From a virus: 64,000 nucleotides of DNA. The stretch lies in the IMG/VR virus record IMGVR_UViG_3300026457_000013, positions 1 through 64,000 of that record; one strand, given 5' to 3'. Made by a program: the position numbers and the translations under genes. How positions within the stretch are numbered: position 1 is the first letter of the stretch; each line of letters opens with the position of its first letter. The notes under the pieces were generated by a model, which made no database searches, was not told the origin of the DNA, and worked only from the letters and a program-made list of their open reading frames with translations. This document shows, piece after piece, positions 1 through 64,000 of this stretch.

Positions 1-204
1 TGGCCAGTTGGTAGTTTCAGCGTCCTCATCATCTTCATCTTGTTCCTTAAAGTCGCTTATAACTACAAGGCTAACACCTGTATGACTGGCTAGCTCCTCA
101 ACTAGAGCTGCTATTTTGTGTAGGAGATCAACGTGATCATAGTGATCGTCTCCATCACACTCAAAACTAACACTTAATCCTGCATGTTTAAACTCTAGTT
201 CCAT
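1..204 (-). CDS. small acidic hypothetical protein (runs off window)
   Basis: ATG at 204 after AAGGA RBS; open frame MELEFKHAGLSVSFECDGDD... to window edge. Confidence 0.6.
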   Translation of the reverse strand, partial: MELEFKHAGLSVSFECDGDDHYDHVDLLHKIAALVEELASHTGVSLVVISDFKEQDEDDEDAETTNWP

Positions 205-221
205 TTTTATCCTTTGTGTTG

Positions 222-550
222 TGTGGCGGTTGTTGGCTAATAAGGTCAACCGCCTAAACCCCAGCCTAGCTTATGCTGCTAAGGCAAATACCTCATCGTT
301 GGCATTTATTTTGTTTGCGTCTACGGCCAGCTAGTGCTAACCCTACGGCTTCTGCATTGCCGAGTTGTCCACGTCTATACTCTTTACCCCGTCGAAACCT
401 GGTCTGGCCCATCAGAAGTATACTGCACTAGCCAGTTGAATACAGCCGACCAGTCTTCCTTATCAGTGAAGTGCAATATACTTCTGGTGGACCAGGCGGG
501 AGTCGAACCCGCGTCCGCAGTACTTTTCTATTAGTTTCATACAACTATAA
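222..550 (-). ncRNA. ssrA: tmRNA, circularly permuted two-piece form
   Basis: Minus strand: T-arm/acceptor GCGGGTTCGACTCCCGCCTGGTCCACCA (CCA at 487-485) precedes a hairpin spacer, then the 5' end GGGCCAGACCAGGTTTCGACGGGG (from 410) and tag frame ANDEVFALAA* (303-271); outer ends approximate. Confidence 0.92.
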
Positions 551-552
551 CT

Positions 553-627
553 TGGTGCTGAATGTCGGATTTGAACTGACGACCTACCGCTTACAAGGCG
601 GTTGCTCTACCACTGAGCTAATTCAGC
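553..627 (-). tRNA. tRNA-Thr(UGU)
   Basis: cloverleaf, anticodon loop CTTGTAA, GTTCAAATC T-loop, encoded CCA. Confidence 0.93.
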
Positions 628-709
628 GAATACATAATAACCTGTATAGCCTAGTACGAATACTAGGCTAACAGCTTCTAATATGGTAAACGGTTGACTA
701 TTGTAACCA

Positions 710-928
710 TTAACTAATGATCTTTTGATGTTGGCAAAGTTCTTCAAAACAATCCCACAATTTATTAAATTTTACTTCATAAATAGTTTCTAGGCCAAGT
801 AAATAATTTTCAATTTGATCTTGGGTTGGTTTACCGTCCGAGATAAGTTCACGCAGATGTTTAATCTCAGTGACTACTTCCCAGTTTTTAAGTATTAATT
901 GTTCTAGGTCAAATCGGTCGTATTTCAT
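710..928 (-). CDS. conserved phage hypothetical protein
   Basis: 72-aa ORF (DRFDLEQ...KFNKLW), ATGA overlap with upstream gene. Confidence 0.75.
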   Translation of the reverse strand: MKYDRFDLEQLILKNWEVVTEIKHLRELISDGKPTQDQIENYLLGLETIYEVKFNKLWDCFEELCQHQKIIS

Positions 929-1395
929 CGGTTTAGTATAAATTTTAGTCTGTCAGCTGCATAGCTTGCAGCAAAAGCGTCTGGTTTGATTAAGGCTTCA
1001 ACGTCACAAGTGCCACGAATATATCCTATGGCTTGTTGTAATACTACATTACTAGCATAGTTAACACTAGGGTTTATATCTAGGTGTACTTCTACGTGCC
1101 TGTCATCTATACAATCTTTTAGTTCTAAGTATAGCTGGCTGACCTTATAAACTTCAGTCATTAATCTAATATTAGGCCTATTTTTCTTTTGATCGTAATC
1201 ACGTTCACGCTCATAGTAGCCAAATATCTTACAGCCATGTTTACCGTCTATGTGTACTACAATGGCTAATGTATAGTCAGCCCACCATACTTTATCTAGT
1301 CTAACACGTTCACTGTCACAGCCTAGGTAGATTTTACTCTCTGGTGTACTTTGTCTAATGTACTCTTTTACTTCGTCTATATCAAACTGTTTCAT
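925..1395 (-). CDS. RNase H-like YkuK family protein
   Basis: IYLGCDS, RLMTEV, EVHLDIN and AASYAADR motifs typical of YkuK (DUF458). Confidence 0.8.
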   Translation of the reverse strand: MKQFDIDEVKEYIRQSTPESKIYLGCDSERVRLDKVWWADYTLAIVVHIDGKHGCKIFGYYERERDYDQKKNRPNIRLMTEVYKVSQLYLELKDCIDDRHVEVHLDINPSVNYASNVVLQQAIGYIRGTCDVEALIKPDAFAASYAADRLKFILNR

Positions 1396-1458
1396 GTCGT
1401 TCTCTTAGTATTCTAGTATGACTACTAGGTGCACAAAGCTAGTAGTCATAGTGGAGTA

Positions 1459-1668
1459 CTATTCCTCAACGTACCTATAATTATTATTAAGTTCTCTATA
1501 CATTTGTTTGAAATTATCTCTAGCCTGTATAAAGTGTGTATATGCTTGAGCACCATTTGATGCTAATGCTAGCGATGCTGCTCCTAGATCATCTACTGCA
1601 CTCATCATTATTTCATAATCTTCTTGCTGTCTAGTACACCATGCCTCGTGAACTTTAATACTTTTCAT
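1459..1668 (-). CDS. hypothetical protein
   Basis: 69-aa ORF 1 nt after collagen gene; followed by hairpin at ~1417-1451. Confidence 0.7.
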   Translation of the reverse strand: MKSIKVHEAWCTRQQEDYEIMMSAVDDLGAASLALASNGAQAYTHFIQARDNFKQMYRELNNNYRYVEE

Positions 1669-1669
1669 T

Positions 1670-2323
1670 TTAAACCTGTGCCTGTCCTGTTATATGCCAA
1701 CTGTCGTTGAAAATTAGTGTTATTGATTCATATGGAGACTGTAACACGACCTCATCCCCATCATCTATCTTGTCGCCATTTTGTGTTACTATATAAATTT
1801 TTTTATTTCCAATTTGCTTTTGTTGTGCTTTGATTATAAGCATTTTGCCTAGTGGCGGATTTTGTGGTAAGTATATTTCTATACTTTTTTCGTTTAGTAC
1901 TCCTATGTAGCAGTCGTCTGGTTGGATATGGTAACTTTCACTAATAACTTTAGCTGGTAGTATGCAGCTCATTGTACCACTAGGGCCAGCTGGTCCTTGT
2001 GGACCTGCAACACCTTGTGGTCCTTGTGGACCTTCTACACCCTGCTCACCCTGCGGTCCTGGTGGGCCTTGTATGCCTGTGTCACCTTGCGGACCCATTG
2101 GTCCCTGCGGGCCTGCGTTACCTTGTGGGCCTTGTGCACCCTGCGGGCCTTGTGGGCCTGCAACACCTTGTGGTCCTTGTGGTCCTTCAGGGCCTGGTGG
2201 ACCTTGACCAGTACTGTTATTGATAATTACATCATTATCACTAGTAGTTTGTGGAATGTATACTGGAGTTGGTGGTGGAGCAAAATACCAGGGCGGTGGA
2301 AAGAAATATTGATTTTGATACAC
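1670..2323 (-). CDS. collagen-like protein with C-terminal globular domain
   Basis: ~25 G-X-Y triplets; GTG start at 2323 after GGAGG; Pro-rich N-terminus. Confidence 0.8.
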
Positions 2324-2384
2324 AATAACCTCCAATAAATGTGCCACTAGACTTTTGGTCTAGTGGCTAGCACAGTTTTAGAGA

Positions 2385-3146
2385 TTATCTAATGTTTGTG
2401 TTTGTATTGACGGGGTTAGCGGTTAATGTGCCGCTGCCAACGTTAATTGCTTCGTTATTTGATCTGATGTTTTGTGCAAGGCCCCAAATAGCATTGTAGA
2501 GCTGACCCCACTGCTGCTGTTGTTGCTGTTGCTGTTGCATCTGGTTGATGTTGTTGGTTGTGGTAACTTCAACGCCACGAGTAGCTGCACCTGTGTCTAG
2601 CTTAGCTTGTAGCGCAATAATAGCTGCGTTAGCGTCTGTAAGTTGACGGTTTAGGGTCGCCTCATACTGTTGTGTGATAAGAGCACGAGTTTTATCACCA
2701 TCGTTAGTAATGTCTTTACTAAGCTCATAGCGATTTTCCATAACCTGCTGTTGCAGTCCATTGAGTTGTTGTGCTAGCACCATTGTACCGGCATTAACAG
2801 CTTCTTTAACGCCGTCAGTGCGGGCAGCTAAACTACTAGCAACATTATTTAACTGAGTTGTAATGCCAAGTGTTTGTGTTGCTTGGCTAGCTTCCATAGC
2901 TGCTACACTAGTAGACACGCTTTTGTCAACTTGACCAATAGCTTGCATTAAGCTCATGTTAGCTTGATCTTGCTCTGGTGGGTTACGAAGTGCAGCAGCT
3001 GCAGCAGCTCCGCCGTCATTGCCAAATAGGTTACCGTTGTTACGTAACAGTGATCCTAGGATCAGGCCGCCAATAAGACCACCACCGCCAAATAGGCCGT
3101 CGCCGCCACTCATCATCATACCAGCTGGTGTAATACTTTCTGCCAT
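2385..3146 (-). CDS. coiled-coil protein with Gly-rich hydrophobic N-terminus and Q/N-rich C-terminus
   Basis: ATG at 3146 after AAGGAG; GGLIGGLILGSLL segment, heptad-like middle, poly-Q. Confidence 0.8.
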   Translation of the reverse strand: MAESITPAGMMMSGGDGLFGGGGLIGGLILGSLLRNNGNLFGNDGGAAAAAALRNPPEQDQANMSLMQAIGQVDKSVSTSVAAMEASQATQTLGITTQLNNVASSLAARTDGVKEAVNAGTMVLAQQLNGLQQQVMENRYELSKDITNDGDKTRALITQQYEATLNRQLTDANAAIIALQAKLDTGAATRGVEVTTTNNINQMQQQQQQQQQWGQLYNAIWGLAQNIRSNNEAINVGSGTLTANPVNTNTNIR

Positions 3147-3221
3147 TTGAAACTCCTTGTTGTTATAATTATAATGGAGATTTGGCATGTGTTACTGGCA
3201 GGTAACTCATGCCAGTAAAAG

Positions 3222-3485
3222 TTACTCGTAAGGAGTAACTTCAGTAGGTGGACAACTGTTTGGATTATTATGTTTTACACGTCGCATATCTTCCTGAGGA
3301 ATAATGCTATTGTACTGATTCATTGTCATTTTTACAGTATCACTGGCTAGCTCATGTATTCGCTCAGCCATAAAATGTAAATCTTCGTCAGTAGTAGGTT
3401 CCTCTCTGATATATTCAAACAGTCGTAATAATAGGGGAATACTGAGCATAGCAAAGCGCTGCTCAGTTTTATATAATTCGTGCAT
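3222..3485 (-). CDS. hypothetical protein
   Basis: 87-aa ORF with IPLLLRLFEY...DLHFMAE. Confidence 0.7.
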   Translation of the reverse strand: MHELYKTEQRFAMLSIPLLLRLFEYIREEPTTDEDLHFMAERIHELASDTVKMTMNQYNSIIPQEDMRRVKHNNPNSCPPTEVTPYE

Positions 3486-3527
3486 AGGTTACCTTTATTA
3501 TTTTTATTATTGAACCAAACTTATTTA

Positions 3528-3716
3528 TCAACTATAACCAGGATCTAGTTGATCTAATACATATTTATATATGCGTTTTCTTCCTTCGCTGGTATTCCAT
3601 AAATCATCTGGTATTTCACCATCAAATGCCTTATTAGGACTAGCCCACCAACGCTGTACTAATTCATCGCTGCCTAGTAATGCTTTTAGCATACGGTTTA
3701 CTTTATTTTCACTCAT
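3528..3716 (-). CDS. stand-alone Xre/MbcA/ParS-type antitoxin C-terminal-like domain (DUF2384-like)
   Basis: WWASPNKAFDGEIPDDL motif; start moved to 3716 because the longer ORF overlaps a tRNA. Confidence 0.6.
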   Translation of the reverse strand: MSENKVNRMLKALLGSDELVQRWWASPNKAFDGEIPDDLWNTSEGRKRIYKYVLDQLDPGYS

Positions 3717-3725
3717 TTTATTCCT

Positions 3726-3809
3726 TGGTGCCCTAGGGGAGACTCGAACTCCCACGCCTTTCAGCACTGGCTTCTAAGACCAGCGTGGCTACCATTACAC
3801 CACCAGGGC
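3726..3809 (-). tRNA. tRNA-Leu(UAG)
   Basis: long variable arm, loop CTTAGAA, GTTCGAGTC, CCA. Confidence 0.92.
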
Positions 3810-3813
3810 TATT

Positions 3814-3899
3814 TGGTAGGGAAGACCGGAGTCGAACCGGTACGCCGTTAGGCGATTGATTTTAAGTCAATTTGTGTCTACCTGTTTCACCACATCCCC
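3814..3899 (-). tRNA. tRNA-Leu(UAA)
   Basis: long variable arm, loop CTTAAAA, GTTCGACTC, CCA; one acceptor-stem mismatch. Confidence 0.88.
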
Positions 3900-3902
3900 A
3901 AA

Positions 3903-4118
3903 CTAGACTTCAATACTGCCACGATCGTGTATAATGTATACGCGATTATAGCTGCCGCGTAAATATTCAATATCACGAATACTACAATATGGTCCAGATT
4001 CAATACGAAAGTCTTTAACCGAACGCCAATCCTGAATAATTTCTTCACGGGTTTGCATCCACTTTCGCCAAGGAGCTGGTGTTAAGTATAGGTTGTCAAG
4101 TAGTTGTTGTACAGCCAT
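3903..4118 (-). CDS. hypothetical protein
   Basis: ATG at 4118 after AAGGA; sigma70-like promoter just upstream (~4146-4175). Confidence 0.7.
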   Translation of the reverse strand: MAVQQLLDNLYLTPAPWRKWMQTREEIIQDWRSVKDFRIESGPYCSIRDIEYLRGSYNRVYIIHDRGSIEV

Positions 4119-4213
4119 TTGCTTTCCTTTACTGAGTAAAATAATATTATACATCCTAAAGGAAAATAAATCAACTGTAAAAATTTTGTTGCGGAGCCTA
4201 AGCCCCGCAACAG

Positions 4214-4450
4214 TTATTTTGCTGCGTTGTTACCAACTACATAAGCCTCCATTGCTTTAGCTAAGTCAATAGCCTCTTGCGGAGTATATATTTGTGGCAT
4301 ATAAGTTGTATAGTTTTCTATGGGAACGCCTTGTTTAAGTTTATGCTCAAAAAATAGTTTTGCAAACTTTTTATGTGTGCGAAATTTTGTATCTAAGTAT
4401 TCCATTGCCTCTTCTAACAACTCCTCGCGTAATTCATGTATATCTGCCAT
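4214..4450 (-). CDS. hypothetical protein
   Basis: 78-aa ORF; resembles the 4631-4855 protein (ELRxxLL...A.EYLD..F, MPxxY). Confidence 0.7.
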   Translation of the reverse strand: MADIHELREELLEEAMEYLDTKFRTHKKFAKLFFEHKLKQGVPIENYTTYMPQIYTPQEAIDLAKAMEAYVVGNNAAK

Positions 4451-4630
4451 TGTAGCCCCTTTTTATTTTTATTGTCGGCTAAGTACTATGTCCAACTATT
4501 TTTATCGGTATGATAGTACCAAATTTTTTCTAAATATTCTACATCAGCCATAGTTTGTGGCTTGTGATCTTCTATAAAACGCTGTAACGAATAAGGCTGA
4601 TTAAAGTATTCTTGTATTCGTTGCCAAAGA

Positions 4631-4855
4631 TCACTTACTATTAACGAAACCATAGAGTTTTTTAGCGTGTTCAACAACATCTTCAAAAGTATACATTTTA
4701 GGAGCAAACTCCTGATACTTTTGCATAATGTCTTGGCCGTTTTTAGCCATTTCTTCAAAGGCTCGCTTAGTAAACTCTGTGTTAACTTCAAACTGCTTGT
4801 CTAGGTAGTCCTTGCTCATTGCTAATAGTTGAGCTCTGATCTCGAATGGATTCAT
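4631..4855 (-). CDS. conserved phage hypothetical protein
   Basis: MNPFEIRAQLLAMSKDYLD...AKKLYGFV; GGAG RBS. Confidence 0.75.
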   Translation of the reverse strand: MNPFEIRAQLLAMSKDYLDKQFEVNTEFTKRAFEEMAKNGQDIMQKYQEFAPKMYTFEDVVEHAKKLYGFVNSK

Positions 4856-5148
4856 GTTTATCTCCGTGTTGTGTGTTGTTCATTAATCGCTGAGCTTTAC
4901 GCCACTTACCACTACGTGTAAGTTGTGTAGCCCAAAGTGCTTTGCAGATTATAGTGTACCAACTCATTGCCAACCTCTATATGTTAAATAGCGTTTTGCT
5001 CTGGCTTGCCCACTCTTTTCTAACATAGTAAAAATGCGATTACACCAATAGCATACTTTTGCCATAGTAATCTCCGTGTGTTGTGTGCCAGTTTTGGCTA
5101 GACTGGCAACTAGTGTACCCTTAGGGTCTTAAGGATAATAGGGTACAG

Positions 5149-5331
5149 TTAATTTACATTTTTGCCGGTTTTTTCTTTCCTGGTTTTTTCATTGGTTTGT
5201 AGCTCATTTTTCTCATTCTCCCTAGCATGTATAGCTCGTTCAGCGGCTTCACAAGCACCTAGTGTATCAAACTGGCAATTGCCGCGTTTGCCATACTTAT
5301 ATTTACCATTTGCACATTTATAACAAGGCAT
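5149..5331 (-). CDS. small Cys-containing hypothetical protein
   Basis: 60-aa ORF coupled to upstream gene (TAATG). Confidence 0.6.
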   Translation of the reverse strand: MPCYKCANGKYKYGKRGNCQFDTLGACEAAERAIHARENEKNELQTNEKTRKEKTGKNVN

Positions 5332-5642
5332 TATAGTGGATCAATCTTAGTTAGGGTTTTTACTTTATGGCCTACAATAGTATCACTAGGTTTGTAGCCA
5401 TCGCCATCGCGTTGATATACACGTATTAATGCGCCTGGATCTTCTGGAGTGCCAGTAATCTTAAAGCTGCTACCAGGTATATCGGCTTCACCACTAGTAA
5501 TTATTCTGGTAATTTTACCGCGTGCTGTACCACCACTACTGTTCCAGCTAACGCTGTCACCACGTTTTACACTACCAGCTTTAGCCTTTTGTAGAGCATC
5601 AATCATGCTATTATAAAATTCTAGTTCGTAAATCTTATTCAT
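5331..5642 (-). CDS. Tudor-like (DUF2945/Hva1-like) protein
   Basis: GDSVSWNSSGGTARGKITRI...VGHK motif; GAGGAG RBS. Confidence 0.6.
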   Translation of the reverse strand: MNKIYELEFYNSMIDALQKAKAGSVKRGDSVSWNSSGGTARGKITRIITSGEADIPGSSFKITGTPEDPGALIRVYQRDGDGYKPSDTIVGHKVKTLTKIDPL

Positions 5643-5655
5643 AATAACTCCTCAA

Positions 5656-5839
5656 TATTGGGGTATTCTCTGTTTACTGCCTAGGCCGCTAAGCCCGTGC
5701 CCTAAACTTACATAACTTCATGACGGTTTGCCGTACTTTAGGGTCAGACACGCTTACTAGCTACTACTCCGGTCTTCACTAGTAAGAGACTCTGCAATGT
5801 TCCAGCTCATCTGGCTACGAGCAGAGAATACCCCAATAT
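5656..5839 (-). ncRNA. candidate structured RNA (184 nt)
   Basis: perfect 18-bp closing inverted repeat ATATTGGGGTATTCTCTG/CAGAGAATACCCCAATAT with internal stems; gene-free. Confidence 0.5.
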
Positions 5840-5862
5840 GGCCTAACACTAGGCCACGTTGG

Positions 5863-6873
5863 TTAACCTATGGTTTTTGCAAATTGTTGACTAGCAAGAT
5901 TCTTTTGCTTTGACTCGCACATAATGTCAGCCCAACTACTATGCGTAGCAGCCCATGAATTTACTCTGTTATTCCAGTAGTAGTCACTATGTGCTCGCAG
6001 TTTAGCTGATGTAAAACCCATGCCTGTAAGAGACTTGTAGTCGGGCAACTCATCTGCTGTGTGGTCGACAAGCACATCTTCTCTGGATACTGAATAGTGT
6101 ATAACAGGTCTAATACCTCGCCACGAATCTTTAACCACTCTAATTCGCTTGTCGTCAGGCTCAATGTACTCTCCCTTGCTGTATATCCAGTGATGATGTA
6201 TGTCTAGAACTAGGGCACAGTGTTCTACAAGTTCTAAACTATGCTCTAGACCCCAGGTATATTCTGCGTTTTCGATTGTTAATATGTTGCGTGCTTCTGG
6301 ACTTAACTTTCTAAGTGCTGCAATAATCCCTTGTGGACCACGTTTGCCTCCAATATGAACATTGCACTTAAAATCCTGAAATTTCCTACCATAGCCCATA
6401 TAACGGGCGACGTCAGTATGATACTCAAACTCAACAATACTATTATCAACAATTCCATCATTTTCACTCGCTAGTACACAAAATTGACCTGGGTGGAAGC
6501 TTAACCGTACATCTTTACCTCGTGCTATATCCCCTACTTTGCCTAGATGTGTTTCTAGGTATTTAACTACATCACTTTGAAAGTAGAACCACATCCAATC
6601 TTCATGTGTGTAAGCTGGAAATAAATCACTGCTAATGCGAAACTGACGCTGATCCCTAGGCAGGTTACCAACCCACTCTACCTGTCGCTTCAGTGTTTCA
6701 CAGTTGTGATGTATAATTGTCCAGATTTTTTCTACTGCTTTGTCCCTAGTTTGCTTGTTAAGATATGTTAGTGTTGTAGTAGTTGTATTTAGTTTTTTGT
6801 CGGCTTTGTCGTGATCTGTTTGAATCTTGCAAGCAAAGCCGATGCGTGGCTGTGTTATATCAAATGTGTGCAT
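5863..6873 (-). CDS. uvsE: UV damage endonuclease UvsE/UVDE
   Basis: RIGFAC, FRISSDLFP, RLSFHPGQF, LTIEN, LVLDIHHH, RAHSD and DIMCESK motifs. Confidence 0.93.
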   Translation of the reverse strand: MHTFDITQPRIGFACKIQTDHDKADKKLNTTTTTLTYLNKQTRDKAVEKIWTIIHHNCETLKRQVEWVGNLPRDQRQFRISSDLFPAYTHEDWMWFYFQSDVVKYLETHLGKVGDIARGKDVRLSFHPGQFCVLASENDGIVDNSIVEFEYHTDVARYMGYGRKFQDFKCNVHIGGKRGPQGIIAALRKLSPEARNILTIENAEYTWGLEHSLELVEHCALVLDIHHHWIYSKGEYIEPDDKRIRVVKDSWRGIRPVIHYSVSREDVLVDHTADELPDYKSLTGMGFTSAKLRAHSDYYWNNRVNSWAATHSSWADIMCESKQKNLASQQFAKTIG

Positions 6874-7084
6874 TTTATTGTGGCCACTTGTTAAGTGGAC
6901 AGTGATTAGTAATTCGTTTAGCGTAAATACTTATTATTTTTTCTGTTTGCTGACATATATCCATGATCTTGTTATAGCTGCTGCAAGTATCGCAGATTTT
7001 TGTTCTAACATCGTATAATGTTTCTTGATTTTGTTGTTGCATTTTATATTATAGCAATTTTCTTAAACTTTTTCAAGTGTTAAT

Positions 7085-7300
7085 TTATAGTCCTATTAAC
7101 CTTACACAAATGGGGCAAATAGGATTATCATCTAGGTCTGGTACTAGTTGTTTAGACCAAACGCCACAGTGCGTACACTGATCTATATGTTTACTGAGCT
7201 CTTGTACATCTAAACTGTCCATGTCTATGCCCAGGTCTTTGCAGACCTGGTATAGTGGTTTATGTGTTTTATTTAGATGTTTTGTTAGTATTTGATACAT
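7085..7300 (-). CDS. small zinc-ribbon protein
   Basis: CTHC...CPIC. Confidence 0.65.
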   Translation of the reverse strand: MYQILTKHLNKTHKPLYQVCKDLGIDMDSLDVQELSKHIDQCTHCGVWSKQLVPDLDDNPICPICVRLIGL

Positions 7301-7922
7301 CTACTTTATATCTATCGTCCAATTCAGGATGAGTTTTTTCAAATTCTAGTAAGAACATAATGCAGCAAGCGGCATGTGCAAGATGGCTTAGTCCACTTTC
7401 AGGATCCTTATCTTCACCATCGTTAAAGGCCATAATATGTCGCATAGCTGCGGCTAGTGGCCTTGACCAAACAAAGCCGTCGCGCCAATTGTGCGCGTGA
7501 TATTTATCAGCACCAAACTTTAACACTGCTGCTGTTTGATTTAGTGCTTCTGTACTCAATAGGTTAACAGGTAGCTTGTCACTATCAAACTTCAGGGCAC
7601 TACCAGTACCACTAGCAGTGCCGCCGGCACTACCACTACCGGTAATCGTACTATTAGTAAAGGTAATCTTACGCCAATCAAAAGGAATATTTTGTGGATT
7701 AGGATCGGTGTTTAGGTTAATGGTGTGTTGTGCACCCCAACCATCAAGTTTAATAACGTCTTCTTGATTAAGTGGTAAAATGTTTGTAGTTTCTAGTGTA
7801 GGTATAACACCCTCATAACCTGGATGATATGGTGCTTCTGCAACTAATTGTTTATAATCTGCATTATCTGCACTAGGCAGTTGTGGCTCTTTGTCAGTTG
7901 TGTAAATTTCGTATTTAGGCAT
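7269..7922 (-). CDS. dATP/dGTP diphosphohydrolase domain protein (DUF5664-like)
   Basis: KFDSDK, FGADKYHAHNWRDG, AAMRH and DPESGLSHLAHAAC motifs. Confidence 0.85.
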   Translation of the reverse strand: MPKYEIYTTDKEPQLPSADNADYKQLVAEAPYHPGYEGVIPTLETTNILPLNQEDVIKLDGWGAQHTINLNTDPNPQNIPFDWRKITFTNSTITGSGSAGGTASGTGSALKFDSDKLPVNLLSTEALNQTAAVLKFGADKYHAHNWRDGFVWSRPLAAAMRHIMAFNDGEDKDPESGLSHLAHAACCIMFLLEFEKTHPELDDRYKVDVSNTNKTSK

Positions 7923-7950
7923 AATAATAAGGGGGCTTATGCCCCCTGGT

Positions 7951-8352
7951 TTAGTTAATTGTAATCAACTTTGGTTTTTTACTCTCTGGAACAATTTGCT
8001 CTAGATAAATATTAAGCATACCGTCCTTATATTCTGCATGTTTAATTTTAATATGATCTTGTATATACAAGCTCTTCTCAAAATTACGCATTGCCAATCC
8101 TCTATACAGATAATGCTTATCTGCTTGCTCCACTTTACGACCGCGGATTGTCAATGTGTTCTCGTGAAGTTCTACTGTTAGCTCGTCCCGTCCAAAACCA
8201 GCAGCTGCTAACTCTACAAGCCAGTTGTCATCATCAAGTTTTACTACATTGTGTGGTGGATAAGTTTTAGTTGTTGCGCGAACATTATCCAGTTGATTAA
8301 AGATTCTGTCGAATCCGATTAATGCATGATTTACTAAATCTAATTGTGTCAT
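7951..8352 (-). CDS. small heat shock protein (Hsp20/IbpA-like)
   Basis: IGFDR, YPPHNVVK, ELAAAGF, YLYRGLAMRNF, DGML, VPESKKPKLI. Confidence 0.93.
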   Translation of the reverse strand: MTQLDLVNHALIGFDRIFNQLDNVRATTKTYPPHNVVKLDDDNWLVELAAAGFGRDELTVELHENTLTIRGRKVEQADKHYLYRGLAMRNFEKSLYIQDHIKIKHAEYKDGMLNIYLEQIVPESKKPKLITIN

Positions 8353-8356
8353 TGTA

Positions 8357-8378
8357 TCTCCTTAAATTTCAAGCAAGA
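8357..8378 (-). promoter_or_regulatory. ROSE-like RNA thermometer hairpin
   Basis: UCUUGCUUGA...UUAAGGAGA pairs the SD with a bulged G (UYGCU motif) directly 5' of hsp20. Confidence 0.6.
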
Positions 8379-8568
8379 TTTAGGCAGGAGGAATGTTTTA
8401 CTAGCCGGCCCTCCCACTGCTAGTGTTTTTTAGCCACCGTCGGCAAAACGGCATATTTAAGGCGTAGCATAAGCGTCGCAACTAACATTGCCGTGTTAGT
8501 GTGTTGATGCCGCTGCTGTAGTTGAGTTGTCTATGCACTATTGCTAAATGAGCCAACTACCCAAACGC

Positions 8569-9108
8569 TCAAAAACTTTTACGAAGTCCCAAACCCCAGG
8601 CACTTTCTTTTATATCTTGTGTACTTTTACTAACACCAATGTTAGCACTTAGGTCTTTTGTTAGTGGAGCACTTACGCCTAAAAAGGTAACTGTTTGTTT
8701 GGGATTGTGATCATCCCAGTTTACTCGTGTTTTAGCACCAGCATATGCATATAGTTTACCAATTGGCATACCGCCGCTAACACCTACTAGGCCATACTGA
8801 AAACTTTTGCTACCATTAAAGCCAAGATCGTGACCAACTCCTAGAAATGGGCTTAGCGGACCGATTTGTTTACTGGCTGTAAATTCTGCACTATGCACCA
8901 TACCACCACCATCAAAACTAGCTGTGCGAAGTTGCATCATAGTGTTTAGTCCCATAACAGGAGCTCCAACACGAACATAGTGTGCCTGACTATCTTTGCC
9001 ACCTTTAGCGTCTGCTTTAACTTGATCTAGATCATAGCTAACAAAACCAGCAGCTTGTGCACTACCAAATCCTAGTGCAATTAATGCGGTTAATAACGTT
9101 TTTTTCAT
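8569..9108 (-). CDS. outer-membrane beta-barrel protein
   Basis: MKKTLL...AQA signal peptide, alternating amphipathic strands, C-terminal Phe (GLGLRKSF). Confidence 0.75.
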   Translation of the reverse strand: MKKTLLTALIALGFGSAQAAGFVSYDLDQVKADAKGGKDSQAHYVRVGAPVMGLNTMMQLRTASFDGGGMVHSAEFTASKQIGPLSPFLGVGHDLGFNGSKSFQYGLVGVSGGMPIGKLYAYAGAKTRVNWDDHNPKQTVTFLGVSAPLTKDLSANIGVSKSTQDIKESAWGLGLRKSF

Positions 9109-9166
9109 TGACTGTCCTCTGTAGTTTAGGGTCAAGATAATATTATAACCCTAATAACAAAATTTT

Positions 9167-9361
9167 TCAAGATAGGTTTTTTCGAGGTTTGAGCAAAGCA
9201 CCACAATCCCTTGTGTGCTTAATTTCACGGATTATGTCATAATTGATTTCTTTGGCTAATTTACTAAATGGATAGCGCCTACAATAATCCTCATAAGCAG
9301 GCAATAAGGTATCTACTATCAAATGTTCTAGTTCTGCTGTATAGTTTACAATTTTAGACAT
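9167..9361 (-). CDS. hypothetical protein
   Basis: ATG after GGAGGAG; one of a divergent sigma70 promoter pair at ~9380-9482 lies upstream. Confidence 0.65.
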   Translation of the reverse strand: MSKIVNYTAELEHLIVDTLLPAYEDYCRRYPFSKLAKEINYDIIREIKHTRDCGALLKPRKNLS

Positions 9362-9523
9362 TAACTCCTCCATTTCCCCTATTATAGCAGCCCGGCAAAA
9401 ACTTTTCAAGACAATTTTTTTATAGTTTGGCGCCGCCCTGCCCATATTTTCACTTGAAAAGTTTTTGCCATTCCGGTATAATAGGAAAGTTACAATTATT
9501 ATAGGATTTGACGAGGAAATACT

Positions 9524-10006
9524 ATGAACTATACTGCTATGTTGTTATTAGCAGTAGTATGTTTGCTTTTCCCTACCACAACTATTAAAACATTTACAGA
9601 TGCGCCCTTTCGTGCGTTTTATGTTGTACAACATACACAAAAAGACTTAATATGCCTAGCAAAAAATATATACTTTGAAGCAAGAGGGGAAGAACTAACT
9701 GGTAAGGTGGCTGTTGCACAGGTAACCTTAAACCGAGTACTACATGCTAGTAATTTTGAAAAAACGATCTGCAAAGTGGTCTATAGTAAAGACCAGTTTA
9801 GTTGGACTAATAATAGTAAGCATGTTATAAATGACCTAGCTCGCTGGGAAGAAAGTTTAAAAGTAGCACAAGGTGTGCTAGCAGGCAAACTATTTATAGA
9901 AAACTTTGATGCACTGTACTTTCATGCACAATATGTCAAACCACAGTGGCAAAAAACAAAACAATATTTAATTAAAATAGGTAATCACGTATTTTACACG
10001 GAATAA
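9524..10006 (+). CDS. cell wall hydrolase (SleB/Hydrolase_2 family)
   Basis: CLAKNIYFEARGE, AVAQVTLNRV, QFSW, IGNHVFY. Confidence 0.92.
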   Translation: MNYTAMLLLAVVCLLFPTTTIKTFTDAPFRAFYVVQHTQKDLICLAKNIYFEARGEELTGKVAVAQVTLNRVLHASNFEKTICKVVYSKDQFSWTNNSKHVINDLARWEESLKVAQGVLAGKLFIENFDALYFHAQYVKPQWQKTKQYLIKIGNHVFYTE

Positions 10007-10007
10007 T

Positions 10008-10682
10008 ATGAACACAGCACATATTTGGTGGGCAACACCAGACATAGACAAAAATATAGCGCAAATTGCGCGTGTAAGTAATCCTAGCAACCAAATGAAC
10101 CAAGAATATCGCGGACTATTACAGTATATGATTAGGGAAGGCCATGTTAGTCCATTTGAAATGGTTAATGTTTGCATGGAAATTAATACAACACGCGATA
10201 TTGCTCGCCAAATACTACGCCATAGGTCGTTTAGTTTTCAAGAGTTTTCGCAACGCTATCAAACGGTTGAAGCGTTGGGTGCGCTAGATATATCACGCGA
10301 ACCAAGGCTGCAAGATAAAAAGAATCGCCAAAACAGCATACCACTAAACTACCTACAAGATAAAGATCGCATACTAGGGTCACAGTGGGAATATAGATTA
10401 AAAACTATAGCTGAGGATGCACAGCGACACTACGACTGGGCTATTAGTGCTGGTATTGCTAAAGAACAAGCCCGCGCAATCTTACCAGAAGGATTAACAC
10501 CTAGCCGTATGTATATGAATGGTACACTACGAAGTTGGATATTTTACTTAAAACAGCGACTAGACCCTAGCACTCAAAAGGAGCATAGGCTAGTAGCTAA
10601 ATGTGCATACAATGAGCTTTGTCATGTTGCACCTATTACAATGGAGGCTATGTTTGGAACCCAAGACAAGCTGGACACTTAG
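10008..10682 (+). CDS. thyX: flavin-dependent thymidylate synthase
   Basis: GHVSPFE, RHRSFSFQEFSQRY, KEQARAILP, TQKEHR. Confidence 0.95.
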   Translation: MNTAHIWWATPDIDKNIAQIARVSNPSNQMNQEYRGLLQYMIREGHVSPFEMVNVCMEINTTRDIARQILRHRSFSFQEFSQRYQTVEALGALDISREPRLQDKKNRQNSIPLNYLQDKDRILGSQWEYRLKTIAEDAQRHYDWAISAGIAKEQARAILPEGLTPSRMYMNGTLRSWIFYLKQRLDPSTQKEHRLVAKCAYNELCHVAPITMEAMFGTQDKLDT

Positions 10683-10821
10683 AGTAGAAGTAGACGAGCA
10701 TGGCGAACCTTGTATTATATTACCAGACGACGTGATCGAACAAGTAGGCTGGAAAATAGGCGATATTATACGTTGGGTTAAACGTGATAATGATAGCTGG
10801 ATCCTAGAACGAATATCATGA
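10603..10821 (+). CDS. AbrB/MazE-like small protein (true start likely ~10654)
   Basis: IILPDDVIEQVGWKIGD swapped-hairpin signature. Confidence 0.65.
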   Translation: MHTMSFVMLHLLQWRLCLEPKTSWTLRVEVDEHGEPCIILPDDVIEQVGWKIGDIIRWVKRDNDSWILERIS

Positions 10822-11207
10822 ATATTGTACTATACACGCAAGACTTTGAGCCTATTACTGTTATAGACTTACCAATGTGGTTATTAGATAAAGTAGATAG
10901 TGAAGGCTATGTAAAAGTAGCTGTACCTAAACGCCTAGACATAAAAAATATTGCAGAAAGTGCTGCCAGTGGTAGCCCACTACAAGAACTGTATGATACT
11001 ATTACTATAGTTGGCACTAGGTTGTACTGGCGAGATGGTACACCTAGAACTATTTATACAACTACTGCTAAAGACGAAGAACTTGCACTAGTGCTAAAAC
11101 CCAACTGGTTACCTGGTCAGCGCATGCAAATTAATAATTACCAAGAAGCTATTACATTCTTAGCAACCCAACTTAAACATCATATCAAGAAAAACGATCT
11201 TGACTAA
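10818..11207 (+). CDS. conserved hypothetical protein
   Basis: VLYTQDFEPITVIDLP; ATGA overlap. Confidence 0.75.
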   Translation: MNIVLYTQDFEPITVIDLPMWLLDKVDSEGYVKVAVPKRLDIKNIAESAASGSPLQELYDTITIVGTRLYWRDGTPRTIYTTTAKDEELALVLKPNWLPGQRMQINNYQEAITFLATQLKHHIKKNDLD

Positions 11208-11254
11208 TATGGTTACGGCCTGTATAATATATCTTTATTTACTGGAATACTAAC

Positions 11255-11479
11255 GTGAGAAAATACCGCACCAACAAGATTCCTAAATTGCAACCGCCCC
11301 CAGGCCGTGAAACGCCTTATATACCAAGTCGCGACAGCGGCACTGGTGTGGCGGCCAAGCGCGAAAATCCCGTATATACTGGTGGCAATATTATTGGTAT
11401 TGGTACACTACACAAGTCAAATGCTGTGCCTATCTTTAGCCAACAAGAGGCCCGTGACATCAGCGCTATGCGGAGATAA
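11255..11479 (+). CDS. conserved phage hypothetical protein
   Basis: YTG..IIGIGTLHKSNAVPIF...ISAMRR; promoter TTGACT-17-TATAAT upstream. Confidence 0.75.
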   Translation: MRKYRTNKIPKLQPPPGRETPYIPSRDSGTGVAAKRENPVYTGGNIIGIGTLHKSNAVPIFSQQEARDISAMRR

Positions 11480-11480
11480 T

Positions 11481-11663
11481 ATGCAACTGTCAAGAAAACA
11501 GATTAATCAACTGGCTGAGATTGCAGATCACTTTCAAGAAGTTAACGTATATGAATTATACGAAGAACACACGGGCATTGGGCCTGTTATAAAGGTAAAG
11601 TTTTCACTTTTTGGCAAAATGAGTGATACTAGCGTAGATATAACTGATGTGGAGAGTTGGTAG
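11481..11663 (+). CDS. hypothetical protein
   Basis: ATG after GGAG; ends DITDVESW. Confidence 0.7.
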   Translation: MQLSRKQINQLAEIADHFQEVNVYELYEEHTGIGPVIKVKFSLFGKMSDTSVDITDVESW

Positions 11664-11866
11664 TGAATATACCTGTACAAGCAAAGTTTATTGAGTGGTT
11701 TTATAACAAGTCCTTTCCTAGCTATGACAGTAAGCGAAACCGCAACGGTTTTTTAGGCGATATGTTAGACATGAATAAAATTGATCACGATGCACTGCAA
11801 TACTGGATACAAGAGGCATTTCATCAAGGTGCTAAGGCACAGCGTGAACTAGATAGCGAGAAATAG
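11657..11866 (+). CDS. hypothetical protein
   Basis: ORF in tightly packed operon. Confidence 0.6.
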   Translation: MVVNIPVQAKFIEWFYNKSFPSYDSKRNRNGFLGDMLDMNKIDHDALQYWIQEAFHQGAKAQRELDSEK

Positions 11867-11867
11867 T

Positions 11868-12242
11868 ATGGGATCACTAAAACCAGGCGTACAGTACATA
11901 TACGAACATCGTGACGGTAAAGTATACGCTCGTGAAGCTGGTGCATCACCTGATACTGCTGTGGTTATAGGTGGAGATTGGAAACCAGATAGCCTAGAAA
12001 CAAAGCTGCACAAACTGGAGCAGGATATTGTGGAATTAAAACAACTTGTACAACGACTAGTGCCACCAGTTATGCCTGTTAATCCTACTACTTGGCGAAA
12101 GGGTTGCCAAGTATGTGGCATGACTACTGAAAGTGCTATGGGATATGTATGCTCAAACCCTAGCTGCCCTGTTCGCGTAACTAGTAGTAGAATTGTAACA
12201 CAACCAAGCGTATATATAGACCTAGACAGAGAACAAGCATAA
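11868..12242 (+). CDS. hypothetical protein with C-terminal Cys motif
   Basis: MGSLKPGVQYIYE...VYARE; CQVC...CSNPSC. Confidence 0.7.
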   Translation: MGSLKPGVQYIYEHRDGKVYAREAGASPDTAVVIGGDWKPDSLETKLHKLEQDIVELKQLVQRLVPPVMPVNPTTWRKGCQVCGMTTESAMGYVCSNPSCPVRVTSSRIVTQPSVYIDLDREQA

Positions 12243-12252
12243 AGGAACTAAC

Positions 12253-12903
12253 GTGAAAGTAATTATTGGCCCATATAGAAACTGGTTTGGCCCGTATCAG
12301 CTAGCTGACCTGCTTTGCTTGTGGGTCAAAGAAGTCAAAGACAAAGAAGGTAACCTAGACAAGCCACAGTGGGTACATCGTTTTGGCGAGTGGCTTGCTG
12401 AAAAGAAGGATGGCACTCCTACTCTACTACATAAGTTCTTATTATGGGTAGATAGCAAGCGTGAACGACAAGTGTATGTAAAGATTAATCCCTGGGATAC
12501 TTGGTCAATGGATCATACCCTAAGTCACATAGTTGTACCAATGCTCAAGCAATTGAAAGCAACTAAGCATGGTGCTCCACATGTAGATGACGAGGATGTG
12601 CCAGAGCATCTCAAGAGTACTAGTGCACCCCCAAAAGAGCATGATTATGACGTTGATGATAATCACTTTAAACGCTGGGACTGGGCACTAGATGAAATGA
12701 TTTGGGCTTTTCAGCAAAAACTGGATGATAATCCCGATGATCAGTTTTACACTCATCCTACACAAGAGGAGCGTAGTGGCAAAAGCTTTCAAGAGCAAAT
12801 TGAGCTGATTAAGGTTGACCGTGAAGGTTTAGACGCCTGGCAAGCTCGCAAAGCTAACGGCTATAGACTATTTGGCAAATACTACGAAGGATTGTGGGAC
12901 TAG
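12253..12903 (+). CDS. conserved phage hypothetical protein
   Basis: WDTWSMDHTL, KHGAP, DEMIWAF, LFGKYYEGLWD. Confidence 0.8.
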   Translation: MKVIIGPYRNWFGPYQLADLLCLWVKEVKDKEGNLDKPQWVHRFGEWLAEKKDGTPTLLHKFLLWVDSKRERQVYVKINPWDTWSMDHTLSHIVVPMLKQLKATKHGAPHVDDEDVPEHLKSTSAPPKEHDYDVDDNHFKRWDWALDEMIWAFQQKLDDNPDDQFYTHPTQEERSGKSFQEQIELIKVDREGLDAWQARKANGYRLFGKYYEGLWD

Positions 12904-12905
12904 CT

Positions 12906-13076
12906 ATGGAAATACTATTTGGAATTGGCATATTCTTTTTAGTGTGGGGTATAATTGTTTGGCGACTTAAAGTTGTGCAAGCCAGACAAGAACGTTGGGT
13001 TGATAGTGCTTACACTAGACCTAACTACACTAAATTTAGCGGTTACTGGGTTTGGCCTAAAAGTCCAGAAATATAG
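12906..13076 (+). CDS. small membrane protein
   Basis: N-terminal hydrophobic helix. Confidence 0.55.
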   Translation: MEILFGIGIFFLVWGIIVWRLKVVQARQERWVDSAYTRPNYTKFSGYWVWPKSPEI

Positions 13077-13118
13077 TGTTGACACAATGGGTTAATTGCC
13101 CTATAATATATAAATATT

Positions 13119-13196
13119 GTGAGAGTGGCTGAGTGGTCAAAGGCAACGGTCTGCAAAACCGTACAATCATCGGTTCAAATCCGATCTCTCACTCCA
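13119..13196 (+). tRNA. tRNA-Cys(GCA)
   Basis: cloverleaf, CTGCAAA loop, CCA; promoter TTGACA-17-TATAAT at 13079-13107. Confidence 0.92.
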
Positions 13197-13201
13197 AATA
13201 T

Positions 13202-13286
13202 GGACAACGAGCAGCATTGGCGACTGCAGCAGACTGTAAATCTGTCACCTCTGGTATACGGGGTTCGATTCCCTGGTTGTCCACCA
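13202..13286 (+). tRNA. tRNA-Tyr(GUA)
   Basis: CTGTAAA loop, long variable arm, CCA. Confidence 0.9.
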
Positions 13287-13288
13287 AT

Positions 13289-13366
13289 ACCTCCTTAGCT
13301 CAGATGGATTAGAGCAGCGGGCTACGAACTCGCAGGTCGGGCGTTCGAGTCGCTCAGGGGGTGCCA
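13289..13366 (+). tRNA. tRNA-Arg(ACG)
   Basis: CTACGAA loop, CCA. Confidence 0.92.
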
Positions 13367-13368
13367 AT

Positions 13369-13442
13369 TCCGGTGTAGTATAATGGCAGTGCAACGGTCT
13401 CCAAAACCGTTAGTGGGGGTTCGATTCCCTCCACCGGAGCCA
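13369..13442 (+). tRNA. tRNA-Trp(CCA)
   Basis: CTCCAAA loop, CCA. Confidence 0.92.
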
Positions 13443-13487
13443 AATCTTTAATATGCTAGTTGTTTACAGCTGATATATTAAAGATTT

Positions 13488-13577
13488 GGAAAGCGGGCCG
13501 GATGGTAAGGCAGCGGATTGCTAATCCGTAGATTCACGAAAGTGGGTCACAGGGTTCGACTCCCTGGCTTTCCGCCA
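13488..13577 (+). tRNA. tRNA-Ser(GCU)
   Basis: TTGCTAA loop, long variable arm, CCA. Confidence 0.92.
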
Positions 13578-13584
13578 AATCAAT

Positions 13585-13659
13585 TCTGAGATAGCTCAGC
13601 GGTAGAGCAGTTGGCTGTTAACCAATTGGTCGTAGGTTCGATCCCTACTCTCAGAGCCA
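13585..13659 (+). tRNA. tRNA-Asn(GUU)
   Basis: CTGTTAA loop, CCA. Confidence 0.93.
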
Positions 13660-13665
13660 AACAAT

Positions 13666-13739
13666 CGCGGGTTGTTGAAAAGGTATCATGAAGGTCTCAT
13701 AAGCCCTCGTTCTAGGTTCGACTCCTAGACCCGCAACCA
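13666..13739 (+). tRNA. tRNA-Met(CAU), initiator-like
   Basis: CTCATAA loop; C1xA72 mismatch as in fMet. Confidence 0.85.
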
Positions 13740-13740
13740 A

Positions 13741-13816
13741 TCCAGATTAGCTCAGTTGGTAGAGCAAACGACCGATAATCGTTAGGTCAGTGGTTCGAGT
13801 CCACTATCTAGAACCA
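13741..13816 (+). tRNA. tRNA-Ile(GAU)
   Basis: CCGATAA loop, GTTCGAGTC, CCA. Confidence 0.9.
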
Positions 13817-13817
13817 A

Positions 13818-13939
13818 AATATAGTTGAGTACATTAGCAGTTGGCGTTCAACCACCTGAAAATATAACCTTGCAAGGCAGCACGTTTAGGCAACGAGGTA
13901 CACGTTGCAAAAGTGGATGCTAGTGTACTCAACTATATT
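13818..13939 (+). ncRNA. candidate structured RNA at end of tRNA operon
   Basis: 22-bp closing stem AATATAGTTGAGTACATTAGCA/TGCTAGTGTACTCAACTATATT. Confidence 0.5.
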
Positions 13940-13976
13940 GCCCGTAGGCAACACCAACACACAACACGAGGATATT

Positions 13977-14612
13977 ATGAAAACTGCAAAGATACTAGTA
14001 TGTGATCCTTACCTAGAACTTGACTGTGCACATGCTGTTGCTAGTGCGCTTAAGCCTGAGTTTAAGGTACAGATGATTACCTTAGAAAATCTGCCGTTTG
14101 CTCTATATGATTGTGACCTCTTAGTAGTAGGTGGTGGTATTGGCGACAGCGATGTATTTGACGATGTTATGAGTCGTAATAATATTCGTGCGGTACAAGA
14201 TTATCTAGAAGCTGGTGGTAAATACCTTGGCATTTGCATGGGTGCTTACTGGGCCGGTGGACTATACTTTGACATTGTGCCACTAGCCATAGGACAGTAT
14301 GTGGTTACCCAAGACAATGGTATCGATCACGAAGACCCTACTATAGCTAAGATTAGCTGGCAAGGTGTAGAGCATAACATGTACTTTTACGACGGTTGCA
14401 CTTTTCACGCACCAACTAAGGACACTGAAATAGTGGCCAGATACGAAAATGGTTATCCTATGGCTGTTATCCAGGACAGGCAAATTGGTTTGATTGGTTG
14501 TCATCCTGAAAGTGAGCCATGGTGGTTTGATGATTTTGATGTTAACTATTACAGCCCAGAACATAATAGGTTACTCAAAGATTTTGCAATTAGACTAGTC
14601 TGTGAAGCATAG
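13977..14612 (+). CDS. class I glutamine amidotransferase-like (BPL_N) protein
   Basis: GGGIGD, GGKYLGICMGAY nucleophile elbow, GCHPES. Confidence 0.8.
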   Translation: MKTAKILVCDPYLELDCAHAVASALKPEFKVQMITLENLPFALYDCDLLVVGGGIGDSDVFDDVMSRNNIRAVQDYLEAGGKYLGICMGAYWAGGLYFDIVPLAIGQYVVTQDNGIDHEDPTIAKISWQGVEHNMYFYDGCTFHAPTKDTEIVARYENGYPMAVIQDRQIGLIGCHPESEPWWFDDFDVNYYSPEHNRLLKDFAIRLVCEA

Positions 14613-14802
14613 CTGGCAACTGCACCTGTACAACATTTGTTGGGCAGGTGTTTTCCTATTTATAGGCTACTACTTTAGCTGGACTTATCTACTACTAGCA
14701 CTATACATGGTAGCTGCTATAGCTATACTATGGACTGGCTAATTTTATACTTGACCCACAACCTCAATAGTGTTATAATATAATATTACTTGGAGGAATA
14801 AC

Positions 14803-15006
14803 GTGGCAGGCTATACCAAAGAATTTTTAGTTGATGCATATTTATGGCGATTTACTAAAATACCTAGTATTACTATAGATCGATTACTTGACCTTGAGCG
14901 TATTGCTATCAATACTTATGATAAATATGGTAAAGACAAGTTTCGCGACTATGCTAGCCTAGATGCGGAGTATATCAGAAACTATAAAGCTAGTTTAGCA
15001 CGATGA
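14803..15006 (+). CDS. hypothetical protein
   Basis: GTG after GGAGG; promoter at ~14751-14779. Confidence 0.7.
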   Translation: MAGYTKEFLVDAYLWRFTKIPSITIDRLLDLERIAINTYDKYGKDKFRDYASLDAEYIRNYKASLAR

Positions 15007-15200
15007 GTAAAATAGTATTATTACACGACGTATATGCTATCAAAGAACAAAAAGAGCGTGAGCTAGCTTACTATCGCGAACAACTTGAGATTATACATCA
15101 AAAATTAGTGTGGATTGAGCGTGAGTACAAATTAACCAAAGATATAATTAAAATGATAGAACAGGAATCAGTTGTACAGCTGATACCTAAAAATGATTAG
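15003..15200 (+). CDS. hypothetical coiled-coil protein
   Basis: KERELAYYREQL; ATGA overlap. Confidence 0.7.
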   Translation: MSKIVLLHDVYAIKEQKERELAYYREQLEIIHQKLVWIEREYKLTKDIIKMIEQESVVQLIPKND

Positions 15201-15384
15201 TAGATATGTTATAGTAGAAAGCGCAAGCATTGACCGGCTAGTCTTAGAGGTCAATGCATTATTACGTGCAGGTTGGATACCACAAGGCGGTGCGGCTAAA
15301 AATGAAACGCACTATATTCAAGCAATGATTAAACTGGAGAAACATGAAGCGGTTGTTAACACTCATCACAGCACTAACTATTAG
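15193..15384 (+). CDS. DUF1737-like small protein
   Basis: VNALLRAGWIPQGG...YIQAMIK. Confidence 0.6.
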   Translation: MISRYVIVESASIDRLVLEVNALLRAGWIPQGGAAKNETHYIQAMIKLEKHEAVVNTHHSTNY

Positions 15385-16354
15385 TGCCACAGCACAAGCA
15401 GCAGACATTACTGGAGCAGGTGCAACATTTCCTTACCCTATTTATGCTAAATGGGCAGAGGCCTACCATAAACAAACTGGTGTTGGTTTAAACTATCAAA
15501 GCATTGGTAGTAGTGGCGGTATTCGTCAGATTAATTCAAAGACAGTAACATTTGGTGCTACAGATGCTCCGGTTAAGGGTGAGGACTTAGATAAAAATGG
15601 TCAAGTTCAGTTTCCAGCAATTATTGGTGGCACTGTACCTGTAGTCAATCTTGAGGGATTTAAGCCCAATGAACTAAGAATAACAGGTTCAGTACTTGCT
15701 GAAGTATATATGGGTATAGTCACCAAGTGGAATGATCAAAAGTTGCTGGCACTAAATCCTGGTAAAAAGTTACCAGATCAAACAATTACTGTAGTGCATC
15801 GTGCTGATGGATCGGGCACTACTTTTAACTTTACAGACTATCTTAGCAGTGTTAGCCAGGAATGGTCAACTAAAATAGGTAAAGGTGCTGCTGTTAAGTG
15901 GATTCCACAAACTGCTGTAGGCGGCAAAGGTAATGAAGGGGTAGCAGCTAATGTTACTAGAATTAAGGGTTCTATTGGCTATGTAGAGTATGCATACGTT
16001 AAAAAGAATAACATGACTAGCTTGCAACTGCAAAATAAAGCAGGTAACTGGATTAGTCCAGATGATGCAAACTTTGCAGCTGCCGCACTAGCGGCGGATT
16101 GGTTTAGTGTACCTGGTATGGGGTTGAGCATTGTTAATCAAGCTCATAAAGATGCCTGGCCAATTTCTACTGCTAGTTTTATTGTAATGTACAAGGAACC
16201 ACAGGATAAACGGGCTAGTCAAGAAGTCGTCAAGTTTTTTGACTGGGCATTTAAAAACGGTGCAAAACTAAGTGCAGAACTTGACTATGTACACCTGCCA
16301 GACAAATTGCAGCAGGATATTCGTCAACGAGTTTGGTCACAGTTTAAACACTAG
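15344..16354 (+). CDS. pstS: phosphate ABC transporter substrate-binding protein PstS
   Basis: signal peptide, ITGAGATFP, NYQSIGSSGG, FGATDAP, HRADGSGTT, IGYVEY. Confidence 0.96.
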   Translation: MKRLLTLITALTISATAQAADITGAGATFPYPIYAKWAEAYHKQTGVGLNYQSIGSSGGIRQINSKTVTFGATDAPVKGEDLDKNGQVQFPAIIGGTVPVVNLEGFKPNELRITGSVLAEVYMGIVTKWNDQKLLALNPGKKLPDQTITVVHRADGSGTTFNFTDYLSSVSQEWSTKIGKGAAVKWIPQTAVGGKGNEGVAANVTRIKGSIGYVEYAYVKKNNMTSLQLQNKAGNWISPDDANFAAAALAADWFSVPGMGLSIVNQAHKDAWPISTASFIVMYKEPQDKRASQEVVKFFDWAFKNGAKLSAELDYVHLPDKLQQDIRQRVWSQFKH

Positions 16355-16410
16355 TAAGCATCACATTGCCTAGCGTGCTAGGCAGTCTAATGTTTACCAG
16401 GGAGAGTAAT

Positions 16411-16593
16411 ATGAAACACATTATGGTTGATCCGCCCAGTGGCTGGGCCTATGGCTTTCCTAAATTGTGGGACGGTGAGGAGCCACTAGACATTTGGCTA
16501 TTTAAGCACGGCTATCCCAATGAAGATATTGCATTTGCACTAAACTACTTACGCATGTGGCCTGTGGAGGATGATCGTGAAACAGTGGTTTGA
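16411..16593 (+). CDS. hypothetical protein
   Basis: VDPPSGWAYGFPK motif. Confidence 0.7.
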   Translation: MKHIMVDPPSGWAYGFPKLWDGEEPLDIWLFKHGYPNEDIAFALNYLRMWPVEDDRETVV

Positions 16594-16810
16594 GGAGTTT
16601 AAACGTAGCTGGCATGACAAGAGTTTTGTGTGCAGCATGGCTGCTTTTGTGCTAGGCTATGGAGCACTAGCACTGTTAGGATTGTTACTTAGCGACAAGC
16701 TGTTTTTGGCTGTAGTATGCGGTATAGCTGGCTGGCAGCTTGCTGCCTGGGCTAGCGGTTTAGGTCCAGAATTACTTCAGCTGTTACAACGACTAAAAAT
16801 ACTCCGTTGA
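16571..16810 (+). CDS. small membrane protein
   Basis: two hydrophobic segments. Confidence 0.6.
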   Translation: MIVKQWFEEFKRSWHDKSFVCSMAAFVLGYGALALLGLLLSDKLFLAVVCGIAGWQLAAWASGLGPELLQLLQRLKILR

Positions 16811-16921
16811 CGTATGTGGGCTTTGTCTGTATAATTATATTATTGATTGGCAGACAACCAATAAAACCAAATAAACAACTAAAAATATTCATTTGACGGG
16901 TTAGGTGATTGTCTGTATAAT
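16807..16921 (+). promoter_or_regulatory. tandem strong sigma70 early promoters
   Basis: TTGACG-17-TATAAT twice; similar AAATATTCACTTGA...TGTATAAT promoters at ~20040, 21662, 21926, 22381, 23750. Confidence 0.8.
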
Positions 16922-16959
16922 CATATTATTGATTCGCAAACAACCCAAAGGAAAAACAA

Positions 16960-17268
16960 ATGGAAAACAAAGCACAAAACTATACCGCTGAGCAGACCCA
17001 GTTGATTGTTGAGCAGTATAAGCAGGGTACTCCTGTTGAGCAGATTGCACAGATGATTGGCAAAACTACCCGCAGTGTTGTTGCCAAACTTAGCCGTGAA
17101 GGTGTTTATGTGGCTAAGAGCAAGGCTACCGGCGGTGTGCGTGTTAAGAAAAGTGATCTTGTTGAGCGCATTGCTAATCGTGTTGGTGTTCCTAGCGAGG
17201 TGTTTGAGAGCCTGGAAAAAGCCAACCACGAAGTGCTTGAGCACTTAGCAGCAAAGCTTGATGCCTGA
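16960..17268 (+). CDS. T5 A2/D3-like DNA-binding protein (paralogue 1)
   Basis: NYTAEQT...IAQMIGKTTRSVVAKLSREGVY...ESLEKAN, resembling T5 A2 (VRSKL...AY...SLESA) as recalled. Confidence 0.7.
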   Translation: MENKAQNYTAEQTQLIVEQYKQGTPVEQIAQMIGKTTRSVVAKLSREGVYVAKSKATGGVRVKKSDLVERIANRVGVPSEVFESLEKANHEVLEHLAAKLDA

Positions 17269-17312
17269 TCTTGGAGCCAGCATAGCTGGCTCTTTTCTAT
17301 TCTAGGACAGTT

Positions 17313-17612
17313 ATGAAAATTATTATTACCACACAAGTTTACAACAATTATGGAACTAAAAATGATCCCTACTGGAAGGCTAAAGGTAGTGGTGATTATG
17401 TAGTCCAATTACCTTGTGATTATACCGAGGAGGATGTTAAGCGTAAAGTAGAACTAGCCAAGGCTGTTATCGAATTGCATAATACGCCAATGTGGTGGGA
17501 AACCTGGCTGGGCTATCATGTGGTTGAGGATAATGTACTCACAGACTTTGAGTCGCAGCAACTAGAGTGGGATGGTAAAATAGAATTTCCAGCAGAGGTA
17601 TTAAATGTTTGA
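17313..17612 (+). CDS. hypothetical protein
   Basis: TQVYNNYG...YWKAKG motif. Confidence 0.7.
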   Translation: MKIIITTQVYNNYGTKNDPYWKAKGSGDYVVQLPCDYTEEDVKRKVELAKAVIELHNTPMWWETWLGYHVVEDNVLTDFESQQLEWDGKIEFPAEVLNV

Positions 17613-17985
17613 CGATGAATTAGCAAATAGTTTTAAGTTGTGGGAGCTGGAGCTTGAAGAAGATCACAGCAAGTTCTGGAATGGTTTAAGCAAAGATGAT
17701 CAGCTTAAGGCATTTTGCAGTGTTATGCGACTCCTATACAAAGCTGAAATTGAGGAACATGGTAGCTATCGCTATACCCTCTATGACGTATTCGGTTTTG
17801 GGCCGGAGAGTTATGCACAAGCACAAATGAGTGGTTTCTTAGCCATACACAACGCTATCTGGGACGGTGAGCGATTAGGCCAACTAATAGATAAACTGGA
17901 AGATCGTGTTGCTGCTGGTTTTAATGAAGATGTAGAAAAGGTTAAGCAAATCTTTATCAACTTTAGGAAAGATCAATGGATGTAA
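17605..17985 (+). CDS. hypothetical protein
   Basis: GSYRYTLYDVFGFGPESY motif. Confidence 0.7.
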   Translation: MFDDELANSFKLWELELEEDHSKFWNGLSKDDQLKAFCSVMRLLYKAEIEEHGSYRYTLYDVFGFGPESYAQAQMSGFLAIHNAIWDGERLGQLIDKLEDRVAAGFNEDVEKVKQIFINFRKDQWM

Positions 17986-18314
17986 CTAAAATTGTAATTA
18001 ACCGAGACTATGGCAGGTTTGACATTAGCGATGAGGGCTACAGTTTTATTGCTAAACGTAAGGGTTGGCAACATGCCTGCAACGACTACGATCAAAGCTA
18101 TTTTATTACGGCTAAAAGCGCTAGGCCCCTATATGCTGATGATCTTAGCCGTGATGATCCAGACCTAGTTCAATGTCTAGAAACACTGGGCGATGCCGCT
18201 AATGGCAACCACAGCGAACTTAAAATTGTTGAAATACCCAGTGACGTTGACTGGATGATCTGTGAGTATGATGGTATCGAGTGGATAGCAGAAACGCACA
18301 GGACTTGGCGATGA
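17976..18314 (+). CDS. conserved phage hypothetical protein
   Basis: KIVINRDYG, RDDPDLV, LKIVEIP, EYDGIEWIAE. Confidence 0.8.
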   Translation: MDVTKIVINRDYGRFDISDEGYSFIAKRKGWQHACNDYDQSYFITAKSARPLYADDLSRDDPDLVQCLETLGDAANGNHSELKIVEIPSDVDWMICEYDGIEWIAETHRTWR

Positions 18315-18532
18315 CACCTAACATAGTCAAGCAAGTATTAGAATTATATAGCCAAGATATTGCTAAGGTTACTAAACTAACCAACAGTGATATTTTGGCT
18401 ACAAGTGTTTTTAAGCTGCGAGATTATGAACTTGCCACGCTACTTCAAATGATATATAATAAAGGTATGACTGACACCTTAGACAGTTTAGAAAGTGACG
18501 TAGAAGATATAGGTAGAAGTCAGTACGATTAA
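18311..18532 (+). CDS. hypothetical protein
   Basis: ATGA-coupled ORF. Confidence 0.55.
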   Translation: MTPNIVKQVLELYSQDIAKVTKLTNSDILATSVFKLRDYELATLLQMIYNKGMTDTLDSLESDVEDIGRSQYD

Positions 18533-18543
18533 AGGAGAATAAC

Positions 18544-19107
18544 ATGGCCAATTGTTGGCTTATCAGTGACATGCATTTTGGTCATGCTAATATTATAAAA
18601 TTTACCAGGCACGACGGCACTTGGCTGCGTCCCTTTAGTAGTGTTGAAGAGATGGACGAATACATGATCGACAACTGGAACAGTGTTGTCAATAGTAAAG
18701 ACCGTGTATACATGCTAGGTGATGTAGTTATCAATCGTAAAAACCTACATGTGTTGGGCAGACTTAGCGGACGTAAGGTGTTGATCAAAGGCAATCACGA
18801 TATTTTTCCTGCTGAAGAATACCTCAATTACGTAGATGATGTTCGTGGTTATCATGTACTTGACGGTATGCTGTTGAGTCATATACCAGTACATCCAGAT
18901 AGCCTACAGCGATTTGGCTGTAATATTCACGGACACCTACACTATCGTGAGGTTGTACTAGCAGGTGATAAAGTTGACCCTAGATATTTTAACGTAAGTG
19001 TAGAACGTGTTGACTATACTCCAATCAGCTTTGAAGAATGTAAGCGTATAATTAAATTTCGTGGTGGTCATGTAGGCTTCCACGAACACGGTGAAAGGGC
19101 AATGTAG
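18544..19107 (+). CDS. calcineurin-like metallophosphoesterase
   Basis: SDMHFGH, LGD, GNHD, SHIP, HGHLH. Confidence 0.9.
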   Translation: MANCWLISDMHFGHANIIKFTRHDGTWLRPFSSVEEMDEYMIDNWNSVVNSKDRVYMLGDVVINRKNLHVLGRLSGRKVLIKGNHDIFPAEEYLNYVDDVRGYHVLDGMLLSHIPVHPDSLQRFGCNIHGHLHYREVVLAGDKVDPRYFNVSVERVDYTPISFEECKRIIKFRGGHVGFHEHGERAM

Positions 19108-19376
19108 TGGCATATTATATCAGAGACGGTGAATTAGTACCTGTAGCTATTCCATTAAATCAACGTGTTAAGATTGGCAAGTACTACGAACCACCACAAC
19201 TAAGCTATCTTAGCAATGACCAGCTGTGGATACAAGATGTTTATGTGTTCAAGCAAATTCCCTGGTATATGATTAAAAATCGCTATGAACGTTACCTACT
19301 ATACGCTACCTTATACGGTGCTATAGTAGTAATGCTAACCATGATTGGCCGATATTGGCTAGGAGCACCCAATTGA
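19107..19376 (+). CDS. hypothetical membrane-anchored protein
   Basis: C-terminal hydrophobic helix. Confidence 0.6.
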   Translation: MAYYIRDGELVPVAIPLNQRVKIGKYYEPPQLSYLSNDQLWIQDVYVFKQIPWYMIKNRYERYLLYATLYGAIVVMLTMIGRYWLGAPN

Positions 19377-19556
19377 ACAAACAATTAGTAGAAACTTATC
19401 GTCGCCGGAGTTTTGCTAGGTTTATGAAGAATGAAACCAACTATGAACTCCTAGTGCAACTTGTAGTTGAAGATTGCCTGGCAATTATAGAAGCTAATAA
19501 GTCACCTAATAAAGTGGCAATGACCAATAAGATTAAACAACACTTTGGAATCAGTC

Positions 19557-19721
19557 ATGGAACAGAAGTATGAAACTATCGAGGTTGAGTTAACTGACGA
19601 AGAATTTTTACAAATAGCAAAACTTGCACACGATCTAGACGTTACCTTTAACAAAATGGTAGAGCGTATTCTGTGGGATGAAATTAATAAACAAGGCGAT
19701 CTTTTTAGTGGAGATGCGTAG
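19557..19721 (+). CDS. small RHH-like protein
   Basis: IEVELTDEEFLQIAKLAHDLDVTFNKMVERIL; below the ORF-track length cutoff. Confidence 0.55.
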   Translation: MEQKYETIEVELTDEEFLQIAKLAHDLDVTFNKMVERILWDEINKQGDLFSGDA

Positions 19722-20029
19722 TGGATCAAGAGATTATTGACGCAATTAACAGTGCTCTTAAACCAAATCAACAACCACAAACACCCACAAAATTGTCGCC
19801 AAGATTTAAGGCACTGGCTAGGGAATGTGGCTTTGTATTTTGGAATAGTGAACCACACGGCCCTGGGCCTGGACATATTGACTGGAGCTGTGATTATACT
19901 AGTGAGTTTGAACACTATAGCCGTGAACTTGTAATCTGGACTTGTGAACTAATGCGGCAGGAGATTGTACGCGACTACTTGTTTAGATCAAGTGAAAATA
20001 CATATAAGCACCTAGTAGTTCAAGATTAA
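19721..20029 (+). CDS. hypothetical protein
   Basis: LARECGFVFW...IDWSCDY motif. Confidence 0.65.
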   Translation: MDQEIIDAINSALKPNQQPQTPTKLSPRFKALARECGFVFWNSEPHGPGPGHIDWSCDYTSEFEHYSRELVIWTCELMRQEIVRDYLFRSSENTYKHLVVQD

Positions 20030-20077
20030 AAATTTTATCTTGAACTTGTAGCCCAAACCTTGCTATAATATTATTAT

Positions 20078-20790
20078 AGTCAGTGAGGAAAGTAAAGCCT
20101 GACAAGGCCCACAGCTTTAAATGACATTTTGCCACGCTTAGTAAATATTTTATCTTATACAAAATGTGCATTGTAGCGACCACTGACTGTACTTGGCAGT
20201 ATCCTAATGGCTAATAATCTACAGGAGAAATCAACGATAAAAAATCTTAGTTGCTTCCAACAACTAAGCGCGATATAGCCAGCGTTAGGGGCTTTAGGTT
20301 AGTTGCCAAACCTCCCACTGGGCAGACATCCAGGTTTAGGGTAAAACGGTAACGGAGTCTACCTTACTCCGACTAAGGTATGGACAGAGTAACAGCTCAA
20401 GCTAGGGCCATGTGGAAGTGGTGGCTAGCCAAATCCTCTGATGATTCATTGCGATATGATGAAACCCTAAACCCACAAGGTTGACGCTGTGGCCTTCAAT
20501 TGCCGCACCTGCCGCGGTTTAGGGTAAGGATAATAAGGCCCGATAAGCTTGCTGTCACATTCCCTAGTGGCTAGCGGCCAATGTCGAGGCGGGTGAGAGT
20601 CCCGTCAACTAAAATATGTGAGTGATGGTGGACTACGCATAAGGTTATTTGAGACCTGCGGACTGTCGTCCAATAGTAACAAGACAATATGATCCAGTTT
20701 AGGGACTGGTATCATATTCAAGCACACTGGTCGCCTCGTCAAGTGTGTTTGAATATGATTTTTCTTTGGCAGCCACTTGGCTGCCGTTTT
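20078..20790 (+). ncRNA. promoter-driven block of structured non-coding RNAs (~700 nt)
   Basis: TTGAAC...TATAAT at 20040-20069; no credible ORF; successive closed stems; terminal hairpin GGCAGCCACTTGGCTGCC-TTTTT. Confidence 0.65.
20433..20531 (+). ncRNA. hammerhead ribozyme (type I)
   Basis: ATCCT-CTGATGA-(T TCAT tgcgat ATGA T)-GAAA-CCCTAAACC...GGTTTAGGG-TA-AGGAT; stems I and III pair; GUA cleavage after 20526. Confidence 0.72.
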
Positions 20791-20804
20791 TGTCTGGAGA
20801 ACAA

Positions 20805-21047
20805 ATGTATACATGTAAAGTTGTTAACAGCTTAACTAGTGCCGTTGTTGATGAGTTTGAGGTTGACTATCTTTACGAAGCTAGACTAAAGTTTAGCAGG
20901 TGGCATGCAGATGCAGACCCAACACAATACGATTGTCACGTCTACGACGAGTTTGGCGATGCCATAGACTTTACCAGCGATATTGATAGTAGTGTGTACG
21001 AGCCTAGTGAGTACGATGAGTGGATGAGTTATGACCCAGATTGTTAA
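20805..21047 (+). CDS. acidic hypothetical protein
   Basis: ATG after GGAG; ends EPSEYDEWMSYDPDC. Confidence 0.7.
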   Translation: MYTCKVVNSLTSAVVDEFEVDYLYEARLKFSRWHADADPTQYDCHVYDEFGDAIDFTSDIDSSVYEPSEYDEWMSYDPDC

Positions 21048-21285
21048 ACTTGCCAAAGAGCACGGTGCTACACACAAGGCAAACCTAGGTGTTTATCAGT
21101 TCTATGAATATGAATGGGTCAACTATAATAATGCCCTAGTTGAAGTAGCGCTAGAGGCATTACAAGACTTACGCGGATATTCGGGCGTTGGCGCCGACGG
21201 CAATCCACTGTGCACCCACAGTTGGAACAGTGCACTGCTTGCAGCTGAACAGCTTATCAAGGAGCGCATCCTTGGCACTGTATAA
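21031..21285 (+). CDS. hypothetical protein
   Basis: 84-aa ORF in operon. Confidence 0.55.
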   Translation: MTQIVKLAKEHGATHKANLGVYQFYEYEWVNYNNALVEVALEALQDLRGYSGVGADGNPLCTHSWNSALLAAEQLIKERILGTV

Positions 21286-21556
21286 ACACTTATGCCCAGA
21301 CTGGGACTTCCTAGAAATAGACGATGAGTGTGAGGAGTTTAATACTTGTACATGCAAGATAGATAGTAGTGGTCAAACAGCTAAATTTACCGCTGGCACT
21401 AAAGTACTAGTACTGCCAAATCAAATGCAGGCTACTGTTATCAAACAGCACCTAAGCTATGACGGGCCTGAGAGTTTTTGGGGCAATGTACTAGTAGAGT
21501 ATAACGATGGTATTCGTGGTACTTGCAATAATTGGCAACTAAAATACATAGAGTAA
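21188..21556 (+). CDS. hypothetical protein (true start probably later)
   Basis: CPDWDFLEID and SYDGPESFWGNV motifs. Confidence 0.5.
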   Translation: MAPTAIHCAPTVGTVHCLQLNSLSRSASLALYKHLCPDWDFLEIDDECEEFNTCTCKIDSSGQTAKFTAGTKVLVLPNQMQATVIKQHLSYDGPESFWGNVLVEYNDGIRGTCNNWQLKYIE

Positions 21557-21714
21557 AACATGGATCATGACAACCACGGCTACAAGCGCACTATAATTTT
21601 TGTGTTACTGTTACTCTCACTCGTATTAGCCATGTTATTCGGCTAAACGGAAAATATTCTCTTGAAGTGCCGGCCTAACCAGTGTATAATATTTATATAA
21701 TGTGAGGAGCGACA

Positions 21715-21915
21715 ATGACTATTGAAGTGTATACACGTAAGGCTAAATTTGCCGAACTTAGTGCATATTGCCTTCACGCTAGTGATGGTGATTTTATGGA
21801 GGTATGTGAGTGGAGTAATGGTGAAGGGTTTGATGTTACCATCAACAACCGTACCCTGCAGTTCACATATGGCCAGTGGGACTGTTTACGAGTTTTGGTA
21901 AATTATAAAGACTAG
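21715..21915 (+). CDS. hypothetical protein
   Basis: EVCEWSNGEGFDV; own promoter and GAGGAG RBS. Confidence 0.75.
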   Translation: MTIEVYTRKAKFAELSAYCLHASDGDFMEVCEWSNGEGFDVTINNRTLQFTYGQWDCLRVLVNYKD

Positions 21916-22076
21916 AAATATTCACTTGATTTGTTGGTCAGAAGTCTGTATAATATTATTTATCGGTTAGAGAACAATCGCCAGAGAGTACAACCAACTA
22001 ATATTCGGGCTAAGCTATGACTTAGCAGCGGTACTCCCTCTAACCCTAGACAAATAGCAAATTACAAGGAGCACCT

Positions 22077-22370
22077 ATGCGATTCAAGTATACTGCAAAG
22101 AAGCCTAGCCGAGATCAGCTTGCTGGCATGAGTGCTAGCCAATTTAAGACCATGTTAAAGCGTAAGGGTTTTAAGGTTGATCGTGACTTCTTTAAGATAG
22201 GTGCAATGGCTAAGCGTGGTAACAGACTGTATCGCTTTCGTTACTGGGCATACCCTGATTTCTTTGTAGACATTAGCTGCCCTCTCGATGAATTTGATCG
22301 TTGGGCTAATAGTGTGGACAGTACCATTAACTTCTACAACTTCATCGAAACACAAACACTAAAGCAGTAA
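22077..22370 (+). CDS. basic hypothetical protein
   Basis: AAGGAG RBS; promoter at ~21926-21954 with structured leader. Confidence 0.7.
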   Translation: MRFKYTAKKPSRDQLAGMSASQFKTMLKRKGFKVDRDFFKIGAMAKRGNRLYRFRYWAYPDFFVDISCPLDEFDRWANSVDSTINFYNFIETQTLKQ

Positions 22371-22414
22371 AAATATTCACTTGAAGTTTATGTTCCCACA
22401 GTGTATAATATTAT

Positions 22415-23455
22415 TATTGAGTGACAAGTTTAGGGCGAACCAGGGCCAACATTAATCTGTTGGATAAGTTCTTAATCTGTGTTGAAAACACCCTTAACAC
22501 AGACCCCACGAATGGCAGATGGTCGTTGTTAAATGTGGATACTAAAAATATCCGCTCCTGAAAGGTGCAAATCCTAAAAGTATAGTCGGGCGAGAAGGCC
22601 GGGCAATCCAAGGAGATCAACCAAGGGCTATATGCAGAGTGCCAGGTAAAAACAACATTGACCAACCAACCTATTTGTATAATCACCGGCTTGATCCCAT
22701 GCAACTGGTGGTTATACAAATGTGTTGAAATCTGTGGCCAACGTGCTTGCGTAGCTAACCTGCTGCGGAACGGACGCACATGGTGGAAGCTGCAACCACC
22801 CTAAAGGAACCAGCCCCCTAGTTTGTCAATAGTTATAGGGGTTAACCAAAAGACCTGTTACCGTAGCATATACGTAGTTATGCGTTATCTAACACGAGAG
22901 TTAGAAACCAGTGGAGCCGATTCTGCGAAAGCATGGCGGCCACCCACTACATGCCAGTAGCTCAAACGTGCTCAGAGCAAAGGTGTGCTAGAAATAAGCC
23001 CTCTAGCCTGGCCAACAATTCAAACACAGTGCAGAGTGAACATTAGCCTATAGCTAGCTGCCAGCAACTAAAAACAGTGCGTTGCTAAGGTTTGAAACCG
23101 ATCCAGTTTAGGGTCGGGGTTTAGCAGTAACCTAAAACTGCTTGTGCCCTAAGGGGCCAATGCGCCAACAATAAATGGCAAGGCTATAACCACAGTGCCT
23201 GGTTAGTCGCGTTCTTATAATTGTTAATAGCCCTCAACGCAGGGTAATCTAGGTGCAAATCCTAGACGCGCTAGTTGCCCATCTTGGCTGGAACCCAAGA
23301 CCTAAAGCAACTAAGAACAGCAAATGTTCGTGGCATCAACTACACCGACTTACGACGACTCGCAATCGTCTAGAGTGTAGACAAAGATGAATGGTGGTCG
23401 TAGTAGCACTACATAAAAGTAATCCACCCCATTAAACCAAAAACAGCGCAGTTCA
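22415..23455 (+). ncRNA. very large structured ncRNA region (~1 kb), GOLLD/ROOL-like candidate
   Basis: promoter TTGAAG...TATAAT at 22381-22409, terminator at 23455-23479, no credible ORF, many hairpins, embedded tRNA-like element at ~23207-23271. Confidence 0.65.
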
Positions 23456-23479
23456 AAAGCCCGCCTTGTGCGGGCTTTT
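23455..23479 (+). terminator. rho-independent terminator
   Basis: AAAAGCCCGC-CTTGT-GCGGGCTTTT. Confidence 0.85.
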
Positions 23480-23502
23480 GTTTATCTAAAAGGCTATAAA
23501 AC

Positions 23503-23715
23503 ATGTCTCAAGAATTAACCAACCAGCAACTAAAAGACCTTAACGACGATGTCCAAGAATTCATCGACAAGCTAAGGATACACTACAACGACGATACCCT
23601 AGCCATTGCAGCAGCACTAACGCAGTGGGGGCTAAGGCTTTACAAGAGTGAGCTGAGCACACCAGAATTCTACCAACTATTAGTCTACACAATTGAAACT
23701 AACCGCTTCCTCTGA
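23503..23715 (+). CDS. hypothetical protein
   Basis: 70-aa ORF. Confidence 0.65.
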   Translation: MSQELTNQQLKDLNDDVQEFIDKLRIHYNDDTLAIAAALTQWGLRLYKSELSTPEFYQLLVYTIETNRFL

Positions 23716-24039
23716 CCCTAAACCTCAACAACCCTCACTAAAAAATTCACTTGTTTTTGCTTATGCAAATGTGATATAATTTATTATAAATTGAAAAAAT
23801 TTAGAATTAGCAGCTGTACAGTGCAACTAGTACAAAACTCTGGGGGGTGTCCTGGCAAGGGGGGATCCAGGGGGCTTTGTGCTAGGTAGCTCGCAACCGG
23901 TACAAGGCTAGCTAATTCTAGAGATTTAGGGTCAAATCTCGAACCTTAAAAAGAGCAAATATAAAAATTAAAGCAAATTTTCCCACCCCCCAAAAGTGCT
24001 CCAGCCCTAGCAAAACCACAACTAACCAAACAAGCTAAA

Positions 24040-24789
24040 ATGTATATTAGACAGCAAGATATAAAAACCTTAGAACTGGATCACCTAGCCAATCAAGCTA
24101 CTGAATCAATTGAAACCTGGGTAAAAGACAACAATCTTTGCAACCATGCTAGCTGGCTACTACCACAGCTGGTAAATTGGTTTGGCAGCTGGCAACTCTA
24201 CAATGACGGTAAAACTACTGTAGCCAAAAATTGCACCAATAATTGGGCTCGTGCCATTTATAGGATTAGTCGTGTAAAGCGTAGCTTGCTCATTAGAACA
24301 CAAACTAAACTGCCACAGTATGGGCAGCTAACTCCACTCCTTATGTTAGGATTTAAGCGCTATCAAGGTTATAGCTATGAACAATTTCGTGAAATCGAGG
24401 GCTTAGAGTGGTTGCTGGAACCTGATTTATATGAATCACTAGTAAATATAGAGCCTATAGACCTTAGCCAAAACAGACTACTAGCTATACGCACTCAAGG
24501 GTTAATTACAAAAAGCGGATCAAAAACTGGTGAGCTTAAAAATCCAGAGAGTACTTGGTCACTAACAGGTATCAAGGACACTGAATTAGGCAACTACCCT
24601 AAACTTGTGCAAACTATGGTTTGTCAAATTTGGCTAGCACATCCCAAGCATCGTAACAGTGACATGATCTTAGACCCTAATAATTGGGATGCAATGCCTA
24701 AACCATTAATAGATGATACAAGCGGCATTGTTAGTGTATCCAAGGAATCGACCAAGGTGCTAACACGCGAGATATTGCCATGGGACTAA
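24040..24789 (+). CDS. T5-like conserved early hypothetical protein
   Basis: SWLLPQL and YGQLTPLLM..FK resemble, from memory, an early protein flanking the T5 terminal repeat. Confidence 0.6.
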   Translation: MYIRQQDIKTLELDHLANQATESIETWVKDNNLCNHASWLLPQLVNWFGSWQLYNDGKTTVAKNCTNNWARAIYRISRVKRSLLIRTQTKLPQYGQLTPLLMLGFKRYQGYSYEQFREIEGLEWLLEPDLYESLVNIEPIDLSQNRLLAIRTQGLITKSGSKTGELKNPESTWSLTGIKDTELGNYPKLVQTMVCQIWLAHPKHRNSDMILDPNNWDAMPKPLIDDTSGIVSVSKESTKVLTREILPWD

Positions 24790-24849
24790 TTATAGTTGAT
24801 AGTTTAGTTACTAACAATTTTAATAATATAACGATTTAGGGTCAAAATT

Positions 24850-25161
24850 ATGAAATACAACAAGGAACTAACTGACAAGATTGTGGAGCAGTATAAAAGT
24901 GGTCAAACCGCTAAACAAATAGCAGAAGGTCTTGGCGTCGCTGACCGTAGCATAATTGCCAAGCTGAGCAGTTTGGGTGTCTACCAAAAAAAGACGTATG
25001 TCAACAAACGTGGTGAGGTGCCCATCAAGAAGTACGAGATGATCGAACGATTGGCCGAATTGTTGGAGGTGCCAAGCGATCAGCTGGAGAGTTTGGAAAA
25101 AGTCAACAAAAACGTACTTAAATTGCTTGAAAACCGCTTATCTGACCCTAAACCGCAATAA
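24850..25161 (+). CDS. T5 A2/D3-like DNA-binding protein (paralogue 2)
   Basis: IVEQYKSG...RSIIAKLSSLGVY...ESLEKVN. Confidence 0.7.
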   Translation: MKYNKELTDKIVEQYKSGQTAKQIAEGLGVADRSIIAKLSSLGVYQKKTYVNKRGEVPIKKYEMIERLAELLEVPSDQLESLEKVNKNVLKLLENRLSDPKPQ

Positions 25162-25192
25162 TCGTCGATAATCCAGCTAAATTCTAGCCAAT

Positions 25193-25219
25193 AAGCCCTG
25201 CCTTGTGCAGGGCTTTTTT
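25193..25219 (+). terminator. rho-independent terminator
   Basis: AAGCCCTGC-CTTGT-GCAGGGCTTTTTT; same loop as at 23455. Confidence 0.85.
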
Positions 25220-25798
25220 ATTGTGTGACATAGTGGGTTTCTGCGGTTTAGGGTCAGAATTATTTACTTGACTTGGGTCAGGGATTTGCACTATAATGTT
25301 GGCGCAGACCCCCAAGATTTTGCACTTGTGGAGTTTTGGCACTGGCGCAAGCTCAAAGTTTAGCACTTGAGTTTTTGCACTGGCGCAGCACCACTGGTGG
25401 TGTGCTAAGTTCTAGAACGTATAATGTTATGGACCCTAAACCGTTATGGTTTATATAATTTAGCATGGTTACAGAAATTGGTACGTTATAGAAACTAACC
25501 GACCAGCGGCGGCTTAGGGTCGACAAACGGTGGCATTTTCGCTTGACACCCACGCAAATTTTATGGTAAAATTTGGCGCCATATCGTTATAAATTATATA
25601 AATCATAACCTGGCCAATCGACCCGACCAGTGGCAGTTAGCGGCTGATGAACGGCAGGAAAAACGCTTGACACCCGCGCAATTATACTAGTATAATTGGC
25701 GCCACCGCTATAAAAAATATAGCGGTGCAAATTCTATATTTTATAACCGTTATGTGAAAAATAACGGCCCGCTCGGGGCCGTTATGGTTTTTAGAATC

Positions 25799-26113
25799 CT
25801 AGTCTACCAAATCCATTTCCAGCATGTTATCAATTATATAACCTGGAAGCTTGGTAGTTTCGCAATTCATATAACGCTCTAGGGCTAAGAACTCGCCAAT
25901 CTTGCGATCAAACTTGTCATTATCAGCGCACCAAGCAAAGCTAACGTCATAAAATTTAGCATGACGCGCATTGTGCGCACAAGGCATGGCCACAAGAGCG
26001 AATCCGTTTTCATCACCCATAGGTGCGCGAGTGTGGACAATTCCGCCAGATTCTAGAACGTAGGCAAGCAAGTCCTTACGAATGATTTTTTGGTTTTTGG
26101 TCATTTTTTCCAT
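25799..26113 (-). CDS. hypothetical protein
   Basis: AWCADNDKFDRKIGEFLALER; AAGGA RBS. Confidence 0.7.
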   Translation of the reverse strand: MEKMTKNQKIIRKDLLAYVLESGGIVHTRAPMGDENGFALVAMPCAHNARHAKFYDVSFAWCADNDKFDRKIGEFLALERYMNCETTKLPGYIIDNMLEMDLVD

Positions 26114-26168
26114 AACAGTAGTTCCTTTTAGAGTTTAGAACGGAACGGGTTTTGGCCCGTTCCAGTTT

Positions 26169-26495
26169 TTACAGCGGTTTGCTGTTAGCTAAAGCATCGA
26201 AAATCGCTTTAAGAGCCGACTTGTTAGCCTTAGTTAGCGATTCTATATCGTTTTCCGATAGGCGAAGAATCGCGCCGATTGCATCGGCCGTTACATCTTT
26301 TTTAACGGGCTTTTCGCCAGTTTTTGTAACGTACTGTTTTGCAACATAAACTTTCTCGCGCGAAAGTTTCGCTACAATCGAACGAACGGTTTTACCCATA
26401 GCCGAAGCAATATCTTCGACCTTGACGCCCGCCTGATAGTCCGCTATAATTTTAGCGGTTTGCTCGGCGGTATAGTTAACGGCTTTTTCTGCCAT
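26169..26495 (-). CDS. T5 A2/D3-like DNA-binding protein (paralogue 3)
   Basis: ATG at 26495 after AGGAG; MGKTVRSIVAKLSREKVYVAK. Confidence 0.75.
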   Translation of the reverse strand: MAEKAVNYTAEQTAKIIADYQAGVKVEDIASAMGKTVRSIVAKLSREKVYVAKQYVTKTGEKPVKKDVTADAIGAILRLSENDIESLTKANKSALKAIFDALANSKPL

Positions 26496-26797
26496 TGCTA
26501 TAGCTCCTAGAACTGTTGCAGTTTCGACCCCATGTCCCCTGCAACAGAACCCATTATACACCTATCTGCCTGGCAGATTGTCGCCCTAGCGACAATTGGC
26601 CTACCATTCATCAGGTGGATCAGCGGCAACCCCACCCGACCAGCGGCAGACTGCATCCGACGAACGGCACCCCGCAGGGCTTGACACGCAGGCAAAAATT
26701 ATGATATAATTATATCATAATTTTGGCGCCATCGCTCTAAATTCTATAACTTAGAGCGATATAATAAAAAATATAGCGGCTTGTGCCGCTATATTTT

Positions 26798-27187
26798 TTA
26801 TAACGTCCTCACAATTGGTTCGTTTTTATTTATATAATATTCATGGGTTGCGCTTGGTGGCAAGCCATACTCTAGCATCATGCGCCGCCAATCAGGGCCA
26901 TGCCAAAAGTCTGTGGGGTCTTCGCCATTAATTATATAATCTGCAACATGGATTAGCTCATGCGGTACAATAACGCAAAGCATCTCGGCTTTATAACGGT
27001 TAAAAAACTTGCTAGCAAATTCTACCTCATGCACCTCGCAGTGTGCGAGGCCCGCAGTGCGATACATGCGATTGCTAATTCTAACTTTTGGAACGCTATG
27101 CGTTTTTAGTTCTGGCCACAATTCTTGCATAGCAGTCCAGTGTAGGGTAACAGCGGCTGTTACAACTTTTATCAACGAATCGGCCAT
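26798..27187 (-). CDS. SprT-like zinc metalloprotease
   Basis: RTAGLA, PHELIH, HGPDWR. Confidence 0.85.
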   Translation of the reverse strand: MADSLIKVVTAAVTLHWTAMQELWPELKTHSVPKVRISNRMYRTAGLAHCEVHEVEFASKFFNRYKAEMLCVIVPHELIHVADYIINGEDPTDFWHGPDWRRMMLEYGLPPSATHEYYINKNEPIVRTL

Positions 27188-27423
27188 AATTTATACCTCG
27201 CAATAATTGTTACAAGAAATAGATTGACGATATAGTTTGCTATAAGAATCATATCGCCTTTGGGCACGATATAGACTGTCATGGAAACCATACCAGTCCA
27301 CCACATTGTTATAAAACCTAGTGTAAGCCCGTCTGAGTTTTTAGAACGATAGGATTCAATGGCTTGGGGCAGGGCCGAAGCCCCAAGCAGTATAGAACCT
27401 AGAACGCCGAATGTATCAAACAT
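27172..27423 (-). CDS. PQ-loop/SemiSWEET-like small transporter
   Basis: 83 aa, three hydrophobic helices, ALPQAIESYRSKNSDGLT, IANY. Confidence 0.75.
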   Translation of the reverse strand: MFDTFGVLGSILLGASALPQAIESYRSKNSDGLTLGFITMWWTGMVSMTVYIVPKGDMILIANYIVNLFLVTIIARYKLWPIR

Positions 27424-28108
27424 TGTAATGATCCTTGACCTGAAATTTTTTCCAATCATAGGGCTCGATCTTATCGCGCCAACCTTTAGAACGTACAATT
27501 TTTTGTAGGATTGGAATCTCAAAATCGCGGGCATCCTCAAGGGCAGTGTGGGGTTCAGTAGTAAGATTACCAGTTACAAAACCTGCAACAGTCTCGGCAT
27601 CAGTCTTGAACGTCATATTACCTTTATCGGTCGCATTATTAAAACGATGATTGTCGAGCACAAAACGCTTATACTTTTTGGAACGGCAGATGTTACCTAC
27701 AGCGGCTTGCCAAAGGCAAAAGCGGCTAGTGAAAGAATCTAGAACGATACCAGAGTTAGCACATTTGCTAGCGTCGAAGGCGAGATTGTATGCGGTTAGA
27801 ATAGGGTCATAAGTACCGATACATTTATTAATCCAATTATTTATAGCGGTTACCGACGCAAGCATACGTGTACCAGAATCTAGCATGTTCTGATAATTAG
27901 CACGACGACGCTCAAGGTTAGCAGAGGCCCAGAAACCGTTATTGTTTTTGTCATGGAATAAGGTTGCAGGGTCATAGAACTCACGAACTAGAACGCTACA
28001 ACTATTGTAAATCTTGCCGTGACGGTCACAAACCACAATGGCAAAATCCATAACGGTATCGTTGATAGTCGTTTCAGTATCTAGAACAGCGAAGTATTGT
28101 CGTTTCAT
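27416..28108 (-). CDS. DEDDh 3'-5' exonuclease
   Basis: VLDTET, AYNLAFD, HTALEDA. Confidence 0.88.
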   Translation of the reverse strand: MKRQYFAVLDTETTINDTVMDFAIVVCDRHGKIYNSCSVLVREFYDPATLFHDKNNNGFWASANLERRRANYQNMLDSGTRMLASVTAINNWINKCIGTYDPILTAYNLAFDASKCANSGIVLDSFTSRFCLWQAAVGNICRSKKYKRFVLDNHRFNNATDKGNMTFKTDAETVAGFVTGNLTTEPHTALEDARDFEIPILQKIVRSKGWRDKIEPYDWKKFQVKDHYNV

Positions 28109-28339
28109 AATTTATAACCTAGTAAATGTGACAGAACCCCTAGTATACCACAAAATCCGCGCAAGTGCCAGTTTTGGCTGCCGCCCATCGGCTGTGGGCC
28201 GCCGCACATCCGACCGACCAGCGGTCGCCAGGAGCCGACGAACGGTCGGCCCGGGCCTTGACACGCCTGCAAAAATTATGGTATAATTTTTGGCGCCATG
28301 GCTATAAATTTTATAATTTATAGCCATAACGTGGAACAG

Positions 28340-28355
28340 TGTTCCACGTGAAACC
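28340..28355. other. parS-like site
   Basis: TGTTCCACGTGAAACC, 15/16 to the chromosomal parS consensus TGTTNCACGTGAAACA; extra half-site CGTGGAACA just upstream. Confidence 0.75.
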
Positions 28356-28558
28356 TAAACTTTGTGCAAACTATCCCAAATTGCAAGATTACGCTGTGCC
28401 ATTTTTTGGTACAATTCAGCGCCTACCAAGTGGCCGCGACTAATATCGTTTCTAGAATATTGTAAATATCGTTCTGCATTTTCTAACAACATGCGACTAG
28501 CAAGTTTGTGCCAAAACGTAGAACGATTGGCTAGGTCTTTCCAATATTGCTCGCTCAT
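28355..28558 (-). CDS. hypothetical protein
   Basis: 67-aa ORF, ATGA-coupled. Confidence 0.6.
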   Translation of the reverse strand: MSEQYWKDLANRSTFWHKLASRMLLENAERYLQYSRNDISRGHLVGAELYQKMAQRNLAIWDSLHKV

Positions 28559-28740
28559 ACTAATTCCTCAGGTAAACTGTTATATTCTTTATAAAGGCTA
28601 TCGTACATTCTAATAACCCAACCTATATCGTTCCAATCGCTAACCGTTCCAAAATCTGGACGATAGCCGTATATATCAAAATACAGATCGCAAAATTTGT
28701 CCTGCATTGCCCAAAGTTCTATAGCCTTTACATTTTTCAT
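28555..28740 (-). CDS. hypothetical protein
   Basis: DLYFDIYGYRP motif. Confidence 0.6.
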   Translation of the reverse strand: MKNVKAIELWAMQDKFCDLYFDIYGYRPDFGTVSDWNDIGWVIRMYDSLYKEYNSLPEELV

Positions 28741-28741
28741 A

Positions 28742-29218
28742 TCAATGTCCTTGTTTGCTTGGAACATAAACGCCCCTAATGTTAAAGTAATCACAAACCG
28801 CTTTAAGATATGCTACATTATCCTCATAAAATACAGCGTCATTAAAATGATAACCTAAATTGCTATACAATTTGAAAATCCGTTTTAGTCCTTCAATCTT
28901 GAGAGTAGCACCAGAACGGTTATCATTTTCATTACGGCTAACTATATGGTCAGGTGTACCTAGTCTGCTATAAATAAATGCACGATCAGGGTTCCGCAAA
29001 ATGCGGGCAGTAGCAATAACAACAATACAGTAGGGATCATCGAGATCGTTTTTATATTGTTCTGCAAGTGGTAACAGTGAATCCTCCAGTGCGCGATATT
29101 CATTAGCACGCCAGTAGTCGAGGTCAATGCGCTCAATACCGTTATCAACAATGGTACGATACCTGTGCATACTGCAAACGATTGTGCCATCCATGTCATA
29201 GATTGCTATCCTTTTCAT
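28742..29218 (-). CDS. HAD-superfamily phosphatase
   Basis: IYDMDGT, ATAR, conserved K, FYEDN motifs I-IV. Confidence 0.85.
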   Translation of the reverse strand: MKRIAIYDMDGTIVCSMHRYRTIVDNGIERIDLDYWRANEYRALEDSLLPLAEQYKNDLDDPYCIVVIATARILRNPDRAFIYSRLGTPDHIVSRNENDNRSGATLKIEGLKRIFKLYSNLGYHFNDAVFYEDNVAYLKAVCDYFNIRGVYVPSKQGH

Positions 29219-29537
29219 AACCTATATCCTTATAAAGTCTAGAATGTTGTAAGGTTTAACTTGTCTGCCCTTGCCCTATCGGCCCTATCCGAGGGTAGGC
29301 GGGGTTACTAGCCGCCTAGAGTCATGCCCTACAACAGAAACAAGTATACCTGAATTTTTGAGGTCAAATGTCGTCCAAGCGACAATTGCCTACCATCCAT
29401 ACCTTACAGCCTGCCACACATCAGCCGACCAGTGGTCGACCCTACCCGATGAACGGCGGCCCTGGGGCTTGACACGGCTGCAAATTATATGCTATAATTT
29501 GGCGCGTCAGCGCTCTAAGTTCTATAACCTAGAGCAG

Positions 29538-29553
29538 TGTTTCACGTGAAACT
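29538..29553. other. parS-like site
   Basis: TGTTTCACGTGAAACT; perfect 14-bp palindrome GTTTCACGTGAAAC. Confidence 0.8.
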
Positions 29554-29663
29554 GTATCGTGCTAAAAACCATAGCATGCCCATAACGTACAACCACAGCA
29601 TCATCATAATAATGTTTCTATAATTCATATCGTTATAGTAGGGGCTTGCGCCCCTACCCCTTG

Positions 29664-29990
29664 CTAGTCGGCAGATTGCCTGATAAAATCGCTGATTGCA
29701 CGCAGTGCGCTCTTGTTAGCTTTCGTTAACGATTCTATATCGTTCTCTGAGAGCTTGAGAGCTGCGCCGATAAAATCAGCGTGAACGTCTTTTTTGATGG
29801 GGCTTTCGCCGTTCTTGGTTCTATATTCTTTAGCGACGTAAACCTTTTCACGGCTGAGCTTTGCTACAATTGAGCGAACAGTCTTGCCCATTGCTTGTGC
29901 AATTTGCTCAACGCTAACACCGGCCTGATAGTCGGCCACAATCTGAGCAGTTTGCTCAGGGCTATAATTAGGGGCTTTGGCTGTTGCCAT
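29664..29990 (-). CDS. T5 A2/D3-like DNA-binding protein (paralogue 4)
   Basis: close relative of paralogue 3 (LSENDIESLTKANKSAL shared); promoter TTGACT-17-TATACT at 30052-30024. Confidence 0.78.
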   Translation of the reverse strand: MATAKAPNYSPEQTAQIVADYQAGVSVEQIAQAMGKTVRSIVAKLSREKVYVAKEYRTKNGESPIKKDVHADFIGAALKLSENDIESLTKANKSALRAISDFIRQSAD

Positions 29991-30270
29991 TTCAGCTACT
30001 CCTGTTGTGTTGAAAGAAACTCTAGTATAGGCTAGTTGTAGTGCTAAGTCAAGTAAAAAATCTTACCGCTCGTCGGCCAGTAACTACCATTGGTCGGCTT
30101 AACACAGTTATAAACTTTACTACAAGTTTTGTGCTAAGTTATAGAACTTATACCGACCAGGGGCGGTTGTTAGACTTTATATAACTTATAGCGGTGGGGC
30201 CCTCGCTTACGGCCTATCATTAAAAATTTTTCGAAAAGACCAAGGTGCCAAATCCGACCCTAAACCGTAC

Positions 30271-30314
30271 CAACAGCCACAACAGCCACAACAGCCACAA
30301 CAGCCACAACAGCC
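30271..30314 (+). repeat. 9-bp tandem repeat (CAACAGCCA)x~5
   Basis: read directly from sequence. Confidence 0.9.
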
Positions 30315-30386
30315 CACTGCCCAAAAAATTTTCAACTTGCCTAACAACTACCACCCATGATATACTCCAATAAACTGGAGAAACCA

Positions 30387-30857
30387 ATGACTACACACCT
30401 ACCAGCCGAAACCCTACAAATCTCACCAGAAGCACTGGAAGTAGCCAACTGCTATCTTCAGCTTAATGATGCTAAAAGGGTAGCCCATGAACTAAGCCTA
30501 CATCCAGACCAAGTCACACAAATCTTAGGTCGCCGCGAGGTCAAGCAGTATATTGACCAAGTATTCTTTGACATGGGCTACAACAACCGATTTTTAATGC
30601 GTCAGGCAATGGATGCACTAATCAAGCAAAAGTTTTCTGAGTTGGAGGAAGCTGGTGTTGGATCTAGCAAAGATATTGCAGACTTATTACACCTGTCGCA
30701 TAAAATGTCAATGGATCTCCTAGACAAGCAATTGCAGCTGGAAAAGCTGCGCACACAAGCTCCAGGCCCACAAAAGCAGGTGAACGTGCAAATCAATGAT
30801 GATGGCAGCAAGTATTCGCAGCTTATACATAAACTTGTGAGTGGAGACGGCATATGA
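30387..30857 (+). CDS. terS: terminase small subunit (T5-like)
   Basis: ISPEALEVAN.YL, EVKQYID..F.D.GY.NR, SSKDI.DLL; position before TerL; GGAG RBS. Confidence 0.8.
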   Translation: MTTHLPAETLQISPEALEVANCYLQLNDAKRVAHELSLHPDQVTQILGRREVKQYIDQVFFDMGYNNRFLMRQAMDALIKQKFSELEEAGVGSSKDIADLLHLSHKMSMDLLDKQLQLEKLRTQAPGPQKQVNVQINDDGSKYSQLIHKLVSGDGI

Positions 30858-30929
30858 GTGCCCTATGGTTCACCCTAAACTGTATCGGCCTTAGCATCTT
30901 AATAACAATAGCACTAGCGGAACTCATCC

Positions 30930-32219
30930 ATGCTCGTAGTAAGCAGAAATAACGTAGAAACAGAGTACATTAAGGAGTTTGATCCTACCAAGCGATTTAT
31001 CAAACTGCCTATCGACAACTACTTACGACTCTTAAATCTATACGATACCATCAACAGGCCCCAAATCGCACTAATCAATAGTGTTAATGATCCACAGTAT
31101 AGGTTTATCTGTGCTGCACTTGCCAGACGATTGGGCAAAACATACATAGCCAATGTTATAGGTCAGCTGGTTACACTAGTACCCAACAGTAATGTACTTA
31201 TCATTAGCCCTAACTATAATTTGAGTGCAATCAGTTTTGAGCTGCAGCGTAGGTTAATCAAGCATTTTGACCTGGAAGTAACCCGTGATAACCTCAAGGA
31301 CAAGATTATTGAGCTCAGCAATGGATCAACTATCAGAATGGGATCTATTAGCACAGTGGATTCAACAGTTGGTCGTAGTTATGACCTTATAATATTCGAC
31401 GAGGCTGCACTTAGTGAGCATGGCGAGGACGCATTTAACATTGCCTTACGCCCTACACTAGACAAACCATCGGCAAAAGCCATATTTATTAGCACACCAC
31501 GTGGTAAAAACAACTGGTTTTCAAAGTTCTGGTCGCGTGGATTTGACCCTAACTTTCCAGAGTGGGTTAGTTTGCAGGCAGATTATTCGGAGAATAGCCG
31601 CATGGCACAGTCGGATGTTGATGAAGCACGTAGATCCATGTCGAAGTCGGAGTTTGAGCAGGAATATATGGCAAGTTTTACTAGTTACTTAGGCCAAATT
31701 TATGAAGGGTTTAAGCCTGAGTATATCCTAGACCAACTACCAGACCTGCGCGGTGAAGCTATTGCTGGTGTAGATGTAGGATACAAGGATGCCACTGCCT
31801 GGGTTAACATAATATACGACTATAATACCGACTGTTTTTATGCTGTAGAAGATTATTTGGAGCCAGAGCGTACTACTAGAGAACATGCCGAACATTTTCA
31901 TAGAATGATAGATAGTTGGAGTATACAAACTGTATTTATTGATAGTGCAGCAGCACAATTTGCTGCTGACCTAGCTTACAACTACGATATTGCTACTACT
32001 AAAGCTAAAAAAGACGTACTTGCAGGCATTGCATACGTGCAAACACTAGTCCAGCAAGGCAGATTTAGGGTACACAGAAATTGTCACCACGTTATAGCTA
32101 TGCTAGATGCTTATCAGTGGGATAACCGCGAAAATTTAGCGCGTGAACGTCCTAAACACAACGAGTACAGTCACATGGCTGATGCTGTTCGTTATGCACT
32201 ATACAGTTATGTAGTATAG
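30930..32219 (+). CDS. terL: terminase large subunit (T5-like)
   Basis: ARRLGKT Walker A, VGRSYDLIIFDEAA, ISTPRG, FEQEY, SHMADA.RY. Confidence 0.95.
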   Translation: MLVVSRNNVETEYIKEFDPTKRFIKLPIDNYLRLLNLYDTINRPQIALINSVNDPQYRFICAALARRLGKTYIANVIGQLVTLVPNSNVLIISPNYNLSAISFELQRRLIKHFDLEVTRDNLKDKIIELSNGSTIRMGSISTVDSTVGRSYDLIIFDEAALSEHGEDAFNIALRPTLDKPSAKAIFISTPRGKNNWFSKFWSRGFDPNFPEWVSLQADYSENSRMAQSDVDEARRSMSKSEFEQEYMASFTSYLGQIYEGFKPEYILDQLPDLRGEAIAGVDVGYKDATAWVNIIYDYNTDCFYAVEDYLEPERTTREHAEHFHRMIDSWSIQTVFIDSAAAQFAADLAYNYDIATTKAKKDVLAGIAYVQTLVQQGRFRVHRNCHHVIAMLDAYQWDNRENLARERPKHNEYSHMADAVRYALYSYVV

Positions 32220-32908
32220 GGTACTTTCCAGCCTTTGTATTGTTTTTTATGTCCACGCAATACTTCGCCTAATGAGCCGTGGTTTAAATTATGCTCTCTA
32301 CAAAAACCCCTAAGACTGGGCTTAATGTCATAAATAATATTATCAGGACTTATTATTTGAGGATAACCTGTAGTTTTAATATTTTTCGCAACCTTTCTCT
32401 TAGTACCCTTTAACTCTAAAAGTAATTTATATTCTGCTGGATACAAATTTTTTAACCAACTATGTGATGCGCCACTAGAAACATCTGCTAATGCTCCGCG
32501 GCTAATACCTGTTATTTCTATAATTTCTCTATGAGTTAATTTATTATCTACAAGATAGTGAAAAACTTCTATAATTAAGTCATTACTATATTTTGCGTTG
32601 CCGGCATTTTCACCATATAAATCCTGTCTATTTGTAAAACTTTTAAAAGCATTAAACCCATTATTTACAGAATCATATATTGCAATAGCTTCTTCTTCTA
32701 TAGAATCTAATTCATCAACAGTACATTCAACCAAAATTTCTAAGTTTGGCATACCAAATTCATTGTAAGCTTGCTGTAATTTTTTTCTGCTTTTTTGATT
32801 TTTTAGCGAAGTTTTATGGCTAATATATCTGCGCTCAATATCTATAGATTGCCCTATGTATACTTTATTAGTTCCACAAAAATTTAATTTATAAATGCCA
32901 ACTGTCAT
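32207..32908 (-). mobile_element. free-standing GIY-YIG homing endonuclease
   Basis: GIYK...VYIGQS..IERR..H, NGFN, C-terminal HKKQYKGWK; AT-rich and antisense within the late operon. Confidence 0.88.
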
Positions 32909-33062
32909 TGTACTAGTCCTCTAAAAAGTTTATATAATCCATTTTACAGGAATGATTAAAAATTTTCAAGTAGTAAATTTTATTAGTAGCAAAGTAAAAT
33001 TTACTACTTGACATTTTTGTATCTTTTAAGTTATAATAGCTAAAATCGTGGAATAATATTTT

Positions 33063-33524
33063 ATGGCAGTAAATACTAATAAACGTATACCAATAAAGCA
33101 TATACGAGACAAAGCTAAAAGCGCATATGAAAAGCAATCTCACTGCTATATTTGTGAAAGCCAAAAAGAACTTGAATTACATCATCTACACAGCCTTACA
33201 TATTTATTAGAAGCGTGGGTAAATAAAAAAGGTTATGATATTAGTACTGATGAAAAAGTTCTAGCAATTCGTGATGAGTTTATTGCAGAGCACCGTGTGG
33301 AAATATATGATCTAGTTTTTACCTTGTGTAACAAACATCATGTACAACTGCATGGAATTTATGGTAAATCACCAATACCTAGCTCTGTACCTAAACAACA
33401 GCAATGGATAGAATTGCAGCGTAATAAATATTTAAGTGGTCAGCAAGATTTTCGTGGTAGTAGCTATGGCTCCTATTTTGCACAGTTCACAGGGGACTTA
33501 GATGGTACTAGAAAGATTACGTGA
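33063..33524 (+). CDS. HNH nicking endonuclease (T5-like)
   Basis: CYIC..ELELHH, TLCNKHH..LH.IYGK; lies between TerL and portal as in T5. Confidence 0.85.
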   Translation: MAVNTNKRIPIKHIRDKAKSAYEKQSHCYICESQKELELHHLHSLTYLLEAWVNKKGYDISTDEKVLAIRDEFIAEHRVEIYDLVFTLCNKHHVQLHGIYGKSPIPSSVPKQQQWIELQRNKYLSGQQDFRGSSYGSYFAQFTGDLDGTRKIT

Positions 33525-34674
33525 GTGGGTAGTTGAAAAACTAAATCCTGCTCAAATACGCATTAGTGAAGGGGAGGGTAGTAGTGTAGGTAGTACACAG
33601 CCTATAAGCTATAGATTCTACTTTCGTGATATAGACTGTGTAAACACTAGTGTTAACAAGGTAGTTGCCGCTTGCGCTAGCCTTGATTACGATATAAAAG
33701 ACAAACAACATGAAGGTGTAATAGCTGGATTACGTCAAAAGACCCTAAACACACTACTTAACTTTAGACCAAATCCCTATCAGAGTGCACAGGAGTTTCG
33801 CCGCAGTTTATTCACAGATTTCTTATTAGACGGCAATGCCTTTGTGCATTTTGATGGTACATTTATGTATCACCTGCCAGCAGAAAATGTGGAAATATTA
33901 ACTGACAGCAAAACGTTTATTAGTGGCTATAAGTATAATGGCGAAATTTTGTTCCGCGAGAGTGAAGTATTCTACTTTCGTGATGTAAATTCGGAGAGTA
34001 TCTATCGCGGGCAGAGCAGGTTATCGGCTGCGCGTCAAAGTATAGATACACTATGGAACATGCACGAGTTTCAGCAAAACTTCTTTAAAAATGGTGCTAT
34101 ATTTGGCATGGCACTAACCACAGAAAATACACTGTCACAAGCTGCTAAAGAAAAAACCTATCAGTACTGGGCACAGCGATATAATCCGCGCAGTGGTGGA
34201 CGTCGCCCAATTATTCTAGATAGTGGATTGAAGCCTGTTAAATTGCAGGACAATGACTTTCAAGACCTAGACTTTGATAAAGCTATTGCACGCCACAGCG
34301 AGCGCGTAATGACAACCATAGGTGTACCGCCTATATTATTGCAGGGTGGTAACAATGCTAACATTGCCCCTAATCTTAAACTATTTTACCTGGAAACTGT
34401 ACTGCCAATCGTTAGGTTATATGTTTCCGCAGTGGAAAGATATTTTGGATATGACGTGGCAGAAGTAACCAATAATGTTAGTGCACTACAGCCAGAATTA
34501 AAAGACGTAGCAGCTTATCATAGCACACTAGTTAATGGCGGCGTTATAACTCCTAACGAAGCCCGTATAGAATTACGGTATCCAACCATAGCTGGAAATG
34601 ATACCCTAAGAATACCTGCTAACATTGCAGGTTCAGCAGCCAATCCATCAGAGGGTGGTAGGCCTAGCAACTAA
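33502..34674 (+). CDS. portal protein
   Basis: LLNFRPNPYQ, DFLLDGNAF, NFFKNGA, GVPPILL, ITPNEAR, RIPANIAGSA. Confidence 0.93.
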   Translation: MVLERLREWVVEKLNPAQIRISEGEGSSVGSTQPISYRFYFRDIDCVNTSVNKVVAACASLDYDIKDKQHEGVIAGLRQKTLNTLLNFRPNPYQSAQEFRRSLFTDFLLDGNAFVHFDGTFMYHLPAENVEILTDSKTFISGYKYNGEILFRESEVFYFRDVNSESIYRGQSRLSAARQSIDTLWNMHEFQQNFFKNGAIFGMALTTENTLSQAAKEKTYQYWAQRYNPRSGGRRPIILDSGLKPVKLQDNDFQDLDFDKAIARHSERVMTTIGVPPILLQGGNNANIAPNLKLFYLETVLPIVRLYVSAVERYFGYDVAEVTNNVSALQPELKDVAAYHSTLVNGGVITPNEARIELRYPTIAGNDTLRIPANIAGSAANPSEGGRPSN

Positions 34675-34684
34675 GAGGAGTAAG

Positions 34685-36685
34685 ATGGATATAAAAAACA
34701 AAGTACTCTATTTTGACAGCAAGTTTACTGCCAAGGCTGCCGGCGAGGACGATGACAGTATCATGATTGAAGGTTATGCTTCTACTAATGATCGGGATCG
34801 TCAAGGCGATGTAGTGCCAGCAGGAGTTTGGAAGTCAGGTATGGTAAACTACCTGAAGAATCCAATCATCTTAGCATATCATAATCACACAATGCCAATT
34901 GGCAAAATGGTTGATTATAAAGCTGATGAGCATGGACTGTGGATTAAAGCACAGATTCCCAGTGAAGTTGGCGATATTTACAAGTTGATCAAAAAGGGTA
35001 TATTAAGCGCATTTAGTATTGGGTTTAGGGTCAAAGATGCTGAGTATGAGCAGGCCAGTGAAACCTTTATGATTAAAGATCTAGAACTACACGAAATCAG
35101 TGTAGTTAGTGTACCTGCAAATCAAAACACACTATTTAGTTTAGCCAAGGCATTTGATAGTGCCCAAGAGTTCGAGTTATTTAAACAGCAATTTGCCGAT
35201 GTTAGCGAATCAGCTAAAGGGCTAGAGTCCTCTACAAACGCAAATAGCGAAACCAAAAAGGAATGGAACATGGATCCAAAAGAGTTAGAAAAATTATTGG
35301 CCGACGCTGCTGCTAAGGCTGCTGCTGAAACAGCACGTGCTGTTGTAGAGGCTCAAACTAAAGCTGCTGAAGAAGCGCAGCGTAAAGCTGATGAAGAAGC
35401 ACAGCTACAAGCTAAAATTAAGGCTGCTGTTAGCGCAGTTCAAACAGTTGACACAGGTGCAGAAAAGCTATTAGCTGAAGTTGAAAAGCGCTTAGCCGAG
35501 CAAGCTGACAGCCACAAGAGCGCCCTAGAAGGTCTAGAGAGTGCACTACGTGAAAAAGCTGCTGAGCTAGAAGCTATTCAAAAGAGCCGTATGCAGTTTA
35601 GTGATGTTAAGAGCAGCGACGGTGGTGCTACATACGCAGAAAAAGAAGCAGCTGTATTTATCAGCAAGATCACTAAAAAGCCTATCGAAGAAACCAAGTA
35701 TGCCAAGAGCCTAGTACAAAAGTACGCTAGTGGCGGTACAGCTGGTGCTGCTGGATCGGGTGGTGGAGCAGGTGGTGCAGTTCGCCTACCAGGTCAAGTT
35801 TGGGAACTAGAAGTTAGCACCAACATGGAAAACGAGATTCGTCGTCAGCTAGTTGTTGCTGGTACAATCCGTCAGATCAACATGCCACAGCCTTTCATGA
35901 AGCTGCCTATCAATCCAGATGCTGGTGCAGATGCAACCTGGGTAGCAAACAGTGATTTTGGTGCTGCAGCTAGCAGTGGTACAGCTCGCACACATGCGCT
36001 CAAAGACATTGAGATCAGCAGCGCTAAGCTAGCTACCAAAGAGTACATCGCCTTTGAAGAAGAGGAAGATGGTCTTATTGCCCTAGTACCTATCATCCGC
36101 GATGCAATCACACGTCGTATGGCTAAGACACTAGACAAGTCTATGCTCCTAGGTAATGACGTTGGTGCTACAACATATGCGGCTGGTATCAATGGTCTAG
36201 CATTTTATGATGGTAGCGCTACAAGCAGCCCAACAGTTGCAGTTGGTGGTACTGGAGCAACAGGATTTACATTTGCTAAATTCCAGGCTGCTCGTCGTGC
36301 ATTAGGTGTTTGGGGCTTAGAGCCTAGCGAATTAATCTGCTTTGTTAGCCAAGCAGCATATTATGATCTACTAGAAGATGCTACTTTCCAAAGCACAGAC
36401 AAGATTAGTGAGTCACGTAACACACTAATTACTGGTCAAGTTGGACTAATCGCCCAAACTCCAGTTGTTGTTAGTGCACAAATGACAGGTGCAGCTGCTA
36501 ACGATGCACTAGCCGTTATAGTTAACCCACGCAACTTTGTTGTTGGTAATCATCGTGCAATGCGTATTGACACAGATGACGAAGTTATCAATCAGCGTCG
36601 TGTTATCGTTGCTAGTATGCGTATCGCTATGAGCCGCTTAACAAGCAATGAAGGTAGTGGTGTTGTAACAGTTCGTTACGTTTAA
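34685..36685 (+). CDS. fused prohead protease + HK97-fold major capsid protein
   Basis: IEGYAST..DRQGD, LAYHNH, AFSIGF, EISVVSVPAN, then coiled-coil delta domain and capsid; internal RBS+ATG at 35270. Confidence 0.9.
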   Translation: MDIKNKVLYFDSKFTAKAAGEDDDSIMIEGYASTNDRDRQGDVVPAGVWKSGMVNYLKNPIILAYHNHTMPIGKMVDYKADEHGLWIKAQIPSEVGDIYKLIKKGILSAFSIGFRVKDAEYEQASETFMIKDLELHEISVVSVPANQNTLFSLAKAFDSAQEFELFKQQFADVSESAKGLESSTNANSETKKEWNMDPKELEKLLADAAAKAAAETARAVVEAQTKAAEEAQRKADEEAQLQAKIKAAVSAVQTVDTGAEKLLAEVEKRLAEQADSHKSALEGLESALREKAAELEAIQKSRMQFSDVKSSDGGATYAEKEAAVFISKITKKPIEETKYAKSLVQKYASGGTAGAAGSGGGAGGAVRLPGQVWELEVSTNMENEIRRQLVVAGTIRQINMPQPFMKLPINPDAGADATWVANSDFGAAASSGTARTHALKDIEISSAKLATKEYIAFEEEEDGLIALVPIIRDAITRRMAKTLDKSMLLGNDVGATTYAAGINGLAFYDGSATSSPTVAVGGTGATGFTFAKFQAARRALGVWGLEPSELICFVSQAAYYDLLEDATFQSTDKISESRNTLITGQVGLIAQTPVVVSAQMTGAAANDALAVIVNPRNFVVGNHRAMRIDTDDEVINQRRVIVASMRIAMSRLTSNEGSGVVTVRYV

Positions 36686-36761
36686 TTAAACTTAGGCAGG
36701 GTTCATACGAGCCCTGTCTCTAAAGCCTGATCTAGCAGGTTTTAGAGACACAGGAGGATTT

Positions 36762-37325
36762 ATGGCTGACCTAATTACTAGAACAGATTATAAAAAATAT
36801 CTTGGTATTACTACTAATAATAGGGACGCTGAAATTGACCTGCTAATTCCAAAAATTAGCCAGCTTATTAAAACCTATTGTCGCAGAACTTTTGTTGATT
36901 ATTATAACGATTTAAAAACAGAGGTTTATAATGGTGGATTCAATAAAATCCTATTACAAGAAACCCCTGTAGTAACTATAGATAGTTTTAGCATAAGCAC
37001 AGACTATGGTCAGACTTATACTGCCCTAACAGAGTTTACCGATTATGTACTAGACGGTGATATATTAGTTTCATTAAATTCATATGGTTTTCGCGAGTAT
37101 TTACGTGGTTATCAAATTGTATATTATGGTGGTTATGATACTGTACCAGAAGATTTACAATTAGCTGCATTTGATCTGCTAGAATATTATACAAAAAATA
37201 ACAGCGCTGTGCATGTAAATCGTGACGTAACTCCAAACGTAACGCAAATACAGTATGTTGCTAGTACAAATTTTCCAGCACATATTAAGCGGGTATTGGA
37301 TCAGTATATTGCGGATTATGCGTAA
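36762..37325 (+). CDS. head completion/head-tail adaptor
   Basis: IKTYCRR, Y.GGY..VPEDL.LA, FPAHIKRVLD. Confidence 0.8.
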   Translation: MADLITRTDYKKYLGITTNNRDAEIDLLIPKISQLIKTYCRRTFVDYYNDLKTEVYNGGFNKILLQETPVVTIDSFSISTDYGQTYTALTEFTDYVLDGDILVSLNSYGFREYLRGYQIVYYGGYDTVPEDLQLAAFDLLEYYTKNNSAVHVNRDVTPNVTQIQYVASTNFPAHIKRVLDQYIADYA

Positions 37326-38905
37326 TGAGTATAGCTCAGTTTTCACCAATACTGCGAGCGCGTATAATTGACATTTATGGTGATAAGAATAATAAAGTAG
37401 ACCTAGCTAGTTTTAAGAAATTAACTAGAAAAGAATTGTTTAAGGCAGTAATAGATACTAAGGATATTAGAAAGCGATTCCAAAGTAAAGATTACCATAC
37501 TTCTAGTTTAACGCTAGAAGGCATTACAGCACTAAATAGAAAATTAGTAGATAAACTAGAAGATGAAAAAACTAAAGAAATAGTTGCTAGTCTACTAAAT
37601 AACGATAATTTTTTTACTACATTTGTAGGTTATATAGAACAAACAGAAACAGTTAAAGAATATGGTGCTGGAGATTTTAGAATAGAAAAAGTACCTGAAA
37701 AGAAATTACGAGATTATTTTATACAGTTTATAAGTGATAAAATACCTGGACTACCTGCTGCAACATTACAATTACTCAAAGATAATGTTGAGAGTGGTCA
37801 CTTAGCTGGAATATTCTTTTTAAAAGCTAAAGTTGCGCTTGGTATACAAGCCAAGTTTAGTCAAGAAGTTAGTGCTACATATAGAGATTTTACTATTTCT
37901 ATGCCAGGTCTCGAAGATCAAACAGCTATAAATGCACTAGAAAGTGTACTAAAAGCTATTTTAGATGCGGATTTTTTAACCAGTAATTTAATTACAGAAT
38001 CCCAAGTATTTATAGATGCAGTAAAAAATGTTCTTGGTGATAATCCTAGTTTAATTACGGAGTTACAGTTTCAAGAAGATAATAAAAAAGCTGGAGATTT
38101 ATTACAACAAGCAGGGCGTCAATTAAATAATTTAATTAAAGCAGCTAGTGCTAGAGAGGAATCGGCCGCTGAAGCGGCAATCAGCAACTTAATAGCAACC
38201 TTAAAACCTGTAGTTCAAGAAATTTTAGCTAAAGCAGAAGAACTAAAATCTCCGCTAAGTGAGCAAGGTTTGTACGATCCAATTGTTAAAAATGCAAAAT
38301 TTTTAAGCGAGCAGTTAATTAATACGCCTGGCTCAATAACTATTAAAGATGGTATAGCTAAGCAAATAGGTGAAGTAATAAAAACAGGCAAATCTACTAA
38401 AACACAGTCTGTTAAAATAAAACCAAGACCTATTAAACAAAAACATAAAGAAGTGTTAGATATTAGTCAACCTGTTAAAGAGTTTAAGCAAGCAGCAGAT
38501 AAGCTAAAGCAAGCTATAAAAAAGACAAAAATGTCTGCTAATACTAGAGTTGTAGCCTCTAAAATTGCGGCTAAAGAAACTTCTTTAAAAACTTTACAAG
38601 AGTTATTATCAGCCCACCTTATCAAAACTGTAAAACAAAACATGGGTAACGGCAGTAGACGTGATGTACTAAACTTACGTAGCGGTAGATTTGCTGAAAG
38701 TGTAGTAGTAGAAAGACTAACTCAAAGTCGTGAGGGAATGATAACCGCATACTATAATTATATGCGTAATCCATATGCAACTTTTAGCGGTGGCGGCAAG
38801 CAGCAGTATCCTAGAAGCAGAGACCCTAAACTGCTAATAAGCAAAAGTATACGCCAACTAGCCACACAAGCTAAAATAACTAAGTTAAGGGCCGTATTAG
38901 TATGA
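37325..38905 (+). CDS. tail completion/neck protein (T5 p143-like C-terminus)
   Basis: LRSGRFAES...RDPKLLISKSIR. Confidence 0.65.
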   Translation: MSIAQFSPILRARIIDIYGDKNNKVDLASFKKLTRKELFKAVIDTKDIRKRFQSKDYHTSSLTLEGITALNRKLVDKLEDEKTKEIVASLLNNDNFFTTFVGYIEQTETVKEYGAGDFRIEKVPEKKLRDYFIQFISDKIPGLPAATLQLLKDNVESGHLAGIFFLKAKVALGIQAKFSQEVSATYRDFTISMPGLEDQTAINALESVLKAILDADFLTSNLITESQVFIDAVKNVLGDNPSLITELQFQEDNKKAGDLLQQAGRQLNNLIKAASAREESAAEAAISNLIATLKPVVQEILAKAEELKSPLSEQGLYDPIVKNAKFLSEQLINTPGSITIKDGIAKQIGEVIKTGKSTKTQSVKIKPRPIKQKHKEVLDISQPVKEFKQAADKLKQAIKKTKMSANTRVVASKIAAKETSLKTLQELLSAHLIKTVKQNMGNGSRRDVLNLRSGRFAESVVVERLTQSREGMITAYYNYMRNPYATFSGGGKQQYPRSRDPKLLISKSIRQLATQAKITKLRAVLV

Positions 38906-39342
38906 CAAAACGAACACAAATAGTAAGCGCCCTAGCTGAAAAATTTAAGATTATAGACGGTACAGCTCCTTATATAACAGACTTAAAAAATCAAAGCTTT
39001 GCCAAACTAAAATTCTGGGATGAGATTAATGACTTTCCTGGAGTATATTTAACACCAGGAACTGAATTGCGTGAATATCATCCTGCAGATTTTGCCTGGG
39101 GCATGCTTGGAGTATGTGTAAAAGTTTACTGTAAAAGTGAGGATAGTTCTCAAGAACAACTAGAGCAACTATTAGCTGATCTAGAAACTTGCATAGATGC
39201 AAATCGTCAATTAGTATATGATTCAACAAATGCTTATACAACAACAGAAATATTAATAGACTCAATAACTACGGACGAGGGCCTATTAGCTCCCTATGCA
39301 GTTGGCGAGATTAACTTACAGGTCAGATACCAGATTATGTAA
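38902..39342 (+). CDS. tail terminator protein
   Basis: RTQIV.AL, LKFWDEI.DFP, ITTDEGLLAPY.VGEI. Confidence 0.8.
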   Translation: MTKRTQIVSALAEKFKIIDGTAPYITDLKNQSFAKLKFWDEINDFPGVYLTPGTELREYHPADFAWGMLGVCVKVYCKSEDSSQEQLEQLLADLETCIDANRQLVYDSTNAYTTTEILIDSITTDEGLLAPYAVGEINLQVRYQIM

Positions 39343-39420
39343 GCAACCGTATTCATAAAGCCTGGTACAGATAAACGTCTAGTCAAGGCTAGCTGAATAC
39401 CCATAAAAAGGGATAAAAAC

Positions 39421-40668
39421 ATGAGTTTTAATTTACTTCGTAATAGTAGAGTGTTTTTTACTACTGCAGTAGGTGATACAGGTTCTGCTCTAGGAGTTAT
39501 TGGTGGAGCTCTAGCAGTTGGCGGTAATGCTGTAATTAGTAATACTAATACCCGTGAAATTCAAGTATTAGACGGTTTTGGGTTTAGTCAAAATACTACG
39601 TCGGAAACAGTTACACTAAATGAAACAGGTGCTGTACCTGTACGTGGACAGCGTACTTTCAACACACAGCTAGATCCTGTTGATTTTAACATGACTACTT
39701 ACATTCGTCCATATGACGACAACACTATTCTTACAGCTGAAGAAAGTGTATTGTGGAACGCAATGTTTGCTGTTGATCCAATTGGTGGAACTAATCCAGC
39801 TTGGACAAACGGTGATAGTACAGTTACTCCAGAAACTCCTGCCACTGTAGTAGCTACAAATAGTAACAAGCACCAGCTACAACGCTTTGGTTTAATTGTT
39901 ATTATGGACACAGCATGCTTTTTAATTGATGATTGTGTGTTAAACACAGCAACTATTGATTTCGGTATTGACGCTATTGCCAGCATTGCTTGGGCAGGAC
40001 AAGCTAAAGCAATTAGACCAGTTACCGGCCCAACAGCAATTGGTAGTGGCACATTTACTGGTAGTGGCATATTTAATGCTAGTACATTTACACAAAAGAT
40101 TACTACAGCTGCGTTTATTGCCAACAAGCTTAGCACCTTTACACTACAGGCAGGCCTGGGCAGTCCAGGAACACCCCCTGCTACAACTACCTATTACAAC
40201 CTACCCATTACTGGTGGTAACCTAACAATTAGCAACAACGTTAGTTACTTAACACCTGCTAACCTGGGTATTGTTAACAATCCAGTTACATATTTTGCTG
40301 GTACACGTGCAATTAGTGGTAGTGTTACAGCATATCTACGTAGTGGTAGTGCTACTGGTGCCAATAATACTAGCGACCCAAGCACTGGACGTAAACAAAC
40401 TATACAATTGCTACAAGATTTGCTAGCAGGTAGCAGTACCACAGTAGATCCTAGATTTTACATGAAACTTGTAATTGGTGGTTCTACCGCTAATGATCGT
40501 GTAGAAATCGAAATGCCTGGTGTAGTGCTTACTATTCCAACAGTTGCTACTGAGCAAGTTATTAGTACAACTATTAACTTTACGGCTCAAGGTACTGATA
40601 CAATTGGTGGCGTTCGCAACTTTGATCTTGAAGAAGCTAACGAAATTAACGTCAAATATTACGCATAA
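39421..40668 (+). CDS. major tail tube protein (T5 pb6-like)
   Basis: LLRNSRVF, EIQVLDGF.FSQ, TYIRPY, ITGGNLTI.NN..YLTP. Confidence 0.88.
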   Translation: MSFNLLRNSRVFFTTAVGDTGSALGVIGGALAVGGNAVISNTNTREIQVLDGFGFSQNTTSETVTLNETGAVPVRGQRTFNTQLDPVDFNMTTYIRPYDDNTILTAEESVLWNAMFAVDPIGGTNPAWTNGDSTVTPETPATVVATNSNKHQLQRFGLIVIMDTACFLIDDCVLNTATIDFGIDAIASIAWAGQAKAIRPVTGPTAIGSGTFTGSGIFNASTFTQKITTAAFIANKLSTFTLQAGLGSPGTPPATTTYYNLPITGGNLTISNNVSYLTPANLGIVNNPVTYFAGTRAISGSVTAYLRSGSATGANNTSDPSTGRKQTIQLLQDLLAGSSTTVDPRFYMKLVIGGSTANDRVEIEMPGVVLTIPTVATEQVISTTINFTAQGTDTIGGVRNFDLEEANEINVKYYA

Positions 40669-40720
40669 GTTTTATCAACCGAGACCGGTATAATGCCGGT
40701 CTCACTAACCTTAAAAACAA

Positions 40721-41137
40721 ATGGCAGATCTTAGTTTAAAATCTTTATTAGTACCCTCTAAAAGTGTTGAGGTAGAATATCCTGGTATGCCAGGTTTTAT
40801 TATTGATGTGGCTTTTTTAAGTCGTGAAACACTTATTAATATTCGCAAAAAAGCTACAAAAACTACGTTTAAAAATCGTCAACCTCAAGAAGAATTAAAT
40901 GACGATCTTTTCCTACAACTATATGTAGAAAATGCTGTAAAAGGCTGGCGTGGTTTAAAAATTAAATACTTAGAACAATTAGCACCTGTAGAAGTTGCAC
41001 ATCTTGACCAAGAAGATGAGCTAAACTTTACTAGTGAAAACGCACTATATTTAATGAAAAATAGTGGTAATTTTGATAGCTTTATTAGTGAGCAGGTTAC
41101 AGACCTGGGAAACTTTTCCAAGAACAGCTCCAAGTAG
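40721..41137 (+). CDS. tail assembly chaperone
   Basis: between tail tube and tape measure genes; VEYPGMPGF; slippery site near end. Confidence 0.8.
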   Translation: MADLSLKSLLVPSKSVEVEYPGMPGFIIDVAFLSRETLINIRKKATKTTFKNRQPQEELNDDLFLQLYVENAVKGWRGLKIKYLEQLAPVEVAHLDQEDELNFTSENALYLMKNSGNFDSFISEQVTDLGNFSKNSSK

Positions 41138-41508
41138 TCGAATCTCAGCTAGCCAATTATTTTGAAAATTTAATGGTTGGTGGCGTTACAAAAGAAATGT
41201 ATCTTGAGATGTGCTCTATGATGGGTTCAGAGCCTGTTGAAAGCGAAATTCCAGTTGAACTAGATGATATGCCACTAGAAGTGCAGCAAGCAATGTTAGT
41301 TTATCGTATGCTGCGTGATGAGTGGGAAGGTTTTAGTGGATCGTACCTAGGCAAAAGCTATATTGGACTAACAGAAATATTGCAGTATACAGAAATAGAG
41401 CCTAGTGATCACAAATTAATAGTTATGCTTATTAAAACGATTGATAGCATACGAAGCCAACAAATAGCTAAATATAGAGAACAAAAGAAGCCTGCTAGCA
41501 GTAGTTAG
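41107..41508 (+). CDS. tail chaperone -1 frameshift extension
   Basis: G GGA AAC heptamer at 41107-41113; -1 frame open to 41508. Confidence 0.75.
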   Translation, partial: GKLFQEQLQVVESQLANYFENLMVGGVTKEMYLEMCSMMGSEPVESEIPVELDDMPLEVQQAMLVYRMLRDEWEGFSGSYLGKSYIGLTEILQYTEIEPSDHKLIVMLIKTIDSIRSQQIAKYREQKKPASSS

Positions 41509-41568
41509 TAGGCTTTTTTATTACTAGAAATTTTTGCTATTGACATTTATTTACCCTTGTGCTATAAT
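41487..41568 (+). terminator. terminator followed by sigma70 promoter for tape measure operon
   Basis: AAGCCTGCTAGC...GTTAGTAGGCTTTTTT; TTGACA-17-TATAAT at 41540-41568. Confidence 0.7.
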
Positions 41569-41609
41569 TGGTGTAAATCTGTGCAAATCTTACTAAGCCT
41601 GGAGTAAAT

Positions 41610-44600
41610 ATGGCAGGTAATAAAATAAATATTGACTTAAGCGTTCAAGATCAGTCTAGTACTATAAAACAACGTACTAACGATGCCAAACAGCTTAATA
41701 ACGAGCTAGAAAAAGCTCAAAGATTGATGACCGGAACTAAATCTGGCAGTAGAGCTATGCGCGCAAGTTATGGTGGCGTGGCAGGTGGGGAGGTTGAGGA
41801 GTATAATCGTGCACGTGGTGCTGCTGGAGTAGGCGGTGCTAGCGCACGTGATTTTGCAGACCAAGCTCGTGGCCTTGGTGGGTTAGTAAGATTATATGCT
41901 ACCTATGCTGCTAATATATTTGCTGTTACCGCTGCATTTAGTGCACTGCGTGAAGCAATGCAAACAGATATTATGGTTAAGGGCTTGCAACAACTAAGTG
42001 CTGCTAGCGGCACTTCCATGGGCAGCTTAGCCAAACAGTTTAGTGACGTAACAGACGGGGCTATTAGTTTTCGCGAATCTATGCAAGCAACTGCTAAAGC
42101 AGTAAGCAGCGGATTATCTAGCTCACAGTTTATTGAATTAGGCAAAGTAGCTAAAGGTGCTAGTCAGGCATTGGGCTTAGATATGAGCGATGCTGTTAGC
42201 AGACTTACTCGCGGTATTACTAAGCTAGAACCTGAATTATTAGACGAACTTGGATTGTTTACAAAAACAGGTAAAGCTGCAGAAGAGTATGCTCGCAAAG
42301 TAGGTAAAACTGAAGCCCAGCTAACAGATTTTGAGCGTCGTCAAGCTTTTGCAAATGCTGTACTAGAAGAAGGACGTCAAAAATTTGGCGAAATAGCGCA
42401 AGCCGGTAATCCATATGATAAACTACTAGCACAATTAAAAGATGTTGCACAAAGTATACTAAGCACAGTTAATAGTATTATTACTCCTATAGCTAAATTA
42501 TTAGCAGACAATACTGGGCTTATAGGTGCAGCTATTGCACTAGCCGCTATAAAGATTACCAAGCAAGCTATACCAGCATTAACTAGCTGGCAAGCTGGAT
42601 TAAAGGACGCTGCAAAAGCTGCTAAAGATCGCATGGGCGATGTTAATGAAGCGTTTCAAGGGGTATTCTATAGTAAAACAGCTGCAGCTGCTGGAATACC
42701 TGAGTTAGAAAAACAGCTAAAAGCCGCACAGCAAAGCCTTACCAAATCTGTAACAGATAAGCGTACACTAGAAAGTAGTAGCTTTAAACAAGTAACTACT
42801 GCTAAAGAATTAAGCGATAAAGACCGATTAAAACTAGCAAAAGATATTGATAAATATGAAACTAGTACAGTAAAGCACAGACAAGATCAAGTTGCAGCTG
42901 CTAAAGAAGTATTGCGAATTGATAGTGAAATTAAAAATATTAGAAATCAACTTAATGCTGCCTATGATAAAACCAACGATCAAATGGATAAGCAAGCTAA
43001 GTTTGGTAGTGCTATTTGGCAACGTGAACAGCTGACCCGAGCTGCACGTCAACGTTATGCTGAGCTAGAAATACGTAGTCGTGTAGCAGAAAATGTTGAT
43101 ACAATGGGCGTACGCGGAGCTGTGCAGGAACTATACAAAGAAACCGCAGCTAGTAAAGATCTTAGCAAAATGGGTAAGTTTAAAACAGTTACGCTAGGTA
43201 CATTAGCCGCCGTAACTCGTGGTATAGAAATAGCTGCCAGTGCATTTAGCAGATTCTTTTTTGTAATTGGTGCAGCAGTTGCAGTATTTCAGGTGCTTGA
43301 TAGTATATTTAGTAAAAACAACGAGCAAACACAAGCACTAAATAAAAGCTTGGATATACTCAATGATACCACCCAAACAGCCAAAGATACTGCTGATAAG
43401 TATAAAGACAGTATTAGTGGCGATGCTATAATAGCTTTTAGTAATAGTCTAGACGAGTTAACACAATCACTAAAAAATGTTACTAAAGGATTCATAGAAG
43501 CACAAGAAGCTGCAGGATATTGGGATTTTATTTGGGATCGTATAAAAGATGTAACGCCATTTGTTGACAGTTTGCAAGAATCAACCTCAAAAAGCATTGG
43601 TAAAAGTTTAGTAGCAGCTATAAAAAGTGTACCTGAAGGCCCAATGCGAGACGAGCTTAGTCAAAAGTTCTTTAAAACACTAAAGCTGGGCGATACTGCA
43701 CTAGTTAATACAGAAACATTTACAAATGCACTAAAAGGCTTAGATGCAGAAACATATGGCAAAGTTATACAACAGCTTGGTGTGGATCAGGCCGGTGTTA
43801 ACGAAAAATTTAAAGAAAGCACTATTTATTTAAGAGACTTAGAATCTAGTACTGAAGCTGCTACAAAAGCTCAACAAGCTTTTAATAATAGTTTAAAGGA
43901 TACTAGTCCCGTAGCACAATTTTTTAGAACTAGTATTAGTCTTGCAGACACACTATCTAAAGCACTAAAACAAGTAGACTTTAATGCTCAATTAGGTGCA
44001 TTAGACAAACTGTCTAAAGTAGATCTAACAATTTTTGATCCTAGTGTAGCACTGGAAATAGCCAAGCAAGTAAATGCTTATAAAGATGCCGCGCCTAGAT
44101 ATAAAGAACTAACTAGTATCGCTGCTGATGCAGAAAAAGAAGTAGCTAGACTAAATCAAATGATAATTGATTCACAGATAATAGACCCGTTTACTGGTTT
44201 AGTTTATGTGGACCCTAAACTGCAAAAAAGTGTAAGTGAAGTTGAAGACACACTGAATAAGGCCAAAAAAGCCGCCGAAGATTTAAAAGAAAAAACTAAA
44301 CAAATAGCGAATGAAACACAGCTACTAATAGAAAAGAGTGTTGGAGCCACTATTGCTAGAAGTTTAGATGCGTTTAGTACAAAATTAAGACAAGCAGTTG
44401 TAGAACAGCAAAAATACATATTAAGTAAATTTCCAGTTAGTACTGAAGCAGGCATTCAGCTAAGCAATAAGTTAGCCAAAGAACAAATTGATCTAGACTT
44501 TAAATTGATAAACAGCCAAGAAATGCTTAGTGCTTCTCAAGATTTACTACGCATACAAATTCAGCGTCTAGCAGATATTGAAGAACTAAAAAATCTACCC

Positions 44601-46790
44601 AAAACCGCAGAAAATATACCGCGCGCAGTAAAATTAGCAGGCAGAATTGGTGAAGCTGGCAGAGCAGAAGAGCTATTTTCTGGCGGAACATTAGCAGAAC
44701 TAAGATCAGCAGCTATTTATAATCCAGCACTTTATGCGTTAGTAGAGCGCAGACAAAAGCTAGCACTAGCTCAACAACAAAAAGGTATTAAAAGTTCTAT
44801 AGAAGATTTTAATACTGCACTTGCTGATATTGCACTAGCAGCCGATGATAAAATAAAAGTATTAAATACTTTTATAAAAGGATTAGAAAATAGTATTAAT
44901 TCTGTTGTTACCGATACTGAGTATGGTATAGGAACAAAGTCCGTCATGTTGTTACAATTGGCAGAGATCCAGCGCAAAAAGTTAGTGGAAGAAGGCCAAA
45001 AACAAGTAGATATTGCCATTAGAACTGGCAGAGAACTAGTTTCTACTGCTAAAGGTGATACCAATAAGACATTGGCACAAGAAGCTGCCAATGAATTAGA
45101 ACGTAGAGCTCGATTAGAAAGCCAGATTAATTTAGAACTATTTGATCAGTCTGAAAACATAAGACAAGTAAATCAAAATAATCAAGACTACCTATCAATC
45201 TTAGATATAAAATATCAAAAATTAGACAAAGAGCTAGCTTTACAGCGCGAGTTAAGAAATTTAGAAACACTAAGACTAGATAATAGATTAAAATTAGAAG
45301 AAGAACTATTAGGTCAAGCAGATAGATTTAAAATATTAACTGATGACCAAATCAGAAATCAACGTAAACGTATACAAGAACAAAGAATAGAACGAGAATT
45401 AGCAAATAATTTATTTCAATTACAAGAAAGCAGAGCACAAGCAGCTAGAGATGCTGTAAAATCTGGCGGAATTGGGGACGACTCAGGAGCAGCTACTCCA
45501 CAACAAATAAGAGCAAGCGAAGCATATGCACTAGAACTAGACCGACTAAGCGCACTAGAAAAACAATATAAACTAACAGCCGAAGGCCAACGACAGCTAC
45601 TAGAAGCACAAAATCAATTTACACTACGCGAAGAGGCATATGCAGATGCATTTGTTCGTAGCTTTGATCGCATGACTGATGCCGTAGTAGAGTTTACAAA
45701 AACAGGCAAACTTAACTTTAAAAATCTAATAAATAGTTTCTTAGAGGACTTATTGCGATTTGAGGTTAAAACTGCTATGCAGCAAACTCTTAGTAGTTTA
45801 GGCGGCGGAATGGGCCTAGCCAAAACCGTACTAGGTCGTGTTGGCCTAGCCAGTGGCAAGCAAACACCAGAAACTATGCTGCAGCCTAAGGGCACTGAAG
45901 GCGATCCACTATATGTTTCAATAGTCGGACCAAGCATATCAAGCTATACTGGCTTAGGTAGACAGCCAGGAAAACCTGCGCCTATAGTTAGTAGAGATTC
46001 TCCAGATTTTTATACTGGCAGGCAGTTTGAGGCAGATTTACCAACACCAAATACTAGTGAACTATTAGCTGCTAATCGCATACCTTTTATAGTTAGTGGA
46101 GCCGAAGGCCCGTTTATTTATACAGATGTTAGACCAGAACAAAAAACGTTTGAAGAAAAAAAGTTTGAGGTATTAGGCAGTAAAGTAACACGCGAAAGTT
46201 TAGTTTTTGGCGAGCGCTGGGCGGAGGCAGTAACTCCTTCAATAGAAAGAGTTAGTGAAAATCTTAAACGTAGTTTTACTGTAAATCCTCAAGCTCTTGC
46301 TGATAGCATGATTGAGGGTTTCGAAGGCGGCTTCCAAGGCTTAGCTAGTATAGTGCAAAGAACCGCATTACAAGCTGGTGGAAGTTTGCTTGGTGGTTTA
46401 TTTAAGAGTTTACTTGGTGGTGGAGGAGGTTATGGCTCAGCATATGATGCACTATTAAATCCAGGACTATTTGGTGGTGTATTTGCTAAAGGCGGATCAC
46501 TATCAAGTGGAGAATGGGGTATTGCAGGAGAAGCAGGACCCGAAATCGTAACAGGTCCAGCAACTGTGTATCCTATGCAAAATACTAGCCAAGGTAAAGT
46601 TGAAGTTGTTGTAAACAACTACAGCAATGCTAGTGCAGAAACTCGTGAAACTACCGACAGTCGCGGTAATCGTCGCATTGAGGTAATCGTTGGTGAAATG
46701 GTAGCTGGTGAAATGTCTAGATCAAACAGCGCTGTACAGCAGTCACTAACAAATAATTTTGGTGCTAGACCAATGGTAGCAAGGAGATAA
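41610..46790 (+). CDS. tape measure protein
   Basis: 1726 aa, helical; T5 pb2-like N-terminus (YATYAANIFA, KLEPELLDELG); FAKGG...GEAGPE C-terminus. Confidence 0.92.
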   Translation: MAGNKINIDLSVQDQSSTIKQRTNDAKQLNNELEKAQRLMTGTKSGSRAMRASYGGVAGGEVEEYNRARGAAGVGGASARDFADQARGLGGLVRLYATYAANIFAVTAAFSALREAMQTDIMVKGLQQLSAASGTSMGSLAKQFSDVTDGAISFRESMQATAKAVSSGLSSSQFIELGKVAKGASQALGLDMSDAVSRLTRGITKLEPELLDELGLFTKTGKAAEEYARKVGKTEAQLTDFERRQAFANAVLEEGRQKFGEIAQAGNPYDKLLAQLKDVAQSILSTVNSIITPIAKLLADNTGLIGAAIALAAIKITKQAIPALTSWQAGLKDAAKAAKDRMGDVNEAFQGVFYSKTAAAAGIPELEKQLKAAQQSLTKSVTDKRTLESSSFKQVTTAKELSDKDRLKLAKDIDKYETSTVKHRQDQVAAAKEVLRIDSEIKNIRNQLNAAYDKTNDQMDKQAKFGSAIWQREQLTRAARQRYAELEIRSRVAENVDTMGVRGAVQELYKETAASKDLSKMGKFKTVTLGTLAAVTRGIEIAASAFSRFFFVIGAAVAVFQVLDSIFSKNNEQTQALNKSLDILNDTTQTAKDTADKYKDSISGDAIIAFSNSLDELTQSLKNVTKGFIEAQEAAGYWDFIWDRIKDVTPFVDSLQESTSKSIGKSLVAAIKSVPEGPMRDELSQKFFKTLKLGDTALVNTETFTNALKGLDAETYGKVIQQLGVDQAGVNEKFKESTIYLRDLESSTEAATKAQQAFNNSLKDTSPVAQFFRTSISLADTLSKALKQVDFNAQLGALDKLSKVDLTIFDPSVALEIAKQVNAYKDAAPRYKELTSIAADAEKEVARLNQMIIDSQIIDPFTGLVYVDPKLQKSVSEVEDTLNKAKKAAEDLKEKTKQIANETQLLIEKSVGATIARSLDAFSTKLRQAVVEQQKYILSKFPVSTEAGIQLSNKLAKEQIDLDFKLINSQEMLSASQDLLRIQIQRLADIEELKNLPKTAENIPRAVKLAGRIGEAGRAEELFSGGTLAELRSAAIYNPALYALVERRQKLALAQQQKGIKSSIEDFNTALADIALAADDKIKVLNTFIKGLENSINSVVTDTEYGIGTKSVMLLQLAEIQRKKLVEEGQKQVDIAIRTGRELVSTAKGDTNKTLAQEAANELERRARLESQINLELFDQSENIRQVNQNNQDYLSILDIKYQKLDKELALQRELRNLETLRLDNRLKLEEELLGQADRFKILTDDQIRNQRKRIQEQRIERELANNLFQLQESRAQAARDAVKSGGIGDDSGAATPQQIRASEAYALELDRLSALEKQYKLTAEGQRQLLEAQNQFTLREEAYADAFVRSFDRMTDAVVEFTKTGKLNFKNLINSFLEDLLRFEVKTAMQQTLSSLGGGMGLAKTVLGRVGLASGKQTPETMLQPKGTEGDPLYVSIVGPSISSYTGLGRQPGKPAPIVSRDSPDFYTGRQFEADLPTPNTSELLAANRIPFIVSGAEGPFIYTDVRPEQKTFEEKKFEVLGSKVTRESLVFGERWAEAVTPSIERVSENLKRSFTVNPQALADSMIEGFEGGFQGLASIVQRTALQAGGSLLGGLFKSLLGGGGGYGSAYDALLNPGLFGGVFAKGGSLSSGEWGIAGEAGPEIVTGPATVYPMQNTSQGKVEVVVNNYSNASAETRETTDSRGNRRIEVIVGEMVAGEMSRSNSAVQQSLTNNFGARPMVARR

Positions 46791-46791
46791 T

Positions 46792-47154
46792 ATGCCTATT
46801 CCTGTATGGCCAGTAACATTGCCACAAAGTCCTCAAAAAGACTTTCAAGAAACTATTGGCATAAATATTGTTCGTTCTAGTATGGATGCAGGTCCGGCCA
46901 AGCAGCGATTGCGTGGCCGTAGACCTAGTATGCTAAGTTTAAGTTTTATAATGACTACCAGCCAAACACAAACACTAGAAACTTTTGTAAACACCGACCT
47001 GCTAGGCGTAAAGCGATTTACATTTACACATCCTAGAACTGGTGCTAGCGTTGAGTGTAGGCTAGTGCCGCAAGGCGATGGACAATTTTTTACGCTTCAA
47101 TATCGTGCGCCAGGATACTGGCAAACTAACTTACAATTTGAAGTATTACCATGA
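46792..47154 (+). CDS. distal/minor tail protein
   Basis: WPVTLPQ, RSSMDAGPAKQR, F.FTHPRT. Confidence 0.75.
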   Translation: MPIPVWPVTLPQSPQKDFQETIGINIVRSSMDAGPAKQRLRGRRPSMLSLSFIMTTSQTQTLETFVNTDLLGVKRFTFTHPRTGASVECRLVPQGDGQFFTLQYRAPGYWQTNLQFEVLP

Positions 47155-47708
47155 GTAGACTGAGTACACTATCCGCAGACGCTATACGCGCTATGTTTTC
47201 GTCTGAAACAGACGAGCAATTAATTATGCTTGTAACTATTACAGATCCAGAAGATCTAGCAAATCCTATACGTTTAGCAGATGGATTTACTCAACGACTT
47301 ACTGGAGCTACAGCTACAACAAACACTATTACAGGCGATACTACTGATAGTGAAGTAATTTATGGCGTTATAAGTAACAGCCTTAGATATGTATTTTTAC
47401 CAATGCAAATTACCCTACCCACAGAGCAAGAAACTGGGGTAGGAAATTGCTCAATTGTATTTAATTATGTTACACAAGAAGCAATCTATTTAATTAGACA
47501 ACACCTTACAAAACCAGCTGAAGTAAATATACAATTAATACTAGCTAGTGATCCTAACTACATAGAAGCTAGTTTTCCTAAATTTTATATTACCAACGCC
47601 ATTTATAACGCTGAAAGTATACAACTACAACTAGAAATGATTAGCTTTAGTCGTGAGCCTTTTCCTAACTTTAACTTTACACCATTATATTTTCCAGGAT
47701 TGTTCTAA
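47151..47708 (+). CDS. minor tail protein (DUF1833-like)
   Basis: LVTI, FLPMQITLP, EPFP...FTP..FPGLF. Confidence 0.75.
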   Translation: MSRLSTLSADAIRAMFSSETDEQLIMLVTITDPEDLANPIRLADGFTQRLTGATATTNTITGDTTDSEVIYGVISNSLRYVFLPMQITLPTEQETGVGNCSIVFNYVTQEAIYLIRQHLTKPAEVNIQLILASDPNYIEASFPKFYITNAIYNAESIQLQLEMISFSREPFPNFNFTPLYFPGLF

Positions 47709-50700
47709 TGAATTATAATAAATATATTGGCTTACCATATAAAGAAAATGGTAGAAGCACACAAGGTGTAGACTGCTGGGGATTAGCCAGACTATTTTAC
47801 AAGCACGAGCTAGGCATAGAATTGCCTAGCTATACAGAATTATACGCTGGCAGCTATGACCCTAAGGTTGTAGCTGCTATTGACTATTATAAGGATGGTT
47901 GGGAGCCAGTTGCTAACCCACATCCAGGTGACCTATGTTTGTTCAATATCCTAGGCGAACCAGCTCATATTGGCATATACATAGGCGATCAACGATTTAT
48001 ACACAGCAGAGATGGTTTAGATAGCGTAATTGAACGCCTAGATAACTTTAGCTGGAAACGCAGACTACTAGGATTTTACAGATATAAACCTACTAGCATT
48101 ATAGCTACTGGCAAACCGCATCCACTGCAGTGGTCTAATACTGTACTAGAAGGTGTGCGTGTAGGTACTACATGCAGCGAATTCGCTAGCTATATTATTG
48201 ATAAGTATAAGCTAGGCAAACGACTAGCTAATAAGCTGCTGTTAACTATAGACGGTGTAATAGTACCACAAGAACAGTGGAATACTACAATTATTAATGC
48301 TGGACAAAATATCAACTATAGAGTAGTTGCTCAAGGACGTCAAGGATTACGCCTAGTATTAATGATTGCAGTATTTGTAATCTCTCAAGATCCAGTAATA
48401 GCTGCAAAAGTAGGTGCTGCAGTTGGCGGCACTGCCGCAGTTGGCAGCGCAATTATACAAATTGCTGGTACTGTACTCATCAACGCAGCATTTCCTATTA
48501 GACCCCCTGAGGTAAAAGATCCAGGACAAACAATTGGTGCTAGCCTATTTACTGGCAGTCAAAATCAAGCCAACCCATTTGGTGCAATTCCAGTAGTACT
48601 TGGACGCAATCGTGTTACTGGTGTACTAGGTGCAACACCATATATAGAAACACTAACCAATACCAACCTACTACACTTATTAATCATCTGGGGATTTGGC
48701 CCACTGCAAGTTGATGAAAATACTATTAGTGTTGGTGCTACACCGCTTAGTGAATTACATAGTGACAAACTATTATATAATAACACAGAGGTAGCTTATA
48801 CACTAGGTGGATTAACTACTGAAACTCAAGCACAAGCAGATACCTTTAACAGCTATTATCCTAGCGATGTACAACAACTACCAGCTAGTCCAGTTGAACT
48901 TGTAAATAATAACAATGACGGAAATCCTTGGACACTAGTAACATTTACACAACCAGCTACTAGCATTGATGTTGCCTTTAATTTTCCTGAAGGTTTGCGG
49001 GCTATTTATACCAAAGATGGTAAAACAGACAAGTTTAATGTTAGCCTAGGAATTGAAATTGTACCTGCTAATCAAGTACAAACTAATCCTAACCTAGATA
49101 GTACCGCTAGTAGTAATATTGATTATTATAATTTAAGCAGCAGTAAAACTGAGCAGGTAGATGTACCGCAACTATGGGTTATTAATGAAACTACTTCAGC
49201 TACTATTTATCAACGATTTACTGCTTGTTTGCGACCAAATGCAGACAGCTTAACTATATTTGCCGGAGCTGCTAGCGATACTAATAGTAGTAATCCTAGT
49301 GCAGCTTATAAGTCCTATTTAAATAGCACTGCATATACTCAACTATTAGGCACACAGCGTGACTTTATTTTTGAACCACAAATTCCCAGCGGGTATTTAC
49401 GACTGTACAGCTTTACACTAGACAGCGGTAATAACATATCTAATCAAACAGATCATACTAGTGGTTATACCACGCTGGTCAAAAGCGGCCTTAACTTTTC
49501 ACTAACACAATCTACTAAGCAAGACTATAGTAGTGGTGGTGCAGAAACACTTTTCTTACCAGCATTTAATATTACGGTTAGCGCTGGTAGTTTAACTAGC
49601 ACAACACTTAGCAGTGCTAATGCTGTAACACAACTAACTGTATTTAACAGTAGAACTAATTTTGCCAACATAACAAACGTTACTAGAACTGATGATATTT
49701 GGCATAATTTTTTAAAGCAATACGGCGTTTGGGGCACTGCAGATATATCTACTAGCGTTAGCTTTGATCAACAAACAACATTTACTGCTCCATATGATGG
49801 TACCTACCTATTAGATTTTTCAGCTGATGATTATGGCCAGGTATACATTGATAATGTTACAGTTGGTACTAGTACACCAGTAGTTAGTGTAAGCAAAAAC
49901 TTTAGAAGCTTTACTACCAAAGAAGTCTACTTAGGTGCTGGTACGCATACTATTAGAGTTACTGCTACTAGCGCTCAAGCAGTTGGAAATACGGGACAAT
50001 CATCAGCAGGTATAGCTTGTGTAATTAGATTTGTTTATGATGGTGTACAAAATGTACTACCAACACGCGGTTATAAAATAATTACAATTAGCAGAAATTA
50101 CAAAGATGCATTTAACTATGTATATAAACTAGAAAATATACCTAGAAATACTTATGCTGTACGTGTTAAACGTATTACCAATGATGACCCAGAACAAATA
50201 GCAGACTGGCGTGTAGCTTCTAGAGTATCGCTGCAGGTAGTTAGTGCATATGACAGTATAGATAATCCACCACTTAAACCACTGCCTAAACGAAAACTGC
50301 GAAATAATAGCGGTACAGTAATTGCAGAAGAGCCGCGTAATTTAGCTAGAACTGCTATTAAGGTACAAAGTACTAATAAAGTAAATGGTACGCTGCAAGG
50401 CGTAAATGCTATGGTACAAACTATAGCAAAAATAAATATTGCTAGTAACGGCACTTATACGTATGGTGCAACAAATAATCCAGCAAGTTTATTTGTGCAT
50501 GTACTACAACATACTGCTAATAGTTATAGTGTTAATGACAGCGAAATAGATTGGCCTACTATAGCCAGCTGGTATAATTTTTGCAATGCTAATTCAGCTG
50601 CTGAGTACAAGGTAAACTACAACCAACCTATATTAGCCTATAATAACGTTATATCTAGTACGCAAAATTTAATGGAATTGCTACGCGATATTTGTGCTGC

Positions 50701-52447
50701 AGGTATGGCTAGTCCTACTTATGTTAATGGTAAGTGGAGTGTTGTAATAGATAGACTTAGATCACATACTATTCAACATTTTACTCCACATAACAGCTGG
50801 GGATTCGAAAGTACAAAAACATTAGTTAGAATACCAGATGCATTTAGAATAGCATTTGCAAACGAAACTAAAGCTTATCAAGCTGACGAAATCATTGTTT
50901 ACAACTATGGTTACGGCGAAACAGATGGTTATATAGTTACTAGCGGCAGTTTTGTTACCGGCAGAACGTATAAGATTACTAAACTGGGAACTACTACGCA
51001 ACAGCAGTGGAATACTGCGGCAGGTACTAGTGGTGTAGTTTATGTAGTAGGCGATACCTTTGTAGCAGCAGCTAGTGGCAGTGGAAATGGTCAAGCATTT
51101 ACTACACAAGGTACTAGTGGCAGAGCTGTTAAAGGTGCGGAAATATTTGAACAACTAACACTACCTGGTGTAACTAATCCAGATCAAATTAGATATTTTG
51201 CAAGCTGGCACCTAGCACAATTAAAACTGCGACCCGAAACTTACTCACTAAATAGTGATTTTGAGTACCTAGTATGTACACGCGGTGATTTAGTAAAAGT
51301 AACACACGACGTTCCGCTCTGGGGCGTTGGATCTGCTAGAATTAAAAGTATTAGTGGAAATACTATAACGCTTACTGAAGCAGTGCTGTTGGATAGTACC
51401 AAATCTTATAGTATAACTATTAGAACTAATGCACTTACAACTACTGAAGGTTCTGGATCAGTTACTAGAGCTATTCAAAATGTAGGTACTAGTAACTATT
51501 ATACTACAGTTACTACTACAACTAGTTTTACTGGTGTAGAAGCCGATAATCTAGTAATGATTGGCGAAAACAATAGTGTTAGCCAAGATCTTATAGTACT
51601 TAGTGTTGAACCTACTTCAAACGTAAGCGCCAGATTGGTGTTAGCTGATTATAGTCCTGATATTTATACTAAAGACTTAGATAACGAATATATACACTTT
51701 AATTCTAATATCACGCTACAAAATACAGATATAGTAAAAAATACTATTATTAAAGCACCCAAAGTAACAAATGTTTCTAGTAACACCTATTACAGCACAG
51801 AAATATCTAATGGCAACTATGCTAATACAACCATTATTAGCTTTAGTAATCCTACGGATTTAACAGCTAATACAACGCATGTTCAGCTACAAGTAATTGA
51901 ATCGAACAGTGTATTCAACGACCTAGATCCACAAAATACATATTTGGTTAATAAGGATACTGGCAGTTTAACAGTTGTTGGACTCAAAACCGGTTATACT
52001 TATAAAACTCGTGCTAGGTATTCTAATAGTACTGCTAGTGTGTTTGGTCCCTGGAGCGATGAACAGATATTTTATGTAGATGGTAAAAGTGATAATCCGT
52101 TTGCTGTTACTGATGTGGCTATTACGTTACAAGGTACTAATATTATAGTTAAACCTATAATTACTGGTACTGAACCAGCAAACCATAAAACATATGTATT
52201 TAGACTATATAGAACAACTAGTAGCGGTAGTGCAGATTTTTGGACAACTAGCTGGGATAGTACAAATATGCTAGAAATACAAAGTAGAACACAAGCAGTA
52301 TTTAATCTACTAAACTTGCCTAGAGATACTGGCAGAATAAGTAGTAGTGGAGTTAATTATAGAATAGCTTGCAGAGCACTAGATAACACTGATGTTTATA
52401 GTACTACTAGTGCTGTAGGTAGTATAAAGATTCAGACCTTACAGTAA
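47708..52447 (+). CDS. NlpC/P60 domain fused to tail-tip/host-specificity (J-like) protein
   Basis: YIGLPY..GR...GVDCWGL...HIGIY; FGAIPVVLG, NNPA, TRGDLVKV; FnIII-like C-terminus. Confidence 0.85.
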   Translation: MNYNKYIGLPYKENGRSTQGVDCWGLARLFYKHELGIELPSYTELYAGSYDPKVVAAIDYYKDGWEPVANPHPGDLCLFNILGEPAHIGIYIGDQRFIHSRDGLDSVIERLDNFSWKRRLLGFYRYKPTSIIATGKPHPLQWSNTVLEGVRVGTTCSEFASYIIDKYKLGKRLANKLLLTIDGVIVPQEQWNTTIINAGQNINYRVVAQGRQGLRLVLMIAVFVISQDPVIAAKVGAAVGGTAAVGSAIIQIAGTVLINAAFPIRPPEVKDPGQTIGASLFTGSQNQANPFGAIPVVLGRNRVTGVLGATPYIETLTNTNLLHLLIIWGFGPLQVDENTISVGATPLSELHSDKLLYNNTEVAYTLGGLTTETQAQADTFNSYYPSDVQQLPASPVELVNNNNDGNPWTLVTFTQPATSIDVAFNFPEGLRAIYTKDGKTDKFNVSLGIEIVPANQVQTNPNLDSTASSNIDYYNLSSSKTEQVDVPQLWVINETTSATIYQRFTACLRPNADSLTIFAGAASDTNSSNPSAAYKSYLNSTAYTQLLGTQRDFIFEPQIPSGYLRLYSFTLDSGNNISNQTDHTSGYTTLVKSGLNFSLTQSTKQDYSSGGAETLFLPAFNITVSAGSLTSTTLSSANAVTQLTVFNSRTNFANITNVTRTDDIWHNFLKQYGVWGTADISTSVSFDQQTTFTAPYDGTYLLDFSADDYGQVYIDNVTVGTSTPVVSVSKNFRSFTTKEVYLGAGTHTIRVTATSAQAVGNTGQSSAGIACVIRFVYDGVQNVLPTRGYKIITISRNYKDAFNYVYKLENIPRNTYAVRVKRITNDDPEQIADWRVASRVSLQVVSAYDSIDNPPLKPLPKRKLRNNSGTVIAEEPRNLARTAIKVQSTNKVNGTLQGVNAMVQTIAKINIASNGTYTYGATNNPASLFVHVLQHTANSYSVNDSEIDWPTIASWYNFCNANSAAEYKVNYNQPILAYNNVISSTQNLMELLRDICAAGMASPTYVNGKWSVVIDRLRSHTIQHFTPHNSWGFESTKTLVRIPDAFRIAFANETKAYQADEIIVYNYGYGETDGYIVTSGSFVTGRTYKITKLGTTTQQQWNTAAGTSGVVYVVGDTFVAAASGSGNGQAFTTQGTSGRAVKGAEIFEQLTLPGVTNPDQIRYFASWHLAQLKLRPETYSLNSDFEYLVCTRGDLVKVTHDVPLWGVGSARIKSISGNTITLTEAVLLDSTKSYSITIRTNALTTTEGSGSVTRAIQNVGTSNYYTTVTTTTSFTGVEADNLVMIGENNSVSQDLIVLSVEPTSNVSARLVLADYSPDIYTKDLDNEYIHFNSNITLQNTDIVKNTIIKAPKVTNVSSNTYYSTEISNGNYANTTIISFSNPTDLTANTTHVQLQVIESNSVFNDLDPQNTYLVNKDTGSLTVVGLKTGYTYKTRARYSNSTASVFGPWSDEQIFYVDGKSDNPFAVTDVAITLQGTNIIVKPIITGTEPANHKTYVFRLYRTTSSGSADFWTTSWDSTNMLEIQSRTQAVFNLLNLPRDTGRISSSGVNYRIACRALDNTDVYSTTSAVGSIKIQTLQ

Positions 52448-52456
52448 GGAAAGTAT

Positions 52457-55400
52457 ATGGCATTAACAATTACACCAGGTCCAAAATCTTTAGAATTATA
52501 TTTTACTGTACCCACAGGCAAGATATATATTGATGATGATACTAACAGTCCTCTATCTACTCAGGTAGAGGAATTAGTACAGCGCGATGACCTAGTTAAC
52601 TTAAAAGTTTGGGCTAGTACAACTAGTGGTTTTACACCAGATGCTAGTACACTAAAATATGACGCTACTTTTCAAAGCAAGCTAACACTAACAGATTTAT
52701 TAGCTAATACAACCTATTATGTAAAGTACGCCTATATTAGTAAAATAGATCCTGATAGTTATACTATATCAGCTCAATCAAGTGCTACTACAGAAAGCGG
52801 AGTAGCACTACTAACACTTGACCCTACTGATTGGGCTTTTATTTTTGATAATAATTTGGCTACCACAGCCAATTATCCCGCTAGTATTACGTTTACCGCA
52901 AATAAACAAAATATAACAGGTGCAGTAACATTTACAGCTACTGCATATAATAGTAGTAATACTAGTTTAGGCAGTATTACACTAACTGGCACCGGCGATA
53001 TTAGAACACTTACTGCAGCTAACTTTAATAGCTTAGGCACAACTACAGTTAGATATGTAAAAGTAGTTGCTACGCTAGGAACACTTAGTGATACTGTGAC
53101 TATTTGGCGTGGTGATAATGGTAGTGATGCACTAACATTTTTATTAACTAATGAATCACATACAGTACCAGCAGATAGTAGTGGTAGTGTAACTAGTTAT
53201 ACTGGTGCAGTTACATATGCTGCAATATTTCGTGGCATTACTAATGAAACAAGTTTATGGACTATTACTAAAAGTGATGGGACCGGTTTAACGACCACAT
53301 TAACTGGCACAGGCACTAGTAATATAACGCTTACTGTCAACACATTAGCTAGTGGAACAGATAGTGCAATTAGCACAATTACTGCTACTAGAACAGGTTA
53401 CCCTACATTAACAAAAGACTTTTCTATTAGTAAAAGTAAGGCGGGTACTAATGGAACCAATGGTTTACCAGGAGCCACAGGTCCAACCGGCCCACAAGGT
53501 AATCCAGGCAGTGCCGGTACAACTGGACTAGAGGGTATACGTACTATAACAGCCTATAGATTACGTAGTCAAAGTGATGCACTACTAACAACAGCACCCA
53601 GCAATACTAGTGGTGCAACCGCTCCTGTAGATTATAGTCTAACAGCACCTAGTGCTACAGTTGGTCAAGTAGTTTGGTATAGTTTTGGCAGATATAATCC
53701 TAATGCTACTACCTTAGAAAGCATACCAGCAAATACTACAATATGGAGTGTACCAATTGCTGCTAGTGTATTTCAAGATATACGCAGTGATAACTGGACT
53801 GGAGGCACACCTAGTGGCGGTACATTTACTAGCAATACAGGATATTATTTAAACAGAACTGAAGGAAGCTTATACGCTACTAATGCATATTTACGTGGTC
53901 AATTAGTAACAGGTGTAAGTGGTGCTCAGCGCATTGAAATAAATAAAACTGATGCTAATAAAGTAGCTATTTATAATAATTCCGATGAATTACTAGGTTA
54001 TTTTGGTGGTCTTGGAACAAGCGCTTCACCATTACTAAATCTTACTCCAGTATTAGGACTTTTTAATGTTGTATATGGAGCTATAACCGTACTTCCAAAT
54101 CCTGCTGGTACAATAGGCGAATCCGCCGCTTATTTTGCTAGAACTATAGACTCAACAATTACTAGCGAACTAGGCAGTTGGACTACCAATTATGGCGTAA
54201 CAGTAAAAAAAGGTGCCTATGGTTCCGTTAATTATGGATACCTAGCACAAGGATATTTAGGATACTCTGACTCATCTAGTTATAGTGCGGCCGGTAGATT
54301 TTATAATGCTCAAGGTGGTACAGAAGTTTCAATTGGTGATTCAGCCGGATATGCATTAAATATTCGTAGCGGAACTTTTAGATATGGTAGTGTAACTATT
54401 AGTGCGCCACCTAATAATACTACAACATATTTACGTGCTGATGGTACTTGGAGTAGTGTTTCTGGTTTACCTAGTGGTGGCACAGCTACACAAGTATTAA
54501 TTGGTAACGGTACTTGGACTGATAGTCCACAACTTGTAAATCCTGCTGCAAGTGGTGGTTATTATGGTATTAGTGCTGGAGTTAGTAAGAAAATCTTAGA
54601 CTATGACAATAGTGCTATGGCAACTATTGTTGGCAGAGAGATAACTAATGGTGGCTTTGTAATAACCAGTAATGCCGTTAGACCATTACAATTACGCAGC
54701 ACAGCAGTAACAGATCTAGGAACTACCAGTGGTGGCGACTACACTTTTAGAAACTTTGGTTGGGGCGGGTACCTAATACCTCCACCACCAGGCGGCACTG
54801 GCTCATTTTTACGAAGTGATGGTACCTGGGGCACAGCCAGCGGGCCACAAGGACCTACAGGTCCAACAGGGCCGCAGGGCATAGCCGGTCCAACAGGCCC
54901 ACAAGGTACGCAAGGTACGCAAGGAGTAGCAGGTCCTACAGGTCCACAAGGTACGCAAGGAGTAGCAGGTCCTACAGGTCCACAAGGTACGCAAGGTACG
55001 CAGGGCACTCAAGGTACACAGGGAGTAGCAGGTCCTACAGGTCCTACAGGTGCAACTGGTACGGTTAGTGCCGGTACACTTACTTCTAACCTTACATTTC
55101 AAAAAGATGTACCCCAAATACTATTAAGATCAGCAGGTGCTGCAACACAGTGGTATATAGGTGCTAATATCAGTGATGGTGTAAATGACGGAATTCATAT
55201 TGGTCAAGGTACAGGCATTGGCGGAACGCTAAGAGTAAATATAGATTATTTAGGTCGTATTAAAGTTCCAGAAGTATATAATACTACAGTAACAGGTCGC
55301 GATGTTTATGTAGATAGTTCAGGTATGCTTGGTTACTTAAGTTCAACACGTGCTAGTAAGACTAACATTAGCCCATTACCTAATACTAATTGGATATATA

Positions 55401-55654
55401 ATCTGCAGCCAATAACTTTTAATTTTAAAAAGAAAGATAAGCTTGGTAGATATACTAGTGATATAGAAACAGATATACAATATGGTTTAATTGCTGAGGA
55501 TGTAGAGTTGGTAAATGACGAATTATGTATTTATGATATAATCGACGGTAAAAAAATTCTACAAGGTATTAGTTATTCAAAACTTATAGTTCCACTAGTA
55601 AAAGCAATTCAAGAGCTCAAATTAGAAATTGAATTGCTAAAAACACAAGTATAA
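52457..55654 (+). CDS. tail fibre with collagen segments and C-terminal intramolecular chaperone (peptidase S74-like)
   Basis: [17 protein letters not shown] runs, [34 protein letters not shown]. Confidence 0.85.
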
Positions 55655-55668
55655 ATATTGGAGTTAAA

Positions 55669-55971
55669 ATGAATTGGTCAATTATTAGATTAGAGGTTAA
55701 ACCAAGTTACAATAATTTGCAAGATGTTGTAGTTTTAGTAAATTGGATGCTTACAGCATCTAACAATGGTGTTACAGAAACTATAGAAGGTATTACACTA
55801 GTTGATCCACCAGGTGAAGTGTTTGTAGCCTATGAAAACTTAACACAAAATGAAATTTTTGATTGGGTATGGAACAAAATAAGTAAAACTGGAACAGAGG
55901 AATTATTAACTCAAAGAATACAAGATAAAATTACACCACCAACCGTTAATAAACCACTACCGTGGAACTAA
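55669..55971 (+). CDS. tail-fibre-associated small protein
   Basis: DVV..VNW, FVAYENLT...WV, LPW end. Confidence 0.7.
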   Translation: MNWSIIRLEVKPSYNNLQDVVVLVNWMLTASNNGVTETIEGITLVDPPGEVFVAYENLTQNEIFDWVWNKISKTGTEELLTQRIQDKITPPTVNKPLPWN

Positions 55972-56100
55972 ACAAATAAATTATATTAGATAATTAAAAA
56001 ATTTTACATAACAAAACTACTATGACCTGGCGACTGAGCTGACTAAACCAACTTGGATACCGCAAAAGGGTCTATAAAGAACTGAAAAAGTTCACGGTAA

Positions 56101-56169
56101 TGCCCTGCTTAATATTGATTAAGCAGGGCATTTTTTATAGTTGACAACCTCTTGCCCTTGTGCTATAAT
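56101..56169 (+). terminator. terminator then sigma70 promoter
   Basis: TGCCCTGCTTAAT-ATTG-ATTAAGCAGGGCATTTTTT; TTGACA-17-TATAAT at 56141-56169. Confidence 0.85.
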
Positions 56170-56293
56170 ATACAAGAGTCAAAAAAGGTTTAAATATTTT
56201 TACTTGACAATAAGCAGTGCCACTAAAACACAGTTGGCAGCCTAGCTACAACTAAACTTGTATCTTAATCACTGCTAACAAATAGGAGCTGCA

Positions 56294-56638
56294 ATGGAAG
56301 TCGTAGAAAATCACAGCCTGGTACAAACAATTAGCGTAGCAGCTATGGCTATAATTGCACTATCAGTAGGAGTGCAAAAATTATTAAAAGACTGGCGTAG
56401 TACTGATGCAGAAACAAGTGTAATCAAGATGATGCATGAAGAGTTGGAGCGCATGGGCCAGCATAATAGTAAGCTTACTGAAGAATTAACTAAGCTACAA
56501 TTAGATATAGTTGAATTAAACAGTCAACTAACTAAACTTAGCATTGAAAATAATAAGTTGCAGGAAGAAATTGCTGCGCTTACTACGGAGTTAAATAGTT
56601 TTAAGAAACTGGCAGCTCTTAGAAAGGTAAAGGTCTAG
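56294..56638 (+). CDS. membrane-anchored coiled-coil protein (holin-like?)
   Basis: N-terminal TM helix, long heptad repeat. Confidence 0.6.
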   Translation: MEVVENHSLVQTISVAAMAIIALSVGVQKLLKDWRSTDAETSVIKMMHEELERMGQHNSKLTEELTKLQLDIVELNSQLTKLSIENNKLQEEIAALTTELNSFKKLAALRKVKV

Positions 56639-56639
56639 T

Positions 56640-57239
56640 ATGGTTCCTGCAAAAGTTAATTATAAAATTTATCAGGGTACTACCTTTAAACAAGTATATC
56701 GCTGGGAAACCGATACCAAGTATTATGCTAATGTACAGTCTATAAGTAAGAGCGGACCTTGTATAATTACTACTAGTGCCGCACACAGTATACCACCTGG
56801 ATGGCGTATTAGAATTACCAATGTTGGTGGTATGAAAGAAATTAATAGTACTGGTGATGATGATTATCATTTTGTTAATAATGTTACAGCCAGCACATTA
56901 ACTGTTAATAGTATTAATAGTAGTGGCTATACTAATTATACTACTGGCGGAACAGTAGAGTATTATGCTCCTTATCCGCTGCAATACTATAGTGCTGTAT
57001 TACAAATTAGAGCAAATGTTAATAGTGATACAGTTATACTAGCACTAAATAGTGGAGCTGGTGGAGGCATTGTACTAGATACAAATAATAGTACAATAAC
57101 AGTTACATTAACTGCTCAACAAACAGCGCAATTTAACTTTACTACTGCCGTTTACGGCATGGAATTAACAGATACTAGTGGCAATGTAACTCCGTTTATT
57201 GCTGGCAATATAACTGTGGTAAAGGATGTAATACGATGA
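56640..57239 (+). CDS. virion-associated adaptor-like protein
   Basis: IYQGTTF, inserted beta domain (NVGGMKEIN), AVYGMEL. Confidence 0.6.
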
Positions 57240-59785
57240 GTATTGTACAAACTAATACCAGCACTATTGTAATTGATAATACACAAACCAGAGTTATTGC
57301 CGGCGGCATGATGGGCCCAACTGGGCCAGCCAGTACCGTAGTCGGTCCCACAGGGCCAACAGGTGCTCAAGGTATTGCAGGTCAGGGTATTAGTGTTAAA
57401 GGTACTGCAGCTACAGTAGCTGGTCTACCTAGCAGTAATAATCAAGATGCTGACGCCTATATAGTAACACAAAATAATCACCTATATGTTTGGCAGGCTA
57501 GTACTAGTACTTGGATTGATGCTGGTGCTATTGTAGGACCACAAGGTGCTACAGGTGCTATAGGCCCAACAGGTGCCACAGGCGTTATGGGTCCCACAGG
57601 TGCAGCTAGTAACATAGTAGGACCTACAGGTGCTACAGGACCCACAGGACCAACAGGAGCAGCTAGCACTATAGCAGGTCCTACAGGACCTACAGGTGCT
57701 CAAGGTAACACAGGACCTACAGGTGCTCAAGGTGCAGCTAGTACTATAGCAGGACCTACAGGTCCACAAGGTCAAGGTGTACAATTAAAAGGCAGTGTTG
57801 CTACTGTTGTGCAATTACCTGCTAGTAATAATACAGTAGGTGACAGTTATGTTGTTACTCAAGATGGTCACCTATATGTATGGACAGGTAGTACCTGGGC
57901 AGACAGCGGTCAAATACAAGGTGCCACAGGCCCTACAGGTGCACAAGGTCAACAAGGTGCTACAGGTCCTACAGGTCCTACAGGGCCAGTAGGTATACAA
58001 GGGGTACAAGGCCCAGCTAGCACAGTGCCTGGCCCTACAGGTAGCACAGGACCTACAGGTGCACAGGGTATACAAGGGGTACAAGGCCCTGCCAGCACTG
58101 TGGCAGGCCCAACAGGACCTACAGGTGCACAAGGTATACAAGGTGTTCAAGGCCCAGCTAGTACAGTAGCAGGACCAACAGGGCCTACAGGCAGCACTGG
58201 ACCTACAGGAGCTCAAGGTGCAGCTAGTACAGTAGCAGGACCTACAGGACCTACAGGTGCTCAAGGTAACACAGGTCCACAAGGTGCAGCTAGTACAGTA
58301 GCCGGACCAACAGGGCCTACAGGCCAACAAGGTCAACAAGGTCCAGCAGGCCCAACAGGTAGTGCTAGCACTGTAGCAGGTCCTACAGGTCCCACAGGTG
58401 CAGCAGGTGCTCAAGGTATAGCAGGCACAGCAGGTGCAGCAGGTCCCACAGGCCCTACAGGAGCCAGCGGCGCTAGTGGCAGTCAAGGTGTGCAAGGGCC
58501 TACTGGTGCACTTGGACCACAAGGTCCTACAGGACCCACAGGTGCCAAAGGCAATGATGGTACCAGTGTACAAATTATTGGTAGTGTGGCTAGTGCAAGT
58601 AATATACCAGGATACCCTAATACGCATACAGGTGCTATAGGCGATGCTTACTTAGTAACCGCTGACAGTCATCTTTGGGTATGGACAGGTACTACGTGGC
58701 AAGATGTAGGAGTAATTAGTGGACCAACAGGTAGTACAGGTCCTACAGGTGCCACAGGTGCAGCTAGTACAGTAGCAGGTCCTACAGGTCCTACAGGTAA
58801 TACTGGTCCACAAGGTATTAATATTACACTGCGTGGCGAAGTTGCACAAGTAGCTAACCTACCAGCCAGTAATAACACAGTTAATGATGCCTACATTGTT
58901 ACTAGCACTGGACACTTATGGGTGTGGAATGGCAGTAACTGGTTTGATGCTGGCACAATTGTTGGACCACAAGGTCCTACAGGACCAGCTAGTACTGCAC
59001 TAGGTCCTACAGGTGCTCAAGGTCTGCAAGGTCCAGCAGGACCTACAGGTCCCACAGGTGCTATAGGTCCACAAGGTGTTGTTGGTCCTACAGGTCCTAC
59101 AGGTCCACAAGGTGCGGCTAGCACAGTAGCTGGTCCTACAGGTGCTCAAGGTGCACTTGGTCCCACAGGACCCACAGGTGCACAAGGTGCAGCTAGCACA
59201 GTAGCAGGTCCTACAGGTCCTACAGGTAGTATAGGTAATACAGGCAACACTGGTCCAACAGGACCAACAGGCCAACAAGGTACAGTAGCATTTACTTTTA
59301 GCGATACTGCACCAGTTAGTCCACAACTAGGTGATAGATGGATTGAAAGCAGTACTGGTATTGAGTATACTTATATAAATGATGGTAACTCACTACAGTG
59401 GGTAGAAACTAGAAACGGTTCACTAATTGGACCACAAGGTCCTACTGGCCCTAGTCAAAATCTTACACCCTATACTAGCGCAAATACTGGTGCGTTCAAT
59501 CTTAGTAACAGCAATTATCAAATTTGGGCAGTTACTGGCGGTAATTACACTGTAAGTTTTACTAATTGGTTGGCTAGTGGTCAACTAACAGAATTGTTAA
59601 TAGAAGCTCAAAATGTACAATCTAGTGGTGCAGTGATTACTTGGCCTACAATAAACTGGATTAAGAGTGATGGCTCACTAACTACAACTTTTAGTCAATC
59701 TGGCATAGTTTTAACTAACTTAGACTTTATATTAATTTGGTCCAGAGATGGCGGAACCACTATTTATGGAAAGGTTATTAGATAA
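57236..59785 (+). CDS. collagen-like fibre protein
   Basis: long GPT/GAQ runs interrupted by four repeats of G.VA...LP...N..GDAY.V...HL.VW.G..W.D.G. Confidence 0.85.
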
Positions 59786-59830
59786 TGAATAATACGCTTT
59801 CTATAAGAGTTATTAAGCATTGGAAAAATT

Positions 59831-61591
59831 ATGCCAGATATTAATTTTCCATCAAATCCTAGTGTTAATGATACCTATAGCTTTAATGGACGTACTTGGA
59901 AATGGAACGGCAAAGGCTGGGAATCATTAAACACAGGTCAAGGAGTTCAAGGACCAACTGGGCCAACTGGTCCGGCTAGTACAGTAGCAGGCCCTACAGG
60001 TGCACAAGGTATAGCAGGTCCTACAGGTCCTCAAGGTGCAGCTAGTACAGTAGCTGGTCCCACAGGGCCACAAGGTAGTGCAGGAGCAGCAGGACCTACA
60101 GGTCCTCAAGGTGCAGCTAGTACTGTAGCAGGTCCAACAGGACCACAAGGTAGTGCAGGTCCTACAGGTGCTAGTGGAGCAGCAGGACCCACAGGACCAC
60201 AAGGTACAGCAGGCAGTGCAGGACCCACAGGACCACAAGGTACAGCAGGCAGTGCAGGACCCACAGGACCACAAGGTACAGCAGGTACAGCAGGTCCTAC
60301 AGGTGCACAAGGTACAGCAGGCCCTACAGGTGCAGCAGGTCCAACAGGTGCCATAGGACCAACCGGTGCACAAGGTGCAGGCAGCGCAGTTAGTGTTAGT
60401 GATGAAGGCACACTGTTAACTAGCAACGTAACTAGCTTTAATTTTGTTGGCAGCGGAGTAACCGCAACTAATACTAGTGGAGCAGTTACAGTTACAGTTA
60501 GTGGTGGCGGTGGTAGTGGAGCTACTTATGCTATTAGTGCTGAAACAGCCACAGGCGGTGCTAACTTACGATTAACTGGCAGCGATGCTAGCACAGACGA
60601 CGTTAAATTACAGGCTGGCGATAATGTAACCATTACTAGAAACGACGCAAATACTATTACTATTGCTAGTACTGGTGGTGGGGGTGGTAGCAGTGGACCA
60701 GTCTTAGAAACTAGCCAAACTATTACTACACCATATATAATTACTAATGGTAAAAACGCGCTAAGTGTTGGACCAGTAACTATTGGTGCAGGTGCTAGTA
60801 TTACTATACTACCAGGTCAACGTTGGTTAGTAGCTGGCGATACTGGCATGTCTAGCAGTGTTACTGGTGTAGGAGGTGCTAGCGGCACTGTGCAAAGTGT
60901 AAATATATCTGGTGGAACCACAGGTCTTACAGCGACTGGCGGACCTATAACCACTACAGGAACTATTACGCTTGCTGGTACTTTAATTCCTGCAAATGGT
61001 GGTACAGGACAAACAACTTTTACTAATGGTCAATTATTAATTGGTAACTCTACCGGCAATACACTTACTAAAGCAACCCTAACCGCTGGTTCAGGCATAG
61101 ATATTACTAATGGTAATGGTTCTATTACAATTGCTTTATCGGCTGGTGGTGGGGTAGCATATTCAACTTATACGTATACCGGAGACGGTAGTACAACCAC
61201 ATTTGCCGCCGTTAGCGGAATTACTGTAAATAATATTCTAGTATTAGAAAACGGTGTTACACAAGTACCAACTACTGATTATACTGTTTCAGGTAGTAAT
61301 GTAGTATTTACCACTGCTCCTGCAACCGGTGTGAACATTCAGATTCGTGTAATGGGTGGAGGCGGTGGCGGTAGTGTACAGCAAATATCAACTGGTGCTG
61401 GATTAACTGGCGGACCAATTACTACTACAGGAACTGTTAGCCTTGCCACCAGCGGCGTTACCGCAGGCAGTTATACAAATGCTAATATTACAGTAGATAC
61501 TTATGGTAGAATTACTTTAGCAGCTAACGGTAGCGGTGGTGGAATAACAACAGGAAAGGCTATTGCCATGGCAATGGTATTTGGAGGATAA
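59831..61591 (+). CDS. collagen-like fibre protein
   Basis: INFPSNP..NDTY....TWKW N-terminus, G-X-Y run, [28 protein letters not shown]. Confidence 0.85.
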
Positions 61592-61592
61592 T

Positions 61593-61964
61593 ATGGCAGC
61601 ACCAAATATAGTCAATGTTACAACCATTATTGGTAAAACCGTTGGTAAGGCCCTTACTGCAAGTTTATTAGATATAGTAACTAATAGTGCAGCCAGTAAT
61701 AAAGTATTTAAGATAAATAGTATTATTGTGTCTAACGTACACGGAACTAATAACGCCGAAGTTAATGTAGTATTTTATGATAGCAGTGAAGGTGCTGGAA
61801 CAAATTTTTATCTAGCTAAAACAATAATTGTACCTGCCGATTCCAGCCTTGTAGTTATTAGCAAAGATGCTAATATTTATCTAGAAGAAGGTGATATAGT
61901 TCGTGCACAAACTACAGCTACTAGCCTACTAGAAATAGTAGTAAGTTATGAGGAGATTAGCTAA
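61593..61964 (+). CDS. conserved fibre-associated protein
   Basis: [38 protein letters not shown]. Confidence 0.8.
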
Positions 61965-63985
61965 TGCGCGGTAATGGCGGCATTATTGGAGCTGCTAATC
62001 AACCAACCGTTAGCTCTGCTAAAGGCATTTGGTCTTTAATGGAGCAACTAGTAGCTAAGCAAAGCGGCACTTGGCCAGTATTTGGCTACACCGTCATCCA
62101 AACCTTTACAGCTACCAGTACGTGGACTTGCCCTGCTGGGGTGACAGAGGTTGAGTATTTGGTTGTCGCTGGTGGGGGTGGGGGTGGAACGGGGATAGGC
62201 GGTGGCGGCGGTGCGGGTGGATTTAGGACGGGAACAGGTTTATCTGTCACTGCGGGAACTGATTACACTATTACTGTTGGTGGAGGCGGCGCTAGATCAA
62301 CAGGCTCGCCTGGAACTATTGGCAATAATGGTACGGATAGTTCTATTGCTGGATCGCCGATTACGGAAAACCCCTCTGGAGCCGGTACAAATACTTTCAA
62401 GGCTTATGGCGGTGGCGGTGGCGGTGGTTTTCTTGTTCCGGGAAGTCCTGCTCCTTACGGAACCGTAACGGGTGCTAATGGTGGTTCTGGGGGTGGAAGT
62501 TCGCATACAGGAAATTCATCTTCTGGAAATGGAAATACACCATCAACATCTCCTTCGCAAGGGTCAAACGGCGGTGTTGGTTCTGGCCCTGGCACTTCCT
62601 ATGCAGCAGGAGGTGGCGGGGGTGGTGCTAGTGGCGCAGGAAGTGCAGCGGCAGCGGCCACGAGTTCGGCTGGCGGGAATGGTGGCGCAGGAACAGCATC
62701 AACTATTTCTGGAAGTAGTGTTACTTATGCTGGTGGCGGCGGTGGAGGAACGAATACGGTTTCTCCAAAAACTGGCGGCACTGGCGGCACTGGCGGAGGT
62801 GGAAATGGTTCAGCTACTGCTAGTGTTGCTGGAGGCGACGGCACAGCAAACACAGGTGGTGGGGGTGGTGGTGGTTATGGTGATACTCCTGCTAACAAAA
62901 CAAACGGCGGCACAGGCGGCTCCGGTATCGTCATCCTAAAGTACACCGTACCTAGCCAAACCGTCTTTGTATTCAAAGGCACGACTACGTGGAAATGCCC
63001 GACAGGTGTAACCAGCGTTGACTATCTTGTGGTTGCGGGTGGCGGTGGTGGTAATGGATATTATGCCGGAGGAGGGGGCGCTGGTGGCCTTCGTACTGGA
63101 ACAGGATTAAGTGTTACAGCAGGAACCGACTACACAATCACTGTCGGCGGTGGCGGGGGTTATAACACAAACGGTTCCAATTCAGCCTTTGGCCCTATTA
63201 CTTCACTCGGAGGTGGTTTTGGGGCTCGTGGCGGTGGAAATTTTGGTGGTAACGCAGCCAGTTCTGGGGGTTCTGGTGGTGGTGGTGGGTCAACAAGTGC
63301 ATTTACAGCAGCTGGAACAGGGAACCCATCTGCATCCGGTACGGCATCGTCTATTTCTGGAACTACGCTTACTGTTGGTGGGACAGTAACAAATACATTT
63401 TTAGTTGGAATGATTCTTAGCGGAACTGGTGTAACTGCTGGAACCACAATAACAGCTCTAGGAACAGGAACAGGCGGAGCGGGAACATATACTGTTAGCG
63501 CAAGCCAAACTGTTTCAAGCACAACAATTACAGGCGCTTTAAGCGGAACAGGTATTAGCGCAAGACAGGGCTATGATGGAGGATCTTCTGCTGGCCCTAG
63601 CGGTAATTATGGTTCGGGCGGCGGCGGCGGATCTGGTGGGGCCGGAGCAAATGGTGGGACGGTTGGTGGTAATGGTGGGGCGGCAACGGCATCTAGTATA
63701 ACCGGCTCTTCCATATATTATGCTGGCGGTGGTGGTGGAGCTGTTGCTAATGGTTCTGGGTATTCAATGGGTTTAGGTGGAGGAACATCAACTACTTCAC
63801 AAAAAGGTGGCGGCGGGGATGGAAGTATTAGTGGAGTTAGTTCCGGATTTACATTAACCGCCGCTACGCCAGGAACTACAAATACCGGAGGCGGGGCTGG
63901 TGGCGGCAGTGGGCAGCTAAACCCAAATAATGATGTAGCAACAAACGGCGGCTCCGGTATCGTCATCATAAAAATAAATCAATAA
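61964..63985 (+). CDS. glycine-rich repeat fibre/adhesin
   Basis: two units of [17 protein letters not shown]...GGSGIVI. Confidence 0.8.
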
Positions 63986-64000
63986 GAGGGTCTATGACAA

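Follow-up and report, generated by a model that had tools for sequence, protein, structure and literature searches.

The ORF-free stretch that we analysed in an uncultured river phage is probably a free-standing operon that a T5-like freshwater phage devotes to stable RNAs and in which a hammerhead ribozyme takes a tRNA's place between two RNA cassettes, called X and B. The window, i.e. the whole stretch of 64,000 nt under analysis, covers positions 1 to 64,000 of a viral record of 82 kb from IMG/VR and also contains 11 tRNA genes and a tmRNA that is permuted, in two pieces, and of betaproteobacterial type. The unit spans positions 20040–20794 on the + strand, from promoter to intrinsic terminator. 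It is devoid of conserved ORFs, in keeping with the initial annotation, which had described a gene-free block behind a consensus promoter. The sigma-70-type promoter (20040–20069; TTGAAC, an 18-nt spacer with TG, and TATAAT) has 10 of 12 consensus matches and a predicted start at ~20076. Its -10 hexamer is retained in 17 of 18 aligned homologues, the remaining one (L084) lacking that segment. The terminator (20767–20794) consists of an 8-bp stem with six G-C pairs (20767–20786) followed by a T run, and it is retained in all four homologues that reach that far in alignment A2.

According to the model that we favour, the host RNA polymerase would start at ~20076 and stop at the terminator near 20790, yielding an untranslated precursor of ~715 nt. 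This precursor would be made of independently folding cassettes, namely a 5' domain (D1), the X-type RNA, a type I hammerhead and the B RNA with a hairpin that we called the clamp. The hammerhead would cut between A20526 and A20527 and leave a 5'-hydroxyl end on B, and this 5' end would sit at the point that, in other phages, would be set by processing the 3' side of an upstream tRNA. After the cut, the ribozyme would remain joined to the 3' side of X, and host nucleases would trim the remaining ends. Self-cleavage is predicted from the sequence; processing into separate molecules, the final RNA ends and the action of X and B in trans are likewise putative.

Twenty full-length homologues of the unit, 70–95% identical, were collected. 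Four are viral contigs with the whole unit (77–84% identical), found via a neighbouring protein and DNA motifs, and one of them ends at the contig edge. The other 16 are metagenome contigs (70–95% identical) found by a 21-nt motif spanning the ribozyme-B junction. For the 5' part and the ribozyme, 18 distinct sequences were aligned, leaving out one contig that was too short and two duplicates. A lack of covariation among homologues had been named at the outset as an argument against structured RNAs; in the homologues collected, the helices are kept through compensatory changes. Indels between these sequences measure 1, 2, 3, 29, 44, 46 and ~215 nt, and discrete blocks are gained or lost between close relatives: a 46-nt insert, a cargo of 29–44 nt in the clamp hairpin and an extra module of ~215 nt. 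The minimum free energy of the + strand is -237.9 kcal/mol (z = -5.3), and the - strand has a z of -3.0 (20 shuffles each).

The structure of the 5' part was predicted with RNAalifold; a spurious promoter-region pairing was taken out, and the pseudoknot proposed in the initial annotation was added. In this structure, 97.2% of 1546 cells are paired vs 33–41% with partners slid by 1–3 columns. Changes on both sides affect 22 of 86 pairs vs 12.6 (sd 2.0) after shuffling, and none of 500 shuffles reaches 22. The D1 domain (20075–20191) comprises an 11-bp closing stem around a small covarying hairpin and a long near-invariant hairpin. Its closure, AGTCAGTG...CACTGACT (20075–20085 with 20181–20191), which had been proposed from the sequence of the window, is present in 17 of 18 homologues; covariation is neutral for this near-invariant helix because it hardly varies. 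Three of the four pairs of D1 helix 2 are changed on both sides, and helices 1, 3 and 4 are near-invariant. D1 is clade-specific, its motif scan of viral contigs having returned four clade contigs and three chance matches (L210–L212). It begins where transcription is predicted to start and may serve as a leader, protecting the untranslated transcript or helping it to fold. Its invariant segment GCUUUAAAU presumably resembles the rrn boxA.

An optional insert of ~46 nt (20193–20240) is found in 5 of 18 sequences (the window, L076, L081, L084 and L089). A second closure proposed from the window, TTGGCA...TGCCAA (~20194–20309), did not hold up: its 5' strand lies in that insert, and two of the five sequences that have it (L076 and L089) cannot pair. 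The RNAalifold alternative, in which 20299–20305 pairs with 20345–20350, is kept in 18 of 18 sequences. The predicted H-type pseudoknot fared better, as both its stem (20354–20357 with 20367–20370) and the pairing of its loop (20360–20366) with 20374–20380 are maintained via two-sided changes. The other well-supported helices are the hairpin 20246–20268, with six of eight pairs compensated, the ~20270–20300 helix, the 20299–20305/20345–20350 pairing and the hairpin 20400–20429.

The body of the X-type RNA (20241–20432) encompasses the hairpin 20246–20268, the helices up to 20350, the pseudoknot (20354–20380) and a 3' module. The latter is made of an 18-nt motif (20382–20399) and the hairpin 20400–20429, with conserved GGGC and GU(A/G)GC shoulders. 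The 18-nt motif occurs in at least 120 viral stretches; the hairpin signature is present in 116 of the 118 read among the matches listed, mostly in tRNA arrays, and the hairpin covaries in 50 sequences. Prokaryote genomes yielded 12 matches to the motif, one of which has the hairpin signature; the 11 others are devoid of it and were discarded as chance matches. Among the stretches listed, the upstream tRNA ends 133–160 nt before the X motif in 50 of the 70 that have a tRNA within 450 nt upstream, and, of the 89 with a tRNA no more than 260 nt downstream, 35 have its start 37–43 nt past the motif. In the window, the distance from the X motif to stem I of the hammerhead is 33 nt, and in other phages a tRNA begins there. 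X copies flanked by tRNAs on both sides are 193–214 nt long (n = 20, among the matches listed). The corresponding body in the window (20192–20432) has 241 nt; without the insert, which 13 of 18 homologues lack, it would have ~194 nt. Because only the last ~55 nt (20379–20431) align to the X copies of other phages, we call the window copy X-type by its 3' module, length and position and not by its whole fold. The 5' body of X falls into several unrelated-looking types among the listed copies. A closing helix of X (..GUUAC with GUAAC of the motif, which the search pattern fixed) was seen by eye in tRNA-flanked copies, and by eye only four pairs of it are possible in the window. No Rfam family was found at E up to 0.1 for the X copies of six loci, and blastn of a typical X against cultured phages gave nothing at E up to 1e-3.

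X is followed by a type I hammerhead (20433–20531) with a predicted cut at 20526/20527, after A20526. The presence of a hammerhead had been claimed earlier, and its conserved core, its compensated stems and its being the sole descriptor match all support that claim. Stem I (AUCCU, 20433–20437, with AGGAU, 20527–20531) never varies, and the core segments CUGAUGA (20438–20444) and GAA (20461–20463) are invariant in 18 of 18 homologues. Stem II (20445–20449 with 20456–20460) exists in four versions, UUCAU/AUGAU, GCUGG/CCAGC, GCCAC/GUGGC and GCCAU/AUGGC, the first being closed by U-U, and four of its five pairs are changed on both sides. Stem III pairs ACCCUAAACC (20464–20473) with GGUUUAGGGU (20516–20525), and all but two changes in its 5' strand still allow pairing. 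The invariance of the 3' strands of stems I and III is partly by construction, since they belong to the pattern with which the 16 metagenome homologues were searched. Stem III holds a 42-nt insert with its own hairpin, all five pairs of which are compensated. The A20464-U20525 pair and the cleavage-site base that follows, A20526 (not G), are invariant. In the hammerhead alignment, 95.6% of cells are paired vs 32–44% with slid partners, and a strict hammerhead descriptor gives one match in the window, both strands being scanned, and none in 300 shuffles. A second copy of GGTTTAGGGTA, at 20333, was considered as a competitor for stem III and rejected, as it is absent from 8 of 18 homologues.

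Hammerheads usually have G10.1-C11.1 as the closing pair of stem II. Of 16 distinct sequences, 12 have G-C here and four have U-U, as does the window. The window hammerhead may be slow or inactive because of this replacement. The Rfam hammerhead models match nothing in the window even when E is allowed up to 10, which counts little because compact, canonical-looking type I copies of phages also fall below the Rfam cut-offs. The type III model, Hammerhead_3, scores 28.0 bits on L004 and 16.3 bits on L008, for a cut-off of 48.5. The type III topology found in the Rfam alignment of these two homologues was rejected because it has only ~3 stem III pairs and would place a G at the cleavage site of the window. 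A pattern scan (46 stretches, four from this clade) revealed 43 further matches in phage contigs that share stem I and the core with the window copy. Compact type I hammerheads that end with GUC before AGGAUU make up most of them; in 12 of the 43, stem III has a long insert and its 3' strand reads ...UAGGGUC, as in the window. In a 16-mer scan, four of eight stretches turned out to be unrelated ORF-like sequence without a hammerhead core, and L015 and L016, which matched a 17-mer only, were taken as chance matches.

Both phage hammerheads (PMC3088659) and ribozymes that process phage tRNAs (PMC10879173) are already in print. Perreault et al. (2011; PMC3088659) reported that hammerheads occur between phage genes and described polycistronic RNAs that several such ribozymes cut. 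As far as the accessible part of that article describes them, its type I hammerheads share with the window copy a full core, three helices, an open stem I, a location in non-coding phage sequence and a predicted cut in a multi-part transcript. In contrast, the window copy has a 42-nt stem III insert with a conserved hairpin and a U-U pair closing stem II, it reaches no Rfam cut-off, and it separates two non-coding RNAs rather than mRNAs. In the accessible part of Kienbeck et al. (2024; PMC10879173), theta (HDV-like) ribozymes adjoin phage tRNAs and trim their 3' ends. Our case resembles theirs in that a small ribozyme in a phage stable-RNA context would replace protein or RNP enzymes in making RNA ends. 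It differs by the class of ribozyme, and because the hammerhead takes the place of the tRNA and would make the 5' end of a non-tRNA RNA. If our model is true, a natural hammerhead does the job of tRNA processing and sets the end of a neighbouring stable RNA. This would be a concrete, testable role for bacterial and phage hammerheads, whose established roles of this kind are few.

Downstream of the cut, 190 nt are near-invariant in the clade and ~80% identical in other phages that have no hammerhead. This B RNA (20527–20717, ~190 nt) is a multi-helix junction with covariation in 20 sequences. It contains a hairpin with loop UCCCUA (20561–20566), the hairpin 20589–20607, the hairpin 20616–20642 with conserved loop GAUGGUGG, a small hairpin and the hairpin 20694–20709 with loop UUUAGGGA, closed by 20686–20692 with 20712–20718. 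The second of these, GCGGG-TGAGAGT-CCCGT, had been singled out as T-arm-like, and it covaries. Over the 20 sequences, 94.4% of cells are paired vs 32–41% with slid partners, and 20 of 48 pairs are changed on both sides vs 11.0 (sd 1.9) in shuffles, none of 500 reaching 20. The loops UCCCUA and UAGGGA are mutually complementary and never vary, so that a loop-loop contact is possible judging from their sequences.

A degenerate 22-mer for B identified 23 viral stretches and had no match in 185,579 prokaryote genomes. B is also present in an unannotated gap of the cultured Limnohabitans phage DC31, its sole match in a cultured phage. Limnohabitans is a freshwater betaproteobacterium, and this cultured phage-host pair makes B open to deletion and study. 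In seven loci, the 3' end of a tRNA is located 84–92 nt before the B core, and in the window clade the hammerhead cut is 85 nt before it. Thus, the ribozyme occupies the position of the tRNA, and it would therefore make the end that is made elsewhere by tRNA processing. In four other loci B is preceded by a separate module of ~155 nt, which the source phage has at 22512–22668, and in three by an ORF. Downstream of most B loci there is a tRNA, not an ORF. We do not claim a linkage between B and tmRNA, because only one of 20 loci has an ARAGORN-predicted tmRNA after B.

The initial annotation viewed the unit as a precursor of mostly unknown families, and with Rfam 15 no family reached its gathering score in it. 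At E up to 10, the sole match on 19950–20900 is flavi_FSE (13.6 bits), which we take as chance, as we do the matches to mir-454, group-II-D1D4-4 (a 19-nt word), CRISPR-DR61 and ctRNA_p42d on homologues. RNase P RNA was considered because GAGGAAAGU and ACAGAG resemble what we take to be its conserved regions. It was set aside, as there is no Rfam RNase P match and the two segments are not complementary by eye. A blastn search of the whole unit against cultured phages gave nothing at E up to 1e-5. X, found in >100 phage contigs, and B, in about two dozen, are two well-supported RNA families without an Rfam match.

Six metatranscriptome runs contain about half of the sampled words of the stretch. 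The contigs of four of them were placed on 19000–24000 and their depths were summed per bin, and they are far deeper on the unit than on the flanking genes. The sums in the four runs are 41, 54, 46 and 0 at 19668–20001; 1807, 1515, 3389 and 38 at 20169–20335; 617, 799, 719 and 12 at 20336–20502; 71, 165, 736 and 5 at 20503–20669; and 8, 10, 27 and 0 at 20837–21003. Judged by contig depth, which pools related strains and reflects expression level poorly, the RNAs of the unit are abundant in river metatranscriptomes. A second ORF-free unit (22415–23479), which was not used in finding the runs, has a depth of up to 13,200. Adapter letters at the contig ends 20505 (two runs), 20548 and 23437 have one shared orientation, as expected if the second mate reads the + strand. 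This orientation fits + strand RNA under common stranded protocols, the library type not being stated. The adapter-bearing ends at 20505 are 21 nt short of the predicted cut at 20526 and 1 nt from the 3' base of the hairpin in the stem III insert; as a guess, they might reflect trimming after cleavage. Further RNA contig ends were observed at 20548 and 20686.

One contig, from run X18, spans 20242–20663 and crosses the predicted cut, which would also be expected if the unit were one ~700-nt 'ornate' RNA acting as a whole, its hammerhead-like core being a non-cutting structural relic. Such an RNA would be akin to GOLLD and ROOL, which are large, intricately folded phage or prophage RNAs, often near tRNA genes and of unknown function. 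The unit resembles them in being large, intricately folded and phage-borne. The single promoter and single terminator, the U-U pair in stem II of the window and a minimum free energy fold that joins distant parts of the transcript speak for this reading as well, which we nevertheless consider unlikely. X and B are neighbours in this clade only and are found singly in other phages, whole blocks come and go among close relatives, and stem II has its canonical G-C closing pair in 12 of 16 distinct homologues. The RNAalifold structure lacks the long-range pairs of the single-sequence fold, apart from the promoter-region artefact that was removed. Furthermore, there is no Rfam match to GOLLD or ROOL at gathering scores in the window or in six related loci, nor at E up to 10 on 19950–20900. 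The unit differs from both in being a chain of separable cassettes and not one fold. With modules that are separate elsewhere, discrete block turnover, a ribozyme between X and B and deep RNA contigs, the polycistronic small-RNA precursor proposed at the outset is supported as a better fit to the evidence than a single giant RNA.

As X and B are consistently found among tRNA and tmRNA genes, both RNAs may have a role in the phage's tRNA and translation tool kit. A more specific proposal is that they are trans-acting parts of the tRNA/tmRNA machinery, that the ribozyme replaced tRNA punctuation when they left the tRNA array, and that the B loop may bind the 3' acceptor ends of tmRNA or of a subset of tRNAs; we regard it as tentative and rather improbable. 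The B loop (20625–20632 and neighbours) is complementary to GUCCACCA, the 3' end of the acceptor piece of the phage's tmRNA and of its tRNA-Tyr. GUCCACCA is also the 3' end of tRNA-Ala in four B-bearing loci (L013, L014, L018 and L028). The B loop of DC31 differs at three positions and, by eye, still pairs, with wobbles, to the 3' end of a tRNA-like element just upstream. Against such pairing, 5 of 20 B copies have an A facing C75 of the tRNA end. Should X and B target the ends of tRNA or tmRNA, or counter host defences directed at tRNAs, phages would have an additional, RNA-based layer of translation control.

The long stems noted initially at the 3' end of the unit (20686–20759) are conserved and covarying. 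They include the clamp hairpin (20711–20759; 17–23 bp), which has 23-nt arms with 87% complementarity and recurs 3' of B loci, 17 of 20 distinct ones being directly followed by a hairpin of at least 17 pairs with at most one mismatch. The arms of the clamp differ between lineages, and its inner part ranges from a few to ~95 nt. Since its 5' arm overlaps the closing strand of the last helix of B, the two pairings are mutually exclusive. Together with the terminator, these exclusive pairings could form the switch of a long cis-acting leader that controls read-through to the downstream genes. Segment 20711–20718 can indeed pair either with 20686–20692 or within the clamp, a three-strand arrangement that recurs, with covariation, in other lineages, and a Shine-Dalgarno sequence and a start codon come directly after the clamp hairpin both in DC31 and in the L021/L029 type. 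However, the next gene in most B loci is a tRNA and not an ORF, the clamp hairpin has no T run in other phages, and the depth of RNA contigs drops sharply past the terminator, so that we hold a leader function to be very unlikely. That the unit works at the DNA level, as an array of protein-binding sites or an origin built on the genome-enriched GTTTAGGG/CCCTAAAC word, is barely credible: the 9-mer GGTTTAGGG does occur 10 times in the window vs 0.37 expected, with three copies in the unit, and the 8-mer also marks promoter-adjacent sites elsewhere in the window, but compensatory and G-U-compatible changes keep the helices of the + strand RNA, fold stability is asymmetric between the strands, the stretch has deep RNA contigs and the copy at 20333 is missing in 8 of 18 homologues.

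Stable RNAs of non-tRNA type are known from the tRNA operons of phage T4, in which species 1 and 2 RNAs, rnaC and rnaD, small stable RNAs of unknown function, are co-transcribed with the tRNAs and cut from the operon transcripts. X and B, of ~190–210 nt and also at home in phage tRNA arrays, can be likened to them by description only. Unlike the T4 RNAs, X and B of the source phage have moved out of the tRNA array into a separate unit. For the IMG/VR collection, from which the window also comes, Fremin et al. (2023; PMC10690425) predicted structured RNAs comparatively, tRNA-like ones included. These candidates are 29–151 nt long (mean 67), and the text of the article, as far as accessible, names no X- or B-like motif. 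In the literature searched, X, B and a tRNA-replacing hammerhead are not described; the supplementary motifs of PMC10690425 could include parts of them. Downstream of the unit, an ORF starts at 20805 and is preceded by GGAG.

The window contains a second ORF-free unit of ~1.06 kb (22415-23479), bounded by a promoter and a terminator. Its RNA contig depth in metatranscriptomes reaches 13,200, a value that is summed over contigs of related strains and is a poor measure of expression level. Within this unit lies a module of ~155 nt (22512-22668), which is missing from the copies of the unit in the close relatives L006 and L008. The same type of module is found immediately 5' of B, a structured RNA without an Rfam match, in the viral loci L012, L014, L026 and L028. 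Further downstream, the segment 23012-23106 is skipped or replaced in contig variants. A short B-like remnant is also present at about 23060-23125.

The main unit, a probable stable-RNA operon, itself varies at its 3' side. In its homologue L003, an additional module (5021-5230) is inserted between the terminator and the clamp hairpin, i.e. the long hairpin directly 3' of B. Such modules of about 150-215 nt, whose conserved core is enclosed by a 17-bp closing stem, are also found in L004, L006, L008 and several metagenome homologues; the window is devoid of one. At the 5' edge, a 19-nt inverted repeat with 84% complementarity (20012-20051) takes in the upstream ORF's stop codon as well as the -35 hexamer in the operon's promoter. 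It could be the terminator of the upstream gene or an operator.

Among other B-bearing phages, the cultured Limnohabitans phage DC31 harbours in an unannotated gap (L033 2870-3260, corresponding to PQ492658 44885-45275) a tRNA-like element, the B RNA, the clamp hairpin and a start codon behind a Shine-Dalgarno sequence, in that order. ARAGORN made no call for the tRNA-like element. The tRNA array of another such phage contains a group I intron (L014 13185-13378; Rfam score 53.4 bits vs a cut-off of 50). In the window, an eight-gene tRNA cluster (13119-13816) is devoid of this phage's X and B RNAs, and a permuted two-piece tmRNA with the tag ANDEVFALAA adjoins a tRNA-Thr gene (217-609, - strand).

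Dozens of compact type I hammerheads occupy intergenic spots of large phage contigs (L034-L075). All share a stem I of AAUCCU with AGGAUU, and none of the four loci checked reached the Rfam gathering score.

Finally, the word GTTTAGGG/CCCTAAAC, frequently in the form GACCCTAAAC, is strongly enriched across the window (10 copies of the 9-mer vs 0.37 expected), with examples at 9124, 23716, 25146, 25246, 25434, 30258 and 35023. As copies are also located at gene ends and adjoining promoters, the word may have a DNA-level role, separate from its use in the RNA helices and loops of the main operon.

Follow-up and report, generated by a model that had tools for sequence, protein, structure and literature searches.

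The species 1 and species 2 RNAs of phage T4 are stable RNAs of about 100-140 nt that belong to the phage tRNA cluster and are made from tRNA-type transcription units. GOLLD, found in phages and prophages, is an ornate non-coding RNA that exceeds 800 nt; its 3' region is universally conserved and its 5' region less so, and it occurs in genomes that carry tRNA genes, sometimes with a tRNA embedded in it (PMC12286853). It is often located next to tRNA genes. ROOL (Rumen-Originating, Ornate, Large) is a large structured phage or prophage RNA for which two reports give an average length of 581 nt, high expression and no known protein partner (PMC12286853, PMC5737381). Both GOLLD and ROOL have recently been found to form RNA-only assemblies (PMC12286853), which are homo-oligomeric nanocages.

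The locus described here adds to this kind of large ornate phage non-coding RNA, as judged by its own promoter and terminator, the absence of an ORF, covarying structure and transcription; the family is new, being neither GOLLD nor ROOL. It lies in the window, the whole stretch of 64 kb that was analyzed, taken from the start of an IMG/VR virus record that is 82 kb long and about 78% complete. The window encodes terminase, portal, capsid/protease, major tail and tape-measure proteins, with the terminase nearest (47-48% identity) to those of T5-like Vibrio phages of about 113 kb. The source is a T5-like phage from river water. ARAGORN finds 11 tRNAs and a tmRNA in the window (Table 1); a tRNA-Thr call at 553-627 (-) overlaps the end of the tmRNA gene. 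The RNA begins 8.6 kb downstream of the end of the tRNA cluster at 13816. The immediate surroundings of the RNA gene contain strong early-type promoters and small ORFs, and comparison of the neighboring ORFs with Pfam and PHROGs gave nothing informative.

A preliminary description made from the sequence alone had proposed a transcript of about 1 kb bracketed by its own promoter and terminator and lacking a credible ORF. Both signals are found, and no ORF is conserved. The promoter is of the ATTCACTTG...TGTATAAT type, as are neighboring promoters at 21920 and 23745; relatives conserve both hexamers and the adjoining ATTATTATTG, with a variable spacer. The terminator corresponds to helix 48 of the refolded structure (see below) and includes 2 compensatory pairs. 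A single internal promoter-like site, at 22558-22586, is weak, unconserved and confined to optional module A, and no internal terminator was found inside the unit. The strand is assigned as + because conserved G-U pairs, for example U-G in 15 of 15 sequences at columns 671/703 and 672/702 of alignment A1, suit that strand only.

Table 1. Positions of the RNA unit, its domains and nearby features in the window
Feature	Position	Strand	Basis or remark
Permuted (two-piece type) tmRNA	217-609	-	tag ANDEVFALAA
ThyX	10008-10682	+	auxiliary gene
PstS-like periplasmic phosphate-binding protein	15344-16354	+	PBP_like_2, 8e-35
Promoter of second unit	20040-20069	+	TTGAAC-18-TATAAT with TG
Terminator of second unit	20767-20786	+	in the 20040-20795 unit
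Sigma-70-type promoter	22381-22409	+	-35 TTGAAG, 17-nt spacer, -10 TATAAT with GTG before
RNA, about 1,068 nt	22416-23483	+	5' end inferred from -10 box, 3' end from terminator
5' domain	22437-22503	+	hairpin 22437-22471, 10-bp hairpin 22476-22503
Optional module A, 154 nt	22509-22662	+	contains first AGGTGCAAATCCT copy, 22563-22575
Long, nearly invariant hairpin	22666-22728	+	TTTGTATAA arm; 16 pairs and variable tip; helices 5-8
GUGUUGAAAUCUG...GCGGAACGGA module	22729-22800	+	alignment of relatives
Most conserved core (model R1)	22801-22951	+	hairpin 22884-22908, bulged hairpin 22910-22948
Optional module	22952-23012	+	reduced to 2-3 nt in L049, L055, L056
Optional module	23022-23095	+	absent in L036, L038, L040
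GUUUAGGGUC	23106-23115	+	conserved in sequences covering the position
3' domain	23137-23430	+	covarying hairpins and junctions, helices 30-47; in 15 of 15 sequences reaching the region
tRNA-shaped four-way junction, 66 nt	23206-23271	+	helices 35-38
Acceptor-like stem, 5-6 bp	23206-23212/23266-23271	+	covariation
D-like stem, 3 bp	23216-23218/23227-23229	+	covariation
Anticodon-like stem, 4 bp, 4-6-nt loop	23230-23233/23242-23245	+	covariation
T-like stem, 5 bp, 7-nt loop UGCAAAU	23249-23253/23261-23265	+	covariation
Intrinsic terminator and T-run	23454-23487 (stem to 23480)	+	11-bp stem, 7 G-C, loop 5

Relatives of the RNA were collected in two ways. Searches with the flanking proteins returned 33 and 6 IMG/VR loci, with a blastn match to the RNA only in those of 5 contigs; exact 20-22-nt probes from invariant stretches added 1 more IMG/VR contig and 11 metagenome contigs, and two extra IMG/VR probe scans recovered the same 6 contigs. 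After removal of duplicates (L003, L004 and L039, identical to L040 over the RNA; L042-L047 and L059-L070, re-fetches), alignment A1 holds 17 sequences, the window and 16 relatives (6 IMG/VR contigs, 11 metagenome contigs). The window's sequence is one of eleven that are full length, at 847 (L038, the shortest natural version), 906, 913, 943, 962, 967, 977, 1029, 1041, 1068 and 1152 nt, and the other six are cut by contig ends. All relatives are close, with about 80-100% identity over shared parts. Exact probes recovered most of these members, which makes the seeming invariance of the probe regions a circular result.

The searches suggest that only a small clade of T5-like freshwater phages carries the family, since neither the other upstream-ORF loci nor whole records of distant relatives match the RNA. 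No blastn match was obtained in 31 of the 33 upstream-ORF loci (L005-L035), where tightly packed small ORFs are found instead, and a covariance model of the core (R1, 153 positions) found no match in these loci or in five whole records of distant upstream-ORF relatives. Run over 35 sources totaling 346 kb, the same model recovered the window alone (184 bits), a weakly informative result given that these sources are fragments. A 'distant' blastn search of 22370-23500 against 50,697 phage records gave no match, nor did a scan of bacterial and archaeal genomes with a first 20-mer. A second 20-mer gave one hit, 23 identical nt within the ORF of a 320-aa membrane protein in a Sphingobacterium, which was taken as chance because 596 Gb should contain about one 20-mer match at random. 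The family may also have more divergent members.

Comparison of the relatives reveals a modular architecture. The order of the conserved domains is fixed in all 11 full-length sequences: the 5' domain (22416-22507), the long hairpin, the GUGUUGAAAUCUG module, the core, the 3' domain and the terminator. Blocks between them come or go as whole units. Conservation extends over the first 92 nt of the RNA, with the variable modules in its middle part. Within the 5' domain, the inner stem 22446-22451/22458-22463 shows A-U/C-G covariation (8:5). Optional module A occurs in 3 of the 15 sequences covering its position (the window, L053 and the cut 5' end of L036) and is unremarkable when folded alone (z -0.88). 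The preliminary description had pointed to a hairpin, TTTGTATAAT.../...ATTATACAAA, that is now borne out as 22670-22686 with 22708-22724, 16 pairs that are 100% paired in 15 sequences. The invariance of the core stretch 22858-22877 is partly circular, as it served as a search probe; for the same reason, that of the palindromic UACGUA at 22870-22875 is uninformative. Four additional sites have inserts of 28-117 nt in other relatives. In L051:845-1873 (-), the GUGUUGAAAUCUG...GGAACGGA module is tandemly duplicated, and L036, L046, L050 and L054 have a related GUGUUGAUGCCC... insert of 69-105 nt just before the GUGUUGAAAUCUG module. The tandem copy and the related inserts at one site suggest that modules arise by local duplication and divergence.

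Covariation among the relatives, to which the preliminary description had looked as a check, is far above controls on the 17-sequence alignment. RNAalifold predicts 174 pairs, of which 39 show compensatory double changes; 98.4% of cells are paired compared with 32-39% in slid-partner controls, and double changes appear at 1-8 pairs in those controls. None of 500 column shuffles, which ignore phylogeny, reaches the observed value on four of five measures, and 59 of 500 do so on the remaining one, 'further pair types'. A refold limited to well-occupied columns yields 245 pairs in 48 helices, with 96.6% of cells paired (33-41% in slid controls), 48 double-change pairs (4-10 in slid controls) and 0 of 500 shuffles reaching these values. 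The clearest cases are hairpin 22884-22908, where six of six central pairs covary through four sequence variants, and hairpins 23282-23300 (five of six pairs) and 23354-23370 (four of four). Many covariations separate the sequences into two haplotypes (8:6 or 8:7), so that few events, or swaps of modules, may underlie them.

Thermodynamic folding points the same way for the 3' 761 nt (22723-23483), with z = -3.59 and 0 of 20 shuffles equally stable. Almost all supported helices are local. An all-against-all column search of the alignment for a long-range covarying helix or pseudoknot was noisy and gave no convincing candidate, and inspection by eye revealed no self-complementary covarying loops that might form kissing contacts. 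Given the locality of the supported helices and the lack of a robust long-range one, any single global fold would be hypothetical.

The most distinctive part of the 3' domain is the junction at 23206-23271, which presents four arms in tRNA order. Each of helices 35-38 contains at least one compensatory pair: U-A/G-C (13:2), A-U/G-C (8:6), G-U/U-G (8:6) with C-G/A-U (13:1), and G-C/C-G (8:7). As in tRNA, the 5-bp T-like stem is closed by a G-C pair and directly abuts the acceptor-like stem. U at loop position 1 and A at position 5 are the signature of a T-loop, and all variants of the T-like loop (UGCAAAU, UGAAAAC and UUAAAGC) retain both. Several features depart from tRNA. The acceptor-like stem has 5-6 bp instead of 7, the anticodon-like arm has 4 bp and a 4-6-nt loop instead of a 5-bp stem and 7-nt loop, and the junction has neither a free 3' end nor CCA, its acceptor-like 3' strand continuing into the next helix. 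ARAGORN called no tRNA within 22415-23479 when run over the window, and the Rfam tRNA model gave no hit on 22300-24100 at E<=10. Folded alone, the junction is not exceptional (z -1.72). The element is a tRNA-shaped module and not a tRNA; the embedded tRNA-like element of the preliminary description therefore survives as a covarying cloverleaf-shaped junction, whereas its tRNA character fails with ARAGORN, with the Rfam tRNA model and for want of a 7-nt anticodon loop. The two T-loop-like motifs noted earlier fare in a similarly mixed manner. The 13-mer AGGTGCAAATCCT has exactly two copies in the 64-kb window, at 22563 and 23251 (0.14 expected at <=1 mismatch). The second is a supported hairpin, but the first lacks structural support and lies in a module carried by 3 of 15 sequences.

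Evidence for transcription comes from river samples. The runs comprise 14 riverine DNA and 6 riverine metatranscriptome sets from 2018-19 and one habitat, selected for containing the stretch 22000-24100; they may derive from a single campaign and may include the source of the window. DNA runs contain 90-96% of the sampled words of this stretch and RNA runs 43-60%, the RNA unit making up 51% of it. Four RNA runs were compared over 19000-27000 by summed contig word depth per bin, a poor measure of expression, with a single value for each contig and related strains added together, that cannot be used to rank genes. Across the four runs, depth is 1,132-7,499 in bins 22738-23538 and 8-167 in bins 20869-22470; past the terminator it is 0-8.8 in bin 23539-23805 in all four and 0-96 in the following 2 kb. 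The unit is represented in RNA libraries far above its neighbors, an excess not attributable to DNA carry-over, and the signal ends with the terminator. Expression, whose absence the preliminary description had counted against the transcript, is thus seen as high contig depth in river metatranscriptomes. The 5' third (22416-22737) has a depth of 28-302, 10-100 times below the rest of the RNA; either 5' processing or an effect of assembly may account for this, and the stable RNA is possibly shorter than the transcript first made. Contigs bridging 23012 to 23106, corresponding to the L036-type replacement of 23013-23105, reach a depth of 836-1,128 in all four RNA runs, indicating that several module variants are co-expressed. 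One contig in one RNA run ends at 23437 and continues as adapter.

Comparison with known families gave no match. A cmscan of the whole window with Rfam 15 at gathering scores returned the tmRNA and tRNAs only. On 22300-24100 at E<=10, the hits are weak and driven by the terminator (Trp/Leu leaders, sRNAs) or the long hairpin (miRNA models), all far below gathering scores, and the loci of eight relatives at E<=1 gave the same noise only. We take the GOLLD, ROOL, OLE and intron models to be part of Rfam 15. With that assumption, the GOLLD model has no hit at the gathering score in the window, at E<=10 on 22300-24100 or at E<=1 in the eight relatives; the ROOL model has none in the same scans; and the models of group I/II introns, RNase P, OLE, HEARO, tmRNA and 6S do not match the RNA unit. 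The novelty of the RNA stands after these scans. The 224 motifs of one published survey are presumably Rfam entries and hence within the scope of cmscan. A literature search found no description of this RNA, with the supplementary lists of those 224 motifs (PMC5737381) covered only through cmscan.

The RNA has a possible companion. A second large non-coding unit, unrelated in sequence, occupies 20040-20795 (+), 1.6 kb upstream. It is about 720 nt long and has no + strand ORF of >34 aa before its last 110 nt. It is 80-83% identical in L040/L003 and L038, which add a module of about 220 nt. Compensatory changes occur at 17 of 243 predicted pairs among 3 sequences only, Rfam gives no hit, and RNA contig depth reaches 2,633 in bin 20068-20334. 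Downstream of the main RNA, a third promoter of the ATTCACTTG...TGATATAAT type, in the region 23745-24039 (+), is followed by a 250-nt ORF-free leader and a 249-aa ORF at 24040. The leader has G-runs at 23852-23876 and a matching C-run at 23985-23994, is 78% conserved in L002 and recognizable in L049, and may be a structured 5' UTR.

The same region is rich in copies of the 10-mer GTTTAGGGTC. With both strands counted and <=1 mismatch, it has 23 sites in the window compared with 3.4 expected, and 0 of 100 shuffles have as many. Thirteen of the 23 sites fall in 20334-25521, and the copy at 23106 in the RNA is conserved among relatives. Each of five minus-strand sites has a plus-strand partner 50-250 nt further on (20463/20517, 23714/23924, 24595/24834, 25144/25246 and 25432/25512), and these inverted pairs surround promoters, terminators or leaders. 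The sites could be protein-binding sites, long-range RNA stems or the ends of small mobile cassettes.

Several explanations have been considered for the RNA. The one that we favor, and regard as probable, is that the locus is a stand-alone gene for a large, highly structured, modular non-coding phage RNA of a new family that accumulates and acts in trans. The earlier suggestion of a new giant RNA agrees well with the promoter-to-terminator unit, the lack of a conserved ORF, the strong covariation, the modular relatives and the high representation in RNA libraries. Phage tRNA operons with accompanying stable RNAs provide the model for a different view, in which the primary transcript would join independent small RNA modules end to end and be cut into several stable RNAs, with the tRNA-shaped junction as the processing signal. 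The locality of the helices, the independent gain, loss and duplication of modules among relatives, the low contig depth of the 5' third relative to the 3' two-thirds and the contig ending at 23437 before adapter sequence are all compatible with such cutting. On the other hand, the unit lacks an internal terminator and its one promoter-like site is weak and unconserved, RNA contigs span module boundaries in all four runs (as from 23012 to 23106), and the core domain order is the same in 11 of 11 full-length sequences; we regard this view as the main alternative, plausible but less likely. That the RNA is an exceptionally long structured 5' leader governing read-through into the 70-aa ORF at 23503-23715 is highly improbable. 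That ORF does begin 16 nt past the terminator T-run with no promoter between, and the RNA, small ORF, second promoter and 249-aa ORF follow in the same order in L049 and others. Yet the terminator pairs perfectly over 11 bp of G+C-rich stem before its T-run and has been conserved through compensatory changes, and depth drops from thousands to <=9 just past it in four of four RNA runs. We know of no precedent for a 1-kb module-swapping leader of a 70-aa protein.

Two further explanations concern what kind of sequence this is. The preliminary description had entertained a divergent member of the GOLLD or ROOL families, and an RNA beyond the reach of narrow Rfam models would share with them large ornate structure, a tRNA-bearing phage genome and conserved and variable regions (PMC12286853, PMC5737381). 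This proposal is now scarcely credible: neither the window stretch (E<=10) nor the eight relatives (E<=1) match either model, the length lies off the 581 nt average of ROOL, no tRNA is adjacent and no pseudoknots are detected. Practically no credence is given to decayed protein-coding or junk DNA with incidental hairpins, despite a 121-aa minus-strand ORF and several ORFs of 45-83 aa. The minus-strand ORF (22414-22779) crosses the module at 22509-22662, which is missing from 12 of the 15 sequences covering the position, and + strand ORFs inside the unit are all <=48 aa. In the RNAs of relatives, the longest ORFs are <=83 aa and differ in position and length, and L058 is without any of >=40 aa. 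The sole recurrent + frame spans 15-83 aa; of 46 columns at each codon position, 15, 22 and 17 are variable, and the frame's changes are exactly compensatory hairpin swaps. The lack of codon-position bias and of conservation in ORF length or position, compensatory pairing well beyond controls and the high depth in RNA libraries all speak against this explanation, which the covariation refutes.

If the locus is a stand-alone RNA gene, host RNA polymerase would transcribe it early in infection, and the RNA would accumulate as a stable species and act in trans. The conserved core and 3' domain would then form the working fold, with the swappable hairpin modules peripheral. A bolder proposal, which we put forward tentatively and with some doubt, is that the whole 0.85-1.15-kb transcript is one functional giant RNA, its core perhaps self-assembling like GOLLD and ROOL and its periphery made up of modules and the tRNA mimic, and that it is paired with the upstream RNA as takeover or counter-defense machinery. 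As part of this same tentative proposal, the upstream unit would be a second structured RNA of 0.72-0.94 kb from the same early region. By analogy with tRNA, the junction might also let the RNA engage a factor that recognizes the tRNA elbow or acceptor, a suggestion that we rate as speculative and on balance improbable. Candidate partners would include RNase P, a tRNA-modifying or tRNA-cleaving defense enzyme and the ribosome, and the junction, in which the T-arm stacks on an acceptor-like stem and no anticodon is present, could serve as a processing signal or decoy. The suggestion fits with the 11 tRNAs and tmRNA that the phage also encodes. According to one report, T5-family phages use tRNAs against tRNA-cleaving defenses (PMC11555353).

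To our knowledge, RNAs of this size and degree of structure are rare in nature outside rRNA, introns, GOLLD, ROOL and OLE. The RNA is an independent new example with a defined promoter and terminator that is very abundant in natural RNA samples, and its narrow distribution, in one clade of uncultured freshwater phages, is its weakness as a subject. The 11 full-length variants amount to a natural 'deletion series' showing which modules are dispensable, and the covarying tRNA-shaped junction points to testable partners. These properties make the RNA a target for cryo-EM and SHAPE and a candidate RNA-based takeover or counter-defense factor of T5-like phages. Should the proposed pair of giant RNAs prove true, it would rank among the largest non-ribosomal structured RNA classes in phages or bacteria.

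The known RNAs thus resemble the river-phage RNA in part. Compared with the 581 nt average for ROOL, it is longer, at 847-1152 nt, and by covariation it is mostly a chain of local domains with no supported pseudoknot or long-range helix. With GOLLD it shares the nature of a large ornate phage RNA with conserved and variable parts in a tRNA-bearing genome (PMC12286853). The variable modules of the river-phage RNA are interspersed, however, and not, as in GOLLD, limited to the 5' half; the nearest tRNA gene is 8.6 kb away, and the embedded element is tRNA-shaped and not a tRNA. The T4 species 1 and 2 RNAs are likewise phage-encoded, abundant and stable and are tRNA-like or tRNA-associated. They lie inside a tRNA cluster, whereas a separate promoter and terminator delimit the 1-kb river-phage RNA.

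Follow-up and report, generated by a model that had tools for sequence, protein, structure and literature searches.

The pre-early-like block beside terS in the genome of an uncultured river phage, a distant relative of T5, raises the question of what role is played by promoters that have no gene to serve. The phage is known from IMG/VR record IMGVR_UViG_3300026457_000013 (82,252 bp, classed by IMG/VR as linear and 78% complete), and the window analysed here is a 64,000-nt stretch of this record. ATG-started ORFs of at least 55 aa were mapped in the window and in seven relatives. The long ORFs of the block are all opposite to a set of repeated promoter cassettes, and no ORF in the cassette direction follows a cassette in the window or in any of the seven mapped relatives (7/7), as anticipated by the original prediction, in which the five plus-strand copies serve no ORF and face the minus-strand operons. 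The block had also been regarded as pre-early, a reasonable label since it contains a dmp-like gene (E 1e-10) and since terS of a Vibrio T5-like phage has A2, A1 and dmp as immediate neighbours; the cassette block yielded no A1 homologue.

All six cassettes lie where they had been predicted, with the starts of box1 and box2 21 bp apart in 6/6 and the -35 hexamer starting 23 bp (copies 1, 2, 4 and 5) or 24 bp (copies 3 and 6) past the start of box2. Cassette 1 (25499..25609, plus strand) has box1 at 25499-25509, box2 (TCGACAAACGG) at 25520-25530, the -35 at 25543-25548, a -10 that reads TAAAAT at 25567-25572 and GGCGCC at 25575-25580, followed by a weak downstream fold. On the same strand, cassette 2 (25623..25795; box1 25623-25633, box2 25644-25654, -35 25667-25672, -10 25691-25696, GGCGCC 25698-25703) has a hairpin at ~25704-25727 and a two-way terminator at 25761-25785 with a T-run, and in cassette 3 (26636..26800; box1 26636-26646, box2 26657-26667, -35 26681-26686) the -10 at 26705-26710 lies within a 26-bp palindrome and GGCGCC (26725-26730) is succeeded by a hairpin (26731-26760) and a two-way terminator (26765-26800). 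Plus-strand cassette 4 (28214..28327; box1 28214-28224, box2 28235-28245, -35 28258-28263, -10 28282-28287, GGCGCC 28292-28297) ends in a hairpin (28298-28327) with no T-run after it, and plus-strand cassette 5 (29425..29535; box1 29425-29435, box2 29446-29456, -35 29469-29474, -10 29493-29498) has GGCGCG at 29501-29506 and a hairpin at 29512-29535. Cassette 6 is inverted (30024..30097, minus strand; box1 CCGACCAATGG 30097-30087, box2 CCGACGAGCGG 30076-30066, TTGACT 30052-30047, TATACT 30029-30024) and a lone box1 is present at 30153. The 18-bp spacer, the -10 within an AT palindrome and the TGGCGC-type start expected of every copy are present, the last as GGCGC(C), in the five plus-strand copies but not in the inverted one, in which the spacer is 17 bp and palindrome and GGCGCC are lacking. 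The hairpin, likewise expected throughout, folds strongly in copies 2, 3 and 4 and weakly in copy 5, is not significant in copy 1 and is missing from copy 6. A box-less plus-strand promoter with the same start-site type (25268..25306; TTGACT, 18-bp spacer, TATAAT, GT, TGGCGCA; 11/12 in the consensus scan below) has TTTAGGGTCAGAA upstream and no palindrome, and is kept in relatives; GGCGCAG occurs in this promoter and in repeats close by.

The cassette pattern is genuine, well beyond chance and conserved. The exact box-pair pattern has 4 matches compared with 0 in 100 shuffles, copy 1 falling outside because its box2 begins TCGAC, and CCGACCAGNGG with at most one mismatch has 9 matches, where shuffles average 1.02, with 8/9 within 25499-30163. 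Matches to CTTGACACNNNNGCAA with 0 mismatches are exactly the five plus-strand copies, and the 11 box-like sites in the whole 82,252-bp record are all within 25499-30153. In an independent scan for the sigma-70 consensus (-35 TTGACA, -10 TATAAT), four of the window copies score 12/12 and copy 1 scores 11/12. The description of the modules as promoter units of fixed geometry is supported. Cassette-type promoters in IMG/VR TerL-bearing loci are, in 171/171 cases, on the TerL strand and upstream of terS/TerL. Among 121 distinct copies, 120 have an 18-bp spacer, the -10 being TATAAT in 102 and TAAAAT in 18, and GGCGC comes 0-4 nt after the -10 in 108 and 13-15 nt after it in 13. Loss of the fixed spacing in relatives had been named beforehand as a refuting outcome; the spacing is kept, box1 starting 44 bp ahead of the -35 in 52 of 70 distinct copies, 45 bp ahead in 17 others and 54 bp ahead in 1. 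Distant relatives (TerL 74-76% identical) keep the promoter core, with the boxes replaced by TAGGG-N6-CCCTA abutting the -35. None of the three closer relatives inspected shares the tandem geometry of the sixth, inverted copy; two of them (L035 and L069) instead have a pair of inverted boxes directly against a TTGCTA -35, and the third (L083) has a single box beside a TTGTCG...CGACAA palindrome.

There are 5-7 cassettes per genome, one in every operon gap, and most form a back-to-back pair with the promoter of the minus-strand operon that comes next. In the window, the likely divergent partners, all on the minus strand, are a -10 TATAAT at 26553..26558, read from the sequence as the promoter of the A2-like gene 26169-26495 and with the palindrome TTGTCGCCCTAGCGACAA just upstream at 26578-26595; an extended-type -10 TGGTATACT at 28142..28147 for the operon starting at 28108 (CTGGCA, 18-bp spacer, TATACT, with TG); and a -10 TATACT at 29343..29348 for the dmp-like operon starting at 29218. 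Reverse-strand -10 motifs occur within 200 nt upstream of 81/114 copies but only 309/2000 random segments. The distance to the divergent -10 peaks at 110-129 nt in closer relatives and at 60-69 nt in distant ones, which have clear TTTTGTGGTATAAT-type promoters at the divergent position. No divergent partner accompanies the left-edge cassettes of the block, which stand three or four in tandem. A separate promoter (CTTGCC, 17-18-bp spacer, TGATATAMT), itself conserved, serves terS.

Perfect palindrome arms of at least 8 bp surround the -10, with the dyad centre near -13, in 101/116 copies compared with 11/2320 shuffles, and the arms co-vary. As there are ~40 different palindrome sequences and the spacing from centre to half-site is variable, base pairing fits better than a protein operator. 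Downstream, the first 45 nt have a median fold z of -2.82 and lie below all 30 shuffles in 62/116 copies; for the downstream stretches of cassettes 1 to 5, z is +0.73 (not significant), -3.8, -7.7, -6.6 and -2.2, respectively. Stems are wholly different between paralogues and between lineages, and in six variants of the stem type ACCGATATA...TATATCGGT change is confined to the loop, so that the structure of the hairpin is kept and its sequence is not, as fits a throw-away RNA. A hairpin with a T-run follows within 60 nt in 48/116 copies (29/1000 random segments) and within 150 nt in 72/116 (92/1000), and the reverse strand of the same stretches also scores as a terminator in 55/116, so many of these terminators are two-way. 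The other 44/116 have no simple terminator within 150 nt. These include cassettes 1, 4 and 5 of the window, from which transcription would continue antisense into a gene or the next cassette; only cassettes 2 and 3 in the window have a stable hairpin plus T-run. The RNAs predicted for cassettes 2 and 3 would stop at 25795 and 26800, right beside the opposing stop codons (25799 and 26798), and would therefore cover no coding sequence. No Rfam family was matched at its gathering score by the cassette RNAs. Contigs assembled from river RNA runs break at the repeats.

The gene downstream of cassette 6 encodes an A2-like helix-turn-helix protein of 108 aa (29664-29990, minus strand), with paralogues at 26169-26495 (minus strand) and 24850-25161 (plus strand). 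The three match the T5 A2 profile phrog_1725 weakly and remotely (E 7e-6, 8e-6 and 3.6e-4) over profile positions ~32-124 of 129, compared with E 4e-52 for T5 A2 itself; by BLASTP, the product of the cassette 6 gene has no significant match to T5 A2 (E 8.6). The profile match of this product, at E 7e-6, upholds the prediction that the inverted copy drives an A2-like gene. The suggested roles in RNAP trapping, the timing of genome entry or pre-early shut-off drew no support from the analysis. The suggestion that the A2-like paralogues read the boxes fared less well. Their putative recognition helix, GKTVRS[IV]VAKLSREKVY, is identical across lineages with quite different upstream boxes, and the A2-like proteins are therefore probably not the box readers. 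Directly after cassettes 4 and 5 are two parS-like sites, TGTTCCACGTGAAACC (28340..28355, kept in relatives) and TGTTTCACGTGAAACT (29538..29553), each with 1 mismatch to the 16-bp palindrome TGTTNCACGTGAAACA of chromosomal, host-type parS (0.14 sites expected); a ParB_N domain is absent from the record. Absent from the original prediction were the parS-like sites, the terminators, the divergent promoters paired with the cassettes, the co-variation of the palindrome and the exchange of boxes in distant relatives.

No comparable cassette was found in T5, a Vibrio T5-like phage or the literature searched; neither the repeat of T5 nor, in Vibrio phage vB_ValS_X1, a 12-kb stretch upstream of TerL yielded a module-like promoter. 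In lambda, Po/oop RNA and PR'/6S combine a strong host-type promoter with a short hairpin-ended RNA, and oop opposes the end of the cII message. The cassettes are alike in having a strong promoter and a short hairpin-ended RNA beside or against an operon, but differ in being present 5-7 times per genome in successive operon gaps, in RNAs that share no common sequence, and in having upstream operator boxes, a palindromic -10 and nothing sense-oriented downstream. An oop-type antisense RNA was rejected for cassettes 2 and 3, whose predicted RNAs do not overlap opposing coding sequence, whereas for cassettes 4 and 5 overlap would depend on the position of their RNA ends; also rejected was a late promoter of the PR'/Q type as the downstream genes of the block are antisense and terS has its own promoter. 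Face-to-face and back-to-back promoter switches are familiar from the temperate phages 186 (pR/pL) and lambda (PR/PRM), and transcription-coupled supercoiling at divergent promoters from leu-500 and ilvY/ilvC. As in these systems, regulator sites lie between a strong promoter and a weaker neighbouring one, but here the strong partner is geneless and the pair is repeated at every operon of the first block, in a lytic phage. Promoters recognized through hairpins by the N4 virion polymerase and operators within the spacer, as for MerR-type regulators, share with the cassettes a short inverted repeat just upstream of the start and an over-long spacer; the cassettes differ in having full sigma-70 -35 and -10 elements, a spacer of 18 rather than 19-20 bp, and a dyad that is not inside the spacer. 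A search of the record that was also silent on its control found no phage RNA polymerase. With its repeats, its position beside terS, its dmp-like gene and its A2-family proteins, the block resembles the T5 first-step-transfer region. The T5 injection stop signal is described by Davison (2020, bioRxiv 10.1101/866236) as DnaA boxes plus long inverted repeats. Such a signal was rejected here, with TTWTNCACA present 6 times in the window compared with 9.3 expected, once in the block, as was an iteron-type origin, which has three or more phased repeats next to an AT-rich unwinding element and an initiator gene, whereas each cassette has two boxes. The T5 record NC_005859 gives the nick consensus N-Pu / pGCGC-N, its four annotated nicks being RR/GCGCAGGG or RR/GCGCGGGC; the four-base core is in every cassette but the wider context (GCGCAGGG, upstream CGTAAT) is absent.

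The explanation that we prefer, tentatively and at somewhat less than an even chance, is that the cassettes are regulated, cis-acting boundary and control cassettes built on sigma-70 promoters, not genes, with 35-100-nt RNAs that would be thrown away. Against a boundary role, no barrier promoter is needed if the preceding operon is already closed by a two-way terminator, more than a third of the copies (44/116) lack a simple terminator within 150 nt and the left-edge tandem cassettes lack a divergent partner; such a role also leaves the co-varying palindrome and the invariant GGCGC without explanation. That invariant 5' GGCGC(C), significant hairpins and a promoter and terminator of its own for each cassette would instead suit small-RNA genes, with 5'-GGCGCC-hairpin(-U tail) transcripts acting in trans, for example as antisense to the 3' ends of opposing messages or as a decoy or sponge that occupies a nuclease or RNA-binding protein of the host; bacterial small RNAs usually take this form, a hairpin with a U tail after it. 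This is doubtful, given that past GGCGC(C) the sequence is unconserved between paralogues or lineages, loops vary freely, many RNAs are barely more than a terminator, RNAs 2 and 3 cover no opposing coding sequence and no Rfam family reaches its gathering score. The palindromes, with perfect arms of at least 8 bp in 101/116 copies in ~40 sequences at variable spacing, would suit base pairing and so a supercoiling engine or sensor, in which strong, short, repeated transcription sends negative supercoils into the divergent operon promoter on freshly injected linear DNA, presumed to be relaxed, and the AT palindrome over the -10 can extrude as a cruciform, so that a change in superhelicity silences the cassette. 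The rigid 18-bp spacer and the pairing, back to back, with promoters whose -35 is weak point the same way, but a 35-100-nt transcript yields few supercoils per round, the left-edge cassettes have no divergent promoter to feed, and template-switch repair could keep palindromes perfect without selection; we consider this slightly more doubtful. An unlikely combined form is a futile-transcription device, in which consensus promoters that terminate within a few dozen bases would be both local supercoil pumps and barriers on DNA that has just entered in a relaxed state, switching weak divergent promoters on in order, with the cruciform -10 as off switch once the genome is supercoiled and GGCGCC, parS and a one-strand TAGAACG motif as further parts of first-entry control.

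It is quite unlikely that the promoter likeness is secondary to DNA-level signals of the T5 type, namely sites of programmed nicking, a stop to injection, an origin of replication or a site of terminal-repeat processing. TG/GCGCC fits the short T5 nick consensus, the box-less promoter and nearby repeats read GGCGCAG, and paired palindromes and phased repeats are reminiscent of origins, but only four bases are common with T5 nicks, the CGTAAT-type motif ~30 nt upstream is missing, DnaA boxes are not enriched, there are only two boxes per cassette, and conservation of the promoter is base-for-base throughout the clade. The strong promoter, structured nascent RNA and immediate terminator, with all copies directed toward terS, could indicate promoters of the antitermination type, like lambda PR' with its 6S RNA or HK022 put. 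These would be constitutive, with transcription stopped immediately unless a phage factor or the nascent hairpin permits read-through, resulting in antisense silencing of the pre-early operons and transcription into terS and TerL. The hairpins that are transcribed early contain -10-like hexamers, and cassettes 3 and 5 carry CGCTCTAAA, which may resemble boxA. With a separate terS promoter, every downstream block gene antisense and hairpin sequences unconserved, an antitermination role is very unlikely. Most improbable is that host RNA polymerase at the plus-strand promoters pulls the genome into the cell, as T7 does with its tandem early promoters; the grouping of three or four strong promoters in tandem along one block edge, and a single common direction, would fit, but most copies are followed by an immediate terminator and the linear, 78% complete record has no terminal repeat.

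As the sequence shows, the two 11-bp boxes sit on the same helical face, ahead of a -35 that matches the consensus and, across a rigid spacer of 18 bp, a -10 enclosed by a perfect AT palindrome. GGCGC(C) follows where the start is expected, then comes a stable hairpin, and in most copies the hairpin itself, or an element soon after, is a two-way intrinsic terminator. The cassettes occupy every gap between opposite-strand, pre-early-like operons; each points at the end of the operon before it and has the weaker promoter of the following operon at its back, with the boxes in the untranscribed stretch between both promoters. If the cassettes are boundary and control promoters, as we prefer, host RNA polymerase would bind strongly, make a non-coding RNA of 35-100 nt and be released. 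The cassettes may thus mark and insulate operon boundaries, and the shared boxes may couple the strong throw-away promoter to the neighbouring operon promoter, such that a lineage-specific DNA-binding protein would set the time at which each operon fires.

The 82,252-bp IMG/VR record that supplies the window, its first 64 kb, is classed as linear and 78% complete. It has a tmRNA-like gene with the tag peptide ANDEVFALAA (180-577), 11 tRNA genes (553-13816), terS (30357-30857) and the gene for TerL (30930-32219), for which the closest cultured-phage matches, at 48% identity, come from T5-like Vibrio phages. At 25.8-30.0 kb, all of the real genes are on the minus strand. They encode two A2-family helix-turn-helix paralogues (a third is encoded on the plus strand at 24850), a SprT-like protein, a 230-aa protein and a dmp-like HAD phosphatase (28742-29218) that shares 30% identity with T5 dmp across 81 residues (E 1e-10); an A1 homologue was not seen in the block. 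Because A2, A1 and dmp lie immediately before terS in Vibrio phage vB_ValS_X1, these operons upstream of terS can reasonably be called pre-early-like. The original prediction had named the region putatively pre-early, and the dmp-like and A2-family genes, together with this gene order, support that label. The block is, however, inverted relative to terS. Near and distant searches of the block DNA against the phage collection gave no DNA-level match, a sequence search of PDB with an A2-like protein returned spurious matches only, and the six Rfam matches, at E values up to 1, are every one far below the gathering score.

Five cassettes on the plus strand (cassettes 1 to 5, at 25499, 25623, 26636, 28214 and 29425) and one inverted cassette (cassette 6, 30097-30024, minus strand) had been predicted within this region, each with two boxes at a fixed spacing and distance from a promoter with an 18-bp spacer, a -10 embedded in an AT palindrome, TGGCGC and a hairpin. 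All of these features were found at the predicted coordinates, with exceptions in individual copies. As the box-pair pattern has four matches in the window and none in 100 shuffles, and none of the 11 box-like sites in the 82-kb record lies outside 25499-30153, a chance origin of the cassettes is excluded. Degenerate box pairs are present in at least 120 stretches of genome contigs, scattered over GC-rich taxa (Streptomyces, Woeseiaceae) in a manner consistent with chance, and no host or host regulon emerged among the matches listed. A promoter on the reverse strand that would make use of the palindromic -10 as well was rejected as a general explanation, a passable -35 being present in cassette 5 only. 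River metatranscriptome runs X15-X18 were likewise rejected as transcript evidence. They provide contigs only, which cover most of the window and have a depth unfit for ranking genes; their ends and joints coincide with the repeated cassettes (for example, 25549 is joined to 28272) and so result from assembly and not from transcripts.

An exact search of IMG/VR for the box-pair pattern identified 31 stretches, and 496 relatives were confirmed by a TerL search. The best 80 of these 496 loci, plus the window, have 121 distinct promoter cores, of which 120 have an 18-bp spacer; the -10 is TATAAT in 102 and TAAAAT in 18, and GGCGC is located 0-4 nt after the -10 in 108 and 13-15 nt after it in the other 13. 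In TerL-bearing loci, 171 of 171 copies share the strand of TerL and lie upstream of it (these are from 59 loci, some being two cuts of one contig), with 5-7 copies per record where there is enough flank. Mapping of ATG-started ORFs of at least 55 aa in the window and seven relatives revealed the same organization in all: long ORFs on the opposite strand in the 5-7 kb before terS, one cassette per gap and a tandem array of three or four at the far edge. The plus-strand copies were originally described as having no gene to transcribe and, in the window as in each of the seven relatives, no plus-strand ORF lies behind any cassette. The box pair is present in 70 of the 118 distinct copies with enough flank, with box1 starting 44 bp (52 copies), 45 bp (17 copies) or 54 bp (1 copy) before the -35; the spacing is thus kept in relatives, as the original prediction requires. 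Four distant relatives (L093, L094, L099 and L102; 74-76% TerL identity) keep the -35, spacer, palindrome, GGCGC and hairpin but have a TAGGG-N6-CCCTA dyad abutting the -35 in place of the boxes, and because of this exchange the conserved unit, as judged by sequence comparison, is the promoter core, the upstream sites being lineage-specific.

The A2-like paralogues had been suggested as possible readers of the boxes, a proposal that sits poorly with their sequences, as the putative recognition helix, GKTVRS[IV]VAKLSREKVY, does not vary between phages of the box type and those of the TAGGG type. If this segment does recognise DNA, its invariance argues that the target of these proteins should be common to all lineages and not the boxes. 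Cassette 6 has the tandem box geometry in the window, and its counterparts in the three closer relatives examined lack it: an inverted box pair lies immediately beside a TTGCTA -35 in L035 and L069, and a lone box beside a TTGTCG...CGACAA palindrome in L083.

Perfect palindrome arms of at least 8 bp are present in 101 of 116 copies versus 11 of 2320 shuffles of matched composition. The box-less class, represented in the window by a plus-strand promoter at 25268-25306, is among the 15 copies that lack such arms. There are roughly 40 different palindrome sequences, in which the arms change jointly (TATAAT with ATTATA, TAAAAT with ATTTTA, with A/T-run lengths matched), and the distance from the palindrome centre to the -10 hexamer is variable. 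On this pattern, the -10 palindrome appears to be selected as a palindrome, and base pairing or template-switch homogenisation would fit better than a fixed protein operator. The hairpin stems are wholly different between paralogues and between lineages, six variants of one stem type differ in the loop alone, and the first 45 nt outfold all 30 shuffles in 62 of the 116 copies; the hairpin, predicted to be transcribed, is conserved in structure alone. A hairpin followed by a T-run occurs within 150 nt in 72 of 116 copies (92 of 1000 random segments) and within 60 nt in 48 (29 of 1000). Since the reverse strand of the same stretch also scores as a terminator in 55 of the 116, these predicted terminators would be bidirectional and common to the opposing operon.

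A reverse-strand -10 motif is located upstream, at a preferred distance, in 81 of 114 copies versus 309 of 2000 random segments and, in the window, the operons with starts at 26495, 28108 and 29218 have predicted divergent partner promoters ahead of them. Neither promoter of a divergent pair would transcribe the stretch that contains the boxes, which would thus be DNA sites. Just upstream of the divergent promoters of an A2-like gene and of the dmp-like operon there is also an 18-bp dyad, TTGTCGC-N4-GCGACAA (26578-26595 and about 29369-29386), present in L083 upstream of the terS-proximal A2-like gene as well, that is plausibly an operator for a dimeric regulator.

Several other motifs are present in this region. 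Two sites resembling host-type parS, each one mismatch from the chromosomal 16-mer, directly follow cassettes 4 and 5 (28340-28355 and 29538-29553), and the 14-bp parS core recurs after cassettes in relatives L035, L069, L083, L093 and L102; no ParB_N domain was found in the 82-kb record. TAGAACG occurs nine times on the plus strand of 25170-30360 (span 25413-28519) and never on the minus strand, versus 0.27 expected; some copies are in non-coding DNA, and the codon phase of the others differs. The polarity is shared by the closer relatives (7:0, 7:0 and 6:0), not by distant ones, and TAGAACG may be a Chi-type signal that depends on orientation. Behind the box-less promoter, 25300-25395 contains three TTTTGCACT...CACTGGCGCA(G)-type repeats, kept in relatives, that look like the -10 flank of this promoter minus the hexamer. 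The record has 10 copies of TTTAGGGTC / GACCCTAAA on each strand, all in the first 50 kb (23713, 23926, 24833, 25145, 25245, 25432, 25512, 30265 and others), one of which overlaps cassette 1 at box2, and the box-less promoter has another copy upstream of it; in distant relatives, too, a TTAGGG-type element abuts the -35. A 34-bp direct repeat with GTGCTAAGTTnTAGAAC (25390-25423 and 30119-30152; 79% identical, 4729 bp apart) flanks the entire cassette block. Between the A2-like gene and terS, 30170-30366 has a tandem CCACAACAG repeat and a GGTGCCAAAATC element conserved in all relatives. The predicted terS promoter, also conserved, is at 30337-30366 (TTGCCT, 18-bp spacer, TATACT), and terS itself probably starts at its second ATG, near 30387.

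By sequence, the cassettes combine very strong host-type promoters, rigid geometry and antisense placement at every operon boundary, back to back with the predicted operon promoters, with a structure-only nascent RNA that is often predicted to terminate at once. Our tentative reading, possible rather than probable, is that the RNA would be disposable and the cassette cis-acting, serving both as a boundary and, in a regulated divergent pair, as the strong half. The palindrome, the invariant GGCGC and the tandem array at the edge are not accounted for by this reading. Trans-acting small RNAs are an unlikely alternative product, and a supercoiling engine or sensor is, in our estimation, slightly less likely again. 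The cassettes recall lambda oop and PR′, 186 pR/pL, the N4 hairpin promoters and supercoiling-coupled divergent promoters, each of which differs from them in a defining respect.

That the cassettes are DNA signals of the T5 type appears improbable. The T5 injection stop signal, as described by Davison (2020), consists of DnaA boxes and long inverted repeats; these components are absent here, no DnaA boxes beyond chance being found in the window, and the T5 nick sites have GCGC alone in common with the cassettes. No cassette-type promoters were found in the T5 terminal repeat or in the 12-kb vB_ValS_X1 stretch before TerL. Promoters dedicated to antitermination are still less probable, and polymerase-driven genome entry, also considered, is very improbable. 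Literature searches on T5, T5-like and Demerecviridae phages found no account of such cassettes or of parS in this phage family. The cassette arrangement is new, its parts are of known kinds and, from the comparisons made here, this freshwater clade of uncultured T5-like phages has a real regulatory architecture that is both unusual and strongly conserved.

The order of earliest transcription in T5-type phages is still unsettled, and the mechanisms of gene-class switching are stated to be unknown by Klimuk et al. (2020). Here, a large uncultured freshwater clade has a rigid, repeated architecture at odds with ordinary gene control, in which the region's strongest predicted promoters have no gene to serve. 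As these conform to the sigma-70 consensus, the idea can be tested with Escherichia coli polymerase and reporters and needs no host culture. Should the product be the act of transcription rather than the RNA, this would be an unusual regulatory principle and would offer synthetic circuits compact boundary parts; should the RNAs prove to be trans-acting, they would constitute a new class of phage small RNA.

What the first reader, a model, noticed from the sequence alone, without database searches (positions are those of the whole stretch)
28328..29553. Two bacterial chromosomal parS sites in a lytic phage, each directly after a repeat module
Seen: TGTTCCACGTGAAACC (28340-28355, plus an adjacent half-site) and TGTTTCACGTGAAACT (29538-29553). 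Both are intergenic and lie immediately 3' of a module hairpin; no parA/parB is present in this window. Established: TGTTNCACGTGAAACA is the conserved ParB-loading centromere of bacterial chromosomes. Inference: the first-injected DNA recruits host ParB (and ParA/SMC) to position, pull or protect the phage genome, or titrates ParB away from the host chromosome.
Basis: partly seen in the sequence, partly recalled or inferred. Interest (0 to 1): 0.85.

Follow-up and report, generated by a model that had tools for sequence, protein, structure and literature searches.

The report
Host-type parS sites in lytic phage
A river phage related to T5 carries two copies of the short DNA sequence that bacteria use to load their chromosome-partition protein ParB, but has no ParB gene of its own, so it most likely borrows the host's ParB, as the Bacillus phage phi29 is known to do.

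Summary
Two near-consensus chromosomal parS palindromes lie at 28340-28355 and 29538-29553. They are the only two core matches in the 82-kb contig. Each sits 30-45 nt behind a conserved promoter-hairpin module.

In 80 related viral contigs I found 51 further sites in 31 loci. All lie upstream of the terminase gene, and 18 of the 23 loci with at least 3 kb of upstream DNA have one. The 16-mer stays fixed while hairpins and flanks change.

No ParB, ParB-HTH or ParA-type domain is detectable in this contig. No ParB domain is detectable in five relatives, one of them 96% complete. The phage's two-piece betaproteobacterial tmRNA points to Burkholderiales hosts. Three such genomes have ParB and the same parS variants.

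Best reading (about 0.7): real loading sites for host ParB. What they do afterwards is inferred; positioning or partition of phage DNA is my first choice. "First-injected DNA" is unproven.

It is a new variant of a known kind, because phi29 uses host Spo0J-parS. The same stretch was noted before in an overlapping window of this genome, not on other DNA.

In passing: exact parS is at least 60-fold over-represented in viral contigs, mostly without ParB.

The parts
28340..28355 (.). parS site 1, TGTTCCACGTGAAACC (15 of 15 specified positions minus 1)
   Evidence: The same 16-mer is found at the orthologous place in 14 distinct contexts of relatives.
28330..28338 (.). Extra parS half-site (CGTGGAACA). 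With the left half of site 1 it forms a 19-bp palindrome (28330-28348). It is probably the remnant of a tandem second site.
   Evidence: Relatives L042 and L055 carry two full sites 17 nt apart here.
29538..29553 (.). parS site 2, TGTTTCACGTGAAACT. Its 14-bp core is a perfect palindrome.
   Evidence: Among distinct contexts of relatives and this contig, 10 carry the exact consensus 16-mer and 11 carry this contig's form.
28214..28327 (+). Module 4: box A 28214-28224, box B 28235-28245, TTGACA 28258-28263, TATAAT 28282-28287, TTGGCGCC 28290-28297, hairpin 28298-28327. It points toward the terminase and is antisense to the local genes.
   Evidence: family D18; 12 of 12 promoter match.
29425..29535 (+). 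Module 5: box A 29425-29435, box B 29446-29456, TTGACA 29469-29474, TATAAT 29493-29498, TTGGCGCG 29499-29506, hairpin 29512-29535.
29542..29628 (-). Conserved 28-codon hydrophobic mini-ORF. Its last three codons and its stop lie inside parS site 2.
   Evidence: The peptide is conserved with substitutions in relatives.
28355..29218 (-). Minus-strand gene cassette between the two sites: ORFs 28355-28558, 28555-28794 and 28742-29218. The last is HAD-like and matches a PHROG annotated as polynucleotide kinase at E 4.7e-9.
29664..29990 (-). Small HTH protein (PHROG 'transcriptional regulator, D5-like'). It is one of three paralogues; the others are 24850-25161(+) and 26169-26561(-). It is a candidate phage-encoded binder in the rival reading.
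   Evidence: (family D10).
30930..32219 (+). Terminase large subunit, used as the positional anchor for relatives.

Best explanation
The two palindromes are genuine chromosomal-type parS sites kept by selection in a clade of virulent, T5-like river phages that encode no ParB. During infection the host's own ParB dimers bind them. By established ParB biochemistry, the dimers then close as CTP-dependent clamps and slide onto the flanking phage DNA. This turns the terminase-proximal region into a partition-type nucleoprotein complex.

What is shown: the sites exist, they are conserved in sequence and position while everything around them changes, no phage ParB is detectable, and bacteria of the likely host clade use the same site variants.

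What is inferred: that ParB binds, and what follows from binding. My ranking of the downstream role, given binding, is:
- Positioning, partition or compaction of the infecting or replicating phage genome through ParA and/or SMC, as phi29 does with Spo0J: about 0.35.
- Coupling or insulating the strong module promoters that fire toward the sites: about 0.2.
- Draining ParB from the host chromosome: about 0.1.
- Something else: about 0.1.
For: (1) Two sites with 1 mismatch or fewer plus a half-site lie within 1.2 kb and nowhere else in 82 kb.

(2) In 80 relatives with 73-100% terminase identity there are 51 sites with 2 mismatches or fewer, in 31 loci. All lie 1.2-6.1 kb upstream of terL and none lies downstream. 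My arithmetic gives a chance expectation of about 1.4 for the 756 kb. Of the 23 loci with at least 3 kb upstream, 18 have a site.

(3) The 16-mer is nearly invariant, at 1.78 bits per position against 0.40-0.48 in the 40-nt flanks. The preceding hairpin changes sequence while keeping its pairing. The site selection inflates the first figure.

(4) The only variable positions are 5 (T or C), 12 (A or G) and 16. Positions 5 and 12 give the same core variants seen in bacterial chromosomes next to parB.

(5) No ParB_N in this contig or in 5 relatives, including a 96%-complete 102-kb genome that carries one exact site. No HTH_ParB and no ParA-type domain in this contig.

(6) The phage carries a two-piece betaproteobacterial tmRNA (96.5 bits against a gathering score of 84). 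The 3 of 151 sampled Burkholderiales-order genomes with that tmRNA type all have ParB and 2-12 core sites.

(7) Precedent: phi29 has five parS sites and uses host Spo0J (PMC2731898, passages read).

(8) Exact parS is found in at least 119 viral-contig stretches, against 2 for a reversed control palindrome.
Against: - No binding data of any kind.
- The host is not identified. The one bacterial MAG with the identical tmRNA tag has a one-piece tmRNA, is of unknown completeness, and showed no ParB_N and no core parS.
- Five of the 23 relatives with enough upstream DNA lack a site. Two of them, L072 and L077, have full module arrays with a different downstream motif instead. The site is therefore dispensable or replaceable.
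- Only 49 of 101 modules carry one.
- Twelve of the 16 nt of site 2 overlap the end of a conserved mini-ORF, which contributes some constraint. No synonymous change is seen there, and site-1-type sites have no such overlap.
- A divergent phage-encoded binder that Pfam models miss cannot be excluded. This contig is only 78% complete.
Confidence: 0.7

Rival explanations
1. The palindromes are operators for a phage-encoded DNA-binding protein, for example one of the three small D5-like HTH paralogues that flank the module array. That protein would control or roadblock the strong module promoters. On this reading the likeness to parS is convergence or mimicry without ParB.
For: - The sites always lie 27-54 nt behind a conserved promoter.
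- Three HTH paralogues are encoded in the same 5-kb block.
- Distant relatives carry another conserved inverted-repeat motif at the same place, so this position behaves as a general landing pad for DNA binders.
Against: - Identity to the chromosomal consensus reaches 16 of 16 in 10 distinct contexts, and the core variants are those of bacterial parS. Convergence on all positions is very unlikely.
- Spacing to the promoter is not fixed and not in helical phase.
- The HTH proteins show no ParB-like match.
Confidence: 0.12
2. Host ParB does bind, but the purpose is host takeover. Hundreds of replicating phage genomes, each loading many ParB clamps, would strip ParB from the host origin region and derail host segregation or division.
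For: - Same sequence evidence as the best explanation.
- No phage partition genes that would point to a segregation machine of its own.
Against: - Only 1-4 sites per genome. A sponge would be expected to multiply its sites.
- Strict placement next to the last modules is not needed for titration.
- T5-type phages degrade host DNA early (recalled), which would make titration pointless.
Confidence: 0.08
3. The palindromes act only as nucleic-acid structure, as a terminator or processing hairpin between convergent transcription units. Alternatively, they are conserved only because they overlap coding sequence.
For: - In many relatives site 2 sits inside a longer palindrome.
- It overlaps the end of a conserved mini-ORF.
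- The sites lie between a plus-strand promoter/terminator and the 3' end of minus-strand genes.
Against: - Structural hairpins in the same modules covary freely, whereas this 16-mer keeps its sequence.
- No T-run follows it on either strand.
- Site-1-type sites overlap no ORF beyond 1 nt.
- No synonymous variation in the overlapped codons.
Confidence: 0.05
4. Chance, or a neutral passenger picked up from host DNA.
For: The count at up to 3 mismatches in the window is unremarkable.
Against: - 51 further sites at the same place in relatives against about 1.4 expected.
- The flanks have phage-like, not host-like, composition.
Confidence: 0.02

Closest known systems
phi29 / Nf parS sites used through host Spo0J (ParB) in Bacillus subtilis (PMC2731898, passages read; the primary 2005 paper is recalled, not seen)
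   Same: A virulent phage without its own ParB carries several host-type chromosomal parS sites. Host ParB is exploited to handle the phage genome.
   Different: - Here the phage is a large T5-like siphovirus with a probable Gram-negative, non-sporulating host, so spore entrapment cannot be the purpose.
- It has only 1-4 sites.
- Each site is coupled to a conserved promoter-hairpin module next to the terminase genes.
DnaA-box array in the injection-stop (iss) region of T5-like phages (Davison, bioRxiv 10.1101/866236; abstract and outline read)
   Same: Conserved binding sites for a host chromosome-maintenance protein lie in repeat-rich DNA of the pre-early / terminal-repeat region of T5-type phages. 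A role in handling incoming DNA has been proposed.
   Different: - The host protein is different (ParB, not DnaA). There are no strict DnaA boxes in this contig and only 1 relaxed match in 24-31 kb.
- The T5 model is itself untested.
- Location in first-injected DNA is not shown here.
Plasmid and plasmid-prophage ParABS cassettes (P1, N15 type; recalled)
   Same: parS centromeres on a phage genome that load a ParB.
   Different: Those elements encode their own ParA and ParB with private parS specificity and are temperate. Here there is no parA, parB or tyrosine integrase, and the site is the universal chromosomal one.
Chromosomal parS clusters near oriC
   Same: Same 16-bp palindrome and the same tolerated variants. 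In sampled Burkholiales-order genomes the sites cluster within a few kb of parB.
   Different: These lie on a virus and sit behind promoter modules. No origin function is shown.

Membership tests
Chromosomal-type parS (ParB loading site) | 16-bp palindrome matching TGTTNCACGTGAAACA | tested here: met
   One mismatch each. The exact consensus is present at the orthologous place in relatives.
Chromosomal-type parS (ParB loading site) | Sequence kept by selection rather than by descent alone | tested here: met
   The 16-mer is fixed while the hairpins and flanks diverge. 51 sites in 31 of 80 relatives, all at one region. Caveats: ascertainment by mismatch threshold, and mini-ORF overlap at site 2.
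Chromosomal-type parS (ParB loading site) | A cognate ParB is present in the cell | tested here: inconclusive
   The phage has none. Three of 3 host-clade genomes with a two-piece tmRNA have ParB and the same site variants. One MAG with the identical tag had neither. The true host is unknown.
Chromosomal-type parS (ParB loading site) | Specific ParB binding, CTP-dependent clamp loading and spreading | not testable with these tools
   Needs EMSA, BLI or ChIP-seq.
Self-contained ParABS partition cassette (plasmid / plasmid-prophage type) | Own parA and parB genes next to parS | tested here: not met
   No ParB_N, HTH_ParB or AAA_31 in 82 kb. No ParB_N in 5 relatives.
phi29-type exploitation of host ParB | Virulent phage, no own ParB, several host-type parS sites | tested here: met
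   No tyrosine integrase in this contig or in the 96%-complete relative. Structural synteny with a Demerecviridae phage.
phi29-type exploitation of host ParB | Host-ParB-dependent segregation of the phage genome (into the prespore) | not testable with these tools
   The probable host clade does not sporulate (general knowledge), so any segregation role would have to be of another kind.
T5 iss-type array of host-protein boxes | Ordered set of DnaA boxes in untranslated terminal-repeat DNA | tested here: not met
   0 strict DnaA boxes in the contig and 1 relaxed match in 24-31 kb. The terminal repeat is not defined.
Promoter operator | Fixed position or helical phase relative to the promoter | tested here: not met
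   The offset from TGGCGC to the site varies from 27 to 54 nt with no preferred phase.

The most novel reading that the evidence does not exclude
Orphan host-type parS sites are a widespread and so far unrecognised device of virulent and other tailed phages, not a phi29 curiosity. On this reading, phages place one to a few chromosomal parS sites near the terminase or genome-end region so that host ParB-CTP clamps load on the phage DNA, possibly on the first DNA to enter. There they would act as a ratchet, shield or positioning handle.

In the T5-like clade studied here, the strictly one-directional array of strong promoters would confine or direct the sliding clamps.

- At least 119 viral-contig stretches carry the exact site, against 2 for the control palindrome.
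- Five of 7 near-complete viral genomes among them have no ParB domain.
- In 2 of 5 loci inspected the site lies within about 2 kb of terL.
Probability: 0.3. Interest if true: 0.85.

Novelty: new variant of a known kind. Interest (0 to 1): 0.68.

Why it matters
If host ParB really loads on these sites, a lytic phage of Gram-negative freshwater bacteria uses the host's chromosome-partition machinery without encoding any part of it. That would extend the single worked example (phi29 and spore entrapment) to a different phage family, host group and purpose.

It would also give ParB-CTP clamp biology a natural viral substrate. The strong excess of exact parS in viral contigs, mostly without ParB, suggests the phenomenon may be general and worth a systematic census.

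The claim is directly testable with purified ParB, and with any cultured relative.

Tried and rejected
- **Phage-encoded ParB.** Searched with ParB_N, HTH_ParB and AAA_31 in this contig, and with ParB_N in five relatives. Nothing found.
- **Neighbouring proteins of unknown function.** The 249-aa protein at 24040-24789 gave no Pfam or PHROG hit and only sub-threshold Atlas neighbours. The HTH paralogue gave no meaningful PDB match.
- **Known RNA family over the sites.** Rfam at E up to 1 gave four matches in 24-31 kb, all below gathering score and none at the sites.
- **Host identification.** A back-translated tmRNA-tag pattern found 4 contigs. Three look like mis-binned phage fragments: low GC, with homology to this phage in all three (weak in two, strong in one). 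The fourth is a Burkholderiaceae MAG with a one-piece tmRNA and no ParB or parS detected. tmRNA BLAST did not single out one genome.
- **Transcripts and genome ends.** All runs are kept as contigs, so strand, starts, ends and local depth cannot be read. Depth over the two sites is low, at 0.12-32 in the bins that cover them. I draw no conclusion from it. Contig joints between modules (25549 to 28272, and 28290 to 26732) may be population variants or assembly jumps at repeats.
- **Physical ends / 'first-injected DNA'.** The 102-kb relative is collinear with this contig and its two ends abut inside the module array. The map is therefore circular and the break is an assembly break. Many relatives' contigs start inside or next to a module, which fits breaks at repeats.
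- **Cultured relatives.** DNA search of the phage collection found only a 140-nt terminase match to Vibrio phages. Vibrio phage Gary has no core parS, only one 1-mismatch hit far away.
- **DnaA or IHF box arrays, as in T5 iss.** Not present.
- **Literature.** Searches found engineered parS/ParB labelling of phages, plasmid-prophage systems, and phi29/Nf. They found no report of chromosomal parS in a Gram-negative virulent phage. Subscription-only papers and supplements were not searched. The Streptococcus pneumoniae ParB-competence paper (PMC4488948) was seen only as a listing and the start of its abstract.

Full report
**1. The observation**

The window reads TGTTCCACGTGAAACC at 28340-28355 and TGTTTCACGTGAAACT at 29538-29553. 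Each differs from TGTTNCACGTGAAACA at one outermost position.

Directly left of site 1, CGTGGAACA (28330-28338) is a third half-site. In relatives L042 and L055 the same place carries two complete sites 17 nt apart, so the half-site is probably the remnant of a tandem site.

The 14-nt core GTTNCACGTGNAAC occurs at these two places only in the whole 82,252-bp contig, and the reversed control gives 0.

The tool's count at up to 3 mismatches is not significant: 6 found, 2.18 expected, and 6 of 100 shuffles reach 6. My own arithmetic for sites with 1 mismatch or fewer gives about 0.006 expected per 64 kb.

**2. The local anatomy**

Five near-identical modules lie on the plus strand at 25543, 25667, 26681, 28258 and 29469, with a weaker one at 25268. 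Each module consists of:
- two GC-rich boxes 21 nt apart;
- a promoter scoring 12 of 12 (11 of 12 for the modules at 25268 and 25543), TTGACA-18-TATAAT;
- the conserved word TTGGCGC(C/G);
- a hairpin whose sequence differs from module to module.

Only the last two modules, those nearest the terminase, are followed by parS.

The genes between the modules are on the minus strand:
- a SprT-like protein, 26798-27187;
- a 230-aa protein, 27416-28108, matching a PHROG of unknown function (the exonuclease-like label rests on my reading of its N-terminal motif);
- a HAD-like protein, 28742-29218;
- small D5-like HTH paralogues.

So the module promoters fire antisense to the local genes and toward the terminase operon, whose terL gene is at 30930-32219.

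Site 1 abuts the stop codon of ORF 28355-28558. Site 2 overlaps the last three codons and the stop of a conserved 28-codon hydrophobic mini-ORF on the minus strand.

**3. Relatives**

The terminase found 496 related stretches in IMG/VR, and the best 80 were kept (73-100% identity).

- Scanning them gave 51 sites with 2 mismatches or fewer, in 31 loci. All lie 1.2-6.1 kb upstream of terL and none lies in or downstream of it. I expect about 1.4 by chance in the 756 kb.
- Many contigs simply end before the region. Of the 23 loci with at least 3 kb upstream, 18 have at least one site. The five without (L048, L053, L072, L076, L077) are among the more distant relatives.
- Every site follows a module. 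Of 101 modules with enough downstream DNA, all on the terminase strand and none on the other, 49 have a site within 110 nt. These are always the terminase-proximal ones.
- In 46 distinct 96-nt contexts, the 16-mer carries 1.78 bits per position against 0.48 and 0.40 in the flanks. This figure is inflated by how the sites were picked.
- The listing shows the essential point without statistics. Hairpins are replaced by unrelated sequences that still pair and spacers vary, yet the 16-mer stays the same.
- Ten distinct contexts have the exact consensus.
- The offset from the promoter varies from 27 to 54 nt. That argues against a phase-locked operator.

**4. No ParB in the phage**

- No ParB_N, HTH_ParB or AAA_31 match in six frames of the 82-kb contig, which is 78% complete.
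- No ParB_N in five relatives. One of them is a 102-kb, 96%-complete genome whose only core site is an exact parS.
- That genome is collinear with this contig and its ends abut inside the module array. The map is circular and the physical ends remain unknown.
- No tyrosine integrase in either genome.
- The structural block is syntenic with Vibrio phage Gary (Demerecviridae) at about 33-55% amino-acid identity.
- In Gary, the T5 pre-early genes (the A2-like DNA-binding protein, the A1 DNA-transfer protein and dmp) lie directly upstream of terS/terL. This is the only support for calling the region 'pre-early' or 'first-injected'.
- Gary itself has no parS.

**5. Host clue**

The contig encodes a two-piece tmRNA with tag ANDEVFALAA. 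It scores 96.5 bits against the beta_tmRNA family, whose gathering score is 84.

Of 151 sampled genomes of one GTDB order, 3 have such a tmRNA above the cut-off. I take the order to be Burkholderiales, from the record title of the Burkholderiaceae MAG that served as centre. Their tags are ANDEHFAIAA, ANDERFALAA and ANDENFALAA.

All three have ParB, and they have 12, 2 and 6 core parS places. In the two I read, the sites lie within a few kb of parB. The full 16-mers are TGTTTCACGTGGAACA, TGTTCCACGTGGAACA and TGTTTCACGTGAAACA. These are the same variant classes as in the phage clade.

Against this: a Burkholderiaceae MAG with the identical tag has a one-piece tmRNA and showed neither ParB_N nor a core site. 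Its completeness is not given.

**6. Reading**

Full identity to the chromosomal consensus, the same tolerated variants, conservation against a changing background, and the absence of a phage ParB together make host-ParB loading the best explanation. I put it at about 0.7.

The steps after binding are inference from established ParB biology: CTP clamp closure, sliding, ParA stimulation and SMC loading. The one experimentally supported analogue is phi29. Its genome holds five parS sites and host Spo0J is involved in moving it into the prespore (PMC2731898, passages read). On that basis I rank positioning or partition of phage DNA first.

Placement between a strong promoter and the 3' end of convergent genes leaves room for a regulatory or boundary role. 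In many relatives the hairpin behind that promoter is followed by a T-run.

The rivals are scored in their own sections: a phage-encoded binder, ParB titration, pure structure or coding constraint, and chance.

**7. Relation to what is known**

The closest known systems are:
- phi29/Nf, which follow the same principle;
- the conserved DnaA-box array in the T5 injection-stop region (bioRxiv 10.1101/866236, abstract read). That is another host chromosome protein, in a comparable genomic region, with an untested model;
- plasmid-prophage ParABS cassettes, from which this differs by lacking parA and parB.

My literature searches found no natural case in a Gram-negative virulent phage. I therefore file it as a new variant of a known kind.

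**8. Wider pointer**

The same letters read backwards occur in 2.

- None of the 119 stretches is kin of this phage; there are only two weak tblastx hits.
- Only 1 of the 119 loci encodes a ParB homologue, as detected with two bacterial ParBs.
- Of the 19 parent contigs of at least 30 kb, 1 has ParB_N above the cut-off and 3 have it at E of 0.01 or better. Five of the 7 records that are at least 90% complete have none.
- In 2 of 5 loci inspected, the site lies within about 2 kb of terL.

This is a partial sample and was not followed further.

**9. Verdict**

Interest is 0.68.

Noticed in passing
IMG/VR loci L088-L206; control loci L228-L229: The exact chromosomal parS 16-mer is in at least 119 viral-contig stretches (capped), against 2 for the reversed control palindrome. 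The stretches are unrelated to this phage. Only 1 of 119 loci has a detectable ParB homologue. Only 1 of 19 larger contigs has ParB_N above the cut-off, and 5 of 7 near-complete records have none. In L162 and L132 the site is within about 2 kb of terL.
   Followed up: partly
window 22868-23801: RNA-run contigs reach a depth of 340-45,894 here, against 0-130 in neighbouring bins, in four metatranscriptome runs. This looks like a very abundant non-coding RNA. Several internal skips (23012 to 23106, 23012 to 23159) recur across runs. The data are contigs only, so strand and ends are unknown.
   Followed up: partly
window 217-609 (-): Phage-encoded two-piece (permuted) betaproteobacterial tmRNA with tag ANDEVFALAA, next to a tRNA-Thr. 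There are 11 tRNA genes in the window.
   Followed up: partly
window 29542-29628 (-): A conserved 25-28-codon hydrophobic mini-ORF (…LWLYVM…FLARY(S/C)FT) ends inside parS site 2. The A/T difference at parS position 16 is the Cys/Ser difference in the peptide.
   Followed up: partly
L072, L077, L076, L078 (module arrays upstream of terL): Distant relatives keep the promoter core and TTGGCGC. They replace the GC boxes with another upstream box, and replace the hairpin/parS with inverted repeats built on a different conserved word (…AAACAAAAGTATT…). The module therefore looks like a scaffold with exchangeable binding sites.
   Followed up: no
window 25543-29535 and relatives: All 101 modules found in this contig and 80 relatives point the same way, toward the terminase, and none is on the other strand. 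They are antisense to the genes between them. In many relatives the hairpin is followed by a T-run, which would give RNAs of about 40 nt.
   Followed up: partly
window 25549/28272 and 28290/26732: Contigs in three RNA runs join one module directly to another and skip the cassettes between. These are either recombinant variants in the population or assembly jumps at the repeats (table 5c).
   Followed up: no
L207, L208, L210 (genome contigs): Short contigs binned into Rubritalea and Flavobacteriales/Flavobacteriaceae MAGs carry the same tmRNA tag. They have about 40% GC and homology to this phage, so they are probably mis-binned phage fragments.
   Followed up: partly
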